A program made the position numbers and the translations under genes. Below, piece by piece: positions 1-64,000 of a DNA stretch of 64,000 nucleotides. The stretch's first letter is position 1, and every line of letters starts with the position of its first letter. Origin of the DNA: an uncultured Clostridia bacterium (GTDB lineage: Bacteria > Bacillota > Clostridia > Christensenellales > UBA1242); NCBI GenBank assembly GCA_944383975.1, contig CALWRN010000049.1:4635-68634 (forward strand), read 5' to 3'. The notes under the pieces were generated by a model. The model did not search any database, was not told where the DNA came from, and saw only the letters and a program-made list of their open reading frames with translations.

Positions 1-64
1 TGGCGATAAGGGAACTCCTATTGTATTAATTACCGGCTATTTTAATAACTATGCTGATGACTAG
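1..64 (+). CDS. 3' end of an unidentified CDS entering from upstream of the window
   Basis: Frame 2 is open from the window edge (..GDKGTPIVLITGYFNNYADD) to TAG at 62-64. Too short to identify. Confidence 0.3.
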   Translation, partial: GDKGTPIVLITGYFNNYADD

Positions 65-183
65 AATTACCATTTCAAATTTATAATATCATAGTCATAT
101 AGTTTCTATATAATATATAAAAATGTAATAAAAGTAAATTTTAAATTATATCAATCAAAAAATTAATAATAAAAGTAAAAAAT

Positions 184-217
184 AAAAAAGGTTGTTTTTA
201 TATTCAACCTTTTTTTA
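184..217. terminator. Bidirectional rho-independent terminator between convergent genes
   Basis: aaaaaaGGTTG-tttttatatt-CAACCtttttt hairpin flanked by an A-run and a T-run. Confidence 0.5.
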
Positions 218-222
218 ACTGA

Positions 223-804
223 TTATTTTGGTCTTACACAATCTATAATAATTTTTTCTATATAACTGATGTCATCTTTACATCCATTCTTAATCCACTC
301 ATTTATAATAGCAGTAACTCCATTTAGATAATAATTAATCATATAATTCCCTGTTTTGTCATCTATTCCAAATCTTTTAAATATAGGATTAAAAATATGT
401 TTATTTAAAGAGTTAAAATTTTCAAATGATTTCATAATATTAGATTTATTAACTGCAACCTGATGAATTATTTTATTATCCTTTATAAATTTAAGATAAG
501 GTGTTAAATATTCTGGAGTAATAAATATCAATTCTTCCTTAGGACAATTCTTAATTTTGGCAACAATCTCTTTTGTTTCTTTGTCAAAATAAGTTACAAA
601 CTTTTTATTTATATTTTCAATACACTCTACTAATAAGTCATTAATCGTTTCGTAATGAAGATAAAAGGTTGAGCGATTAACCCCTGCTTTTTTGCAAATT
701 TCTTTTATAGTTATATATTCAAAATCTTTTTTATTGAGCAGTTCAATAAGTGCCTGATTCATTAAAAGAGCAGTATTATAATACTTACTCTCAGATTTAT
801 TCAT
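223..804 (-). CDS. TetR/AcrR family transcriptional regulator
   Basis: 193-aa ORF. N-terminal HTH signature FEYITIKEICKKAGVNRSTFYLHYETINDLL is typical of TetR_N. Confidence 0.85.
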   Translation of the reverse strand: MNKSESKYYNTALLMNQALIELLNKKDFEYITIKEICKKAGVNRSTFYLHYETINDLLVECIENINKKFVTYFDKETKEIVAKIKNCPKEELIFITPEYLTPYLKFIKDNKIIHQVAVNKSNIMKSFENFNSLNKHIFNPIFKRFGIDDKTGNYMINYYLNGVTAIINEWIKNGCKDDISYIEKIIIDCVRPK

Positions 805-821
805 AACACTGCCCTCCTTTA

Positions 822-1175
822 CTATTCCTCATCAGTTATTTCTTTTGCCAATCTCATAATGTCAGAGCCATATTTATTTTTCCCTCTTTCAAGGATTTTC
901 TTGTAAATAGGAAAATTCAAACAACATCCAATAATTCCAACCACTCCTATCACAATTCCTGCGATGAAAAGTCCAATTCCTGAACCAATAACACTCATTG
1001 CTAAACACATTCCTGTTCCGAGAACCAAAGTGCTTATTATGCCAAATGTATAAGCAAATATATTGGCTGGGGTTTTAACCTTGGCATCTAATTTTTTTAA
1101 TTGTCTTACTTTAGATGTATCCTTCTTTGAATATTCATTTGCAATATGCTCTGCATAAATTTTGTCTGTATTCAT
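822..1175 (-). CDS. Small membrane protein (two predicted TM helices), probably co-transcribed with the TetR gene
   Basis: 117-aa ORF with hydrophobic core FAYTFGIISTLVLGTGMCLAMSVIGSGIGLFIAGIVIGVVGIIGCCL. RBS aaggagg precedes the ATG; 17-bp gap to the TetR gene. Confidence 0.6.
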   Translation of the reverse strand: MNTDKIYAEHIANEYSKKDTSKVRQLKKLDAKVKTPANIFAYTFGIISTLVLGTGMCLAMSVIGSGIGLFIAGIVIGVVGIIGCCLNFPIYKKILERGKNKYGSDIMRLAKEITDEE

Positions 1176-1313
1176 AATTTCCTCCTTTAAAATACGTTTT
1201 TATTATAATATAAAGGATTAAGAAATTGAACGACACAAAAATCAAAAAGTGTTGGATTAAGTTTACATTACATATTATAACATAAAATTACAAACCGATT
1301 GAATTTTTAACAA

Positions 1314-1345
1314 ATAAAAAGGCATTTTATTAAAAATGCCCTTTT
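1314..1345 (-). terminator. Rho-independent terminator downstream of the 231-aa membrane protein gene
   Basis: GGCATTTT-atta-AAAATGCC stem flanked by A5 and T4 runs. Confidence 0.55.
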
Positions 1346-1363
1346 AAAATATTAAATTATATT

Positions 1364-2059
1364 TTAATCATAATAATCGTTGTTACTATCGCTTTGACGC
1401 AAAATATTATTTTTTAATCTTGCATATTCTTCATAATCAATTAACTCATTTTGATATAACATTTTTGCATCCATTAGTTTTCTATGTTTTTGTGAAGCGT
1501 TATCTATTCTATTATAATAAATAACACCATAATCACTTCCTATTCCAACAAAATAGCCTACTAAAGTTAAAATTGTAAAAATTACACCACCAAACAAAAA
1601 TTGTAAAATTGAAAAACCAATTATTGAACCTAAATGTTCAATTAATTCTTCTTTTGAATAATTTGAATATGATTTAATTTTTAATCCAACTAAAATACCT
1701 ATAATGCCGATGATAGGAATTATTATACAGCAAACAATAACTTTTGTTTTTTCTGCATCATAATCATATTTTTGTTGACTTGCAAGTTCTTTTAAACTTT
1801 CGCTTGAAGAAACAAAAACAATACCTATTACAATCATTATAACTATACATGCAACACCAAAAAGAATTGATAGAATTCCTGACCATGTAAACCAATTATT
1901 TTTTGTATGACCATTTTTATATCTATCAAGTGCAGAAGAAGTATATTTATCATCTATGTTTTTATCAATTTCTAAGTCCTCCGGTCTTATTCCTGAATTA
2001 GATGATTCTCTTAATTCTTCTTTTAATTCTTCTTTAAGACTATATTTTTCATTTCCCAT
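1364..2059 (-). CDS. Membrane protein with SHOCT-like C-terminal domain
   Basis: 231-aa ORF with four hydrophobic segments. The C-terminus KMLYQNELIDYEEYARLKNNIL resembles the SHOCT short C-terminal domain. Confidence 0.55.
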   Translation of the reverse strand: MGNEKYSLKEELKEELRESSNSGIRPEDLEIDKNIDDKYTSSALDRYKNGHTKNNWFTWSGILSILFGVACIVIMIVIGIVFVSSSESLKELASQQKYDYDAEKTKVIVCCIIIPIIGIIGILVGLKIKSYSNYSKEELIEHLGSIIGFSILQFLFGGVIFTILTLVGYFVGIGSDYGVIYYNRIDNASQKHRKLMDAKMLYQNELIDYEEYARLKNNILRQSDSNNDYYD

Positions 2060-2101
2060 GATTTATATTATATCATAGATTTGCAAGTTTGTAAAGTCAG
2101 T

Positions 2102-3136
2102 TTATAAAATCTGTCTGTTTCCTCTAAATTTACAAAAATTTGTTAAAACCTCATATTCTGTGCTTTCTATTAAAGGTGCTAATTCTGATGCGTTATCCAT
2201 TATGGTAACTTTATCACCTACTTTACAAGAAATATTTGTTACATCAATCATAAAGGCATCCATGCAGATATTACCAACATTTTTTGTTTCTTTGCCCTTT
2301 ATTTTTACTAAAAGTTTGTTGGAAAGTTTTCTAGGCAATCCATCACCATAACCCAAAGGTATGGTTGCAACTGTCATATCTTCTTGTGCTGTAAAACCAC
2401 ATAAATATCCAACATGCTCTCCTTTATAAACCTTTTGAATATCAACAATCTGACTTTCCACTTTCATAACTGGTTTTACATACTCATTTCCATAACCATA
2501 GCATTCAAGACCTACTCTATACATATCTGTATTAATATCTGAAAAGATACTCCTTCCACCACCAATATGTTTTATAGTTTTCCATTCTTTTGGAAGATAA
2601 GATAAATAATTATAAAAAAGGTCTTTTTGTTTTTGCGTATAGTTTTCATCAGTTGTTAAAGAAGAAAAATGCGTATATATTCCTTCTAATTCTAAATTGT
2701 TTTTTGAAAGCAATTTTATTATTTTTGTCAATTCTTTAACATTCTTAACACCATATCTATTCATTCCTGTATTTAAACATAAATGAAATTTAGGCATCAA
2801 GCCTTTCTTTTTTGCTGTTTTTATAATATTTTTTGCATCATAATATGAAAAAAGAGCAAAAGAAATATCTTTTTCCATACATTTTCCATAATCATCACAA
2901 GCTCCAAAAACTATAACTGTTTTATTTGTTACTTCTCTTATTTCCTCTGCTTCAGACTGGTTTGAAACACCAAAAAAATTTATTTCTTCATTTAAAATAG
3001 AAACAATCTCTTTTGCCCCATGACCATATGCTTCAGCTTTAACCATTACACAAATTTCTTTGTTTTTACCTATTCCCCTTAAAGTCTTTATATTTGAAAT
3101 TAAATTAGATTTATTTATTGAAATTTTTGAAAACAT
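2102..3136 (-). CDS. alr: Alanine racemase
   Basis: 344 aa. PLP-lysine motif VMVKAEAYGHGA and C-terminal GNICMDAFMIDVT match alanine racemase family hallmarks. Confidence 0.9.
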   Translation of the reverse strand: MFSKISINKSNLISNIKTLRGIGKNKEICVMVKAEAYGHGAKEIVSILNEEINFFGVSNQSEAEEIREVTNKTVIVFGACDDYGKCMEKDISFALFSYYDAKNIIKTAKKKGLMPKFHLCLNTGMNRYGVKNVKELTKIIKLLSKNNLELEGIYTHFSSLTTDENYTQKQKDLFYNYLSYLPKEWKTIKHIGGGRSIFSDINTDMYRVGLECYGYGNEYVKPVMKVESQIVDIQKVYKGEHVGYLCGFTAQEDMTVATIPLGYGDGLPRKLSNKLLVKIKGKETKNVGNICMDAFMIDVTNISCKVGDKVTIMDNASELAPLIESTEYEVLTNFCKFRGNRQIL

Positions 3137-3246
3137 ATTAGTTTATATTCTTTTTTTTATATATTTGTGATGAAATTTTCAAAATAAACAAATTAATATG
3201 ATAAAAAAAAACGACATATAATTGTCGCTTTTTTTTGTGCTTAATT

Positions 3247-3564
3247 TTAGCCTATTACTAATGGAACGATAATTCCGGCAATAACTATTAATAAGCAAAT
3301 AATGTATAAAACTTTCCAAACCATTGGTTTTGGTCTTACATATCTCCAAGCAAGGATTGCAACAATAATAATCATAATGGCTGTAGCAACTCCTTGTAAT
3401 GCACTTACAACAGTGGCATTAACATTGCATGCAGATAAAACTAATGCAACAGCATAAAGGAATGTTACTGCAACAATAGTCCAAAATGAAATTTTGTTTA
3501 AACCCCATACAGTTCTTTTAGAAGAACTTGATGAGCTTGAAGATTTTTTCTTTGTGTTTGCCAT
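3247..3564 (-). CDS. Small integral membrane protein with Ser-rich N-terminus
   Basis: 105 aa. KKKSSSSSSSSKR is followed by three hydrophobic helices. RBS aggagg upstream. Confidence 0.55.
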   Translation of the reverse strand: MANTKKKSSSSSSSSKRTVWGLNKISFWTIVAVTFLYAVALVLSACNVNATVVSALQGVATAIMIIIVAILAWRYVRPKPMVWKVLYIICLLIVIAGIIVPLVIG

Positions 3565-3639
3565 TTTTTCCTCCTATTCTTAATTATACAACTATGTTAT
3601 TTTTATGTCAATAATTTATCATTTTTCTATTAAAATTTA

Positions 3640-3876
3640 TCAATTTATTTTAAATTTATTACTATTATCACTTTTCTCTATTAAATTTGTTTGCATCATT
3701 AGTAAAGGTATGTATTCCTCCCACCTATAATCTCTTATAGGCATAGGACGATTATTTTTAAAATATAATACTAATGCTGGTTTTATTCCATTATATTCAT
3801 CAAAAAACTGATAATCTATAAGTTGACCTTCCAGTATTAGTTTTTTAATTTTTGCATGATAATTAAAATATTTCAT
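3640..3876 (-). CDS. Hypothetical protein
   Basis: 78-aa ORF with upstream aaagaggt RBS. No family recognised. Confidence 0.45.
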   Translation of the reverse strand: MKYFNYHAKIKKLILEGQLIDYQFFDEYNGIKPALVLYFKNNRPMPIRDYRWEEYIPLLMMQTNLIEKSDNSNKFKIN

Positions 3877-3933
3877 TAAACCTCTTTATTTTATTTTTTG
3901 CAAATTAGTTTATTTTATTAAATTATTTTTTGT

Positions 3934-4716
3934 TTACCCTAAAGCAACATCTAAAATCATCATAAGAACAAAACCTATAATAAAGCCCCATGTTCCTATA
4001 TTGGTCGGATATGCACTCTTCGCATCTGGAAGCAACTCTTCGGCGACTACAAATAACATCGCCCCTGCTGAAAAAGCCAAGAACCAAGGCATCAAATGCG
4101 AAAGACTGGTTGAAAGCCAAATTCCTATTAAAGCCATCAATGGTTCTACTATTCCACTTAAAGTTCCATATAAAAATGCTTTCTTTTTACTTCCCAGTTC
4201 TTCTTTCATCGGCAAACTTATTGCAGCACCTTCAGGAAAATTTTGAATTCCAATACCAATTGCAAGCCATAGTGCCGAATAAAATGCAGAGGTTTCTGAC
4301 GTTATAAAGGCGTTTCCAAACGCAAGACCTACTGCAAGACCTTCTGGCAAATTATGAAGAGTTACTGCTAAAAATAGTTTTGTAGATTTTTTTAACGTAT
4401 TTTGATTTTCATTTCCATTTTTATTTAACATTTTTGGAAGTAATTTATCCATTAAAACTAAAAACATACACCCTAAAATTATACCTATTGTCGCAGGCAA
4501 AAAACTTAAATTGCCAAGATATTCTGATTGATTGATAGATGGAATTATTAAAGACCATACTGATGCCGCAATCATAAGTCCTGAAGCAAATCCTAAAAAT
4601 AGACTATTAATCTTATCGCTTATATTCTTTTTGAATAAAAAAACAATCGCACTTCCTAAGGTTGTCATTAAAAATATAAAACTTACACCAATTATTGTTA
4701 TCGTAGTATTATTCAC
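3934..4716 (-). CDS. zupT: ZIP family metal (zinc) transporter, ZupT-like
   Basis: Multi-TM protein with the ZIP signature LHNLPEGLAVGLAF and QNFPEGAAIS. The likely start is the GTG at 4716, 5 nt after AGGAG. The ORF-track start at 4740 is an in-frame upstream TTG. Confidence 0.85.
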   Translation of the reverse strand: MNNTTITIIGVSFIFLMTTLGSAIVFLFKKNISDKINSLFLGFASGLMIAASVWSLIIPSINQSEYLGNLSFLPATIGIILGCMFLVLMDKLLPKMLNKNGNENQNTLKKSTKLFLAVTLHNLPEGLAVGLAFGNAFITSETSAFYSALWLAIGIGIQNFPEGAAISLPMKEELGSKKKAFLYGTLSGIVEPLMALIGIWLSTSLSHLMPWFLAFSAGAMLFVVAEELLPDAKSAYPTNIGTWGFIIGFVLMMILDVALG

Positions 4717-4785
4717 TTTTTCTCCTGAGTAAACGCACAAACCCTATTATCAATATAATGAGAAAAAAGTGTTAAAAGTTACAAA

Positions 4786-4818
4786 AATAAAAAGGTTTTT
4801 ATTGCAAAACCTTTTTAT
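4786..4818 (-). terminator. Rho-independent terminator after the helicase gene
   Basis: 9-bp stem AAAGGTTTT/AAAACCTTT with a 6-nt loop, flanked by A and T runs. Confidence 0.6.
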
Positions 4819-4834
4819 TAATAGACTTTTTATT

Positions 4835-7800
4835 TTAATTATTTTTTTCTTCTTCTAGTTTATTCTTATTCAAATTTATTGCTTTAACTATATTAGAAAT
4901 AACTTTATTTTTATTAAGCCACCAATCTCTACTCCAAACCCTCATTATTTTCCAGCCTCTTGAAGCGAGGAATTTGTTTCTATAGACATCTCTTTCTAGT
5001 ATTGAATCACTGCTGTTAAATGCAGCATAATCACATTCAATTCCAAGCAAATATCTATCAAGTTTTTTATCATAAACAGCCAATGATATCTTATAGTTTG
5101 TATTTCCGAGATTTGTTTCAACATCATAACCAAGTTTAACAAGTTCTTCTTTTATATCGTTTTCAAGTTGATTTAAAACAATAACATCATTTGATTGAGG
5201 CAATGCAGGTTTAAAACTATCTAAGATAAAACTTGCCTCTTTATATTTTTTAGTTGAAATTGCTCTAACATATTTTAGATAACTCTTAAATATCTTTGGT
5301 CCAGCATTCTTTGTGCCTTCAACCATTAATTCTTCTGGTTCTATAGATGTAACAACATAAATTTTTTCTTTCGCTCTTGTTATAGCAACATTCAAACGAT
5401 TTTCGCCACCTTCAACTGATAATGGGCCAAAATGAGCAACAACCTTTCCATACTCATTTCTTGCATAGCCTATACTAAATATAATAATATCACGCTCATC
5501 TCCTTGAACATTTTCAAGATTTTTGATAAAGATTGATGTATCCTCTCCATTTTCTTTTCTGTTTTGCTCACGAATATAAGCATCTCTGAATGCTGAATCT
5601 TTTTTACATTCGTTGTCAATAGCATCTTCAATAGCAACTTCTTGTTCTGTATTGAAAGTTATAATTCCTATTGATGATTTATTTTTCTTATTTTTAATAA
5701 GTTTTTTAAGCAATGTTACAATTGCATTTGCTTCCTCTTGGTTTTTACGACCAAGCCACTTCCCATTAACCTTAATTCTTTCTATAGGTTTATTACCTAT
5801 ATTTTTTGAAATATTTGGTGCTATTTGAAGTTTTCCATCATAGAAAGCATAATTTGAGAAGTTTATTAACTCTTCATTTTTACTTCTATAGTGGTAAGTT
5901 AAATTTGTGCTGTTATATCTAGATGTTGCAAGGTCAAGCAAACTTTCAACTTCAAGTGCAGCTGCTGTTGCAAGATCAATATCATCATCATTGTCATTTC
6001 CAAGATATCTTTTCATAAATGTTGCTGTTGGGCGTAATTGTTTAGAGTCCCCTGCAACAACAATATATTTGCCTCTATAAATTGTTGGCAATGTGTTTTC
6101 TATAAATACCTGGCTGGCTTCATCAAACAATATAATATCAAACATGTTCTTTTTCAAAGGGAATATTGTAGAAACACTTTCAGGAGACAAAAGCCAGCAT
6201 GGGAACAATTTTAACAGGTAATCTCCATATAAATCCATCATTTTTCTTATTGGCATAAGACCTTGTTGTTTTGTGATTTGATATAAATAATTCTTATTCT
6301 CTGGATCTTCGTTAAAATGTTCAATATACTCACTTTTAAACTTATCAATACAAATTGAATTTGATATTCGTTTTTCATCTTCTTTCAAAGATAGAATTCT
6401 GTTTCTTATATTTTCAAAATCAATTATTTTTGAAAGTTTATCTTTATATTTCTCTTCATAAGTAACTGTTTCGTGATAAACACGAATTTGCAGTAACTTG
6501 CTTATTATTTCTCTGAATTGTCTTGCACTATTTGAATTAATATAAGCAAAATTTAAAATATCGCGTTCATCATCTGTCAATCCTTGCAAAGACATATTAA
6601 CATCTCTTATTTCAACATAGTCGTTGAGAGCATTTAATAAAAGTTTTAAGAAAACAGTATTTCCATTGATTATATTATCAACAGTCATTAAATACCCTTT
6701 TCTATCAAGCACCTTTTCAAGTAAATTGTAGTTGCTTATATAAGAATGAATATCGTTTAAAGTGCCTTCAAACTTTTCTTGTATTTCTTTTTCCTTCATG
6801 TTTAAATTATGCTTTACAAATGGATATAGTGGGAAAATAACTTTAGACCAGTTTAAAGCAGTATGTAATTTTGGATAATCCATTTTTGAAATCATTTGAA
6901 CCAAAGGTTTTAATTTTGAATTTTCTTCAATATCATTTTCTAGCATATATACCATTAATTGTCTAGCATGCTCATGTTTTGCAGTATCAAATGGTATGAT
7001 TGTTTTTTGAATTAGCCCATTCAAATAGGTTTTCATCTGATTTATAACATGAATATCTACATCTGATTTTATATGATCAATAAGTGGATTATTTTTCTTT
7101 AATTCAATATATCTATAATACAAACTGCTCTTATTTTTTTCTCTTATTATTCTTAAGGTTGAATATAATCTTTTATAATCCATATTCATTAAATCTGGAT
7201 TTTTAAGCATAAGTTTATATAAAGTGTAATCAAAACTATTTTTGCCGATTTTATCTGAGTTTGTATACATCTCTTGCAATGTTAAACCGAAAGGTGTTCT
7301 TGTAAAAAGTGTATCTGATATAACTTGAAGTTCTTCAATTTCTTTATTTATATTTTCTTCAACTTGCTCATATTCACTTTCATTATCCCCTTCTGGCTGT
7401 CTATAATTCTCCATTATAGCCTGATGCATTTTATTACATCTTTCATAAAACTCTACTTTGTTTTTTTCTGCATCTGTGATAAACATACATTTGCTGTTTA
7501 AATTTTTTAATCTGTTAAAAACAACATCAAGTGCAGCCTTCTTCTGAGATACAACCAATACCTTTTTATTTTTACATAAAGCATCAGAAATTATATTAAC
7601 AATGGTTTGTGATTTTCCTGTTCCAGGAGGTCCATAAATAACCATATTCCCATATTGATTTAATTTTGAAATTGCACTCTCTTGTGCATAGTCTAGGTCA
7701 TTGATTGTAAAAACTCTTTCATCTATTTTTTTGATTTTTTTTGCTGGTTTGCTTTCAAGAAGTTGGTCTATTGCGTCTGAAGAAAGACGTTTTTTCTCAA

Positions 7801-8662
7801 GAAGTGAATAATCATTGTATATGGCATTTGCCAAAGGAAATCTTCCTATAACACAAGAATTAATAAGTTTTAAGTCTTCATCTCTATAACTTGGTTCTTG
7901 GATCTTATCAAAACTTATAAGACCATCTTCAAAGCTTTTATCATATTCAAATTTAAAACCATAGGCACTTAGATAGTCAATAACGTCTTGAACATTTTTT
8001 AATTTATAATCAATAAGATTATCAAATTCCATGATTAATCCATCACAATTTAATCTATGCTCTTTTGCATAAGCAAGCATCAAAACTTTGTTAAATTGGA
8101 TAAACTCATCATGTTTAATTTCAATAGATACAGTTGTGTCATCTTCAATATTTATGACAACAGGGAATAGAATTAAAGGTGCTTTTATTTGTAAATCTTT
8201 ATTGACATAGCCGGTTACAAAAGGATAGCCAACAAACATCTCATATCTTCCAGTTTCCTTTGCAAATTCTTCAACTTCCCTTTTTAATGATTTTAATTTT
8301 GTTACCTGTGATGTTAACGCTTTTTTCATCTCTTCTTTTTTCAAGCGTTCTCTTCTTAGATTTTCATTTCTTTTTTCTTCTACACTCAATTTTGCTGTGT
8401 CAACAAAAGATGCTTTAACCTTTTCTTCTAGGTTAAAGTTTTTAAAAAGTTTTTCTTTGATATCTTTGCGAATAAGTGCATAACTGTTTCTTTTTCCCTT
8501 CCATAAAAAAGTATAGAAATCATTAAATTCTTTTTCGTCATTTCCGATTATTGCACCTATATCATATGCATATTTTTTGCTTAAATTTTTAGAATATAAA
8601 CTACGATTTTTACCACTAATTTCTATTAATCTTTCTTTATAATATTTATAAATTGATTTCAT
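4835..8662 (-). CDS. Superfamily 1 (Upf1/DNA2-like) helicase with DUF4011-like N-terminal region and C-terminal PD-(D/E)xK endonuclease-like domain
   Basis: Walker A is VIYGPPGTGKSQT; DEASQ is motif II; late helicase motifs include VQGDERDIIIFS and NVAITRAKEK. The C-terminal LLGIECDYAAF...GWKIMRVWSRDWW resembles the Vsr/DUF559/DUF3320-type REase fold. The likely start is the ATG at 8662 (MKSIYKYY), preceded by GAAGG. The ORF-track start at 8698 is 12 codons upstream. Confidence 0.8.
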   Translation of the reverse strand: MKSIYKYYKERLIEISGKNRSLYSKNLSKKYAYDIGAIIGNDEKEFNDFYTFLWKGKRNSYALIRKDIKEKLFKNFNLEEKVKASFVDTAKLSVEEKRNENLRRERLKKEEMKKALTSQVTKLKSLKREVEEFAKETGRYEMFVGYPFVTGYVNKDLQIKAPLILFPVVINIEDDTTVSIEIKHDEFIQFNKVLMLAYAKEHRLNCDGLIMEFDNLIDYKLKNVQDVIDYLSAYGFKFEYDKSFEDGLISFDKIQEPSYRDEDLKLINSCVIGRFPLANAIYNDYSLLEKKRLSSDAIDQLLESKPAKKIKKIDERVFTINDLDYAQESAISKLNQYGNMVIYGPPGTGKSQTIVNIISDALCKNKKVLVVSQKKAALDVVFNRLKNLNSKCMFITDAEKNKVEFYERCNKMHQAIMENYRQPEGDNESEYEQVEENINKEIEELQVISDTLFTRTPFGLTLQEMYTNSDKIGKNSFDYTLYKLMLKNPDLMNMDYKRLYSTLRIIREKNKSSLYYRYIELKKNNPLIDHIKSDVDIHVINQMKTYLNGLIQKTIIPFDTAKHEHARQLMVYMLENDIEENSKLKPLVQMISKMDYPKLHTALNWSKVIFPLYPFVKHNLNMKEKEIQEKFEGTLNDIHSYISNYNLLEKVLDRKGYLMTVDNIINGNTVFLKLLLNALNDYVEIRDVNMSLQGLTDDERDILNFAYINSNSARQFREIISKLLQIRVYHETVTYEEKYKDKLSKIIDFENIRNRILSLKEDEKRISNSICIDKFKSEYIEHFNEDPENKNYLYQITKQQGLMPIRKMMDLYGDYLLKLFPCWLLSPESVSTIFPLKKNMFDIILFDEASQVFIENTLPTIYRGKYIVVAGDSKQLRPTATFMKRYLGNDNDDDIDLATAAALEVESLLDLATSRYNSTNLTYHYRSKNEELINFSNYAFYDGKLQIAPNISKNIGNKPIERIKVNGKWLGRKNQEEANAIVTLLKKLIKNKKNKSSIGIITFNTEQEVAIEDAIDNECKKDSAFRDAYIREQNRKENGEDTSIFIKNLENVQGDERDIIIFSIGYARNEYGKVVAHFGPLSVEGGENRLNVAITRAKEKIYVVTSIEPEELMVEGTKNAGPKIFKSYLKYVRAISTKKYKEASFILDSFKPALPQSNDVIVLNQLENDIKEELVKLGYDVETNLGNTNYKISLAVYDKKLDRYLLGIECDYAAFNSSDSILERDVYRNKFLASRGWKIMRVWSRDWWLNKNKVISNIVKAINLNKNKLEEEKNN

Positions 8663-8777
8663 TCCAACCTTCTTTTTTTTACCCTTATAGTGTAACAAAA
8701 ATTACTTGATTTTTCAAGTATTATTTTATTTATTTATTTTTCAAAAAAATGAAAATATATAGTTTTAAAATAACAAT

Positions 8778-9365
8778 TTATGAAATAAAATTTTTAATAA
8801 AACTATTTCTATGTATAGGACACTTTCCATATAATTTTAATGCCTCAATATGTTCTTTTGTTCCATAACCTTTGTGTTTTGCAAAATTATATTGTGGATA
8901 TTTCTTAGATAATTCTACCATCAATCTATCTCTATAAACTTTGGCAAGTATAGATGCTGATGCTATATTGTAACTTAACGCATCACCCTTGATAATATTT
9001 TCTTGCCTTATATCACTTTCTATTTTTACTGCATCTATAAGAACAATATCTGGCTTTATTTTCAAGTTTTCTAAAGCCTTTTTCATCCCCAATTTTGTTG
9101 CGTTTAAAATGTTTATTTCATCTATAATTTTTTCATCAATTTCTACAATTGAATAATCTAAAGCCGTTTTTAAAATTTGATCATATAACTTTTCTCTTTT
9201 AGAAGGCGACAACTTTTTACTGTCATTTATGCCTTCAATAATTTTATCTTTTTCAAGTGGCATTATTACGCAGGCACAAACAACCGGTCCGGCAAGGGGT
9301 CCTCTCCCTGCCTCATCAATTCCTGCAACTATCATGTTTTTATATTTTCTTTCGTAATCTAACAT
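8778..9365 (-). CDS. rnhB: Ribonuclease HII
   Basis: 195 aa. The active-site region GIDEAGRGPLAGPVV and overall length are typical of RNase HII. Confidence 0.92.
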   Translation of the reverse strand: MLDYERKYKNMIVAGIDEAGRGPLAGPVVCACVIMPLEKDKIIEGINDSKKLSPSKREKLYDQILKTALDYSIVEIDEKIIDEINILNATKLGMKKALENLKIKPDIVLIDAVKIESDIRQENIIKGDALSYNIASASILAKVYRDRLMVELSKKYPQYNFAKHKGYGTKEHIEALKLYGKCPIHRNSFIKNFIS

Positions 9366-9564
9366 TATTTTTCTCCAACAATAATTTTAACATTAAATAA
9401 TTATTTTTCAAAATTAAAATTATTTTATTAAAAATAATATTAATATTTTTGAATTATTAATATTTAAATTATTATTATTAAAATTATAAATTAAAATATA
9501 AGTTGTAATAAATAAATTTGTATGTTAAAATAAATTAAAGAATATATAGTTTTAAAGGAAAAAT

Positions 9565-10797
9565 ATGAAATATAATAGTTTTAAAGATGTGGCGGCTACA
9601 GAAAATAATCCAAACTATTACAAGCTTATAGAAAGAGAGGCTCCACTTTTTCAATCACCAAATGAAATACGTAAACCATTCGCAAGAGATTACACAAGAC
9701 TTCTTCACTGCACTGCTTATAGAAGACTTAAACATAAAACTCAGGTGTTTTATAATATTGAAAGCGACCATATTTGCACAAGAATGGAACACGTCCTTCA
9801 TGTGGAATCAGTAAGTTATACAATTGCAAAATCATTAGAACTTAATGACGAACTTACACACGCAATTGCAATGGGACATGATCTTGGACATGCACCTTTT
9901 GGACATTATGGTGAAAGCATAATCAACAAACTAAGCAACGCATATCTAGGAAAATCTTTTTGGCATGAAAAAAATGGATTATACTTTGTTGATAACATAG
10001 AGCTTTTGCCAGACCATAACAATCAACTTAAAAATCTAAATCTTACTTATGCAGTTAGAGATGGTATTATCTCTCATTGTGGAGAAAAGGATATTAATTC
10101 AATTCTTCCAAGAAAAGATTTTATAAGTCTAAATGACTTCTTATTGCCAGGACAATATAACCCCATTACATATGAAGGCTGTGTTGTGAAAATCTCTGAT
10201 AAAATTGCATACTTGGGAAGAGATATAGAAGATGCAATAAATTTAGGATTTTTAAGTGAAAAAGATTTAAAAGAACTTTCAAACATAGTTAAACTTGATA
10301 ACGGCTCCATTGTTAATACAAGCACAATTATGGGAAATATGATAAGAGATATATGTAAAAATAGTAGTGTTGAAAAAGGTATTTGCCTTTCTGATAAAAT
10401 GTCAGACATTTTAAATAAAATCAAGCTTTTTAATTATGAACATATTTATTCAAATGAAAGATTTGAAACATTTAAAAAATATGCAGAAATGATTATTGAA
10501 CAAACCTTTTATACTTTGCTAGATTGTTATAAAGAAGGCGAAGTTTTTGAACAGTTAAACAAAAAGAAACAAATTTATCCAAATGTTATAGAAGAATTTA
10601 TAAATTATCTTGTTAAATATTGTGACTATTCAATTATTCCAGAAAATTATAAAGAAAAAGCTGATAGATGTAAAAATAAAAAAATATATGATAAAATGCA
10701 AAATAAAAATATTTATATACAAGCAGTTTTAGATTATATATCTGGAATGACTGATAGGTATGCTGTTAAAGTCTTCAATGAATTGATTACCTATTAA
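9565..10797 (+). CDS. dGTPase-like HD-domain deoxynucleoside triphosphate triphosphohydrolase
   Basis: 410 aa. FARDYTRLLHCTAYRRLKHKTQVF plus the HD motif GHDLGHAPFGH are typical of the dGTP triphosphohydrolase-like family. Confidence 0.85.
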   Translation: MKYNSFKDVAATENNPNYYKLIEREAPLFQSPNEIRKPFARDYTRLLHCTAYRRLKHKTQVFYNIESDHICTRMEHVLHVESVSYTIAKSLELNDELTHAIAMGHDLGHAPFGHYGESIINKLSNAYLGKSFWHEKNGLYFVDNIELLPDHNNQLKNLNLTYAVRDGIISHCGEKDINSILPRKDFISLNDFLLPGQYNPITYEGCVVKISDKIAYLGRDIEDAINLGFLSEKDLKELSNIVKLDNGSIVNTSTIMGNMIRDICKNSSVEKGICLSDKMSDILNKIKLFNYEHIYSNERFETFKKYAEMIIEQTFYTLLDCYKEGEVFEQLNKKKQIYPNVIEEFINYLVKYCDYSIIPENYKEKADRCKNKKIYDKMQNKNIYIQAVLDYISGMTDRYAVKVFNELITY

Positions 10798-10908
10798 AAC
10801 AACGCAAAATAGTCAGTTTAAATAATATTATTAATTTTAATAGTATAAACAACAAATACTTAACTTTAAAACTAAAATTTTTAAATCTAAATAATTACAA
10901 AATAAAAA

Positions 10909-10937
10909 CAGCACATCATACAAGATGTGCTTTTTTA
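10909..10937 (+). terminator. Rho-independent terminator after the dGTPase-like gene
   Basis: GCACATC-atacaa-GATGTGC followed by T6. Confidence 0.65.
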
Positions 10938-10941
10938 ATAA

Positions 10942-11018
10942 TGGTGCGTCGCAAGGGATTCGAACCCCTGACCTTTCGTTCCGTAGACGAACGCTCTATC
11001 CAGCTGAGCTAGCGACGC
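10942..11018 (-). tRNA. tRNA-Arg (anticodon ACG), CCA encoded
   Basis: The reverse complement folds by hand into a 77-nt cloverleaf. Acceptor GCGTCGC/GCGACGC; D arm GCTC-AGCTGGATA-GAGC; anticodon arm TTCGT-CTACGGA-ACGAA (anticodon ACG); T arm AGGGG-TTCGAAT-CCCTT; 3' ACCA. Confidence 0.93.
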
Positions 11019-11183
11019 ATAAATAATTATTTTCCTGTATAGTATAGCATATTTATTTTAATTTTGCAATTATAATTTTATCTTAATTCAAAAATGTTTT
11101 GCCTTGTATTATTTAAAACCTTTTGTTAAATTTACAAAAATAAAAGAAACATACAAAAATATGTTTCTTTTAATGTTTTATAT

Positions 11184-11639
11184 TTATTGTTCCGCTCCAC
11201 ATTCAGGGCAATATTTTGCATCTTTATCAATCTTTTTTCCACAATTTGTGCAATATTTTGTTTCTTCGTCTTTTAGCCCATCTTTAACCGCTTTAGCATA
11301 AGTTTTTACACTTTCTTCTTTTATTTCTGCTTTGCTATTTACAATATCTGTCAAGTCTTCCTTGTTTTCTTCTATTACATATTTCTCTGTTTTAATTCTT
11401 GTTTTTTCTATGTTTGGAGCAAAACCGATAAATGTTATAAATATGCCAAACAATAAACATGCTATTCCACCAAATATCAATCCTGATTGTTTTGTTGTTT
11501 CATCAAACCAACCATCTTCACCCATACCAGGAACGTAATGTATTGCACCAACTACAACCAAAACTGCTCCCAATGCAATCAAACATATCCCAATGATTTT
11601 TAAAATTAAATAGATTTTAGGTGTTTTTAAATTTTTCAT
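11184..11639 (-). CDS. Membrane protein with C-terminal zinc-ribbon
   Basis: 151 aa with two TM helices, then a K/E-rich linker and CTNCGKKIDKDAKYCPECG (CxxC-x10-CxxC). Confidence 0.65.
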   Translation of the reverse strand: MKNLKTPKIYLILKIIGICLIALGAVLVVVGAIHYVPGMGEDGWFDETTKQSGLIFGGIACLLFGIFITFIGFAPNIEKTRIKTEKYVIEENKEDLTDIVNSKAEIKEESVKTYAKAVKDGLKDEETKYCTNCGKKIDKDAKYCPECGAEQ

Positions 11640-11813
11640 CTTTTCTCCTCACCAATCAATTATTTTATGACTATATATTTTTACATCATCATAATAAGAA
11701 AAATATTGGGACTTAAACTTATTGATATCTTCTTTCTTTTTATTAATCTTTTGATTTTTTTTATTTTTTTCGTTCATATATTCAATTCTATTTACTATTT
11801 ACAAAAAAGTCAA

Positions 11814-13997
11814 CTATACTTCTTCTATAATATTAAAATTATCAACTTCATTTCTAAAAAACTTTTTCATACTTTTTAAAACAAATTGACAAGATATTAA
11901 TTTTTCTCTAACAATTTTAAACTCATTATTATTTAATTTGTAAGTCAAATCCTCATTATATTTACAATTTGAACATTTGCTTTGTAAATGCTCTTTAAAA
12001 GGACAATGACGAAAATACATATATTCTGGATAAAAACTTGTAAAAATAAATAGGTTTGATCCGTTATTCTTTATTTTCGTATAATCAATATCTTCTATTG
12101 TTAATGCAATATTTTTATATCCAAGCGAAGAATAATAATTAACAGTGTATGAATTGTAAACATTCATATTACTTCCTATAATTGTTTTATCTTTACTTGT
12201 TAATTCTAATGCATAGTAATTATTTGCATACACTCCCCAATTTTTACATCTATCTATTATTTTCTTTATTAAAATTATTTCCTCGTAATTTGCCATTATA
12301 GGAAAAGAAATATAAATTTTATATTCAGAATATTTTTCGTATAAGTTGGTCAGGTTATCAATATTATAATCTCTAGGCTGATAAACATAAATATCATAAT
12401 TGCCTTTAACAACATTAAAATCGGAAAAATCATGAAAAACAACCATTTTTTGACAATTTTTGTTATGCAAATCATATAGTTTTATATTATTTTTAGTTTC
12501 TATTTTTTTCTGATCTAATTTATTTTCAATTTCATAATTCTCTATAATTTTTTCTTTTAATTTTTCTAAAGCAACTCTTCTCAATTCATTTAGCTGAGAT
12601 TTTGCAATAAAAACATTTTCAATATTACATTCTAAATTACCCAACTCAAAATAATCTCCTAATTTTGCAAATTGAGATAAACAATCTTTATATTCTATTG
12701 GGTGTGATATTGCTTTTTGGACAATAAAATCACTTTCTGCTTTTATACTTACATTATTATAATTAAAGTTTAACACAGCTTTTTCATTTGGTTTTGCAGA
12801 AAATTGTGCATTTATTTTAATTTTTCTTTGATTTTGTAATAATTTTTCTTCATTTTCTACATCAACAATTATATTTGCTTGCCACCCTTCTTTAACAATT
12901 GCTGTTGAAGTCATTGAATAAGTTTTAAAGTTACGTTTTTTTAAATCATTAATGGTTATTATTCCCATTTCTTTATTATTTTCAAAAAACTTTAAAACAT
13001 CGCCATTATGAAGTTCTGTTTGACTTTCTAGATAAATTTCATTAAACTTTTTGCCACTATTTACTTTAATGATTTTTCCTATTGGCACTCCAATATGATT
13101 TTGTGCATTACTATAAATTATTGGTTCATTTTTAAAATAACCATTTATGAAATTTCCACGATTGAAAACTTCTTTTAAATCTAAGATATCTTCACTATTA
13201 AATTTAAAATCGTTATCTATAATTTTTCTATATGTCTTTACTGATTGTGCAACATAAGCCGGTCTTCTTGCCCTTCCCTCAATTTTAAAACTTTTTACTC
13301 CTGCATCAGCTAATTCCTTTAATACTGGTGCCATGCAAAAATCTTTCGTGCTTAACAAATAACCTTCTTTTTTAATATTCTCATTCTTAAGACTATATGG
13401 TAAACGACAAAATTGTTTGCATTTTCCCCTATTCCCACTGCTGTTTGCAAGCAATGAACATAAGTAACAATTCCCAGAAAAAGAAACACATAGTGCACCT
13501 TGAATAAAATATTCTATCTCTATATCGCAATTATCTTTTATTCTTTTTATTTCTGCCAAAGGGGTTTCTCTTGCAAGAACTATTCTTGAAAACCCTATTT
13601 TTTTTTTTTTTTTCGCCCCCTCCAAGTTTTCTATTCCCATTTGAGTGCTTGCATGCAACTCTATATTTGGAAAAGTTTTTTTTAAAAAATATGCAAGCCC
13701 TAAATCTTGAACAATAAATGCGTCAACATTTGAGTTTAAGGCCTGTTTCGCTAAAAGATAAACTCTGTTAAATTCATCATCATTTATTAGTGTGTTGAGA
13801 GTTATATATATTTTTACATTAAAAAGATGAGCATAATCAACGATTTCTTTTAAATTTTTTATTGAAAAATTTTCTATATTCCCTCTTGCATTAAAATCAT
13901 CAAGTCCTAAATAAACTGCATCTGCTCCATTATTTATAGCTACTTTTAAGCTTTCTATATTCCCTGCTGGAGAAAGTAATTCAATATTATGATGCAT
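11814..13997 (-). CDS. Peptidase U32 family protein (long form with C-terminal extension)
   Basis: 727 aa. The N-terminus ELLSPAGNIESLKVAINNGADAVYLG and the FKIEGRARRPAYV region are typical of U32. It contains an in-frame A16 tract. Confidence 0.85.
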   Translation of the reverse strand: MHHNIELLSPAGNIESLKVAINNGADAVYLGLDDFNARGNIENFSIKNLKEIVDYAHLFNVKIYITLNTLINDDEFNRVYLLAKQALNSNVDAFIVQDLGLAYFLKKTFPNIELHASTQMGIENLEGAKKKKKIGFSRIVLARETPLAEIKRIKDNCDIEIEYFIQGALCVSFSGNCYLCSLLANSSGNRGKCKQFCRLPYSLKNENIKKEGYLLSTKDFCMAPVLKELADAGVKSFKIEGRARRPAYVAQSVKTYRKIIDNDFKFNSEDILDLKEVFNRGNFINGYFKNEPIIYSNAQNHIGVPIGKIIKVNSGKKFNEIYLESQTELHNGDVLKFFENNKEMGIITINDLKKRNFKTYSMTSTAIVKEGWQANIIVDVENEEKLLQNQRKIKINAQFSAKPNEKAVLNFNYNNVSIKAESDFIVQKAISHPIEYKDCLSQFAKLGDYFELGNLECNIENVFIAKSQLNELRRVALEKLKEKIIENYEIENKLDQKKIETKNNIKLYDLHNKNCQKMVVFHDFSDFNVVKGNYDIYVYQPRDYNIDNLTNLYEKYSEYKIYISFPIMANYEEIILIKKIIDRCKNWGVYANNYYALELTSKDKTIIGSNMNVYNSYTVNYYSSLGYKNIALTIEDIDYTKIKNNGSNLFIFTSFYPEYMYFRHCPFKEHLQSKCSNCKYNEDLTYKLNNNEFKIVREKLISCQFVLKSMKKFFRNEVDNFNIIEEV
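13598..13613 (-). repeat. 16-nt homopolymer (A16 on the coding strand) inside the U32 CDS
   Basis: Hand count of T16 on the + strand. It encodes KKKKK(I) in LEGAKKKKKIGFSRIVLARE. Confidence 0.9.
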
Positions 13998-14147
13998 ATA
14001 AACCCCATCTAAATTTTGTTTTTTATATTATTTTTATTTAAAATATTATATCAAACTATTTATATTATTTCAAATTTAAAAATTAATTTATTAAATTATT
14101 TATTTTATTAACAATCTTGGCATCTTGCAACAAAAAAATCACAACAA

Positions 14148-14177
14148 AAAAACATGAAATTATCTTCATGCTTTTTT
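14148..14177 (-). terminator. Weak rho-independent terminator after ndk
   Basis: CATGAA-attatc-TTCATG with flanking A and T runs. The stem is only 6 bp. Confidence 0.4.
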
Positions 14178-14185
14178 ATTTGATT

Positions 14186-14635
14186 TTATTCTAGTGTTTT
14201 TGATGAGTTATTATATAAAATATCTTCAAAAATAGTAATTTCCTTTTGTGCAGAAGCTTCGCTGTCAGAAGCATGAACAACGTTTTGAGTAACTCTTAAT
14301 GGTAAACCTAACATTTTAGGAATATCATATCTTAAAGTTCCTTCAGAAGGATTTTTTGTTGCACCAACTAAAGCTCTGATTTTTGAGATAGCATTATCTC
14401 CGACAACAACCATACCATAAGCTTTATCGCTTGTTATATATTCTTCAAGTTCTGGATAAAATCCTTTTCCAACATGTTCTTCATAGTGTCTTTTTGCAGA
14501 TGTTTCATCATATTTTACATAGCCCTCTTTTTCAATTTCAAGACCATTTTGAAGAAGTCTTTTTTTAACTTCTTTTATGACATTTTTTGAATTTGCAAAT
14601 TCAGGTTTAACCATCACATAACTTTTTTCTATCAT
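14186..14635 (-). CDS. ndk: Nucleoside diphosphate kinase
   Basis: 149 aa. SYVMVKPE at the N-terminus and the catalytic-His region NVVHASDSEASAQKEITIF match NDK. Confidence 0.85.
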   Translation of the reverse strand: MIEKSYVMVKPEFANSKNVIKEVKKRLLQNGLEIEKEGYVKYDETSAKRHYEEHVGKGFYPELEEYITSDKAYGMVVVGDNAISKIRALVGATKNPSEGTLRYDIPKMLGLPLRVTQNVVHASDSEASAQKEITIFEDILYNNSSKTLE

Positions 14636-14673
14636 TTAATTTCTCCTATAAAGTAAAATTTTAATTTTTATAT

Positions 14674-16131
14674 TTAGAACAGTGAAGACAAAAGTCTCAT
14701 TATTGCTTGCAAGATTTTTGTAATCCACCTTTTCTTTTGAAAATAATTTATATTAACCTCTTGAGAATTTTTTATATCTTCATTAAATATTCTTTCATAT
14801 TGCTCGTTTATTTCTTTAGAATATATAATCACTGTATCTTCAAAGTTCAATCCAAAAGAACGATTGTCAGTATTACATGTTCCAATTGACAACTTGTTAT
14901 TGTCAACCAACATTGTTTTGCTATGCAAAAAACCTCTATATAAATAAATTTTTATACCTAACTCTGAAATTTCTTTTAAATATGATAATGTAGCCCAATA
15001 TACAGTACGTTTATCTGGTATTTTGGGAACCATTACCCTTACATCTATACCACTATTTTGAGCAATTCTTAAAGCTGCAAAGAATACATCGTCAGGAATA
15101 AAATAAGGCGTTTGAATGTAAACTCTTTCTTTAGCATTTAAAATCATCTGAACAAATGTTTCTTTAATTTTTTGAACTTGAGAATCTGGTCCTGAAGAAA
15201 TTGCTTGAATTGTTGTATTTCCACAAATTTTAGGACTTGGGAAATACCCATTTTCTAAATATAACAATGGCGGTGTATTATCGTTCTTACAATAACGCCA
15301 GTCATCTAAAAATATATTTTGCAAGGCATAAACTCCACCGCCTTCAATTCTTATATGGGTATCTCTCCATGGTTTTAATTTTTTATGATCCCCCATGTGA
15401 TCATCCCTTATATTTATACCACCAGTATATCCAATTCTTCCATCAATAACTGCTATTTTTCTATGGTTCCTATAGTTTAATTTAAGATTTAACAACCTTA
15501 TATGCATAAAAGGTGGAAAAAACTCTCCAACTTGTCCACCAGCCTTTTCCAATTTTTTGAAAAATCTTCGTGGTGCTTTTCTTGATCCAATTGAATCATA
15601 AATTAATTTGACATCTACCCCTTCTTTTGCTTTCTGACACAATAAATTCATTATATCTTTACCTATTTTATCATCAGCAAAAATATAATACTCTAAATTT
15701 ATAGATTTTGTTGCTGATAAAATATCTCTTTTTAATGAATTTATCTTGTCTATTCCATTGGTAAAAATTTTTATATCATTCCCCGGAATAGGATATGAGC
15801 CAAATGAATAGCATAAGGTTACAAGTTCAATATCATTTTTTAAAATACCATCTAATTTTGCTTCATCTAAATTTTGTATTCCATCAATATTCCTTATTAT
15901 ATCTCTTTCAGAAATGGCTTTCTTTTTTATCATCTTTCGGACACGACGGCTTAAGCCACTTCCAAAAATAACATAGAATATGAAGCCTATAATAGGAACA
16001 AATGTTAAAATAGTGATCCAAGCAATAATGGTTTGTGGTTTTCTTTTTTCAAGAAAAACCATAATTAAAAGAAGAAAAAAGTTTAAAAATGCAGATATTG
16101 TTATTAGTAATAAAAACCAGTTAGTAAACAT
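14674..16131 (-). CDS. cls: Cardiolipin synthase
   Basis: 485 aa with two N-terminal TM helices and two HKD motifs (NHRKIAVIDG and LHSKTMLVDN). Confidence 0.92.
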   Translation of the reverse strand: MFTNWFLLLITISAFLNFFLLLIMVFLEKRKPQTIIAWITILTFVPIIGFIFYVIFGSGLSRRVRKMIKKKAISERDIIRNIDGIQNLDEAKLDGILKNDIELVTLCYSFGSYPIPGNDIKIFTNGIDKINSLKRDILSATKSINLEYYIFADDKIGKDIMNLLCQKAKEGVDVKLIYDSIGSRKAPRRFFKKLEKAGGQVGEFFPPFMHIRLLNLKLNYRNHRKIAVIDGRIGYTGGINIRDDHMGDHKKLKPWRDTHIRIEGGGVYALQNIFLDDWRYCKNDNTPPLLYLENGYFPSPKICGNTTIQAISSGPDSQVQKIKETFVQMILNAKERVYIQTPYFIPDDVFFAALRIAQNSGIDVRVMVPKIPDKRTVYWATLSYLKEISELGIKIYLYRGFLHSKTMLVDNNKLSIGTCNTDNRSFGLNFEDTVIIYSKEINEQYERIFNEDIKNSQEVNINYFQKKRWITKILQAIMRLLSSLF

Positions 16132-16173
16132 TAAACTTTTTCCTCCTATAATTAATTAGTTTTTTTTAAAATA

Positions 16174-19100
16174 TTAACGTTCCAATCCTAAACGAACAGA
16201 ACCTAAAAGAATATATGTAGCATCATCATTATATCCACTACCCAAAGCCCTATCATTTCCAGATACAGCCATGTAGATATTAACTTTAATATACTCATCT
16301 TTTCCAAAATCTTGATTTATAGATATTGTTCCTGAATCATTAATGCTTGCTTTACCTGAAGCACCAAGACTAGGATCAATGCTGAATTTCAAATAGTTTG
16401 CATCTCCGTCTTTATATCCATTCGCTTTAACAATTCCTGAATTTACAGTGGCATTTTGCAAATAAATAGGATATGTTTGTTCAAATTTGAACCAACCCGA
16501 TATTCCTGTATTTAAGCTATCAGCATTGTTTTCTTCAGGGACATTTAATTCATATGCAATTTCGGTAGTATATTCTCTACTTAATTGATAATATATTCCT
16601 GTAACATAATATAATTTTGATTTTCTATAAGTATATGTATTTCCACCTAATTCAATATTAATTATATAATATTTAGTAATTGTATAATACATCTTTGGAT
16701 CAAGCATTGAAGCATCATCTATGTATGCTGCATCATGGGTTATAATACCAATTTTAAACTTATTTACAGAACCATCAGTCATATTAGTAAGGTTACCACC
16801 ACCCGATGGCAAATCTGGTGAATATTTAAATACAGTACTTGCTGCCCCTGTCATATAATAGAATGTTGCATTATATCTAGAGCCATCTGTTTTTTCTTTA
16901 ATTGTTACTATATCATTTTCATGAACATTAATTCCAAAGTATTGAGATAATGAGATATAGTATGTCTTATTAAAGTTGGTTCCTGTATTTGATACTGTAA
17001 CTGATGTGCTTGCAATTTTTTGATTATCTCTAGTTAATTCAAGTTCAAAAGTAGAAGAACTATTTCTATCTACCATTACTTCAAGAGTATCGTTTACAAA
17101 TGTAGGAGTAATATCTTCATCTTCTGATCCCGAACTTGTAATTGTAAATCCAGTTGAGACAGAAGATCCATTTAATGAACCATCTACCAAAATACTTTCT
17201 TTTTCAGTTATAGTTATCTCTCTTATAAGTTCCACATTTATTGGACAATCATAATATTCAATAGTATTTCCATCATTATATTTTAATGTAATAACCATTG
17301 TAATATTTGCAGTATTAGAATTTGCAAAAATGTCTGTGTTTATAAATCTTGGAACTTGGAAAGGTTTATAGAACTCTTTTTGCTCATCTTCAGTTGTTGA
17401 TGATCCTTGTTGTTCTGGATTTGTATATATACCACGCAACTCGTTTTCAGACATTCCATTATAGTATCCTTGTATACCCGCTCTTGCTGTTGCTAAATGA
17501 TAACCATTAGCTTCTTGTGGTGCTGTAGATTGTTTTGTTGGTTGCAATGTTGTGCTTAATTTTTCTGTTGGATTCTCTGGATCATAGAAATCAACACCTT
17601 CAACAGTAATATATTTCAACATGAGATTATTTATTGATAAATATTTATCCCCGGCAGAATCCATTATATAATCTTCTTTAACATCATAACCACCTTCAGC
17701 TTTTGCTGTTAAGAAATTCTTATCAGCGTTATCGGCATCAGCATAGTCATAAGCAAATACCCAAGCCTTTATTCCTTGCAATTCAATTAACTTTACATTA
17801 TCTGTTGAAGATGGAGAACCTGGTGTTGAAACAATCTGTATGTTTTTATCTTCTTCCTTATCTGTTGTCTTTTGAATTTCAAGTGATTCATATTGAGCAC
17901 CAATATCAAAATACTCAAGTTCTGTCAATTTAATTGTATCTTGAATTGATGATGGTGTTGTATAACCTTGTGGAGGTTGTAAGCAGAAGTATAATCTAAA
18001 TTTATAATTATAGATATCTGTACCTTCAATCATAAAATATTGTGTTCCAAATATTACAATAGGAATATTTGTGAATGTTAAAGTATTATTACTATTATCC
18101 AAATTTAAATAACTATATCCATTGAGAATTGTCTCTCCAATAGATTCTCCCCATTTTGGTAAAGATCCCTTGTCTGTTGTCCATCCTTGATCGTAAAGAT
18201 TTTCAATACTGTTAGATTCTTCGCTTCCTTTGCTCATCAATTTTTGTGATACATTGGTGTCGTTATTATAAACTATAGAATCAATGTTTTCATTTAGAGA
18301 CATTGTTAATTTAAACTTTGTAGAAAGTTCGTTATTTGTATTATCTCCATTTCTATGTTTAATAGAAAGGTGTCCATTTTCTCCTAATAATGTAAATGCT
18401 GAATAAACATTATTATTCCCCTCATTTGGCATAGAAGAAATAGTATATATGCTGTCTATATTTGAAACAAAAGTTCCCTCATCTTTAGCATTACCTTCAC
18501 TTCCACCATATTTAACACTAAAATCAGGCATAATTTTTACTACAACATAGAATTCTTTAGTAAATCCTGCATTTGAATAAACAAACCTAATTAGCTCATA
18601 ATCCCCTTGATTCTTTGCTCCAAGTGGTAATAATGTATAGTCGTAAGTATATTTCTTTTCGCCTGCACTTTCTTGAGAAGATACTGTAATTTCTTGCTTA
18701 GAGAATGATAAATATTGTTCATTTGCATTTCCTGGTGCAATATTTGTAAATTTTGAATTCGTTATACCATAACTATCAATATAACTATTTAAAATTTCTA
18801 TAACACCTGAATCATTAATTGCATCGCTTCCAGGATATTCTAGAATTTCCATATTTAATGTAATATCATCAGAAGTAAACTCTGAAGAATTTAATAATTT
18901 GTTATTAGTTGGATGTCTAATTCCAAACAATTCTACAACACTATCATATTCTTTATTAACTTCCAAGTTTGTTAAGAATCCAGCTTTAGTAATTTGTGCA
19001 TCAACCTCAATATCTATTGTTGGCTTAAAGTAATAAATAGCACTAAATGGCACAGTATTTATAGATGATCCATCGTTTTTGCTAAATTCAGATAAAGGAT

Positions 19101-22100
19101 TAACACCTGCAATTACATCAACATCATAAACTAAATTATTTTCATTTTTAATATCAATATCAAATGAACTTGTTTGAGTTTCTTCATTAGTTGTATTTGT
19201 CAAAATATCATCTACAAAATAATCATAATCAACTATAACATTATTTCCATATATTAATTGAACTCTGTTAATTAATGTAATAGTTCCTGCATCAAATAGA
19301 TTATTCTTAGAATTTCCTATTTTGTTTAATTCATCTTCTATATTAACATCAACAGAAGCTGTGCTTAATTGATTATTTGAAATCAGTAAATTTCCATTAT
19401 TACTTAAACTAGATGTTAAGTATGCTCCAACAAAATCATAACCTTTCATTGAAACACCTAAATCAATATTTAAGTTTTTGCCTTGATCATCAGCCCTAAA
19501 ATAGATTGGATATGAAACTTTATAATTTGATGCCTTATCCTTAAAAATCAAATAATATTGATTTGAATATGATTGCATTGTCCCTGACATTTGAACATTT
19601 GCCATTCTATATTGATCAAACAATCCTTTTGTTGATGTAGCATCAACATATATTTTTTCGTATCCTACAGTTGCGCCTGTATATACTCCTGTAGATGTAT
19701 TATTTGAAGCATTATTAACTCTTACACTTAATGGATTATTTATAACATAAACATTATAAGTCATGCTTACTTCTTGATATATTAAAGTAAATGTTACTAC
19801 TGAATCTTGTCCATTATCTGTAAATGAAGAAGTGTTACTGTTATAAACTCCCCTATGGAAAGTAATTTTTGAGTTTGAAGGCACTTGTGAATTTACTTCT
19901 GCAAAGATTTCAGAAGTTTCACCATTTTCTATATATGACAATGAAGCATTGCTTAATTTTGAAATTATTATTGATACATTTTCAATATCAGGATTTACAA
20001 TGTGAGTATTATAAGAAATAACATTTCCATTTTTCTCAGCAGATTTAATGTAAATTCTAGTATAAGAATTAATGTCTGTATCTGCTAAAGTTACATTTGC
20101 AAATATTGGATTATGCATAAAGAACTTAGTTAATACATTATCAAATACTGTTTCGTTTCCAACATATTCTCTTTCTTCATTATAAGTAGAATTTGGTTTT
20201 GGATAATTTGTTGATAATTCTACACTTGGATAAACAGTAAATGAATATCTTACAACATAAGTTTGATATACACTTTGTTGTCCATTATTAAATCCAAATG
20301 AAACAGTTAAATCAATATCAACAGTTCCTTTAGTTGAAACATAATTTGTTGAAACACTTTCTCCAGTTAAACCATTAAACGCTGGGCTTGATGAAGATGC
20401 AGAAAGGGTTATAGTTGTTTCATCACTCTTTGCTCCGCCACCAACAACATCATATAAGTCCTCTAATACAATTTGATGATTCTCTCCTGCAATTGTTAAT
20501 ACATCTGAGGTCACATTATTTCTTTTAATAATATTTGACTTTAATGTAAATGTGTATGAGAACTTAAATTGTTTTCCATTTTCAATTCCAGCATCAGTAA
20601 ATTTTAATGTATAGTCAATAGTCAAAGTTTTATCTTCAAGTAAATCTGCAATTATAATTGAATTGCCAGTATTGTCACATTTAACATATTGGCTTCCATC
20701 TCCACTCAATACTTGCTCAATTATAAAATCAGGAGTATTGTCATTTAAAGAGATATCAAATAAATCACCAAATACATATTCAGTTCCACCATTTAATGTA
20801 TTTAATTTAGCAGTAAATGAAGCATTTGCCTTAATATTTACAGTTAATGTTGCCAAATATCCAAGATCGGTATAAACGGCAAACTCAATAGTTCTGTCAC
20901 TATCAATATATTCATTTAATGTCAATGTAAATATTCCAGTTGAGCTGTTATAACTATAAGATTTAATATCGTTATTTTCACCTAATGTTCCTTTTGTTAA
21001 AACAACATTAGCCTTATTTCTTACAACTGTTCCTGTTTGAGATGAACCTGTGCTGTTTGAGATTAAATCAATACTTAAAGTTTTTGTTGCCTTTAAGCTG
21101 TCGCTTCCATCCCTGTTTTCAAGATTCCAAATATAATTATTTGTAACTTGAACATCTTTGTCTTCTTCTTTAAATCTTATTGTGTAATTTGTTGTATCGT
21201 CATTAATAACAAGAGTATAGTATTGAACTCCACCAACAACTGATAATTGATTATCAAGAATACCTCCTTGATATGTATGTTTAATTACAACAGTTATGCT
21301 TGATGTAGTTTTTGGAGTGTAATAGAATGTTGAATAATTAGAAGAGAATGATAAGTCAACATACCCTGCCCATTCATTATTATGGAATTCTTCAGATTCA
21401 ATAGTTACTGATTCTACTTCATTTACATAATTTAATGTAGAGAAGACTAAATTATCTGTTTCATTTTCTTTAGTTCCGTAATAAATATTTACTTGACCTT
21501 CTTTAATTAAAATATTAATTGATGAAGGTAATGTATTTACAGCTCCTTGACCTTCAACTTGAACTTCTTCTGCCAATCTATTCAAATCAAAGATACCATT
21601 AGGTAAATCAATTTTTTCTCCGTTCAAAGTAACATTATCATTTGAAATGATTAATTCTTTAGTATAATCTTTTGAATTTATATTATATGAGAATTCAATA
21701 ACTGCATAATCACTTGATTTTTCAATCTTTAAATCTGTTAAACTGTCAATTAAGTTTAAGTTTTTGCTTACATTGAATCTCTTATAACCTGAATGAAGTG
21801 TGGTATCTCCATAGACTTTATCTAAATCAATTTGTCCTTGAGTATTAACATTTGTTATTAAATGTTCAGCACTTCCATTATAAGCATATAATGAATCTTC
21901 AACATTTACATCTGGAACAACTTTAAGTAAGTAATAGAATGTTTGTGATAAATCATCTGAACTTATAATAGTGTATTCAAGTGCAAGATAATAATCTCCT
22001 ATTCCAGAAGCAAGATGATTTAATGTGATAGATCCATATGATTCATTGTTTTCGTTTTTATCAATTTTAATTGCTTTTATTAAGCCTTCATCTGATAAAG

Positions 22101-25100
22101 CCAATGAAGACTCTAAAGGATAAAATCTTACTTGTTGATTAAATCCCTTTAATGTATAAAGTCCACCCTTACTTAATTCAGAACCAAATGTATATTCATA
22201 TAAAATATCACTTAATTGTCCTGCTGTTATTTCATTGTAAATTCCAGCAAAATCACTTTCTTGTTCACTAGCAGCCTTTCTTGGCAATAATTCTTCAGGT
22301 TTAGTCAATGCGATTTCAAGAGTTTTATTGTCTTGAACTTTATCTCCATCATAAACAACATAGTCATAACCTATTGAAGAAATTATTAAAGGAACGTGTG
22401 CTGTTGCTAAAACTTTGTTTTCACCAGTTCCTAATGCAGTAAAGTTTATTGCCATAAATATTGAGCTGTCATTAAGTCCTGCTAAAAGACTTTTTTGTTT
22501 ATTTAAAATTACTGTAAGATTTTCGCCAGAACCATTTATTGTATAGTAACTTATATTATTTCCATTGTAATCTTGCATTGATGGTATAACATCAGAACTT
22601 CCAAGATTTCCAATTTTCCATGAGAAATAATCATCCATTCTATTCAAAACAAGATATTCTGTATCGCCAACTATTTGAGTAGTAGCTTTTGGAGGATTTT
22701 CAACATCCTTTAATGTAAATAATTCAGCAATAGATTGATATAAATTATCAATTAACTTAATTTTAACTTCTATTGTAGCCAAAACTATATCTTCTTGAGA
22801 ATTTGCAAGTTTTACATAAAGATTTGTTTTTAATTCGGTTTGATTATAGTCAAAGAAGAAATCTACATCTTTTCTTTGAACATTATTATTTGAATATGTA
22901 AGATAATCTGCAAATTCAAATTCAAGCGCTGTTGGATATGTATTTCCTTCAGTTTCGGTTTCAGTGTAACGATTTATTGATACAAATGTATCTAATGGTT
23001 CGTTTGAAGAAGTTAAAACATAGAAAGTTCCATTATTAGATGTAATTTTTAAATCTCTATAAATTTGGAAAGTTATATTTTGTTTTAAAGCAAAAGAATT
23101 TTCCCCTTCTGGACTAAAGTTAATTGTATAGTTAACCATCTCTTCTTCCCAGAAATCAGAAAATTTAATATAGCTTCCACTTCCCGTTACTGTAAATTCT
23201 GCAATGTAAGTACTTGGAATCTGATCATCTTGATAAGCAGTTGGAGTTCCTCCATTTTGAATGATATAGTATGTTCCTGGTGTATATAAAGTTTCAAAAC
23301 CATTGACAGAATCTTCATTGTTGTTTTTTACTGTGTTTATTATTGAAATATCGCTTGAAGCATATAGTGTTTCACCATTATTTGGATAATTTTCAGAAGA
23401 TATAGACAAGTTAGCCAAAATGTTAAAATTCAAAGCTGTATTTACTGCACCTGAATCATCACTTATGCTAAACTCAAGAGTTTGATTGCTTGCAAAGTTT
23501 TTATTGATTCTAATTCTATATATTTTAGCGCTTATAAGTGTGTTTCTTATATTATTCTCACTATAATCACCATTGAAAGTTATTTCCTTTGCATCTTCAG
23601 GACTTGTGCCTGTGTAAAGAGTCAACATTCCATTTCTTCCAAACATATCAACAATTTGGTTATCATCTAAAGCACTTCCCATAACATATTGTGTGCTAAA
23701 TGTGAAATAGAAGTTTGTATATTCATTATTTCCTATATAAAATTTGATTAAATCTTTTAAAGTAATATATTGATCGCCATTACCTTTTGCACCATATTTG
23801 CTTATTTCGGCTCTTGATACGTCTGTAATTAAGCTGTCACCACCTTCAGAAATTGTGCTATCGTAAGTAGAATTTGTTGTATTTACTCTCATTCCTGTTA
23901 TACCAGTAGAGGTAACAGTAAATTTTAAATATTGTCCTGCTTGTTCTTCATTAATTGTTGCGCTATTTTTATCACTTGATTGAATATATAATTCAATTTC
24001 TGCATTATCTGCATCTCTGAAAGAGAATGATTTTCCATCTGCGGAAATATTAATTACACTTGAATCGCCTGACTTAACAGCAAAGTTCCATTGACCTGCA
24101 AGAGTGTCTGTTCTTTGCTTTTGATCTGTTATAATTATATATTCTTCATTTTCACCTAATAAAGCAGTTATTAAACTGTTAATATCATTAAATTCTTTTA
24201 ATTCACCGTTTACAGTAAATTGTAAATTTGTCTTGAAAGAACCATTTTCTTCTAATGATTGAGAAACATTTATTGTTTCTGTTCCATTTATAACAGGTCC
24301 ATAAATATAATCACCGCCACCATTAATTAAAATAGATTGTGCTTTTGGACTATAAATACAGATGTTTTTATCTTCAGAGAATGTAAAATCCCATGTGATA
24401 TCTTTATTTTGATTATTGTTATATTGAAGAGCCATAAATCCTAAATAAAGTCCATTCTCTTCATTTATTGCTATGGCTTCATTGACCTTCAATCTATATT
24501 CAAGAATTCCTTGATCAGTTTCTCCGTCAATTGTGAAGTTTTCACTATCAATTAAGAAATTTGATGTAATATCATTGTTTTGCTTATCCTTAATAGTTAA
24601 GCTCATGAATCCTTTGTTATATTCATCTTCAAAAACTGGGACAGATTCAACATTTACTAAAAATCTTATTCCAAATGTTAAATCACTTCCTTGATCTATA
24701 GCAATTTCACCATCATTTTCTTGGAAGTTTGCTACGTCATATTCACCACTGACAACAGAGTCAGTATATAGTGCTTTTTCGCAATTTACATTAACATAAC
24801 CAGAGCACATTAATGCAATATCATATAACCCTTCTTGAGTAAATCCTTTATATGTTGCATAGTAAAGTCTAAAGCTTCCTGTATTTTGAAGAGTTAATCT
24901 ATCCCCTTCAATAGCAAATAGAAGTAAGTTGTCTGTATCTGTTGGATAAATTCCTGACCTATCATAATTATATCCAGTTCCTAAAACACTGTCTGCAGTT
25001 GCTTTTAATTCTTCTTTTGTTCCTTCACCAAAATATGCAAAAAATACAACATCTTTATAAATATTATCTTCTGGTATTTCTGGTAAATATGATAAAGTTA

Positions 25101-26643
25101 CATTTTGTGGGTTTATTGTTCCATCAGCATTATAATCAAGCATTATGTTTATATCTGCTTGATTTGCCCAACCAAGAGGTTTCTCTTCTGTTGAAACAAC
25201 AGTAAGTTTAACATTATATTTTAAAGCTTCCCCTGAAAGTTCAAAAAGAGATGGACCATCTTCTGTATTTACAATTAAAACTACAGAGATTTGAACTTCT
25301 TGTTCTTCTGATGCATTTATATCCCAATAAGCATAGTTTAAATTTGAAACACTTGTATTTGGTTTATAATATCTTACTCCATCAATATCAATATATTCGC
25401 TTCCATTAACTCTAATAGTTGCATTAATATCTTGTGTAGGATCTTGTCCTAAATAATCAAATGATATTGCAACATTTGCAAGCATACCTTCAAGAAGTGC
25501 TCCAGATGTTGAATAAACATTAACTCCGAAGAATTTGCTGTTTTCAACATAATTATTTCTTGACATATAAATTCTTGTTGATTGATTTTGAATTGCACTT
25601 AATTCTTGTGTTGTAACAGTGAAGTTACCTATGCTTGCCTCTCCTATTTTTATTGTCACATTAGATGAAATATTTTTATCTAAGTTTTGTGCAAGGTAAA
25701 CAAGCATTGCGTTATAAAATTCTGTATCACCATAATCGGCAAGGTTTTCTTCATATTCAATTTGAGTTGTTGAATTTTTAAATGTATAACCATTTATTTC
25801 AACACTATCTATAGTTTCATTTCCTGCAACAAAGTGCATATCATATTTTCCATCATATGCAGGAGTTATTGCATTGTTTGCATTCTTTGCTTCGTAAAAA
25901 GATTTTTTAAGTCTCTTATTTTCACTAGTGATCGCATCATTTAAGTCATCACTATACATATACTCACTCTTTGCTGGAATGAATTTTGTTTTTAATGTGA
26001 ATGCTTCGCCAGTAACAACTTGATTTGTAAGTTCTCCATTAGAATTATAAACTTCAATTTCAGTTTTATAAACAGGAACATCAACTGCAATTTGAATTCG
26101 TGTTGTTCCAATTAAGTTATACTCACTGGTTGCAACTAAAGTAGAAATTCCACCTTTAATCCAATCTATTCTTTGATTATTATCATCAAGTAAATATTCA
26201 CCATCCTCATCTTTTAAATATTCAGTCAATAAGTGAACTGTAAAAGGTTCTCCTATTGTTACCACTTGAGGAACTTGAATTATTGTATTTGATATGTATC
26301 CATTATCTGTTGTTATAGGAAGATTCCCTGAGAAAGAAAGCGTTACTTTATTTTTTGTTACACCTTCTGTAGGTGAAACGATAGTAAGCGTAAAATCTTC
26401 TGTTATTTCAAGTTGATTATTGTTTGGTTTAAATTGATCTGAATCGTATGAAAAAGATATACTTTCAGGATTTACAATTTTTTCATTAAATCCACCTGCC
26501 AAGTAAACTCCAAGCACTGTTACACCTACAACAGCGACTATACCAGAAATAACAGAAACAATGGTCTTCCATACAGCCCATTTTTTCTTACCTAATCCGG
26601 CCTCATTTTTTTCAACTTTTTTCGCTTTCTTATCTTTCTTCAT
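16174..26643 (-). CDS. Giant (3489 aa) N-terminally membrane-anchored surface protein, adhesin-like
   Basis: Single uninterrupted 10.47-kb ORF. It starts with a Lys-rich tail MKKDKKAKKVEKNEAGLGKKK, then one TM helix WAVWKTIVSVISGIVAVVGVTVLGVYLAGG. The remaining ~3430 aa are N/T/S/Y/I-rich and beta-strand-like. RBS AGAGGTG. No LPXTG or C-terminal TM segment. Confidence 0.8.
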   Translation of the reverse strand: MKKDKKAKKVEKNEAGLGKKKWAVWKTIVSVISGIVAVVGVTVLGVYLAGGFNEKIVNPESISFSYDSDQFKPNNNQLEITEDFTLTIVSPTEGVTKNKVTLSFSGNLPITTDNGYISNTIIQVPQVVTIGEPFTVHLLTEYLKDEDGEYLLDDNNQRIDWIKGGISTLVATSEYNLIGTTRIQIAVDVPVYKTEIEVYNSNGELTNQVVTGEAFTLKTKFIPAKSEYMYSDDLNDAITSENKRLKKSFYEAKNANNAITPAYDGKYDMHFVAGNETIDSVEINGYTFKNSTTQIEYEENLADYGDTEFYNAMLVYLAQNLDKNISSNVTIKIGEASIGNFTVTTQELSAIQNQSTRIYMSRNNYVENSKFFGVNVYSTSGALLEGMLANVAISFDYLGQDPTQDINATIRVNGSEYIDIDGVRYYKPNTSVSNLNYAYWDINASEEQEVQISVVLIVNTEDGPSLFELSGEALKYNVKLTVVSTEEKPLGWANQADINIMLDYNADGTINPQNVTLSYLPEIPEDNIYKDVVFFAYFGEGTKEELKATADSVLGTGYNYDRSGIYPTDTDNLLLFAIEGDRLTLQNTGSFRLYYATYKGFTQEGLYDIALMCSGYVNVNCEKALYTDSVVSGEYDVANFQENDGEIAIDQGSDLTFGIRFLVNVESVPVFEDEYNKGFMSLTIKDKQNNDITSNFLIDSENFTIDGETDQGILEYRLKVNEAIAINEENGLYLGFMALQYNNNQNKDITWDFTFSEDKNICIYSPKAQSILINGGGDYIYGPVINGTETINVSQSLEENGSFKTNLQFTVNGELKEFNDINSLITALLGENEEYIIITDQKQRTDTLAGQWNFAVKSGDSSVINISADGKSFSFRDADNAEIELYIQSSDKNSATINEEQAGQYLKFTVTSTGITGMRVNTTNSTYDSTISEGGDSLITDVSRAEISKYGAKGNGDQYITLKDLIKFYIGNNEYTNFYFTFSTQYVMGSALDDNQIVDMFGRNGMLTLYTGTSPEDAKEITFNGDYSENNIRNTLISAKIYRIRINKNFASNQTLEFSISDDSGAVNTALNFNILANLSISSENYPNNGETLYASSDISIINTVKNNNEDSVNGFETLYTPGTYYIIQNGGTPTAYQDDQIPSTYIAEFTVTGSGSYIKFSDFWEEEMVNYTINFSPEGENSFALKQNITFQIYRDLKITSNNGTFYVLTSSNEPLDTFVSINRYTETETEGNTYPTALEFEFADYLTYSNNNVQRKDVDFFFDYNQTELKTNLYVKLANSQEDIVLATIEVKIKLIDNLYQSIAELFTLKDVENPPKATTQIVGDTEYLVLNRMDDYFSWKIGNLGSSDVIPSMQDYNGNNISYYTINGSGENLTVILNKQKSLLAGLNDSSIFMAINFTALGTGENKVLATAHVPLIISSIGYDYVVYDGDKVQDNKTLEIALTKPEELLPRKAASEQESDFAGIYNEITAGQLSDILYEYTFGSELSKGGLYTLKGFNQQVRFYPLESSLALSDEGLIKAIKIDKNENNESYGSITLNHLASGIGDYYLALEYTIISSDDLSQTFYYLLKVVPDVNVEDSLYAYNGSAEHLITNVNTQGQIDLDKVYGDTTLHSGYKRFNVSKNLNLIDSLTDLKIEKSSDYAVIEFSYNINSKDYTKELIISNDNVTLNGEKIDLPNGIFDLNRLAEEVQVEGQGAVNTLPSSINILIKEGQVNIYYGTKENETDNLVFSTLNYVNEVESVTIESEEFHNNEWAGYVDLSFSSNYSTFYYTPKTTSSITVVIKHTYQGGILDNQLSVVGGVQYYTLVINDDTTNYTIRFKEEDKDVQVTNNYIWNLENRDGSDSLKATKTLSIDLISNSTGSSQTGTVVRNKANVVLTKGTLGENNDIKSYSYNSSTGIFTLTLNEYIDSDRTIEFAVYTDLGYLATLTVNIKANASFTAKLNTLNGGTEYVFGDLFDISLNDNTPDFIIEQVLSGDGSQYVKCDNTGNSIIIADLLEDKTLTIDYTLKFTDAGIENGKQFKFSYTFTLKSNIIKRNNVTSDVLTIAGENHQIVLEDLYDVVGGGAKSDETTITLSASSSSPAFNGLTGESVSTNYVSTKGTVDIDLTVSFGFNNGQQSVYQTYVVRYSFTVYPSVELSTNYPKPNSTYNEEREYVGNETVFDNVLTKFFMHNPIFANVTLADTDINSYTRIYIKSAEKNGNVISYNTHIVNPDIENVSIIISKLSNASLSYIENGETSEIFAEVNSQVPSNSKITFHRGVYNSNTSSFTDNGQDSVVTFTLIYQEVSMTYNVYVINNPLSVRVNNASNNTSTGVYTGATVGYEKIYVDATSTKGLFDQYRMANVQMSGTMQSYSNQYYLIFKDKASNYKVSYPIYFRADDQGKNLNIDLGVSMKGYDFVGAYLTSSLSNNGNLLISNNQLSTASVDVNIEDELNKIGNSKNNLFDAGTITLINRVQLIYGNNVIVDYDYFVDDILTNTTNEETQTSSFDIDIKNENNLVYDVDVIAGVNPLSEFSKNDGSSINTVPFSAIYYFKPTIDIEVDAQITKAGFLTNLEVNKEYDSVVELFGIRHPTNNKLLNSSEFTSDDITLNMEILEYPGSDAINDSGVIEILNSYIDSYGITNSKFTNIAPGNANEQYLSFSKQEITVSSQESAGEKKYTYDYTLLPLGAKNQGDYELIRFVYSNAGFTKEFYVVVKIMPDFSVKYGGSEGNAKDEGTFVSNIDSIYTISSMPNEGNNNVYSAFTLLGENGHLSIKHRNGDNTNNELSTKFKLTMSLNENIDSIVYNNDTNVSQKLMSKGSEESNSIENLYDQGWTTDKGSLPKWGESIGETILNGYSYLNLDNSNNTLTFTNIPIVIFGTQYFMIEGTDIYNYKFRLYFCLQPPQGYTTPSSIQDTIKLTELEYFDIGAQYESLEIQKTTDKEEDKNIQIVSTPGSPSSTDNVKLIELQGIKAWVFAYDYADADNADKNFLTAKAEGGYDVKEDYIMDSAGDKYLSINNLMLKYITVEGVDFYDPENPTEKLSTTLQPTKQSTAPQEANGYHLATARAGIQGYYNGMSENELRGIYTNPEQQGSSTTEDEQKEFYKPFQVPRFINTDIFANSNTANITMVITLKYNDGNTIEYYDCPINVELIREITITEKESILVDGSLNGSSVSTGFTITSSGSEDEDITPTFVNDTLEVMVDRNSSSTFELELTRDNQKIASTSVTVSNTGTNFNKTYYISLSQYFGINVHENDIVTIKEKTDGSRYNATFYYMTGAASTVFKYSPDLPSGGGNLTNMTDGSVNKFKIGIITHDAAYIDDASMLDPKMYYTITKYYIINIELGGNTYTYRKSKLYYVTGIYYQLSREYTTEIAYELNVPEENNADSLNTGISGWFKFEQTYPIYLQNATVNSGIVKANGYKDGDANYLKFSIDPSLGASGKASINDSGTISINQDFGKDEYIKVNIYMAVSGNDRALGSGYNDDATYILLGSVRLGLER

Positions 26644-27058
26644 TTAAGACACCTCTTTTCTTAAATTATCTTACAAAACAATTATAGATTTTTGTTGCAA
26701 AAAAGGCAAATAATTTTCGCTTTTTGTCGGCTATATATTATAAATGTATTATAAATATAATAATATTATAAATATTAACTATAAAAATATTACATTAAAA
26801 AATATTTTAAAATATTTATTAATTAAATAAAAATTAATTAAAAAAAATATAAAAAATATATAAAAAACACAAAAAATTCAATAAAATAATATTAATTTAT
26901 TCATTTTTTAATTAATTTTAATAAAAATGATATTAATTTATTTTTATTTGATATTTTTTATTTTTTCTTTTTCATAAATGATTACATATTTTGTTTTCAC
27001 TATTTTTATTGACTTTAATTGGTTTTTCATTTATACTTTTACAGAAAAAGGAGAAAAA

Positions 27059-28648
27059 ATGATACAAGCAATAAACATATCATTAGCTTTTGGTGGAAGA
27101 ATCCTTTATAAAGATGTAAATTTAAAATTCACAAAAGGAAACTGCTATGGAATAATTGGTGCTAATGGTGCAGGTAAATCTACATTTTTAAAAATTCTTA
27201 CTGGAGAAATTGAACCTAACACAGGCGAAATTTTTATCACACCCGGCGAAAGAATGTCTGTTTTGGCACAAAATCAAAATGCTTATGATAATGAAACAGT
27301 TTTAGACACGGTTCTTCTTGGTCATAAAAGATTAATGGAAGTTCAAAAAGAAAAAGATGCTTTATATATGAAACCAGATTTTAGCGAAGAAGATGGAATT
27401 CGTGCTGGCGAACTTGAAACTGAATTTGCCGAACTTGGTGGATGGGAAGCTGAATCAGAAGCAAAGCAACTTTTACAGAGTTTAGGAATTGATGAATCTT
27501 GTTTTTATACATTAATGAAAGATATAGACCCTAAAGTAAAAGTAAAAATACTTCTTGCACAGGCACTGTTTGGAAACCCAGATATTCTAGTTCTAGATGA
27601 GCCTACAAACAACCTTGATTTTAAAACTGTAAGATGGCTTGAAGATTTCCTTCTCAATTTTGAGAACTGCGTTATAATAGTTTCTCACAATAGACACTTT
27701 TTAAATAAAGTCTGCACTCATATATGTGATGTTGATTATGGAAAAATTAATATGTTTATTGGAAACTATGACTTTTGGTATGAGTCAAGTCAATTAATTT
27801 TAAGACAAATGAAAGACCAAAACAAAAAGGCTGAACAAAGAGCAAAAGAGTTAAAAGATTTCATTGCCCGTTTCTCTGCAAATGCATCAAAATCAAAACA
27901 AGCAACAAGCCGTAAGAGAGAACTTGAAAAATTGACTATAGAAGACATAAAACCTTCTTCAAGAAAATACCCATATATCAACTTTGAATACACTCAAGAA
28001 ATAGGAAAGGAAATATTAAAAGTAGATCATTTGACAAAAGCTGGAATGTTTAAAAATTTAACTTTTAACGTAGAAAAAGGACAAAAAATCGCAATTTTTG
28101 CAAAAAATAATCAAATTATCACCACTTTATTTAATATTATCCTAGGAAAAGAAAAAGCTGACCATGGCCAAGTATTTATTGGTAAAACAATAAAAATAAC
28201 TAATTTGCCACAAAATAATGATAAATATTTTGAAGGAAACACAAGTTCTATTGTTGATTGGCTTAGACAATTTTCTAAAGATCAAAACGAAACATATATA
28301 AGAAGTTGGCTTGGAAGAATGCTTTTTACAGGTGAAGAAAATCTTAAACCTGCAAATGTTCTATCTGGTGGAGAGCGTGTAAGATGTATGCTTGCAAAAA
28401 TGATGCTTGAACAAGGAAACCTCCTACTTCTTGATGAACCAACAAACCACCTTGATCTTGAAAGTATAACTGCACTAAACAAAGGTATGCAAAACTTTAG
28501 AGGAAATATTTTGTTTTCAACTCATGACCAAGAAATTATTGAGACAGTTGCAAATAGAATTATTGACATAGTTGACGAAGATAAAATTATTGATTTCACT
28601 GGAACTTACGAAGAATATTTAGAATATTTAGATAAAAAATCTAAATAA
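27059..28648 (+). CDS. ABC-F family ATPase (two ABC domains, no TM domain; translation-factor type)
   Basis: Walker A motifs are GANGAGKST and, in the second half, a degenerate one. Signatures are LSGGERVRCMLAKMM and LVLDEPTNNLD/LLLDEPTNHLD, with a K/E-rich inter-domain linker. The true start is the ATG at 27059 (MIQAINIS), after AAAGGAG. Confidence 0.88.
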   Translation: MIQAINISLAFGGRILYKDVNLKFTKGNCYGIIGANGAGKSTFLKILTGEIEPNTGEIFITPGERMSVLAQNQNAYDNETVLDTVLLGHKRLMEVQKEKDALYMKPDFSEEDGIRAGELETEFAELGGWEAESEAKQLLQSLGIDESCFYTLMKDIDPKVKVKILLAQALFGNPDILVLDEPTNNLDFKTVRWLEDFLLNFENCVIIVSHNRHFLNKVCTHICDVDYGKINMFIGNYDFWYESSQLILRQMKDQNKKAEQRAKELKDFIARFSANASKSKQATSRKRELEKLTIEDIKPSSRKYPYINFEYTQEIGKEILKVDHLTKAGMFKNLTFNVEKGQKIAIFAKNNQIITTLFNIILGKEKADHGQVFIGKTIKITNLPQNNDKYFEGNTSSIVDWLRQFSKDQNETYIRSWLGRMLFTGEENLKPANVLSGGERVRCMLAKMMLEQGNLLLLDEPTNHLDLESITALNKGMQNFRGNILFSTHDQEIIETVANRIIDIVDEDKIIDFTGTYEEYLEYLDKKSK

Positions 28649-28650
28649 AA

Positions 28651-28681
28651 AAATAGGATTTCTTATAAATCCTATTTTTTA
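28651..28681 (+). terminator. Rho-independent terminator after the ABC-F gene
   Basis: AATAGGATTT-cttat-AAATCCTATT followed by T-run. Confidence 0.7.
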
Positions 28682-28790
28682 TATGTCATATTTGATTTTT
28701 TCATAGAAAAATAAAGCTTATTTTATAAATTATTAAATATTTTTTTCTATTAATGATTACACTATTTCTATAACATTTTATAAATATCTC

Positions 28791-28823
28791 AAAAAAAAAG
28801 ACACCCAATTAGGTGTCTTTTAA
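28791..28823 (-). terminator. Rho-independent terminator after the 241-aa gene
   Basis: AAGACACC-caatta-GGTGTCTT flanked by A9 and T-run. Confidence 0.65.
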
Positions 28824-28843
28824 ATTATTTAATTATTAATATA

Positions 28844-29569
28844 TTATTCATTTTCAGTTTCAGTTTCAACAAACATATCTTTATCTTGCTTTGCAACAAC
28901 TGCGTCTGTAAGAACATCTAATGAATCTTTCATATATGCAAGTCTTGCATCAGTAAGTTCATGTCCATTATGAAGAGGCTTATACTCATCAATAATTCCT
29001 GGCATAGCTGCTCTTAAATCTTCTTTAGTATCAATTTTATGTGCTTGTTTAAATTTCATTACAGATCTATTGTAAGCTTCTTTTATCTCTGGAGATGGAA
29101 CGAAAGCACCATAAGCTTCTTTTCCCATTTTTCCTGCATCTATACCCATAGTCTTTAAGAATGGTGCTAAGAACATAAGGTCTTTTGCAACTTCATCAAT
29201 ACCAATAAGTTGTGTAGGCAAATGTTGGAAAATCTGTTTTTTGCTTTTATCTGGATTTCCTCTATCATATTTTTTAGTATTTCCTTCAACCCATTTATTG
29301 TGAATGTTAACAATAATATCTACTATTGCATCATACTTCTTTGGACCTTTTAATTCGTCCATATGTTTTGTGATTCCGTTTAAAGAAGCTACAACTGAGT
29401 CATTTGCATAAACTGATTTATCAAGTTCATCATAAACAGCTTTAGGATCTTTATTATTTTTTTCAAATAAATCATCAACAATAGCTTCTGCTTCTTCCAT
29501 TGTTTTTCCATTCCAAGCAACCATAGCATACATTTGTGCTTGAATATCTGGTGTAACTTTATATTTCAT
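28844..29569 (-). CDS. Hypothetical soluble protein
   Basis: 241-aa ORF with a strong RBS (AGGAGGGG, 5 nt before the ATG) and its own terminator. No family recognised. Confidence 0.6.
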   Translation of the reverse strand: MKYKVTPDIQAQMYAMVAWNGKTMEEAEAIVDDLFEKNNKDPKAVYDELDKSVYANDSVVASLNGITKHMDELKGPKKYDAIVDIIVNIHNKWVEGNTKKYDRGNPDKSKKQIFQHLPTQLIGIDEVAKDLMFLAPFLKTMGIDAGKMGKEAYGAFVPSPEIKEAYNRSVMKFKQAHKIDTKEDLRAAMPGIIDEYKPLHNGHELTDARLAYMKDSLDVLTDAVVAKQDKDMFVETETENE

Positions 29570-29744
29570 ATTCCCCTCCTAAATTACTTACATATATTTT
29601 ATCACTTTCAACTAAAAAAGTCAATATTCAACTTAAATATTAATGTGTATTTTTTTTATAAACTATAAAAGGTAAAATTCACTATCATAATTATACAATT
29701 TTATATAAAATTAAGATAAAAAATAATCATATTTCTATTTTTAG

Positions 29745-29772
29745 TTGACTTTTTTATTTCATTCTCTATAAT
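29745..29772 (+). promoter_or_regulatory. Sigma-A type promoter of the glyQS leader
   Basis: TTGACT (29745-29750), 16-nt spacer, TATAAT (29767-29772). The predicted TSS is ~29780. Confidence 0.6.
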
Positions 29773-29779
29773 TATAGAT

Positions 29780-29918
29780 AGCAATGAAGGAATTGGCAAC
29801 TCCCGAGCAAACGCCTGTCTGCGTAACGACACATAAAAAGGTGCTTTTTAAGCATAAATTAGGGTGGAACAGCGAACAAACTCGCCCCTATGTGATATTT
29901 TCACATAGGCTTTTTTTA
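29780..29918 (+). promoter_or_regulatory. T-box riboswitch leader (glycine, GGC specifier) with intrinsic terminator
   Basis: T-box sequence AAATTAGGGTGGAACAGCG lies at 29858-29876, with a UGGA bulge. The terminator is CCTATGTGA-tatttt-TCACATAGG plus T7 (29887-29917). Its 5' strand CCCTA can alternatively pair with TAGGG of the T-box. GGC followed by A is at 29795-29798. The leader starts with a K-turn-like GCAATGA and has CGAGCA on the return side. Confidence 0.8.
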
Positions 29919-30010
29919 TTTTAAAACCACTTTCATTTATTTAATTAATACCATATTATTAATAGACCTTTTGAATTTGCCAAATTCTTTCACAATATAA
30001 GGAGATTATT

Positions 30011-31390
30011 ATGAGTGAAACTAATGTAACTATGGATAAAATCGTAAATTTATGTAAAAGCCGTGGTTTTATCTTCCCAGGAAGTGATATTTACGGCGGA
30101 ATGGGAAATACTTGGGATTATGGTCCTGTCGGCGTGGAATTTAAAAACAACATAAAAAGAAGTTGGTGGAAAAGATTTGTTCAAGAAAATCCTAATAGTT
30201 ATGGTGTTGATGCTGCAATCTTAATGAATAGCCGTGTTTGGGAAGCAAGTGGTCATACAACATCTTTCTCAGATCCTAAAATGGATTGCAAAAACTGCAA
30301 AACTAGACATAGAGCAGATACTTTAATTGAAAACCATTCAAAAGGAAAAGTAAACCCTGACACTATGACCACTGAAGAAATGCAAGCATACATTGAAGAA
30401 CATAAAATTGCTTGTCCAAAATGTGGAAAATTTGATTGGACACCTATTAGACAATTTAATCTTATGTTTGAAACATCTCGTGGGGTTACAGACGAAGGTC
30501 AAAGCAAAATCTATCTCAGACCAGAAACAGCACAAGGTGAATTTGTAAACTTTCTAAATGTTCAACGTTCTACAAGAGCAAAAGTTCCTTTTGGAATTGC
30601 ACAAATTGGAAAAGCTTTTAGAAATGAAATTACACCTGGAAATTTCATATTTAGAACAATAGAATTTGAGCAAATGGAACATCAATGGTTTTGTAAAGCT
30701 GGTGATGACGAAAAATATTATAATGAATTTAAAGAAAAAGCAATGAAATATGTCCTTGACCTTGGAATTAAACAAGAACATTTGCGTTTCAAAGACCATG
30801 ACAAACTTGCTCACTACGCCCGCGCAGCATGTGATATTCAATATTTATTCCCTATGGGCTGGAGTGAATTAAATGGTATTCATAATAGAAGCGACTACGA
30901 TCTTTCACGTCATCAGGAATTTTCTGGTAAAAGTATGCTGTATGTTGATCCATTTACAAATGAAAAATTTATTCCAAATGTAATTGAATATTCAATCGGT
31001 GCTGATAGACTTACACTTGCTCTTCTTTGTGAAGCTTATGACGAAGAAAAACTTGAAAATGGAGAAACAAGAGTTGTTATGCACTTCCACCCTGCCATTG
31101 CCCCATATAAAGTTGCAATTTTACCACTTCAAAAGAATTTGTCAGAAAAGGCAAAAGAGATATATTCACTATTAAGCAAAGAATTTATGTGCGATTATGA
31201 TGAAGCTGGTTCTATAGGAAAAAGATATCGTAGGCAAGATGAAATCGGAACACCTTTCTGTGTAACTATTGATTTTGATACACTTGAAAATAATTCAGTA
31301 ACAATTAGAGATAGAGATAGCATGCAACAAATAAGATTAGATATAAATCAATTAGTTCCATACATCAGCGAAAAAATAAAATTTAATTAA
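30011..31390 (+). CDS. glyQS: Glycine--tRNA ligase (single-chain, class II)
   Basis: 459 aa. N-terminus [30 protein letters not shown], plus YLRPETAQG and FRNEITP motifs. Preceded by a Gly T-box. Confidence 0.95.
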
Positions 31391-31407
31391 AATTTTGATA
31401 ATTATGA

Positions 31408-31438
31408 AAAAAAATCACTTATTTAAGTGATTTTTTTT
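31408..31438 (+). terminator. Rho-independent terminator after glyQS
   Basis: AAATCACTT-attt-AAGTGATTT followed by T8. Confidence 0.7.
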
Positions 31439-31545
31439 GTTTTTATCAACTAATTATTTAAAATATCAACAATTTTAAAAACACAAAATTGATATTTTAT
31501 TATATATTTTTCATTTTTGGCAATCATATAAAATAGGAGAATATT

Positions 31546-31824
31546 ATGAAAAAAAATATTAATAATGATATAAATAATGGAATTGTTTGTAATGTTAAAG
31601 ATTGCGTTTTTAATGAAAAAGGTTGTAACTGTAATCTAGAAAAAGTAACAATATCTCAAGGTGATATTGGGCATCATTATTGCAAAAGTTTTATATCGCA
31701 AACAAATGAAGAAGATAATTCTATATATAAAAGCAATTTATCTTCTAGAATAAATATAACAAAAACAAATATTGAAGCAAGTGAAGAAGATTATTTTGAT
31801 TTTGACAATCTAAAAGAAAAATAA
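31546..31824 (+). CDS. DUF1540-like cysteine-rich small protein
   Basis: 92 aa. The pattern VCNVKDCVFNEKGCNCNLEKVTIS...HHYCKSF resembles the DUF1540 Cys pattern. RBS TAGGAG. Confidence 0.55.
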   Translation: MKKNINNDINNGIVCNVKDCVFNEKGCNCNLEKVTISQGDIGHHYCKSFISQTNEEDNSIYKSNLSSRINITKTNIEASEEDYFDFDNLKEK

Positions 31825-31856
31825 AAATGGCTATAAATTATTAGCCATTTTTTTTA
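31824..31856. terminator. Bidirectional terminator between convergent genes
   Basis: AATGGCTA-taaattat-TAGCCATT flanked by A and T runs. Confidence 0.6.
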
Positions 31857-32567
31857 ATTATCTCTCATTGCAAGCAGTAACATTAAGAATCTTAAAAAAT
31901 ATGCGAGTGAAACAAATAAAGATGCAACATAAGTCATTGCTGCAGCATTTAAAACTTTATCAGTTCCCCTAACTTCTTCATCGCTTGTGCATCCCATTTG
32001 ATATAATATTTTTTTCGCTCTTGAAGAAGCATTAAACTCAACTGGTAAAGTAACAAGTGATGCGATAACAGAAATTGCGTATATACCTACAGAAACATAT
32101 ATGATTATGCTTCCAGCACCTGCAATCCAAAATAATTGTAATAAAACTCCAATAAGCAAAAGTGGAATTAAAAGTCCAGAAACAAAATTGCTTATTTTTA
32201 TAACTGCTTGTCTTATTTTTAAAGGTGCATATTCATTTGCATCTTGAAGTGCGTGTCCAAATTCATGTGCAACAACTGATTGAGCAGATATGGACTTGCT
32301 ATTAAAATTTGATTCTGATATATTTAAACTTTTATCTTTTGGATTATAGTGGTCAGTTAATTTGCCATTACATTTTCTTACAACAATATTAATTCCACTT
32401 TCTTGAGCCATTTTTTCTGCAAGCTCAGCACCTGTCAAATCTAACGAAGATCCAACATTTCTATATTTATCATAAGCACTATTTACTTTCACTTCCATAA
32501 CAAGTGAAACTATAATCGCTATTAATATTATTATTCCAGATATTATATACCCTATATAAAAATCCAT
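31854..32567 (-). CDS. YugP-like putative neutral zinc metallopeptidase (membrane)
   Basis: 237 aa with an N-terminal TM helix. The LTDHYNPKDKSLNISE and HEFGHALQD (HExxH) motifs and C-terminal TM helices match the Zn_peptidase_2 architecture. Confidence 0.8.
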   Translation of the reverse strand: MDFYIGYIISGIIILIAIIVSLVMEVKVNSAYDKYRNVGSSLDLTGAELAEKMAQESGINIVVRKCNGKLTDHYNPKDKSLNISESNFNSKSISAQSVVAHEFGHALQDANEYAPLKIRQAVIKISNFVSGLLIPLLLIGVLLQLFWIAGAGSIIIYVSVGIYAISVIASLVTLPVEFNASSRAKKILYQMGCTSDEEVRGTDKVLNAAAMTYVASLFVSLAYFLRFLMLLLAMRDN

Positions 32568-32585
32568 TTTACACTTCCTTTATGT

Positions 32586-33299
32586 TTAATTAAATAATTT
32601 GGTCTTTTTAGAAAGAGCAGTCCATATAAATAATGTCCTAAAAAAATCTCCCCAATATGTTAACCTTGCTTCTTTTAAAAATTTTTTACATTGTTTAATC
32701 TCTTTGTTATTTAAAATTTCTTGTAAAAATATAATTGCATTTTTAGAAGCATCTTTTTCAATTGATATAGTTATAAGTTTTGTTATCAAAGCCGTCAGAA
32801 ATATAACTATTCCAACGCCTATTAAAGAAATTCCAATCCAAAATAAGTTTTCACCAAAAATCATAAAAATTGCACCTAAAATCATTAAAGGAATCATTAA
32901 TCCACCAATAATTCTGCCAAATTTTCTTAAAAATGCAAGTCTTTTAAGTTTTTTACCCTCTTTATCTTGTTTTGCATGACCAAGTTCATGTGAAATAATA
33001 GTATATGATGCAAGAGAATTTTTATTTATTGTATTTGTTGATAGAAATAATTTCCCCTTACTATAAGCATCTCCTGCATAGTTTGAAATTTGAACGACTT
33101 GTAATTTTTGATTAAAATACTTCTGATTTAATAAATCTATATATTCAAGTGGAGTCAAATCCGTTTGTGCTTCAACCTTATCAAAAGATTTATATTTTTC
33201 TAAAAACCTTTCCCCTGCATAATTAGCTATTGCTAATATAAAGCAAAGTAAAACAGCCAAAGCAATAACTGAAATTATGATAATTAGTTCGTTACTCAT
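32586..33299 (-). CDS. Second, more divergent YugP-like zinc metallopeptidase paralog
   Basis: 237 aa with the same architecture and HELGHAKQD (HExxH). Sits in tandem with the previous gene. Confidence 0.7.
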   Translation of the reverse strand: MSNELIIIISVIALAVLLCFILAIANYAGERFLEKYKSFDKVEAQTDLTPLEYIDLLNQKYFNQKLQVVQISNYAGDAYSKGKLFLSTNTINKNSLASYTIISHELGHAKQDKEGKKLKRLAFLRKFGRIIGGLMIPLMILGAIFMIFGENLFWIGISLIGVGIVIFLTALITKLITISIEKDASKNAIIFLQEILNNKEIKQCKKFLKEARLTYWGDFFRTLFIWTALSKKTKLFN

Positions 33300-33351
33300 A
33301 GTTAATATTTTATATCATATGCAAATTATTTGCAAATAAAATAGTTAATTT

Positions 33352-33768
33352 TTAAGTTATCAACACCACTGTCGTTCCTTTTGGTATTTGCGTGTTTTCT
33401 GGAGGAAGTTGCCTTAATATATATTGTCCTTCACCATCAAGTTCATAATCAAGTCCTATTTTTTTAAGTTCCCCAGCAGCATCTGCCAAACTAAGACCAA
33501 CCAAATCAGGCATTGAAACGTACTCTACCACAATACTTTCATCCTGCTTTTTCTCTCCTAGATATTCAAACAGCCTGCTGAAAATTATTTTCCCATAAGG
33601 AGCAGCGACAATGCTTCCATAATATACCCCTGCACTTGGCTCATCAACCATTATTAATAGCAAGTATTGTGGATTATCTGCTGGATAACTTCCAATAAAA
33701 CTTGAAATATATTTTCCTTGGGCAATTCCTCCAGTTTCTTTGTACTTTTGTGCTGTTCCTGTTTTTCC
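33352..33768 (-). CDS. C-terminal fragment of the split class B penicillin-binding protein (post-KTG transpeptidase strands plus one PASTA domain)
   Basis: The frame of the 103-aa ORF (33352..33663) stays open upstream to 33768. It reads GKTGTAQKYKETGGIAQGKYISSFIGSYPADNPQYLLLIMVDEPSAG.., then the PASTA-like MPDLVGLSLADAAGELKKIGLDYELDGEG. A TAA at 33772-33774 closes the frame at the junction. There is no start codon or RBS of its own at the junction. Confidence 0.85.
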   Translation of the reverse strand, partial: GKTGTAQKYKETGGIAQGKYISSFIGSYPADNPQYLLLIMVDEPSAGVYYGSIVAAPYGKIIFSRLFEYLGEKKQDESIVVEYVSMPDLVGLSLADAAGELKKIGLDYELDGEGQYILRQLPPENTQIPKGTTVVLIT

Positions 33769-33786
33769 CTTTTATTACACAATAAA
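33758..33786. repeat. Element junction next to the pbp 3' fragment: 11-bp direct repeat plus terminal inverted repeat
   Basis: DR cctgtttttcc at 33758-33768. IR tttcccttttattacacaataaa at 33764-33786. Confidence 0.8.
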
Positions 33787-33794
33787 TAGGATAA

Positions 33795-33828
33795 TTAAAA
33801 ATAAAAAACAACTTAAAAAGTTGTTTCA
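33795..33828 (-). terminator. Rho-independent terminator after the recombinase operon, just inside the element end
   Basis: 9-bp stem AAACAACTT/AAGTTGTTT starting at the recombinase stop codon, followed on the minus strand by a T-rich run. Confidence 0.55.
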
Positions 33829-35304
33829 TATTTTAAATTTATAGACTATTATTAAATCAATATGATTCTTATTAGTCATTTTATCAATGTATACTTTATT
33901 TATAGAAAGAGAGATTAACTTTAAACAATCTTTTGGCTTATCCTTTAATCTTTTTATTAAGTCTGTAAATTTATTTTCAAAATCAATAATTTTTGATTTT
34001 ATGTCTTTTTGTGAATTGATTACCTTCTCTTGCTCTTTAATTTCAAGCAAAAGTTCTCGCCCTTTATCACTAAAGGCACTTTCAGATATACCTTTATTAA
34101 ATAAATTTTCAAGCAGTTTAACATATTCTTCGTTTAGTGTTTGCAATTTTTCTTTGGCGATTTTTTCATCAAAAATTTTGCCATCAAACAATCTCTCTTT
34201 TAAAATCTTATAAAACTGATCTTTATTATTCTTATAATTTTCTATTACGTTTATTAAATCTTTATATAAAACATTCTTTAAACTTTTCTCTTTTATAGAA
34301 TAAATTCTTCTTTTATCATTTACATTTCTAAGGTAATAATCAGAATTATTGTTGTTATTTTTTGAATACAACAAATTTCTATTACTATTTCTATCAATAA
34401 TTATTTGCCCTAAATGCTCTATTCTTTTCTTGCTTCTTTTTTTTAAAGTTTCTTGTGTTTTATTAAATAAATCTTCACTAATTATTGCTAAATGCGTATT
34501 TTTTATCAATATTCTATCATTAGCATCATGTCTTATCCAGTTTAATGAATGACCACAATATTCATAATCTTTTGCTATCTCCCAAACTTTTGATGAATTC
34601 CATTCTCTTGCAGGATTTTTTTGAAGAGGTTTAAGCCCCAAAACTTTTGTTGCATAATAAGATCTTGTCGGTATATTTTCACTATTAAGTATTGATGCAA
34701 CTTCAGTGGTAGTCAAATTATAGTTTCCTATCAAATTAAATATTTTTTTTACGATGCATGCTGAAAAATTATCAATAATTTCTTTTCCATCATCATTGTA
34801 GTTATATCCAAATTTTGGATAATAATTTATATGTTTGGTTTGTGCATAATGTAATCTAGCACTTTTACATTTTCTCTTAAATTCATTTAAATAATATTCA
34901 TTTAAAAAGTTTTTTAAAACAATTATTTCGTCACTACAATTTTGTGCACTATCATATTTATCTGAAACTGAAATAACTCTAATGTTATTTTGTGGGAAAA
35001 TATTCTCTATAAGATTTCCTACTTTAAATAAAGACCTTCCTATTCTTGATATATCTTTAACTAGCAAAGTATCAAATACGCCTTTCTTCATATCGCAAAG
35101 TAATTGAGAAAACTGTGGTCTTTCTAAGTTAGAGCCAGAAAATCCATCATCAGAGTAAACGCGATATATTGTCAATCCTTTTTCTATTGCATATTCTGTC
35201 AATATTTCAATTTGATTTTCTATACTTTTTGATTCTGTATTTCCATATGATTTGTTTTCATCTTCTCTTGATAATCTAGCATAAATTGCTGCTACATTTT
35301 TCAT
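33826..35304 (-). CDS. Large serine recombinase B (resolvase/invertase catalytic domain, recombinase domain, Cys-less zinc-ribbon region, coiled coil)
   Basis: 492 aa. The N-terminus AAIYARLSRED..ENQ...YSDDGFSGSNLERPQF...LLVKDISRIGRS is the serine-recombinase catalytic domain. RBS AAGGAG is upstream. The start overlaps the previous gene by 29 nt. The C-terminal tail INKVYIDK..IDLIIVYKF resembles TnpX/TndX-type tails. Confidence 0.88.
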   Translation of the reverse strand: MKNVAAIYARLSREDENKSYGNTESKSIENQIEILTEYAIEKGLTIYRVYSDDGFSGSNLERPQFSQLLCDMKKGVFDTLLVKDISRIGRSLFKVGNLIENIFPQNNIRVISVSDKYDSAQNCSDEIIVLKNFLNEYYLNEFKRKCKSARLHYAQTKHINYYPKFGYNYNDDGKEIIDNFSACIVKKIFNLIGNYNLTTTEVASILNSENIPTRSYYATKVLGLKPLQKNPAREWNSSKVWEIAKDYEYCGHSLNWIRHDANDRILIKNTHLAIISEDLFNKTQETLKKRSKKRIEHLGQIIIDRNSNRNLLYSKNNNNNSDYYLRNVNDKRRIYSIKEKSLKNVLYKDLINVIENYKNNKDQFYKILKERLFDGKIFDEKIAKEKLQTLNEEYVKLLENLFNKGISESAFSDKGRELLLEIKEQEKVINSQKDIKSKIIDFENKFTDLIKRLKDKPKDCLKLISLSINKVYIDKMTNKNHIDLIIVYKFKI

Positions 35305-36916
35305 ACGAAATAAACTCCTTTATAATATCATCACATCTAGAAAATAAAATTGAAATATTATATTCTTTATTTCTATTAGAACCATTTATTGGCTTTGATT
35401 TTATATATATTTTTTTTATAATTCGTTGAGCAAAATTTGATAACAATTCTTTGTTTTTCTTTATTTTTTCTAATATTTTAATTAAAAAATCAGATTTTTC
35501 TTCATTTTTTTTGTTTAAAAATTCTTTTTGTTGATTTTCTTTCAATTTTTTTATTTCCTGAAACAAAACATTTTTTTCTCTATTATATTTAGACATCATC
35601 ATTTCAAAAGTTGATGCAGGAATTATCCCAGCTACATTTTTCTCAAACAACATTTTAATATAACTATCAATTTCAGCATCTCTTTGAAACAATTTTTCCA
35701 TCTCTTTTTTGCTGTCTATTTTTATAATCCTTTTATTATTTCTCAATAACTTTGAAAACTCAACAAATTGATTTCTTTTTGACAAAATTAAATTTATTAA
35801 TTCTAATAATTCTTTGTCAATTATGTTTTTCATGATATGAACAGGTATAGAATTTGAATGGAAACAATCTTTTTTCGCACAAAAATACCTGTAAATATAC
35901 TTTTCACCTATCTTTCTTCTTTCAAAGCGCATCAAGTTCTTACAATCTTCACAAAATATTAATCCCTTAAAAACATTTTCACTCATCGGAATTCTCCCCG
36001 AGCGTGTTCTATTCATAATTTTATTAGCTAATTCCCATGTTTCTTTATCTATGATTGGTTCATATCTGTTTTCAAAAATATAACAATTTTCATTTTTCTT
36101 TCGTTTTTTATTTTTATAATTTTGAGATCTAGTTTGTGCTGTAATATAACAACCAAGATATTCCTTTCTTCCAATAATATCCCTTATTCCATCAGGTCTC
36201 CAATTGGTCAATTCATCTTCACTCATGCAAAAAACTTTATCCTTATTATAATTAAATTTGAGTGCATTGTAATATCTTGGTGTTTTAATTTTTTCTTTTT
36301 TTAAATAGTTTGCGACTTTTACGGAAGAACCAAATTCAACATATTTTTTATATATTAATTGGACTATTTTTGCAGTATCAGAATCTGGAACTCTTTCGTA
36401 AAAATCATTATAAGTATATCCAAAAATAGGAAAAACTGTATTTTGGGGTTCTCCTTTTTTCGCTTTATTATCCAATGTAAATCTTATTTTCTTTGAAATA
36501 TCTTTAGCATACCACTCATTTATAATATTTTTAAAAGGGGCAAAATCAGCTCCTTCTTCTTTTTCAGAATCATATCCATCATTTAAGGCAATATAGCGAA
36601 TACCATGGGAAGGGAAAAAATCCTCTGTATAATATCCTGTTTGAATATAATTTCTTCCTAATCTTGACAAGTCTTTTGTAATAACCAAATCTATTTTACC
36701 GATTTCTATATCTTTAAGCAGACGCTTAAAATCTGGTCTTTCAAAACTTGTCCCAGAATAACCATCATCAACATAATAATCAACAATATTCCACTCTTGT
36801 TTTTTTACATATTCATTAAGAATTTCTTTTTGAGATTGAATTGATTGACTTTCTTCATTACCATCTTCTTTTGATAATCTACAATATATGGCAACTCTGT
36901 ATTTTTCAGGATTCAC
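35276..36916 (-). CDS. Large serine recombinase A (with CxxC...CxxxC zinc ribbon)
   Basis: The catalytic domain is VAIYCRLSKEDG..SIQSQ..YVDDGYSGTSFERPDF..LVITKDLSRLGRN. The zinc ribbon is CEDCKNLMRF..YRYFCAKKDC, followed by a coiled-coil region. The likely start is the GTG at 36916, 8 nt after GGAGG. The ORF-track TTG at 36931 lies inside the RBS. Confidence 0.88.
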   Translation of the reverse strand: MNPEKYRVAIYCRLSKEDGNEESQSIQSQKEILNEYVKKQEWNIVDYYVDDGYSGTSFERPDFKRLLKDIEIGKIDLVITKDLSRLGRNYIQTGYYTEDFFPSHGIRYIALNDGYDSEKEEGADFAPFKNIINEWYAKDISKKIRFTLDNKAKKGEPQNTVFPIFGYTYNDFYERVPDSDTAKIVQLIYKKYVEFGSSVKVANYLKKEKIKTPRYYNALKFNYNKDKVFCMSEDELTNWRPDGIRDIIGRKEYLGCYITAQTRSQNYKNKKRKKNENCYIFENRYEPIIDKETWELANKIMNRTRSGRIPMSENVFKGLIFCEDCKNLMRFERRKIGEKYIYRYFCAKKDCFHSNSIPVHIMKNIIDKELLELINLILSKRNQFVEFSKLLRNNKRIIKIDSKKEMEKLFQRDAEIDSYIKMLFEKNVAGIIPASTFEMMMSKYNREKNVLFQEIKKLKENQQKEFLNKKNEEKSDFLIKILEKIKKNKELLSNFAQRIIKKIYIKSKPINGSNRNKEYNISILFSRCDDIIKEFISYEKCSSNLC

Positions 36917-36938
36917 ACAAAACACCTCCAATAAAAAG

Positions 36939-37112
36939 TCACAAATCTTCTTTCTTGTTTTCGTTCTGCATCAAGTCAAATAAATATGAAATAATTTGCT
37001 CAAGAATACTAATTCCGCCCTCTTCAAATTCTCTTGTTATTCTAAAAACACATCCATTTTCATTATAAATTCTTGTATTGTTTTTTTTATTATTTTTTCT
37101 ATTTTCTTGCAT
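36939..37112 (-). CDS. Small protein upstream of the recombinases (possible TnpW-like accessory or directionality factor)
   Basis: 57 aa from the ATG at 37112 (MQENRKNN..), with GAGGT 4 nt upstream. The ORF-track version starts at 37154. It ends 23 nt before the recombinase A start. The functional assignment is speculative. Confidence 0.4.
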   Translation of the reverse strand: MQENRKNNKKNNTRIYNENGCVFRITREFEEGGISILEQIISYLFDLMQNENKKEDL

Positions 37113-37302
37113 ATTACCTCTGTAAACAAAATTTAAAGTGATTTCGTGCAACATATAAAATGAAAAATCTATTTACTTTTCTTCATTTTTATTCACTTTA
37201 TATTTAATAATATATAATTTAATATATTTTTTAGAACTTTTAATATACCAGGTATTTTTGAATCAAACACTGACAATGTTTTATTAATTTTCTTGCAAAA
37301 AA

Positions 37303-37333
37303 TAAAAATCACAGAAAATTCTGTGATTTTTAA
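37303..37333 (-). terminator. Rho-independent terminator after the surface-protein gene
   Basis: ATCACAGAA-aatt-CTGTGAT flanked by A and T runs. Confidence 0.65.
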
Positions 37334-37368
37334 TATTTTTTTTGTATGTCTTTCATTAAATCTTTATT

Positions 37369-40300
37369 TTAAAATTTATTCTTTTTCTTTTTGCTTGCAA
37401 TTGCCAATACAACTATAACAACTAAAGCAACTGCAATTAATCCACCAATGATTGACAAGATAATAATCCAAGTTGTGCTTATAGGGTTTGTATCTTCAGG
37501 AACTATAACAGGTGGCTCTGGCTTTTCTTCTGGTTGTTCAGGTTCTTCTGTTGGAAGTTCTGGAATAACGTCAGGATTTTCAACATCTTCTTCACCCTTC
37601 AATAGTATAAGTTGATTTTGACTATCATTTCCTAAGTCATTTAGATCACCATTATCACCTACATAGACTGCCCCCAGTTTTACATTTACACCTTCTTCAA
37701 TCTCAGGAGTAACAATTGACACAAATGTGCTATTTAAAAGCATATCTGTTGTATTCATTTTTTGGGTTATTTTAAACTTACTACCAACTCCACCAAGAAT
37801 AAGGATTGAACCATTTATTTTTTGCGTGCCTTTATATACTTTCACCTTTTCTTTAACTATATAAGATTCTATTTCGTCTCTTATATCAATTTCTACTTCA
37901 CCTTCGCTACTAATAGAATTTCTTATCATTTCTTTAATTTCATCCACTGTATATGGAGTTCCATCTTCTTTTGCCTCAAAACCAAATTGTGTAGGATCCG
38001 TATTAAATAATGTTACAAACTCATCTAATGTTGTGTTCTCCTGAAAAAGTGCAGTTAATAATTCATCCCAAGTTACATATATTCCTGGTGCACCTTCAGC
38101 TGCTAATTTATAAATTAATTGTTTTTTGGTTAGATTATAAACACCTATTGGATCTTTAACATATTCAGACGAATCTGAAATAGATGAAAATACCAATGTA
38201 TTAAAATTTACCACTTGCAAATTTAATGAATATTCTAATTGTTGTTTTTGTTCTTCAGTTAATTTATCATAATCTTCTGGATCAATATATGAGTAAATAA
38301 ACATTTGTTTTGCATAATCGTCTAATATTTCATCTCTACTGTCACGAACAATTTCTTGTTCTTCATATTCATATCCATCAATCTCATATTCTCGTGATCC
38401 TAAAGAAACCATATCCTCATAATATTTCTTTATTTCATCAACAGATTTAAAAGTTACAACTCCTTGTAATTGTTTTCTAATTCCTATTTTTAAATCCTCC
38501 ATTGTGTAGCCATTTGCAATTACTTCAAAATCATAAGCCTCTGGATCTTCGTTGACTAATAATAAAAACTCTTCCATATTACTTATCTTACCTTGAGTTT
38601 TATATAACGCAAAATCTTCATAAGCAACAGGATAATTATATCCTGCACTTGCAACAAGTAATCTAATTAATGCTTCTACATATTTCTTTGCTTGATCTGG
38701 ATTTTCCTGATAAATTAAATTTATATTCTCTACATCCTGAATTAGTTTTTCGGTTAAATCTCGCAAAGTCCAATCTTTTTCGTTTATAGAAATTGATACT
38801 TCTTCATATTTTGCTAATGCAAGCAATGCTTTTTCCGAATATTTAAGAATATAGTTTATCTCTTCTTCTTGACTATTAAATACTTCTTGTCCATTATAAT
38901 AAGCCATCATATTGTCAATTTTTTCTTTTGATGTCACTTCTAAGTATAATGGATTTATATTTAATACATTGTCTTTAGAAAGAAGTTGCATCTTTATCTC
39001 TTCTTCAGTGTACAACTCACCATTATCCTTTGCTGGTAAACTTAAAATAGATGGGTCATTATTTACTGCCTTATAAAAATCCTCAAATGTAATATATTCA
39101 AAATTAGTAAACATACCGGCGTATTCATCAAACGATATAGGGACTATAGGATCTACCAGTAATATTCCATCACTAACCGTCATAATGCTCATTCTTACCA
39201 TTTGCATAGTTTTTTCAGGTTCAATTGCATAGGCTTGCTTTAAATCTTCATCTAACTGTATAAAATAAAGACAAAATTCTTCAAATGTCCATGGTTTTCC
39301 ATTGTTTGTCTCTTCAAAAGTTACATCAGTTGACATCTTTAACATTGGTATTACTTTTGTATTTACAAATTCATCTAAATACTCTTCCCTTGTAGAATAA
39401 ATTTTTCTATTAGTATTAAACATATTTTGTGCGTTTTCTACATTTGATGTATCTAAACTTGACAAGTCCGCATACACAAGGTTTGGACAATTATAAAACA
39501 TATAACTTATATCTTTTGGTTTTATATTATCAAAGAAATTGCCAAAATCTACACTTTCTAGATTTTTACAATTTGCAAACATATATGATAAATCTTCAAC
39601 GTCATATGTTATTCCTGTTATATTATTTAAACTAATTTTTTTACATGGAAGCGAATCAAACATATGGCTATAATTATTAAAATCTAAATATTGATCATAA
39701 TTAAATTGATCATAAGCCCCGCTTTGTTTAGTCAAATTAATTTGAGTTCTAAAAAGATTGTCTATAAAACTGAAATCAAATCCATCAATAACAAGCTCAT
39801 TATATGTAATTGGTGCAAGTCCCATTGCTTCAGATGGAAAACTATTAATAATAGTTGCGTTGCTATATTCAAAAAGAACTTTGCATGGACAATTTTGTGA
39901 AATTTCATATTGTTCTTTTTGATATTCACCACTCTCTATTACTTCATAACTATCTTTTAAATATCTCATGCCTGTAGTATCATTTACTTTTGTTCTTTCT
40001 GAATAATCTCCAGTTCTAGTGTCTAGCGTCCAAGTTTCCCCTACAATCTCTTGAGCATTTACAGAATCATAATAATAACTGCTGTATTGTCTTATTTCAT
40101 AATCTGAAGTTACATATGTTTGAGTAACACTATAACAAACAGGACATAGGTCGCTTGGAAGTTCATCGTATGTTCCAGAATAAATGCCACCCATCTGACA
40201 ATAGCAACTATAAGAAGTTGGGTCTGAGTATGAGGTAACTCCACACGTACATTCCGGATCAGAACAATATGCTTTTGAATCAGTCATAACTACTGGTGCA

Positions 40301-46623: not shown

Positions 46624-49209
46624 TTATAATTGTGATTGTTCATATTGTTCAATGAGTTCAAATGCCTTTTCAAAATCAATATTTTTATAATTTTCTTCTG
46701 CAAAATAATTTTCGTAACCTTCTTGACTTTCAATAAATTCTATTGCATCAGAATATGTGCTTTTTAATTTGCTCATTAAATTTATGAACGCACCATTAAA
46801 TAATCCTATTTCTGATTTACCATTTTCAGATAGCTCAACTCTATAAGCATTATTCTGCATATTAACAAACAAATTTGTAAGAATTGTTTTATCTAAGTCT
46901 TTAAGAGTGTTACCCTCTTGATATACCTTATTTAATTCTATAAAACTTTTAAATACATCACATATTTCCTGTGTTTGATCTTCGCTGTTTCCTTCTATCA
47001 ATGTTACAGATGAAATGTCTATTTTACTTAATGCTGGAGATGTCAAACCATCAAGCACATCTTTAACACTATTTATAAGATCTTGTTTAAAGGCTGTTGT
47101 TGATTTTGCATATAAAACAGGCTTTAATATAACATCTACATCTTCATTTGTTAAACAATTCAAAAGTTCACTTATTTGTCCAGACAATGCAAGATCAAGA
47201 TAAGTTTTATCTTCTGCCGTTTTTCTATTTAAATCAATAATTAATTGAGATACATATTTATAATCATTTTTCCACTCTTGATAAGTTGTTAAATTTGAAA
47301 AATCTACTATATCATTTGTAAAACTATTTAATTTTTCATTAATTATAGATTTTACAGGTTCTACTTGTTGAAGTGGCAATAAAACCTTGCTTAATAAGTC
47401 ATTATTACCTTCTTCTGAAAGCAGTGTCGCCAAATTAGACATTATAGTCTTACTGTCGCCACCTGCACTAATTATTTCATATAATCCACTATCTCTTAGT
47501 TGCGTTAAACTTGGAGAAATAAAGCTAAACATTTGTTGATAATTTTCAATTGTTTGAAGTTGACCATCAGCGTCATATATTTGTCCTTTTGGAAGAATTA
47601 TATTATTTTCTGTTAAAAATTTATCAACTACAGGAACGCCATCTTTATTTTTAAGAAGCTTTATATTCCTTATTTCATCAATCAATTCACCAACGCTCTG
47701 CAAAATGCCATCTATATCATAATTATCTTCTTTAACTAGCAAAATTATTGGATCATTTAAAAAATCAGATAAATTAACTTGATTTGAGATGTTTGAATAA
47801 TCATGTATACTTTTAACTATAGATGAAGAAAGATCATTCCAATCTTGCTCATTCCATGTGCTTACGTCAACATCAATACTGTCGCTTTCTTCTATAATAC
47901 TATTAATGCCACGTTGAACAATAGGCTCTATTCCATCACGAACCAAATTCACTTTAAGCAAGTTGTTTACTGATTGTTCAAATTTTTCAACATTTTGTTG
48001 ATTTGTCAAAATGTTAAGTATATTCTCTGTATTTTTATTTTCCAAATTGATTATTTGATCTATAATTCCATTTTGTCCTAGTGTTTTAAAAACTATAAAG
48101 ATTTGTTTTATATCATTACTAAAATAATTTTGATATCCATTTTCTTCATCTTTATGAGTCACTAATTTTGTGCCTATTTCATTTATAATATCAGAATATT
48201 CTTGTAAAGATTGATTGTCTGCAATAAATGGATAATTTTCATAATTTTCTATTATATCTGCAATAAAATCACATACAACTGTTTTAAATAATCCGTTTTC
48301 CATTGTATTATTTAAAACTTCTTCTAGTTTATCGTAGTTTATATTTGTATATTGTATATTTTCTTGATATGAAACTTGAAAAGCAAAGTCAGCAATTTCA
48401 TAATAGTTTTCTAATTCTTGTCTTATATACACAGTTTCATCTTCAACTTGAAATTTAGATAAATAGTCAAATGTGGCATTATCCATTCCAAAAATTCCAC
48501 AAATTTTAGTAAGCAAATTATCTTCCATTCCTCTGATAGCTTGAACTGCTTGATCTGGTAGATATTCTCCAAGCACACCATTCTCTAAACGTTTTCCTTC
48601 ATCTTGCCCTGTTGTTTGATCTGTTTGCTCTTGTGAATATGCTGATGCTTCAATAAAATAATTTTCTGAATAAGTAAAACTATTTGCTGTTCCTATTAAA
48701 CCAGCAAGTGGCATAAAAGCAAAGATTGTTATTACAAATGCTTTTGCAAGACCAACAAGACCTCCAAAAAGTCTATGTTTTTTCTCGTTTTCCTTCTTCT
48801 TTAAGAAAATGCATGCAATAATTTTATAAATTGCATAAATTAAAATCTCCATTATAATTGTCAAAAGTATAAAAACAATTGTATTTGCAATAGCTGATGG
48901 CAAATTTGCAAACACTGTCTCCAAGTTTGGATTATTTGAAATTAAATTTGAAATGTTTGGATCTTCTTTTACGGCAACAACCAGCATTTGACTTAATGTA
49001 GTAGTTTGACCGTTATATTCAACACTTATCCCCATTATCGCATTAGTTATAACAGGTGTGATAAAAAAGGCAATCACTGCCCCTATTAACGATATAACTA
49101 AATTGACAGTTGATTTTTTCAAGCCTCTCCAAAATCCAACAAAGAACCCTGAAACTAATATTGCTATAAATATTAATGAAACAATTAAAGCAACTACTGT
49201 TGAACTCAT
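46624..49209 (-). CDS. Large membrane protein with CvpA-like N-terminal domain
   Basis: 861 aa. The first ~170 aa hold four TM helices resembling the CvpA family (VALIVSLIFIAILVSGFFVGFWRGLKKS..). The remaining ~690 aa are acidic and N/E/D-rich, with no recognised domain. Confidence 0.6.
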   Translation of the reverse strand: MSSTVVALIVSLIFIAILVSGFFVGFWRGLKKSTVNLVISLIGAVIAFFITPVITNAIMGISVEYNGQTTTLSQMLVVAVKEDPNISNLISNNPNLETVFANLPSAIANTIVFILLTIIMEILIYAIYKIIACIFLKKKENEKKHRLFGGLVGLAKAFVITIFAFMPLAGLIGTANSFTYSENYFIEASAYSQEQTDQTTGQDEGKRLENGVLGEYLPDQAVQAIRGMEDNLLTKICGIFGMDNATFDYLSKFQVEDETVYIRQELENYYEIADFAFQVSYQENIQYTNINYDKLEEVLNNTMENGLFKTVVCDFIADIIENYENYPFIADNQSLQEYSDIINEIGTKLVTHKDEENGYQNYFSNDIKQIFIVFKTLGQNGIIDQIINLENKNTENILNILTNQQNVEKFEQSVNNLLKVNLVRDGIEPIVQRGINSIIEESDSIDVDVSTWNEQDWNDLSSSIVKSIHDYSNISNQVNLSDFLNDPIILLVKEDNYDIDGILQSVGELIDEIRNIKLLKNKDGVPVVDKFLTENNIILPKGQIYDADGQLQTIENYQQMFSFISPSLTQLRDSGLYEIISAGGDSKTIMSNLATLLSEEGNNDLLSKVLLPLQQVEPVKSIINEKLNSFTNDIVDFSNLTTYQEWKNDYKYVSQLIIDLNRKTAEDKTYLDLALSGQISELLNCLTNEDVDVILKPVLYAKSTTAFKQDLINSVKDVLDGLTSPALSKIDISSVTLIEGNSEDQTQEICDVFKSFIELNKVYQEGNTLKDLDKTILTNLFVNMQNNAYRVELSENGKSEIGLFNGAFINLMSKLKSTYSDAIEFIESQEGYENYFAEENYKNIDFEKAFELIEQYEQSQL

Positions 49210-49495
49210 ACTTTCTCCTTTTTATCCTTTTCTATATAATACCATTTTTTGTATATTTTTTTCAATTAAAATTTTAACATTACGAAAAATTGTTATACAT
49301 TTCTAGTTAAATTTTTGACAAAAAAAAGCGATTTAAAACTTTTTTCATTCCTACATAAAAAATCTTTGATGGTCTCAATGCTTACAATAAAATATCAATG
49401 TTATTTTTCTATAACAAAGTGCTGTTTTTGTCAAAAATTGTTATTAAAAATCATTGACAAATAATTTTAAAAGGTCTAACATATATTACGTACAA

Positions 49496-49511
49496 CCACT
49501 ATATATTCCGA
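49496..49511 (+). promoter_or_regulatory. Candidate NrdR box 1
   Basis: ccaCtAtATaTtccga matches the NrdR consensus acaCwAtATaTwGtgt at 12 of 16 positions. Confidence 0.5.
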
Positions 49512-49526
49512 TTTGCCTGAAAAATC

Positions 49527-49542
49527 ATACAATATATAGTAT
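49527..49542 (+). promoter_or_regulatory. Candidate NrdR box 2
   Basis: ataCaAtATaTaGtat matches the consensus at 14 of 16 positions. Its centre is 31 bp from box 1, the usual tandem spacing, and it overlaps a possible TATAGT -10. Confidence 0.6.
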
Positions 49543-49572
49543 AAGTATTCATAACCGATAGAGGAGGAAATT

Positions 49573-51918
49573 ATGGTAAAGAATATTTTAAAAAGAGATG
49601 GAAGACTTGTAAGTTTTGACAGCTCAAAAATTGAAAATGCTATTTGCAAGGCAATGAATGCAGTTGGTGATAAGGAGTTTAAAACAGCTCATAAACTCGC
49701 AGTTATTGCTGAAGAAGAAATCAATAAAGAATTTTCTGACAAGACACCAACAGTTGAAAACATTCAAGATATTGTTGAAAAAGTTTTAATGAAAAAAGGA
49801 CATGCTGATGTTGCAAAAGCATACATTCTTTATCGTGATAAAAGAAGCAGAGTAAGAGAGATGAATTCTTCTCTTATGAAGACTTTTGATAAAATTAATA
49901 ATAGTGATGCTAAAGATGTTGACCTTAAAAGAGAAAATGCAAATATTGATGGCGATACACCTATGGGCGTTATGCTTAAGTTTGGTTCAGAAAGTGCAAA
50001 AAACTATTTCACTAATGCAGTAATATCACCTGAACAAGCAAAAGCTCATCAATCTGGAGATATCCATATTCATGACTTTGATTTCTATACTTTAACAGAA
50101 ACTTGTTGCCAAATTGATGTTGAAAAATTGTTTAAAGGTGGATTTCATACTGGACATGGTTTTGTTCGTGAACCTAATGATATAAGAACTTATGCTGCAC
50201 TTGTTTGTATTGCTATTCAATCAAACCAAAATGATCAACATGGTGGACAAAGCGTCCCTAACTTTGATTATGGATGTGCCCCAGGTGTTATGAAAACCTT
50301 TAAGAAAATTTATAGAACAAACTTCGCTAAAGCCTATGATCTTAAAGAAGCAGGCTCTTTGAGTGAAGATGAAGTTAAAAATATAATTAAAAACATTGAA
50401 AAAGAAAAAGGCTTATACCCTACTCTTGCTGGCAATAAAGAATATGATGCCGCAGAAAAAGAAGCTTTTAAAAAGTACATAAAAGATGAAGATCTTTATA
50501 ACAAAATTAAAGATTTTGCAACAAAAACTACAATTACAGAAACAGACGAGGCAACTCACCAAGCAATGGAAGCCCTTGTTCACAACTTAAATACTATGCA
50601 TTCTCGTGCCGGCGCACAAGTTCCATTCTCATCTTTAAACTTCGGAACTGATACATCTCCAGAAGGAAGAATGGTTGTTAAAAACTTCTTAAGAGCTACA
50701 GAAGAAGGCCTTGGTAATGGTGAAACTCCTATATTCCCTATCTCAATTTTTAAAGTAAAGGAAGGCGTTAACTATAACCCTCAAGATCCAAACTATGATC
50801 TTTTCAAACTTGCAATTAGATGTTCTGCAAAAAGAATGTTCCCTAACTTCTCATTCCTTGATGCACCTTATAACCTTCAATACTACAAACCAGGTCACCC
50901 TGAAACAGAAGTCGCATATATGGGATGCAGAACAAGAGTTATGGGAAATGTATATGATCCTTCAAGAGAAATTACTTATGGAAGAGGAAACCTTTCTTTC
51001 ACTTCTATCAACCTTCCTCGTCTTGCAATTGAATCAAAGGGAGATTTAAAGAAATTCTATGAAGGACTAGACGAAAAACTTGAACTTGTAACAGAACAAC
51101 TTCTTGATAGATTTAAAATTCAACAATCTAAGCATGTTTACAATTATCCATTCTTAATGGGACAAGGTGTTTGGATTGACTCTGAAAAACTTGGAAGATA
51201 TGATAGCGTTGCAGAAGTTTTAAAACATGGAACTTTAACTTATGGATTTATCGGTCTTGCTGAAACACTTGTTGCTTTAACAGGAAAACACCATGGCGAA
51301 AGCGAAAAATCTTGGAAGCTTGGATATGAAATTATTAAACATATGAGAGATTTTGCTGATAAGATGTCTGAAAAATATAAACTTAACTTCTCAGTTATCG
51401 CAACACCAGCAGAAGGTTTAAGTGGAAGATTTGTTAAAATAGATAAACAAAAATATGGTGTTATTAAAGGAATTACAGATAGAGAATATTATACTAACAG
51501 TTTCCATATACCTGTATACTTCCCTATTAGCGCTGAAAAGAAAATTGATCTAGAAGCACCTTTCCATGAATTATGTAATGGTGGACACATAACATATGTT
51601 GAACTTGATGGTGATACAACAAACAACCTTGACGCCTTTGAACTTATAATAAGACATATGAAGGAAAAGGGAATTGGATATGGTGCAATCAATCACCCTA
51701 TAGACAGAGACCCTGTTTGTGGATATAATGGAATTATTGGAGATTTCTGTCCACATTGTGGAAGACAAGAAACTGATGGAAAAGGAAACTTTGAAAGAAT
51801 AAGAAGAATTACCGGTTATCTTGTTGGAACTCTTGATAGATTTAACAACGGAAAACGTGCAGAAGAGCATGATCGTGTTAAACATGGTATTGATGAACCT
51901 ATTCCAAATAGAAAATAA
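49573..51918 (+). CDS. nrdD: Anaerobic ribonucleoside-triphosphate reductase (class III)
   Basis: 781 aa. It has an N-terminal ATP-cone (ILKRDGRLVSFDSSKI), a C-terminal Zn site CGY..CPHCG and a glycyl-radical motif RRITGYLVG. RBS GAGGAGG. Confidence 0.95.
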   Translation: MVKNILKRDGRLVSFDSSKIENAICKAMNAVGDKEFKTAHKLAVIAEEEINKEFSDKTPTVENIQDIVEKVLMKKGHADVAKAYILYRDKRSRVREMNSSLMKTFDKINNSDAKDVDLKRENANIDGDTPMGVMLKFGSESAKNYFTNAVISPEQAKAHQSGDIHIHDFDFYTLTETCCQIDVEKLFKGGFHTGHGFVREPNDIRTYAALVCIAIQSNQNDQHGGQSVPNFDYGCAPGVMKTFKKIYRTNFAKAYDLKEAGSLSEDEVKNIIKNIEKEKGLYPTLAGNKEYDAAEKEAFKKYIKDEDLYNKIKDFATKTTITETDEATHQAMEALVHNLNTMHSRAGAQVPFSSLNFGTDTSPEGRMVVKNFLRATEEGLGNGETPIFPISIFKVKEGVNYNPQDPNYDLFKLAIRCSAKRMFPNFSFLDAPYNLQYYKPGHPETEVAYMGCRTRVMGNVYDPSREITYGRGNLSFTSINLPRLAIESKGDLKKFYEGLDEKLELVTEQLLDRFKIQQSKHVYNYPFLMGQGVWIDSEKLGRYDSVAEVLKHGTLTYGFIGLAETLVALTGKHHGESEKSWKLGYEIIKHMRDFADKMSEKYKLNFSVIATPAEGLSGRFVKIDKQKYGVIKGITDREYYTNSFHIPVYFPISAEKKIDLEAPFHELCNGGHITYVELDGDTTNNLDAFELIIRHMKEKGIGYGAINHPIDRDPVCGYNGIIGDFCPHCGRQETDGKGNFERIRRITGYLVGTLDRFNNGKRAEEHDRVKHGIDEPIPNRK

Positions 51919-51936
51919 AAAAAATAAAGACGATTT

Positions 51937-51970
51937 AATTTAAGCGAAAATTTTGATTTTCGCTTAAATT
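51937..51970 (+). other. Perfect 15-bp-stem hairpin between nrdD and nrdG
   Basis: aatttaagcgaaaat-tttg-attttcgcttaaatt. No U-run follows on either strand. Confidence 0.7.
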
Positions 51971-51997
51971 ATGTCAAAAATAAAGAGAGTATTTAAT

Positions 51998-52510
51998 ATG
52001 GCTAAATTAAGAATTTCAGGAATTGTAAATGATTCAATAGTTGATGGACCAGGTCTTAGATATACAATTTTTACTCAAGGCTGTCCTCACCACTGCCCAG
52101 GCTGTCATAATCCTCAAACGCACGACTTTAAGGGTGGACGAAAAATGTCAATCAAAAAAATTGAGAAGGAAATTAAAGATAATCCCCTTCTTTATGGAGT
52201 AACATTCTCTGGTGGCGAACCTTTTGTTCAAGCTAAACTGCTTTTGCCTATTGCAAAATTTGTTAAGGAACAAGGACTTGAACTTGCAAGTTATACAGGC
52301 TTTTTATTTGAAGAATTGTATAGCGGAAAGATTCCTTATGCAAAAGAACTTCTTCAATATATTGATGTGTTAATAGATGGAAAGTTTGTTTTAAGTCAAA
52401 AAAGCATGGATTTACGTTTTAAAGGTTCTCGCAATCAAAGAACAATTGATGTGCAAAAATCATTAAAGGAAGGCAAAGCCATTTTATCTACAAATGAAAA
52501 ATGGGTATAA
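51998..52510 (+). CDS. nrdG: Anaerobic ribonucleotide reductase activating protein (radical SAM)
   Basis: The DGPGLRYTIFTQGCPHHCPGCHN cluster motif is present. The likely start is the ATG at 51998 (MAKLRISG), after AAGAGAG. The ORF-track ATG at 51971 has no RBS and sits at the hairpin base. Confidence 0.9.
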   Translation: MAKLRISGIVNDSIVDGPGLRYTIFTQGCPHHCPGCHNPQTHDFKGGRKMSIKKIEKEIKDNPLLYGVTFSGGEPFVQAKLLLPIAKFVKEQGLELASYTGFLFEELYSGKIPYAKELLQYIDVLIDGKFVLSQKSMDLRFKGSRNQRTIDVQKSLKEGKAILSTNEKWV

Positions 52511-52611
52511 AATAAAAAATTATTATTTTAAATTTAATTATAAAATTATTAAAAATAAAAAAATAATATTAAATAGAAAATTAAAATTAAATAATTAAAT
52601 AAATATTAAAA

Positions 52612-52650
52612 TAATAAAAAAACGGAATTTTTATTCCGTTTTTATTTTTT
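52612..52650. terminator. Bidirectional terminator between convergent nrdG and metG
   Basis: AACGGAAT-ttttatt-CCGTT flanked by A9 and T-runs, embedded in A/T-only sequence. Confidence 0.6.
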
Positions 52651-52732
52651 TATAATTATTTTTTATTTTATTTAATTTATTTAATAATAATTAATATTAT
52701 TTCAATATTATTAAATAATTAAATTATTCTAT

Positions 52733-54328
52733 TTATTTATTTGCAATTTCTCTTAATTCTTCAGTTTCTTTTGCAATATCTAATCTTGGGAACAATATTT
52801 CAAGCTCTCCTAATTTTTCACCATCTGTCAAACCTTTAAAGTTGTCAATATCACTAAAATCATCTCTCGGATTTAATCCTAATGCTTTTAAAACCTTCTC
52901 TGTGCAATCTGGTGCAAAAGATTGGAATAGCTCTGTTCCTATTCTAATTGCTTCTAGAAGTTCTCTCAAAATAACTGATAGTCTATCCCCTGCATTTTCG
53001 TCTTTTGCTATTGCCCAAGGTTGAACTTTTTGAATATAAGTGTTTGCTTCTGTAAAGATATCAAAAACTGAAGATACACCTTTTGTTACATCAAAATTCT
53101 TCATATTTGCAAAAACATCGTTAGCATATTTTATGACATTGTTTCTAAATTCAATATCATCTTTTTCAGTTGGTTCAACATAATTTGGAATTATTGAATC
53201 AAAATATTTTCTAACCATGCTGAATGTTCTTGAAACAAGGTTTCCATAATTGTTAGATAAGTCTGAATTTATTCTTGATAGAAATACTTCTGTTGAATAA
53301 TTTCCATCACTTCCAAAAGGTATTTCTCTATAAAGAATATATCTTACTGCATCAGCAGTATATCTAGGAACTAAAATTCTTGGATCAACACACTCTTTTA
53401 CTCCACTTTCCTTACTCTTTGAAAGTTTGTCTCCACCAAATAATATCCAGCCATGTCCAAATACACGCTTTGGAAGAGGAAGACCTAAAGCCATTAATAT
53501 TGCAGGCCAAATAATAGCATGAAATCTTACAATCTCCTTTCCTATAACATGAACATCTGCAGGCCAAAATTTTTCATATAAAGACTGATCATCACTTCCA
53601 TAGCCAAGTGCTGTTATATAATTTGAAAGCGCATCTATCCAAACATAAATTGTGTGTTTAGGATCAAATTCTACAGGCACTCCCCACTTAACTGATGTTC
53701 TAGAAACACATAAATCAGTAAGCCCAGGTTTTATAAAATTATTTACCATTTCATTTACTCTGTTTTTAGGCAATAGAAATTCTGGGTTTTCTTCATATAA
53801 TTTTAATAATTTATCACCAAACTCTGAAAGTTTAAAGAAATAAGCCTCTTCCTCTTGAAATTTCACTTCTCTTCCACAATCTGGGCACTTTCCATCTACA
53901 AGTTGACTTTCTGTCCAAAATGATTCGCAAGGTGTGCAATACCAACCTTTATAAGACCCTTTATAAATATAGCCTTTTTTATATAATTCAGTAAATATTT
54001 TTTGCACAGCTTTTTCATGATAATCATCTGTAGTCCTTATAAACTTATCATAACTTATATTTAAAAGTTTCCACAATGACTTTGTGTCAGCTATAATCTC
54101 ATCAAGGTATTCCTTTTCAGTTTTATTAACGGCTTTAGCAGCTTGTGTGATCTTTTGACCATGTTCATCAGTCCCTGTTAAATAAAAAACATCTTTACCT
54201 TGCTTTCTGTTAAACCTTGCAATTGCGTCACAAACTATAGTTGTATAAGAATTTCCTAATGTCAATTTATTGCTAGGATAATAAATTGGTGTAGTTATAT
54301 AAAACTTTTCTTTGCTTTTTTCCATCAT
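52733..54328 (-). CDS. metG: Methionine--tRNA ligase (short form)
   Basis: 531 aa. The class I N-terminus is FYITTPIYYPSNKLTLGNSY, the zinc knuckle is CTPCESF..CPDCG, and the KMSKS-like motif is KLSKSK. Confidence 0.93.
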   Translation of the reverse strand: MMEKSKEKFYITTPIYYPSNKLTLGNSYTTIVCDAIARFNRKQGKDVFYLTGTDEHGQKITQAAKAVNKTEKEYLDEIIADTKSLWKLLNISYDKFIRTTDDYHEKAVQKIFTELYKKGYIYKGSYKGWYCTPCESFWTESQLVDGKCPDCGREVKFQEEEAYFFKLSEFGDKLLKLYEENPEFLLPKNRVNEMVNNFIKPGLTDLCVSRTSVKWGVPVEFDPKHTIYVWIDALSNYITALGYGSDDQSLYEKFWPADVHVIGKEIVRFHAIIWPAILMALGLPLPKRVFGHGWILFGGDKLSKSKESGVKECVDPRILVPRYTADAVRYILYREIPFGSDGNYSTEVFLSRINSDLSNNYGNLVSRTFSMVRKYFDSIIPNYVEPTEKDDIEFRNNVIKYANDVFANMKNFDVTKGVSSVFDIFTEANTYIQKVQPWAIAKDENAGDRLSVILRELLEAIRIGTELFQSFAPDCTEKVLKALGLNPRDDFSDIDNFKGLTDGEKLGELEILFPRLDIAKETEELREIANK

Positions 54329-54692
54329 ATTTCTCCATTTATATCTTTAAAATTTTATCACACGCTTATTTTTTTGTCAATCAATTAACCCCCTTTACAA
54401 TTTTGATTTATCTTTTAATATAATTTTATTTTTATCATTTTTCGTCATTTTTACAAAAAATTTTTCTTGTATTATAAAAAATAAAAATGTTATTATGAAA
54501 AAGTGAAAAATAACCTCATTTTTATTTTAGGCCTTATAATTTTGGTCGCAACAGTTTGGGTTATCACAAATATAGGCCTTAAAGTTGAATATGAAAAAAT
54601 TTTAGATAATATTGCTACAATAAGCAGTTTGCCTTCTTGTATCTTTTATTCATTCTTTCATTAAACAAGCCGTTATACTCCCGCCCGAATAA

Positions 54693-54721
54693 TTGATTTA
54701 TAATTTAAAATGTGGTATAAT
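54693..54721 (+). promoter_or_regulatory. Promoter of the MBL hydrolase gene, extended -10
   Basis: TTGATT (54693-54698), 17 nt, TGgTATAAT (-10 at 54716-54721). Only 11 nt separate the -10 from the ATG, and no RBS is present. Confidence 0.5.
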
Positions 54722-54732
54722 TCTATTACATT

Positions 54733-55515
54733 ATGCGAGTTATTAATTTAGCATCAGGTAGTGATGGAAATATTACATATATAGAATCTGACGACCAAAA
54801 AATACTTTTGGACGATGGTTTATCATGTGCTGAAACCGTTAAAAGACTTGAACTTATTGGTGTTAAACCAAATCAAATTAATTCTATTATATTAACTCAT
54901 GAACATTCTGATCACATAAAAGGTGTTGATGTTTTTTCAAGTAAATATAATATTCCGGTTTATGCACACCAAGATGTTTGGATAACCCTTGACGAAAAAC
55001 TAAAGAAAGTTTCACTACAAAACAGAAAACTTTTTGATGGACAATTTTACCTTAATGATCTTGTAATAACCCCTGTTGAAGTTCCTCACGATGTAAAATG
55101 TTTTGGCTTCAGTTTTAGTCAAAATGATAAAAAAATAAGTGTTGTAACCGACCTTGGGCATCTTAATGATAAGATTTTGGATAACATGAAAGGAAGTTCG
55201 CTTGTTTATCTAGAAGCAAATTATGATAGAACTATGCTTTATAATGGAACAAAATATCCCCTTTCATTAAAAAGAAGAATTGATGGTCCAAATGGACACT
55301 TGTCTAATATGAATAGTGCTGATGCCGTAGAGTTTTTAACATTAACTGGCACAAAACAAATTGTTCTCTCTCACCTAAGTAAAGAAAACAATACTCCAAG
55401 TTTAGCATATTCGTCAATTTGCAAAAAAATAGAAACAGAAGGAATCAAAGAAGGCGAAGATGTAAGAATAGATGTTGCTAGAACTACTCCGGGCTCTTTT
55501 TTCAAATTGAAATAG
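54733..55515 (+). CDS. MBL-fold metallo-hydrolase, YycJ/WalJ-like
   Basis: 260 aa. The N-terminus is MRVINLASGSDGNITYIE and the metal motif is LTHEHSDH. Confidence 0.85.
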   Translation: MRVINLASGSDGNITYIESDDQKILLDDGLSCAETVKRLELIGVKPNQINSIILTHEHSDHIKGVDVFSSKYNIPVYAHQDVWITLDEKLKKVSLQNRKLFDGQFYLNDLVITPVEVPHDVKCFGFSFSQNDKKISVVTDLGHLNDKILDNMKGSSLVYLEANYDRTMLYNGTKYPLSLKRRIDGPNGHLSNMNSADAVEFLTLTGTKQIVLSHLSKENNTPSLAYSSICKKIETEGIKEGEDVRIDVARTTPGSFFKLK

Positions 55516-55727
55516 CTTATATAAAAATAAAAGATTAAAAGCTATTAAATAAAAACTGCTTAATATCTACATAAAATTTCATATTAAAAATTCATGTTAT
55601 TAGCATATACTAATTAAAAACTATAATATTTTAAAGGGTTCATATATATTAAAGAACCTTTTTTATTTTTCTTATTGAAATTATATTATAAATGTGGTAA
55701 AATATAGTTAAGATATGGAGGTTTATT

Positions 55728-58607
55728 ATGAATTCAATTCTTAATAACATGATTACAAAACTTTATAATAGAACAGTTGGCTCATTTTCTGATGCAAAAT
55801 CTTCTGATCGCAGACTTCTACTTAATAAATGCTTTTTAAGTTTAGATGATATGATCACAGTTAACGAATACCATCCAGACAAAGCTAATAAAGACTTAGA
55901 GAAAAATGTTCCATCTTACATTAACAGCAAAGTAAGTTTTGAAAAACTTGCATCTTATATTGCAGGAGATAAAAACAAAGATTATGTTTTGTCAAGACTT
56001 AAAGAATTTGATAAAATTACAAACAATAAAATTGCAGATATAATTCTTTTAAACATTGATCTTCTAGCAACAGAAAAACTTGATGAGAACACTTTGGCTC
56101 ATCTTGATGTTGCACTTGACACATTACTAGACGAAGTTGCAGCAAGCCAAGGTGTTTTTGACACGCCAAAATCAACAAAAGAATATTTGGATGAAGTTAC
56201 AAATTATTTAAAACAATGCAAAAAGACAGATTCTCAAAAATATTTATCTTATACAAATGTAATTAATTCTTTACTTGGAAAACTTACTACTGAAGATATA
56301 AAAGGAATAGAAAATAATAACTGGCTTTCTATTAATGATGACTTTTCAGTAAAAAGCACTTATTCAACTGTATCTCAAGACACAGAAAACCATAGATTAA
56401 ATGAAATTGTTGGTGCAATCTATGACAATCTTGAAAATAATAACTTATTTGATAATCAAAACAAATCTTTCTTTAATGACTATCAATATATTTTAAATAT
56501 TATGAAAGACAACTATGACTCATTGATTAAAGAAATTGATGATGAAAAAGATGTCAATAATAATCTTAGTGAAAATCAAAAAGAGTTTGTTTCTTTGGTT
56601 ACTACTGCACTTCTTGCAAGAGAACTTTCTTTAACTGCTTCTGTTGATAAAGCAAATCTATTATCAAATAACCTTGTGTTGTTTGCAAAAAGATCTTATG
56701 AAAAAATTAAAGATGAATTAGTTGATGGCAACAACGAAAAAATCACAGATACTATGGAAAACTTGCTAAGAAAAGCCCTTAAAATTGCCAATAAAATTAA
56801 CAACACTAAATTTAACACAGATATAAAAGATTATGATGAATTGTTGCTTGCTATTCAAGGACCAACAAAAATAAAAACAATTCAATCCCCTGTTGTAAAA
56901 ACAAATGACTCAAAACTCAAACCTAAAACAAAAAATAAATATGTTTCTGATGTTCTTGAAAATCTAGTAAAAATTATTTATGAAAAAGATAAAATTTATA
57001 CAAAAGAATTGTCAGCTTTAAGAAAAGTAGATCTTAATAAGAGATTGGTAAATGATAAAAAAGAACTTATTGAAGAATACGCAAGAAAATATCTTTCTAA
57101 TGATGACAAAGAATATCTTGAATATAAATATAAAACAGCATTCAAAAACGGAGAAAAACTTAGCATTGATTACTCAAATAAAGAACTTCTTAAAACTATT
57201 TTGGAAAAAACAGAAAGTTCTATTATTAATGAAAAAGCTCAATTTGGTAACTTCCTTGCTTTAATGAAAAAAGATATGATAACAAGAATAGCAAAAGATA
57301 TTATCACATCTTCCAACAAAAAAACATTTATTGATAAATTTAATAAGATTTTAAATGATAATGTTTCTAATGTTAAATTTGCCTCTAACATCACAGAAGT
57401 TATGGAAGAACTTTATGACCTTTCATCAAACTTAGTTTCACCTGTAGTTAAAGATATTGAAGTTCCTTACACATTCCTCAACCCTAGTGTTATTAAAAAA
57501 TCTATTGTTGAAGACTCAAAACAAGAAAGTCCAAAATATCCAAATCTATTCAATATAGTTAAATTTTCTCAAAAACTTGATAAAGAATCTGCAAAAGATG
57601 TTACTCTTAAACAACTTCAAGAACTTAAAGATGAAATTAACAAAATGCAGTCCCCTTCAAAGAATATCTTGAATAAAATTGACAGCTTGATTGAAAAAAT
57701 TGAAGATCCTATAACATCAAAACAAGAAAGAGAAGAAATTAAAAAGATGCTTAAAAACTTGTCTTATGAAATTAAAAAGGCAAAAGAAGATTACAAAGGC
57801 AAAAGAATTGATATGGTTGACAAGATTACTAAGTTACCTGGTGTTCTTAATGCAATTAAATTTGAAAACCCTAAGGTTTCTCTCTTAAATATTGTTGCAA
57901 AACTAAACAATAAAGATCTCTTAGAACAATTATCAACTGATTTGGCTCAATTATCGTTATCAAACAGAGAATACATTAAACAAAAATACAATATTACTCT
58001 TAAAGATAAGTTAACAAAAGATGAACTTGATGAGTTTAACAAAAAGTTTGACACTGTTTCAATTATCTCTGTAAATGAAAAGAATAAAAAACATCTTAAA
58101 AATCATATATCAGACGAAATTGATGAATACATTTTGACAAATAAAGATTTAAGTGCTGAAAAACAATATCTTTTATATGAATTATGCAAAAAAGCAAAAC
58201 TTTTAATAGACTTTGGTTTTAAAGTTAAAAAACAAGATAGTGAAACCATTGAAAAACTTAGAAAAACAGTAAATGAAATGTTTAGTTATGATGCTGCAAC
58301 TGCACAACTTATAAATAAAGAAATTGATAAAGCTTTGCAAGATGTAGAATTTTCTAAGATTAACATTCAAAATGTTTATTTAATTCAAAACATCAAAAAT
58401 GCATTATTCAAATACAATGTAGATACAGAAGTTTCTAAAGAAATAATTTCTAAATTAAAAGAAATTAAAACAAATTTAGATAAAGAAGAAATAATCAATG
58501 AATATAAACCTGTATTTACAAATCAAAAAGACTTCGCAGAATTTTCTGACATGGTTAATGAACTTAATGTAGCAGAATTTGATATAGTAGATTATGAAAG
58601 AGACTAA
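55728..58607 (+). CDS. Large K/E/N/D-rich hypothetical protein, probably cytoplasmic and coiled-coil rich
   Basis: 959-aa ORF with RBS GGAGG 7 nt upstream. No TM or signal sequence and no recognised domain. It has its own terminator. Confidence 0.6.
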   Translation: MNSILNNMITKLYNRTVGSFSDAKSSDRRLLLNKCFLSLDDMITVNEYHPDKANKDLEKNVPSYINSKVSFEKLASYIAGDKNKDYVLSRLKEFDKITNNKIADIILLNIDLLATEKLDENTLAHLDVALDTLLDEVAASQGVFDTPKSTKEYLDEVTNYLKQCKKTDSQKYLSYTNVINSLLGKLTTEDIKGIENNNWLSINDDFSVKSTYSTVSQDTENHRLNEIVGAIYDNLENNNLFDNQNKSFFNDYQYILNIMKDNYDSLIKEIDDEKDVNNNLSENQKEFVSLVTTALLARELSLTASVDKANLLSNNLVLFAKRSYEKIKDELVDGNNEKITDTMENLLRKALKIANKINNTKFNTDIKDYDELLLAIQGPTKIKTIQSPVVKTNDSKLKPKTKNKYVSDVLENLVKIIYEKDKIYTKELSALRKVDLNKRLVNDKKELIEEYARKYLSNDDKEYLEYKYKTAFKNGEKLSIDYSNKELLKTILEKTESSIINEKAQFGNFLALMKKDMITRIAKDIITSSNKKTFIDKFNKILNDNVSNVKFASNITEVMEELYDLSSNLVSPVVKDIEVPYTFLNPSVIKKSIVEDSKQESPKYPNLFNIVKFSQKLDKESAKDVTLKQLQELKDEINKMQSPSKNILNKIDSLIEKIEDPITSKQEREEIKKMLKNLSYEIKKAKEDYKGKRIDMVDKITKLPGVLNAIKFENPKVSLLNIVAKLNNKDLLEQLSTDLAQLSLSNREYIKQKYNITLKDKLTKDELDEFNKKFDTVSIISVNEKNKKHLKNHISDEIDEYILTNKDLSAEKQYLLYELCKKAKLLIDFGFKVKKQDSETIEKLRKTVNEMFSYDAATAQLINKEIDKALQDVEFSKINIQNVYLIQNIKNALFKYNVDTEVSKEIISKLKEIKTNLDKEEIINEYKPVFTNQKDFAEFSDMVNELNVAEFDIVDYERD

Positions 58608-58654
58608 TTCTTATAATATCATACAATTTTATTTACAAAAATTTAATTAAAAGA

Positions 58655-58684
58655 AAAAGACATGAAAATTCATGTCTTTTTTTA
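58655..58684. terminator. Bidirectional terminator between convergent genes
   Basis: AAGACATGAA-aatt-CATGTCTT flanked by A and T runs. Confidence 0.65.
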
Positions 58685-58794
58685 TTATTAATTTTTAATA
58701 AATTATTTTTTATTTTTAATTTAATTATTAATTTATCTTAATTAATTTATTTTTTATTTATTTTTATTTTAAATTTTATTTATTTTTTATTTAA

Positions 58795-61620
58795 TTAATT
58801 ATTTAATAATTTTTTTAAATATTTACCAGTATAAGATTTTTCATTTTTAGCAACTTCTTCTGGTGTGCCTGTGGCTACCACTTCACCACCACCACTTCCA
58901 CCTTCTGGACCTAAGTCAATTATATAATCAGCTGATTTTATAACATCTAGATTGTGCTCAATAACAACAACAGTATTCCCCGCTTCTACAAGTCTATTAA
59001 GTATGGCTATTAATTTTCTAACATCATACATATGAAGTCCTGTAGTAGGTTCATCTAACAAATAAATTGTCTTTCCTGTTGACTTTTTGGAAAGTTCTGT
59101 TGCAAGTTTTACTCTCTGAGCTTCCCCTCCAGAAAGTGTAGTTGCTGATTGTCCTAATGTTATATAATCAAGTCCAACATCATGAAGTGCTTGAATTTTG
59201 TTTTTTATTGATGGAATATTCTCAAAAAATTTCAATGCCTCTTCAACCGTCATATCTAGAATTTCTGAAATATTTTTACCTTTATATCGGACTTCCAATG
59301 TTTCACGATTATATCTCTTTCCCTTACAAACTTCACATGGAACAACTATATCAGGCAAAAAATACATTTCTATTTCTTTAACACCTGCACCTTCACAAGC
59401 ATCACATCTTCCACCCTTAACATTAAAACTAAATCTTCCTGCTTTATATCCCCTTGCTTTAGCATCAGGCAATGTTGCAAATAAATCTCTTATAAATGAA
59501 AACATGCCAACATAGGTTGCAGGATTAGATCTTGGAGTTCTTCCTATTGGTGACTGATCAATGTTGATTACCTTATCAAGTTCTTTTACGTTTTCTATCT
59601 TATCAAAATGCCCAAGTTCCAACCTGCTATTATTTAGCTCATTAGATAAATAAGGATAAACTATTTCATTTAACAAAGATGATTTTCCACTTCCAGAAAC
59701 ACCTGTTATACATGTAAATACTCCAAGTGGAATATCTACATTTATATTCTTTAAGTTGTTTTCTTTTGCACCTTTAACTTTTAAATATTTCTTTGGTTTT
59801 CTTCGTTCTTTTGGAACTTCAATCTTTTCTTCACCAGTTAAAAACTTTGCTGTTATTGAATTGTTTGATTTTATTATATCTTCGTATGTTCCATTTCCAA
59901 CAATTTCTCCACCATGTACTCCAGCAAAAGGGCCTACATCAACTATCCAATCAGCAGCCCTAATCGTATCTTCATCATGCTCTACTACTATAAGTGTATT
60001 TCCTAAATCTCTTAAATTTTTTAATGTTTGAATTAGCCTGTCGTTGTCTCTTTGATGAAGCCCAATACTTGGTTCATCAAGAATATACAAGACGCCAGAT
60101 AATCCCGAGCCAATCTGAGTTGCAAGTCTTATTCTTTGAGATTCACCACCTGACAATGTTTCTGCAGAGCGTGATAGGGTTAAATAATTTAATCCAACGT
60201 CAAACAAAAATTTTAATCTGCTCTTAATTTCTTTTAATATACTTTTTGCAATTTCTTCCTTTTCCTTTGATAATTTTAAATCATCAAAATAGGTCAATAA
60301 ATCACCAACCGGCATATCACAAATCTCAGAGATATTTTTACCTTTAATTTTAACTGATAACGCACTTTCGTTTAATCTTTTACCTTTACATTGAGGACAA
60401 GTAACCTCTTTTATAAACTTGCCTATTTCAAACCTTACAAAATCGCTTTTACTTTCTGCCAATCTTCTTCTTAAATTATTTACAATTCCCTCAAAAGATA
60501 AAGCTTTTTTACCATTAAAATGCTCAAAAGTTTTGTTTTTGCGTTCATCTCCAAATAAATCTAATGTCTCTCCATTATTACCATACAATAATATATTTAA
60601 TTGGCTTTTTGGCAATTTGTTTAATGGGCAATCTAGGTCAATATTATATTTTTTAGATAAAGCCTGAAAATATCTATCTGCAACTTCACCTTTCCAGCCA
60701 TTTATGTTAAAGGCACCTTCATTAATTGATAAATTTCCGTTTTCCAATATTAAATTTTCTGATATATCAGAATATACACCAAGCCCCAAACACTTTGGAC
60801 AAGCACCATAAGGGGCATTAAAAGAAAATAATCTTGGCGTAATCTCTTCAAGTGTCCACCCACAATATGGGCAAGAATAATTAGTGCTAAAGAGTTGCTC
60901 TTCTCCATCTTTATCTATTATAACAAGCCCGTCTGCTAATTTTACTGCAGTTTCTATACTATCAGTTAGTCTTGAGATTATATTATCTTTTAAAATAATT
61001 CTGTCAATCACAACTTTTATATCATGTTTAACATTTTTATCCAAAATAATATCTTCATCTAACGAATATATACTTCCATCTACTTGAACTCTTACATATC
61101 CTGATTTCTTTAAACTCTCAAACTGTTTTGCAAATGCACCCTTTTGTCCTCTCACAATTGGAGCCATTATAGTAAGTTTACTTCCCATAGGATATGAATT
61201 TATAACATCAACAATTTGATCAACAGTTTGCTGAGCAATAGGTTTATTACAATGTGGGCAATAAGGAACACCTACTCTTGCAAAAAGTAATCTTAAATAA
61301 TCATAAATTTCGGTAACCGTCCCCACTGTAGAACGAGGGTTATGATTTGTTGTCTTTTGATCTATTGATATTGCAGGACTCAATCCAACAATAGACTCTA
61401 CATCAGGCTTTTGAGCCTGTCCTAAAAATTGACGAGCATAAGAAGATAAACTTTCAATATATCTTCTTTGTCCTTCAGCAAAAATAGTTCCAAAAGCTAA
61501 ACTTGACTTGCCTGATCCACTAACTCCGGTAAAAACAACAAGTTTATTTTTTGGAAATTCTAAACTAATATTTTTTAAATTATTCTCTTTTGCACCTTTA
61601 ATAATGATTGAATCTTTCAT
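58795..61620 (-). CDS. uvrA: Excinuclease ABC subunit A
   Basis: Begins [38 protein letters not shown]. Has two ABC modules ([24 protein letters not shown]) and zinc modules [21 protein letters not shown] and CDACEGAG. The likely start is the ATG at 61620. Confidence 0.95.
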
Positions 61621-61626
61621 GCAATT

Positions 61627-61655
61627 ATTATACCACAAAATAAAATATCTAACAA
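61627..61655 (-). promoter_or_regulatory. uvrA promoter with extended -10 placed 6 nt from the ATG (leaderless candidate)
   Basis: The minus strand reads TTGTTA (61655-61650), 17 nt, TGgTATAAT (-10 at 61632-61627), then AATTGC and ATG. No RBS. Confidence 0.45.
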
Positions 61656-61721
61656 TTATATTGATAATTAAAAATTAAAAACTCTTTTATAGCAATGGTT
61701 ATAAAATAAAAAATTTATTAT

Positions 61722-61756
61722 AAAAAAACAGTCAGAAAATTGGTGACTGTTTTTTA
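61722..61756 (-). terminator. Rho-independent terminator after the 272-aa gene
   Basis: ACAGTCA-gaaaattgg-TGACTGT flanked by A7 and T5. Confidence 0.6.
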
Positions 61757-61759
61757 TTT

Positions 61760-62578
61760 TTAAGGAAGATTTGGAAAATCAAAATATGCATTTTGTTGAA
61801 AGTTAAGTGTTTCACTTAAATTTGTAAGTTTCTCTAAATATCCATAATTATTAAAGAAAATCTTATAATCTGAATTTGTATTTTCAAATAAATACTCCCC
61901 ATCTTTAAAGTTTATAATGTAATTATTGTCAGAAAATATAGAATTATAAATTCCATTTACAAAATTTTGTGCCAAATTTAGATTACTATCATAAACCTGA
62001 TCGCTATTTAATGTTTCCCAAAATTGTTCTTTTGTCATCTTTCTATCAGTTGTATATTCATTGGTTAAACAATCGTATACTCTATAAATATCATCTGTAT
62101 AAAAAATTTTATTATATATATCATTATTTTTATACTCTATATATCCGCCATCTTCATTTAAGTATAATGTATTATCATTCTCTTTAACCAAAATACTATT
62201 TGTAAAATTTACTAAACCATTATAAAATATTTCTTTAAAAGAATCTTTATTATATACAAATACATTAAATGTTAATGAAGAATCTTGATATTTTAATTTA
62301 ATTTCATATACACCTTCTTTTGACGAGTTGAATGCACTTAAATCCAATTCATAATCTTCTATTTTGTTAACATGACCTTCGCTATTTTCATAATAAACAT
62401 CTAAGCTTTCTTTATTAAACTCTTCTCCTATTTCATAATATATTTGAATTTTACCCTGATTTATCGCTAAAAATGGTTCTTTTCTTTTTAAACTATCCAC
62501 AATAATAAGAGAAATAAACAAAGCACAAATCAAAAAAATAATTACAGATAACATAATTACCTTATTTTTTTTACTCAT
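61760..62578 (-). CDS. N-terminally anchored membrane protein with Ig-like domain
   Basis: 272 aa with TM helix VIMLSVIIFLICALFISLIIV. The segment YELDLSAFNSSKEGVYEIKLKYQDSSLTFNVFV resembles bacterial Ig-like (Big_3-type) domains. Confidence 0.55.
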   Translation of the reverse strand: MSKKNKVIMLSVIIFLICALFISLIIVDSLKRKEPFLAINQGKIQIYYEIGEEFNKESLDVYYENSEGHVNKIEDYELDLSAFNSSKEGVYEIKLKYQDSSLTFNVFVYNKDSFKEIFYNGLVNFTNSILVKENDNTLYLNEDGGYIEYKNNDIYNKIFYTDDIYRVYDCLTNEYTTDRKMTKEQFWETLNSDQVYDSNLNLAQNFVNGIYNSIFSDNNYIINFKDGEYLFENTNSDYKIFFNNYGYLEKLTNLSETLNFQQNAYFDFPNLP

Positions 62579-62629
62579 ATTTTTCTCCTTCTTAAGTAAA
62601 TTATATCGCTTTTTATTAAAAAATTAAAG

Positions 62630-64000
62630 TTACTTTGCCTTACTTAATTTTTTTCTTAGTTCTTGTATCTGATTTCTCAATTCTATAGCTCTTTCAAAAT
62701 CTAATGAACTTGAAGCAACTTTCATCATTGCAGTAAGTTTTTCTATTTCTGCAGGTATTTCCTCTTTCTTTAATTTCTTTTCATCTACTTTCTTTGTGAT
62801 TTCAAGTGTATTTTTTATATCTTTTATTATTGTTTTAGGTGTAATATTGTGCTCTTTGTTATATTTTTCCTGAATCTCTCTACGTTTTTGAGTAATGTCT
62901 ATCGCTCTTTTCATTGAATCGTTTATAATATCTGCATACATTATAACCCTTCCATTTGCATTTCTAGCTGCTCTTCCAATAGTTTGAATTAACGCACCTT
63001 CACTACGTAAAAATCCTTCCTTATCAGCATCTAAAATGCAAACCAACTCTACCTCTGGCATATCAAGTCCCTCTCTTAGCAAGTTTATTCCTACAAGAAC
63101 ATCAAACTCTCCAGCTCTTAATCCATTGACAATTTCAACTCTTTCCATTGTGTCAATTTCAGAATGCATATATTTTGTTTTAAAATTGTGCTCTTGCAAA
63201 TATGTTGTTAAACTTTCTGCCATCTTTTTGGTAAGTGTTGTAACTAACACTCTAGCTTTTCGCTCTATTGTTTTTCTAATTTCAACCATTAAATCTTCTA
63301 TTTGATTTTTTATTGGTTTAACTTCAATCTTTGGATCTAACAATCCAGTTGGTCTTATGACTTGCTCAACAACTTGTCCTGCTCTTGAAAGCTCATATTG
63401 TGATGGAGTGGCTGAAACATACATAACTTGGCCTAATTTTGAATTAAACTCATCAAAAGTCAAAGGTCTATTGTCTTTTGCAGCTGGCAATCTGAAACCA
63501 AAATCAACCAACGATTGTTTTCTTGCCTTATCTCCATTATACATTGCACGAATTTGAGGTAAAGTCATATGGCTTTCGTCAATAATAGTTAAAAACCCTT
63601 TAGGGAAATAATCTATTAATGTATAAGGCGGCTCGCCTGGTTGTCTTCCGTCAAAATATCTAGAATAATTTTCTATACCACTGCAATATCCGACTTCTCT
63701 CATCATTTCTATATCATAAGACACCCTCTGCCCTATACGTTCTGCTTCAATCAGTTTTCCACTATCTTCAAATTCTTTTATTGCTTTTTGTCTGTCTTTT
63801 TCAATTTGCTCTAAAGCAATTTCCATTCTATTTCTTCCGACTGCATAATGGGTCGCTGGATAAATTGCAACATATTTTAATTCGTTTATCAAATTTCCAC
63901 TAACCGGCTCAAAATTATAAATTTTTTCTATTTCATCGCCAAAAAACAAGACTCTTATTGCCATTTCAGATTGATTGGCTGGGAATATATCTAATGTATC
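62630..64000 (-). CDS. uvrB: Excinuclease ABC subunit B, 3' part (gene continues beyond the window end)
   Basis: Helicase motifs DESHMTLPQ, YVSATP and QTIGRAARN are present, with a C-terminal UVR domain LEKLTAMMKVASSSLDFERAIELRNQI. The frame stays open to position 64000 (..DTLDIFPANQSEMAIRV..), so the ORF-track start at 63964 is internal. Confidence 0.93.
   Translation of the reverse strand, partial: DTLDIFPANQSEMAIRVLFFGDEIEKIYNFEPVSGNLINELKYVAIYPATHYAVGRNRMEIALEQIEKDRQKAIKEFEDSGKLIEAERIGQRVSYDIEMMREVGYCSGIENYSRYFDGRQPGEPPYTLIDYFPKGFLTIIDESHMTLPQIRAMYNGDKARKQSLVDFGFRLPAAKDNRPLTFDEFNSKLGQVMYVSATPSQYELSRAGQVVEQVIRPTGLLDPKIEVKPIKNQIEDLMVEIRKTIERKARVLVTTLTKKMAESLTTYLQEHNFKTKYMHSEIDTMERVEIVNGLRAGEFDVLVGINLLREGLDMPEVELVCILDADKEGFLRSEGALIQTIGRAARNANGRVIMYADIINDSMKRAIDITQKRREIQEKYNKEHNITPKTIIKDIKNTLEITKKVDEKKLKKEEIPAEIEKLTAMMKVASSSLDFERAIELRNQIQELRKKLSKAK

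Follow-up and report, generated by a model that had tools for sequence, protein, structure and literature searches.

Why should a mobile element carry two large serine recombinases in tandem, one of which lacks the cysteines of the zinc ribbon? The question is raised by a locus within a 64,000-nucleotide stretch of DNA from an uncultured Clostridia bacterium, the whole of which was analysed and is referred to here as the window. Phage integration and the present tools of genome writing depend heavily on large serine recombinases, and to our knowledge what is understood of these enzymes stems almost wholly from single-protein systems. Multi-recombinase modules, such as CcrAB, the integrase triplets of ICEs and girAB, are widespread, and their mechanism is obscure. 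The element family described below is a compact and well-delimited case: attB, attP, attL and attR are defined, one recombinase partner is zinc-free and a tiny cofactor is conserved, so that the reason for having two recombinases becomes directly testable.

The recombinase operon and its site of insertion

As the preliminary description had stated, two recombinase ORFs of 546 and 492 aa are located on the minus strand. Recombinase A (35276..36916) and recombinase B (33826..35304) overlap by exactly 29 nt (35276..35304), and the AAGGAG ribosome binding site (RBS) claimed for B was found within A at 35320-35315, 10 nt ahead of the B ATG. Counted from its first TTG, the A ORF would span 35276..36931; its likely start is the GTG at 36916, which lies 8 nt after a GGAGG sequence (36929-36925), gives the 546-aa protein and agrees with the gene call in a 98%-identical contig (L001). 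An ORF of 57 aa (36939..37112, minus strand), which possesses its own RBS (AGAGG) and stops 22 nt before the start of A, forms with A and B a single, closely spaced operon at the element's right edge. A hairpin with a U-run that overlaps the B stop codon (33795..33832, minus strand; RNA fold -8.9 kcal/mol, z = -3.9) is likely the terminator of this operon. Because the cargo gene upstream ends in an intrinsic-terminator-like hairpin of its own (37303..37332, minus strand), the 57-aa ORF, A and B constitute a separate transcription unit. The extended -10 string that had been pointed out further upstream (TGgTATATT, 37250-37242) is present, but its significance as a promoter did not hold: a promoter scan of this AT-rich region returned 33 sites versus 29 +/- 5 in shuffled sequences, and the string was consequently given no weight.

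The element itself occupies 33758..43283 of the minus strand (9,526 bp, with one copy of the crossover counted), as delimited by its junction repeats and by a syntenic empty site in a sister species (locus L089). It splits the SpoVD-like class B PBP gene of the dcw cluster within the codon for Gly in the KTG active-site motif. The 11-bp repeat GGAAAAACAGG is found at both junctions, as the attR core (33758..33768) and the attL core (43284..43294), both on the minus strand, and nowhere else in the window (two occurrences versus 0.07 expected); the inferred GG crossover, at 33759-33758 in attR, corresponds to positions one and two of the KTG Gly codon. In the reconstructed attP, this GG lies inside the core of a sequence with dyad symmetry of 21/25, centred at ACAG/GTGT, while the dyad symmetry of attB is only 11/25. 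The 5′ part of the PBP gene (43268..44785, minus strand) ends in GGKTGVFPF and a stop codon, matches Pfam PBP_dimer and Transpeptidase, and covers positions 4-240 of the 299 of the latter profile. The 3′ part (33352..33768, minus strand) begins (G)KTGTAQKY and encodes the tail of the transpeptidase and PASTA. When joined in frame, the two parts yield a protein of 635 aa that is 87-88% identical to intact PBPs of 631-635 aa over 99% of the length; precise excision would restore the PBP frame. This arrangement also sets an annotation trap, in that the PBP of these gut Firmicutes MAGs shows up as two unrelated fragments.

Between the recombinase operon and attL lie the cargo genes (37369..43113), all on the minus strand: a 222-aa ORF (42445-43113), a Y-family DNA polymerase (41167-42435), a YolD-like ORF (40845-41180) and a DUF285/BspA-like surface protein of 1127 aa (37369-40752). 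No conjugation gene (T4SS, coupling protein or relaxase) is present among the seven genes of the element, and this copy can be no more than a mobilisable or reduced island.

Domains, catalytic residues and ribbon of A and B

Recombinase A is a canonical large serine recombinase, with Pfam matches to Resolvase (E 1e-27), Recombinase and Zn_ribbon_recom and a PHROG match to integrase (E 3e-92). Both its catalytic residues (S15, R13, D82, R85 and R88) and its ribbon cysteines (C322, C325, C346 and C351) are invariant in 13 homologues. The four-cysteine zinc ribbon previously ascribed to A is therefore borne out by these residues and by the Pfam match, although the spacing given for its second knuckle, CxxxC, was wrong, CAKKDC being Cx4C. 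Recombinase B matches only Resolvase and Recombinase. In 38 homologues its catalytic residues (S12, R10, R13, D84, R87 and R90) are invariant, as are approximately 40 further columns, and both recombinases, to judge by their residues, retain the complete serine-recombinase catalytic set. The stretch of B that aligns to the ribbon of A holds no cysteine, as had been noticed; moreover, no conserved cysteine appears in the ribbon columns of the 38 homologues, and neither B nor any of the 120 homologues listed matches Zn_ribbon_recom. These alignments indicate that the cysteine-less ribbon is a trait of the whole B family.

The absence of cysteines had been taken to suggest that B may have lost zinc-ribbon DNA recognition, a reading that the AlphaFold2 model of B does not support. 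In this model (mean pLDDT 83.7), residues 302-338 form strands (block pLDDT 82-91), residues 339-359 a helix and residues 361-454 a coiled coil. Beta-ribbon, helix and coiled coil are confidently predicted at the same position, only the metal ligands being absent. In a Foldseek search with this model, the top matches were full-length serine integrases in integrase-DNA complexes (E ~1e-21), aligned over the full length. Thus, the prediction for B is a ZD-like ribbon that lacks zinc, retained along with the coiled coil.

Might B nevertheless be a duplicate of an integrase that is degenerating or catalytically dead and on its way to becoming a pseudogene? All four zinc ligands are gone, conservation within the B family is lowest in the ribbon region (32% identity), and between the window and L001 amino-acid changes in B slightly exceed synonymous ones (8-10 versus 5, compared with 3 versus 4 in A), counts that are too few to test and that give no hint of strong constraint on B here. 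However, B is a full-length ORF in more than 100 clusters, and a complete integrase fold is confidently predicted for it. In addition, identity between A and B is only 32%, which argues that B is not a recent duplicate. The check named beforehand for a decayed pseudogene was loss of catalytic residues, and the Ser, Arg and Asp residues, like the other invariant columns, speak against decay. This explanation is very improbable and close to refuted.

Conservation of the trio and models for its action

An A-type gene lies directly upstream of every B-type gene for which upstream sequence is available, at B identities of 37-98%. The arrangement was recorded in L001, L003-L015, L018 and L019, which include 13 related loci with enough flank; 12 of these 13 conserve an A/B overlap of 4-41 nt together with an AAGGAG-like RBS, and 11 carry a homologue of the small ORF upstream of A. 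Searching from the A side uncovered six further loci with the small ORF, A and B (L201-L206). These relatives come from MAGs of gut Clostridia and Bacilli, and the recurrence of the three-gene arrangement, as their sequences attest, exceeds chance. Likewise, 24 A clusters and B clusters share an identically sized longest contig, and the two proteins co-diverge (Mantel r = 0.85, with none of 5000 permutations as high). These comparisons support the view that the pairing of A and B is genuine and conserved, and that they are neither chance neighbours nor a gene and its decayed copy. A short third ORF, which lacks the catalytic Ser and has a degenerate Resolvase domain, is found only in a sub-branch (L009 and L204-206).

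The 57-aa ORF, proposed earlier as a possible accessory factor, is a real gene and a conserved third component, since it has its own RBS and is kept in related loci. Its homologues are 42-80 aa long and share the motif RIYxxxG..V.R.F..GG.SILEQ.IS.L.D.M. The protein has no Pfam, NCBIfam or PHROG match; a single-sequence AlphaFold2 model (pLDDT 71) depicts a beta-hairpin and a long helix, and a fold search with this model gave no match. The protein is a candidate directionality or regulatory factor.

By analogy with CcrAB and the streptococcal ICE triplets, we propose that the trio is, on balance, probably a hetero-oligomeric, multi-recombinase module for integration and excision in which A and B act together. 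A2 and B2 dimers, or A-B heterodimers, would bind both attP, with its two near-perfect inverted arms flanking ACA-GG-TGT, and attB, the asymmetric KTG-coding sequence. The coiled coils would synapse the dimers, and 2-bp staggered cuts at the central GG would be followed by rotation and religation. In this process, B would supply catalytic subunits and a zinc-independent ribbon that makes DNA or protein contacts of its own, and this ribbon might render the asymmetric coding-sequence target readable. The 57-aa protein would set or regulate the direction of the reaction, either as an RDF-like factor or as a regulator, and excision would rebuild the PBP gene.

Several considerations count against joint action, among them the substitution counts of B given above and the absence of a recognisable family or fold for the 57-aa protein. 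Physical linkage alone would yield the co-inheritance and co-divergence of A and B; the strong symmetry of attP means that a single homodimeric integrase could read it equally well; and the dispensability of the girAB pair in gin implies that a pair can be conserved without acting on the att sites at its flanks. The last two would also fit a division of labour without a heteromer, in which one recombinase, most likely A, integrates and excises at the PBP site and B serves another reaction, be it the resolution of multimers once transfer has taken place, recombination between secondary or tandem sites, or a single direction. girAB, which is dispensable for the flanking rearrangement, has in fact been proposed to function in resolution or element fusion (PMC5595907), and one relative of the window element (L204) has an extra palindromic att-like site approximately 95 bp inside its end. 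On the other hand, B is translationally nested in A and was never found without it across the entire range of identity, the neighbour of attR is B rather than A (its stop codon being ~55 nt from attR), and the window element yielded no further pair of sites on which B could act. We regard such a division of labour as quite unlikely, and joint action of A and B as the better account.

What the related elements carry and where they reside bears on a further explanation, which is compatible with joint action. Their cargo differs, while their target is nearly always the KTG motif of the same PBP type, or, in one sub-branch, the signature motif of FtsW/SpoVE. No earlier report of either as a landing site was found in the literature searched, and the KTG codons of the SpoVD-like PBP and, in the sister branch, the FtsW/SpoVE signature join the list of conserved-gene landing sites. 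The trio might serve a sporulation-gene intervening element, excising during sporulation and thereby rebuilding spoVD, which would be required for cortex synthesis in the mother cell only. Among NCBIfam models, the split PBP fits TIGR02214 spoVD_pbp best, with an end-to-end match, the PBP halves can be rejoined in frame, and the recombinases are positioned at the element's edge beside the 3′ gene fragment, as is SpoIVCA (10.1101/2022.02.25.481979). FtsW/SpoVE, the target of the sub-branch, is the partner of SpoVD, and SpoIIM or YtxC is present in some hosts. Stable residence is suggested by the equal divergence of element and flanks between two strains (98.4% identity versus 98.7-99.6%), together with the failure to find an intact PBP allele of more than 88% identity for this species. 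Nevertheless, the match to the SpoVD model (599.5 bits) is under its cut-off of 688, and no sporulation gene lies within the 64-kb window. In addition, coupling-protein or VirB4-like genes are carried by two relatives (L006 and L204), so that some members of the family look like ICEs, and an element encoding an identical A protein was found in three genomic backgrounds, one of them a pseudo-attB site, a distribution that, like the invariant catalytic residues, also speaks for an active module. T4SS genes and identical copies in different genomes are the marks of ordinary horizontally mobile elements, and a developmental switch is unlikely.

A bolder proposal, distinctly unlikely as a whole, unites these elements in an obligate three-part machine of zinc-ribbon integrase, zinc-less integrase and 57-aa cofactor, in which A and B would read different half-sites or att sites, home to the best-conserved coding motifs of the paired peptidoglycan synthases of sporulation and division, KTG in SpoVD-like PBPs and the SEDS signature in FtsW/SpoVE, and excise at a time set by sporulation in spore-forming hosts. 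If this were true, the element would be a reversible genetic switch on cortex synthesis that is still horizontally transferable.

Comparison with known recombinase systems

The intervening elements skin, SPbeta and gin are targeted to sigK, spsM and gerE, respectively. Like the window element, these elements (with SpoIVCA, SprA-SprB and GirC-GirX) split a gene in frame, place a serine recombinase at the edge beside the 3′ fragment, and encode a small protein of ~40-60 aa, which in their case is a directionality factor (GirX, 42 aa). However, they rely on a single recombinase plus an RDF, whereas here a pair of recombinases is conserved as one unit, and spoVD is not named as a target of intervening elements in the literature searched. 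Gin, likewise a small non-phage element, does carry an extra two-recombinase operon, girAB (PMC5595907). Among annotated plasmids, the full-length match that B finds best is TndX/TnpX, at only 26.8% identity; these recombinases also mobilise non-phage elements of small to medium size in Firmicutes, but TndX and TnpX act alone.

CcrA and CcrB of staphylococcal SCCmec resemble A and B in that one operon encodes two large serine recombinases that always occur together and insert site-specifically into a chromosomal gene that is conserved. The two genes of the CcrAB operon are constantly paired, and no RDF is needed (PMC12648241, PMC5595907). Membership of A and B in CcrA/CcrB was rejected, their scores being far under the NCBIfam equivalog cut-off of 900 bits: the closest model to A is CcrB (79.6 bits), while B scores 44.3 bits against CcrB and 69.8 against CcrC, its best model, with no match to CcrA. 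Moreover, both Ccr proteins retain the ribbon cysteines, the gene order by size is reversed, and the Ccr target is the 3′ end of rlmH (orfX), while here it is the interior of the PBP gene at the KTG codons.

The serine-integrase triplets of streptococcal ICEs are a closer architectural analogue than CcrAB. These triplets, found in Tn1806-, Tn5252- and Tn1549-type modules, are located at the margins of their elements, and the genes they target are disrupted (Ambroset et al. 2016, PMC4701971). They differ from the window pair in having three recombinases, of internal, middle and external clades, rather than two, and in their targets, mutT, traG and hsdM instead of the PBP KTG or FtsW/SpoVE motif; a conserved upstream ORF like that of 57 aa is undescribed for them. 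With hhalign, A and B could not be assigned to the clades of triplet members, and the middle member of a triplet in hsdM of S. dysgalactiae (L207) scored equally against the A and B profiles, with no specific orthology. In this same triplet, the first member has a zinc ribbon and the ribbon region of the middle member is cysteine-less, in a B-like pattern. As in the window, the triplet genes encode large serine recombinases, are co-oriented, overlap one another and occupy the extreme edge of the integrative element, adjoining the 3′ fragment of a disrupted protein-coding gene, with only a short identity at the junctions.

The interrupted PBP gene and its att sites

About 55 nt 3′ of recombinase B, the downstream member of two large serine recombinases (LSRs) encoded on the minus strand, the same strand shows two stop codons and then KGKTGTAQKY, which continues as the last part of a transpeptidase domain plus a PASTA domain. 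The front of this class B penicillin-binding protein (PBP) is a 505-aa ORF roughly 9.5 kb upstream, adjoining rsmH/mraW, which carries PBP_dimer and the first 240 of the 299 positions of the transpeptidase profile and terminates in VEGYNVGGKTGVFPF. The 11-mer GGAAAAACAGG occurs at both junctions, with 2 copies in the window versus 0.07 expected, and the PBP halves when joined form a protein of 635 aa that is 87–88% identical over 99% of its length to intact PBPs of 631–635 aa from related organisms. At the empty site of a sister species (L089), the PBP gene is uninterrupted in the same gene order (NrdD, CvpA-like, RsmH, a 222-aa ORF, PBP, two Zn_peptidase_2 genes, DUF1540 and GlyRS). The two halves, the junction repeats and the uninterrupted gene together delimit an insertion of 9,526 bp (33758–43283) and therefore place recombinases A and B at its right end. 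The rest of the insertion comprises a 222-aa ORF and genes for a Y-family polymerase, its YolD-like partner and a DUF285/BspA-like surface protein of 1127 aa.

The target site, attB, is GGCTATAACGTAGGTGGAAAAACAGGAACAGCACAAAAGTACAAAG, and the reconstructed attP is CCTATTTATTGTGTAATAAAAGGGAAAAACAGGTGTCTTTCCCTTTTAATAAACAATAAAAATAG. The inverted arms of attP match at 21 of 25 positions about a centre lying between ACAG and GTGT, whereas the best symmetry in attB is 11/25, nothing comparable to attP. The central GG closes the 11-bp core on its 3′ side and supplies bases 1 and 2 of the Gly codon in the K-T-G motif; it would be the expected cut position of a serine recombinase. Compared with L001, a contig from a second sample, the element shows 98.4% identity and its flanks 98.7–99.6%; because element and flanks have diverged to a similar degree, the element was resident before these strains diverged.

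Excision would restore the PBP gene. One rival reading is that the element as a whole acts as a spoVD switch timed by development. The split PBP is SpoVD-like from end to end, but its score against the SpoVD model (599.5) falls under the cut-off of 688, and the 64-kb window holds no sporulation genes. We consider such a switch possible but unlikely. Our searches found no intact PBP allele of more than 88% identity for this species, and the 30-mer of the attP junction in the circular form was absent from IMG/VR.

Several other genes in and around the element deserve mention. The Y-family (DinB/UmuC-like) polymerase gene of the cargo (40845–42435, minus strand) overlaps by 14 nt a 111-aa ORF of weak YolD similarity, a pairing that recalls yolD-uvrX of SPbeta. 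Directly 3′ of the PBP gene (31854–33299, minus strand) lie two tandem 237-aa paralogues, membrane Zn_peptidase_2 proteins with HExxH, which are kept at L089. Between the nrdD region and rsmH is an 861-aa protein (46624–49209, minus strand) whose sole domain is an N-terminal Colicin V production (CvpA) domain, its large C-terminal part being unannotated; it is conserved in L089 and in the related locus L091. Further away are very large ORFs of 3489 aa (16174–26643, minus strand), 1287 aa (4835–8698, minus strand) and 959 aa (55728–58607, plus strand), the last matching nothing in Pfam or NCBIfam; L001 has a called homologue of some 3484 aa, and in this low-GC gut bacterium these ORFs may code for giant proteins of the cell surface.

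A conserved trio with an intact, zinc-less partner

The trio consists of a 57-aa ORF (37112–36939), recombinase A (36916–35276, 546 aa) and recombinase B (35304–33826, 492 aa), all on the minus strand. The preliminary description of a tandem LSR pair is borne out in its positions, in the 29-nt overlap (35276–35304) and in the AAGGAG within the end of A, 10 nt ahead of the ATG of B. The likely start of A is a GTG 8 nt after GGAGG, the mechanical ORF opening five codons earlier at TTG 36931, and the 57-aa ORF has its own ribosome binding site and a stop 22 nt before the start of A. Since a strong hairpin terminator (37332–37303, minus strand) ends the preceding cargo gene and a hairpin with a U-run (−8.9 kcal/mol, z = −3.9) lies over the stop codon of B, the three genes look like a single transcription unit. 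The extended −10 proposed upstream is present but was set aside, because promoter-like matches are no commoner than in shuffled sequence (33 in a sigma-70 scan of this 27% GC region versus 29 ± 5).

Pfam assigns Resolvase, Recombinase and Zn_ribbon_recom domains to A, and only the first two to B. The ribbon of A has the four cysteines expected of it (FCEDC...FCAKKDC), although the second pair is spaced Cx4C (CAKKDC) and not Cx3C as first described. In pairwise alignment these cysteines correspond to I, D, N and R residues in B, as the claim that this region of B lacks cysteine would have it. An exact look-up of B returned no record, and homology search was used instead, which yielded at least 120 homologue clusters of 37–98% identity, nearly all of some 470–500 aa and none, among those listed, with a Zn_ribbon_recom match; matches at E ≤ 1e-5 numbered 247 in total.

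Loss of the ribbon cysteines could have meant that B is a decayed pseudogene. Across 38 members of the B family, however, S12, R10, R13, D84, R87 and R90 are invariant together with about 40 other columns, just as S15, R13, D82, R85, R88 and the four cysteines are invariant in 13 members of the A family. An AlphaFold2 model of B built with the family alignment (mean pLDDT 83.7) predicts beta-strands at 302–338, the expected ribbon position (block pLDDT 82–91), followed by a helix, a long coiled coil (361–454) and a C-terminal hairpin, and in Foldseek it matches recent complexes of serine integrases with att DNA (Bxb1, PhiC31 and a Listeria integrase) over its full length at E values of 1e-21 to 1e-8. 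Because the catalytic columns are invariant and a full-length integrase fold is predicted, decay of B is essentially excluded, and B is best modeled as a complete LSR in which the metal site has been replaced. Within its family the ribbon of B varies more than any other region (32% mean identity, versus 42% for the ribbon of A).

The trio is conserved as a unit. Wherever a true B-type gene has sufficient flanking sequence (L001, L003–L015, L018 and L019, drawn from ENA, Logan, NCBI MAGs and a GTDB genome scan), an A-type gene of 48–71% identity lies directly upstream; the two overlap by 4–41 nt in 12 of 13 loci, with an AAGGAG-like ribosome binding site conserved, and in 11 of 13 an ORF of 42–80 aa precedes A and shares the motif RIYxxxG..V.R.F..GG.SILEQ.IS.L.D.M. 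Conservation of the overlap and binding site across 37–98% identity led us to reject the idea that A and B are nested independent elements. Starting from A, we retrieved over 120 clusters of at least 49% identity, in 24 of which the longest contig is exactly as long as in B clusters, and two independent context look-ups again found small ORF, A and B. Pairwise divergences of A and B are correlated (Mantel r = 0.85, 0/5000 permutations), which shows that the two are co-inherited. The small protein belongs to no family in Pfam, NCBIfam or PHROG, and its single-sequence AF2 model, only moderate, has no Foldseek match below E = 3.6, so that its function is judged only from position and conservation.

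The module occurs in MAGs of Clostridia and Bacilli that come from ruminant, rabbit and other gut sources. A phage origin was considered and dropped: GenBank phages, PLSDB plasmids and IMG/VR contain no B-type protein, and the element in the window has no phage structural genes. The JGI metagenome scan gave no A-type protein above 37% identity.

Target choice and recent mobility of related elements

The PBP 3′ fragment follows B, beginning at the same first residue, in eleven loci (L001, L002, L004–L006, L008, L011–L013, L015 and L017), and such a fragment also follows B in two loci found from the A side (L202 and L203); in dcw clusters the fragment is succeeded by murE-mraY-murD-ftsW. Our literature search found neither spoVD nor a PBP KTG motif reported as the landing site of such elements. 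The sub-branch L204–L206 inserts into ftsW/spoVE, at the signature VVTGSIPPTGLPLPFISAGSTS, 45 codons before the gene ends. Cargo varies among the elements: L003–L005 and L201–L203 carry a primase and a DNA methylase, L006 and L204 a VirB4-like ATPase or T4SS coupling protein, and the window element the polymerase and surface protein named above.

Relatives have moved recently. An identical A protein (P0293) is encoded by elements in three backgrounds, inserted in a PBP gene in two genomes and in an unrelated gene in the third, where the junction (L201 12180–12300, compared with L202 and L203) still encodes GKRGTAQKY; this sequence suggests that a secondary (pseudo-attB) site was used and that the element moved horizontally not long ago.

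Two further features mark individual relatives. A short third ORF lies 3′ of B in L009 (11510–12091) and in L204 (12131–12511, and across L204–L206), with a Resolvase domain lacking the catalytic serine (IYARHLETRE and IYIRYPYDGDG, respectively); it could be what is left of a degenerate third recombinase, or else an accessory subunit. L204 also has, at 12520–12700 and some 95 bp into its element, a complete palindromic att-like site, AGTGCATTAACTGATTGTAACGG directly followed by CCTATAACACGAGTTAATGCACT, the left arm of which is repeated at the real junction beyond it; the inner site may be left over from a tandem insertion or may serve as a second site of recombination.

Proposed joint action and comparison with known systems

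We propose that A and B would act jointly at the att sites as a hetero-oligomeric synaptic complex cutting at GG, and that the small protein would modulate direction or expression. A symmetric attP with an asymmetric attB is compatible, as sequence, with one homodimer per site or with heterodimers on both. Another rival reading is that one recombinase does the job while the other serves a different reaction, the same split of roles that is suspected for girAB in gin (PMC5595907). The first observation of an overlapping pair with a cysteine-free partner is confirmed, and its interpretation as a heteromeric or division-of-labor system is partly supported.

Whether Cys-less recombinases are confined to tandems was asked in a census of 303 LSR ORFs from all loci collected, by regex for the ribbon cysteines. 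Five solo Cys-less cases were flagged at first: four proved on inspection to have Cys/His ligands overlooked by the regex, and the fifth, T1 of the streptococcal ICE reference L207, is N-terminally truncated and has a Pfam Zn_ribbon_recom match. With the solo cases all explained, the truly Cys-less recombinases in the loci examined are the B family and the middle member of the streptococcal triplet; because loci were chosen by similarity to A and B, we claim no general rule. Of the 303 ORFs, 151 lie in tandem; such arrangements are common among these bacteria, and tandemness alone is ordinary. One Lachnospiraceae MAG has six consecutive co-oriented LSR genes (L085 6628–16179).

The A/B module is a multi-recombinase integration module distinguished by a family-wide zinc-less partner, a conserved third component represented here by the 57-aa protein, and homing to catalytic-motif codons of a dcw-cluster PBP (or SEDS) gene. 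It provides a clean system, open to experiment, in which to ask why certain elements require more than one serine recombinase.

The closest described architecture is that of the streptococcal ICE triplets (PMC4701971). In the S. dysgalactiae example (L207, NZ_CP044103.1), inserted in hsdM, the first member has a zinc ribbon, and the middle gene (5143–6812), frameshifted in this record, has a ribbon region without cysteine (FKGLVINNNTGKEL...YYSF), the same pattern as in B; by hhalign this middle member scores equally against the A and B profiles, a comparison that does not single out B as its specific relative. The external member has CPTC..C..C yet no Pfam Zn_ribbon_recom match, and a missing Pfam match is therefore an unreliable sign of zinc loss. 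The skin, SPbeta and gin elements likewise split a gene and have a small protein for directionality, but each uses a single recombinase. CcrAB (PMC12648241, PMC5595907) shares the logic of an always-paired operon, but its target differs and it matches only very weakly in sequence (79.6 bits versus a cut-off of 900).
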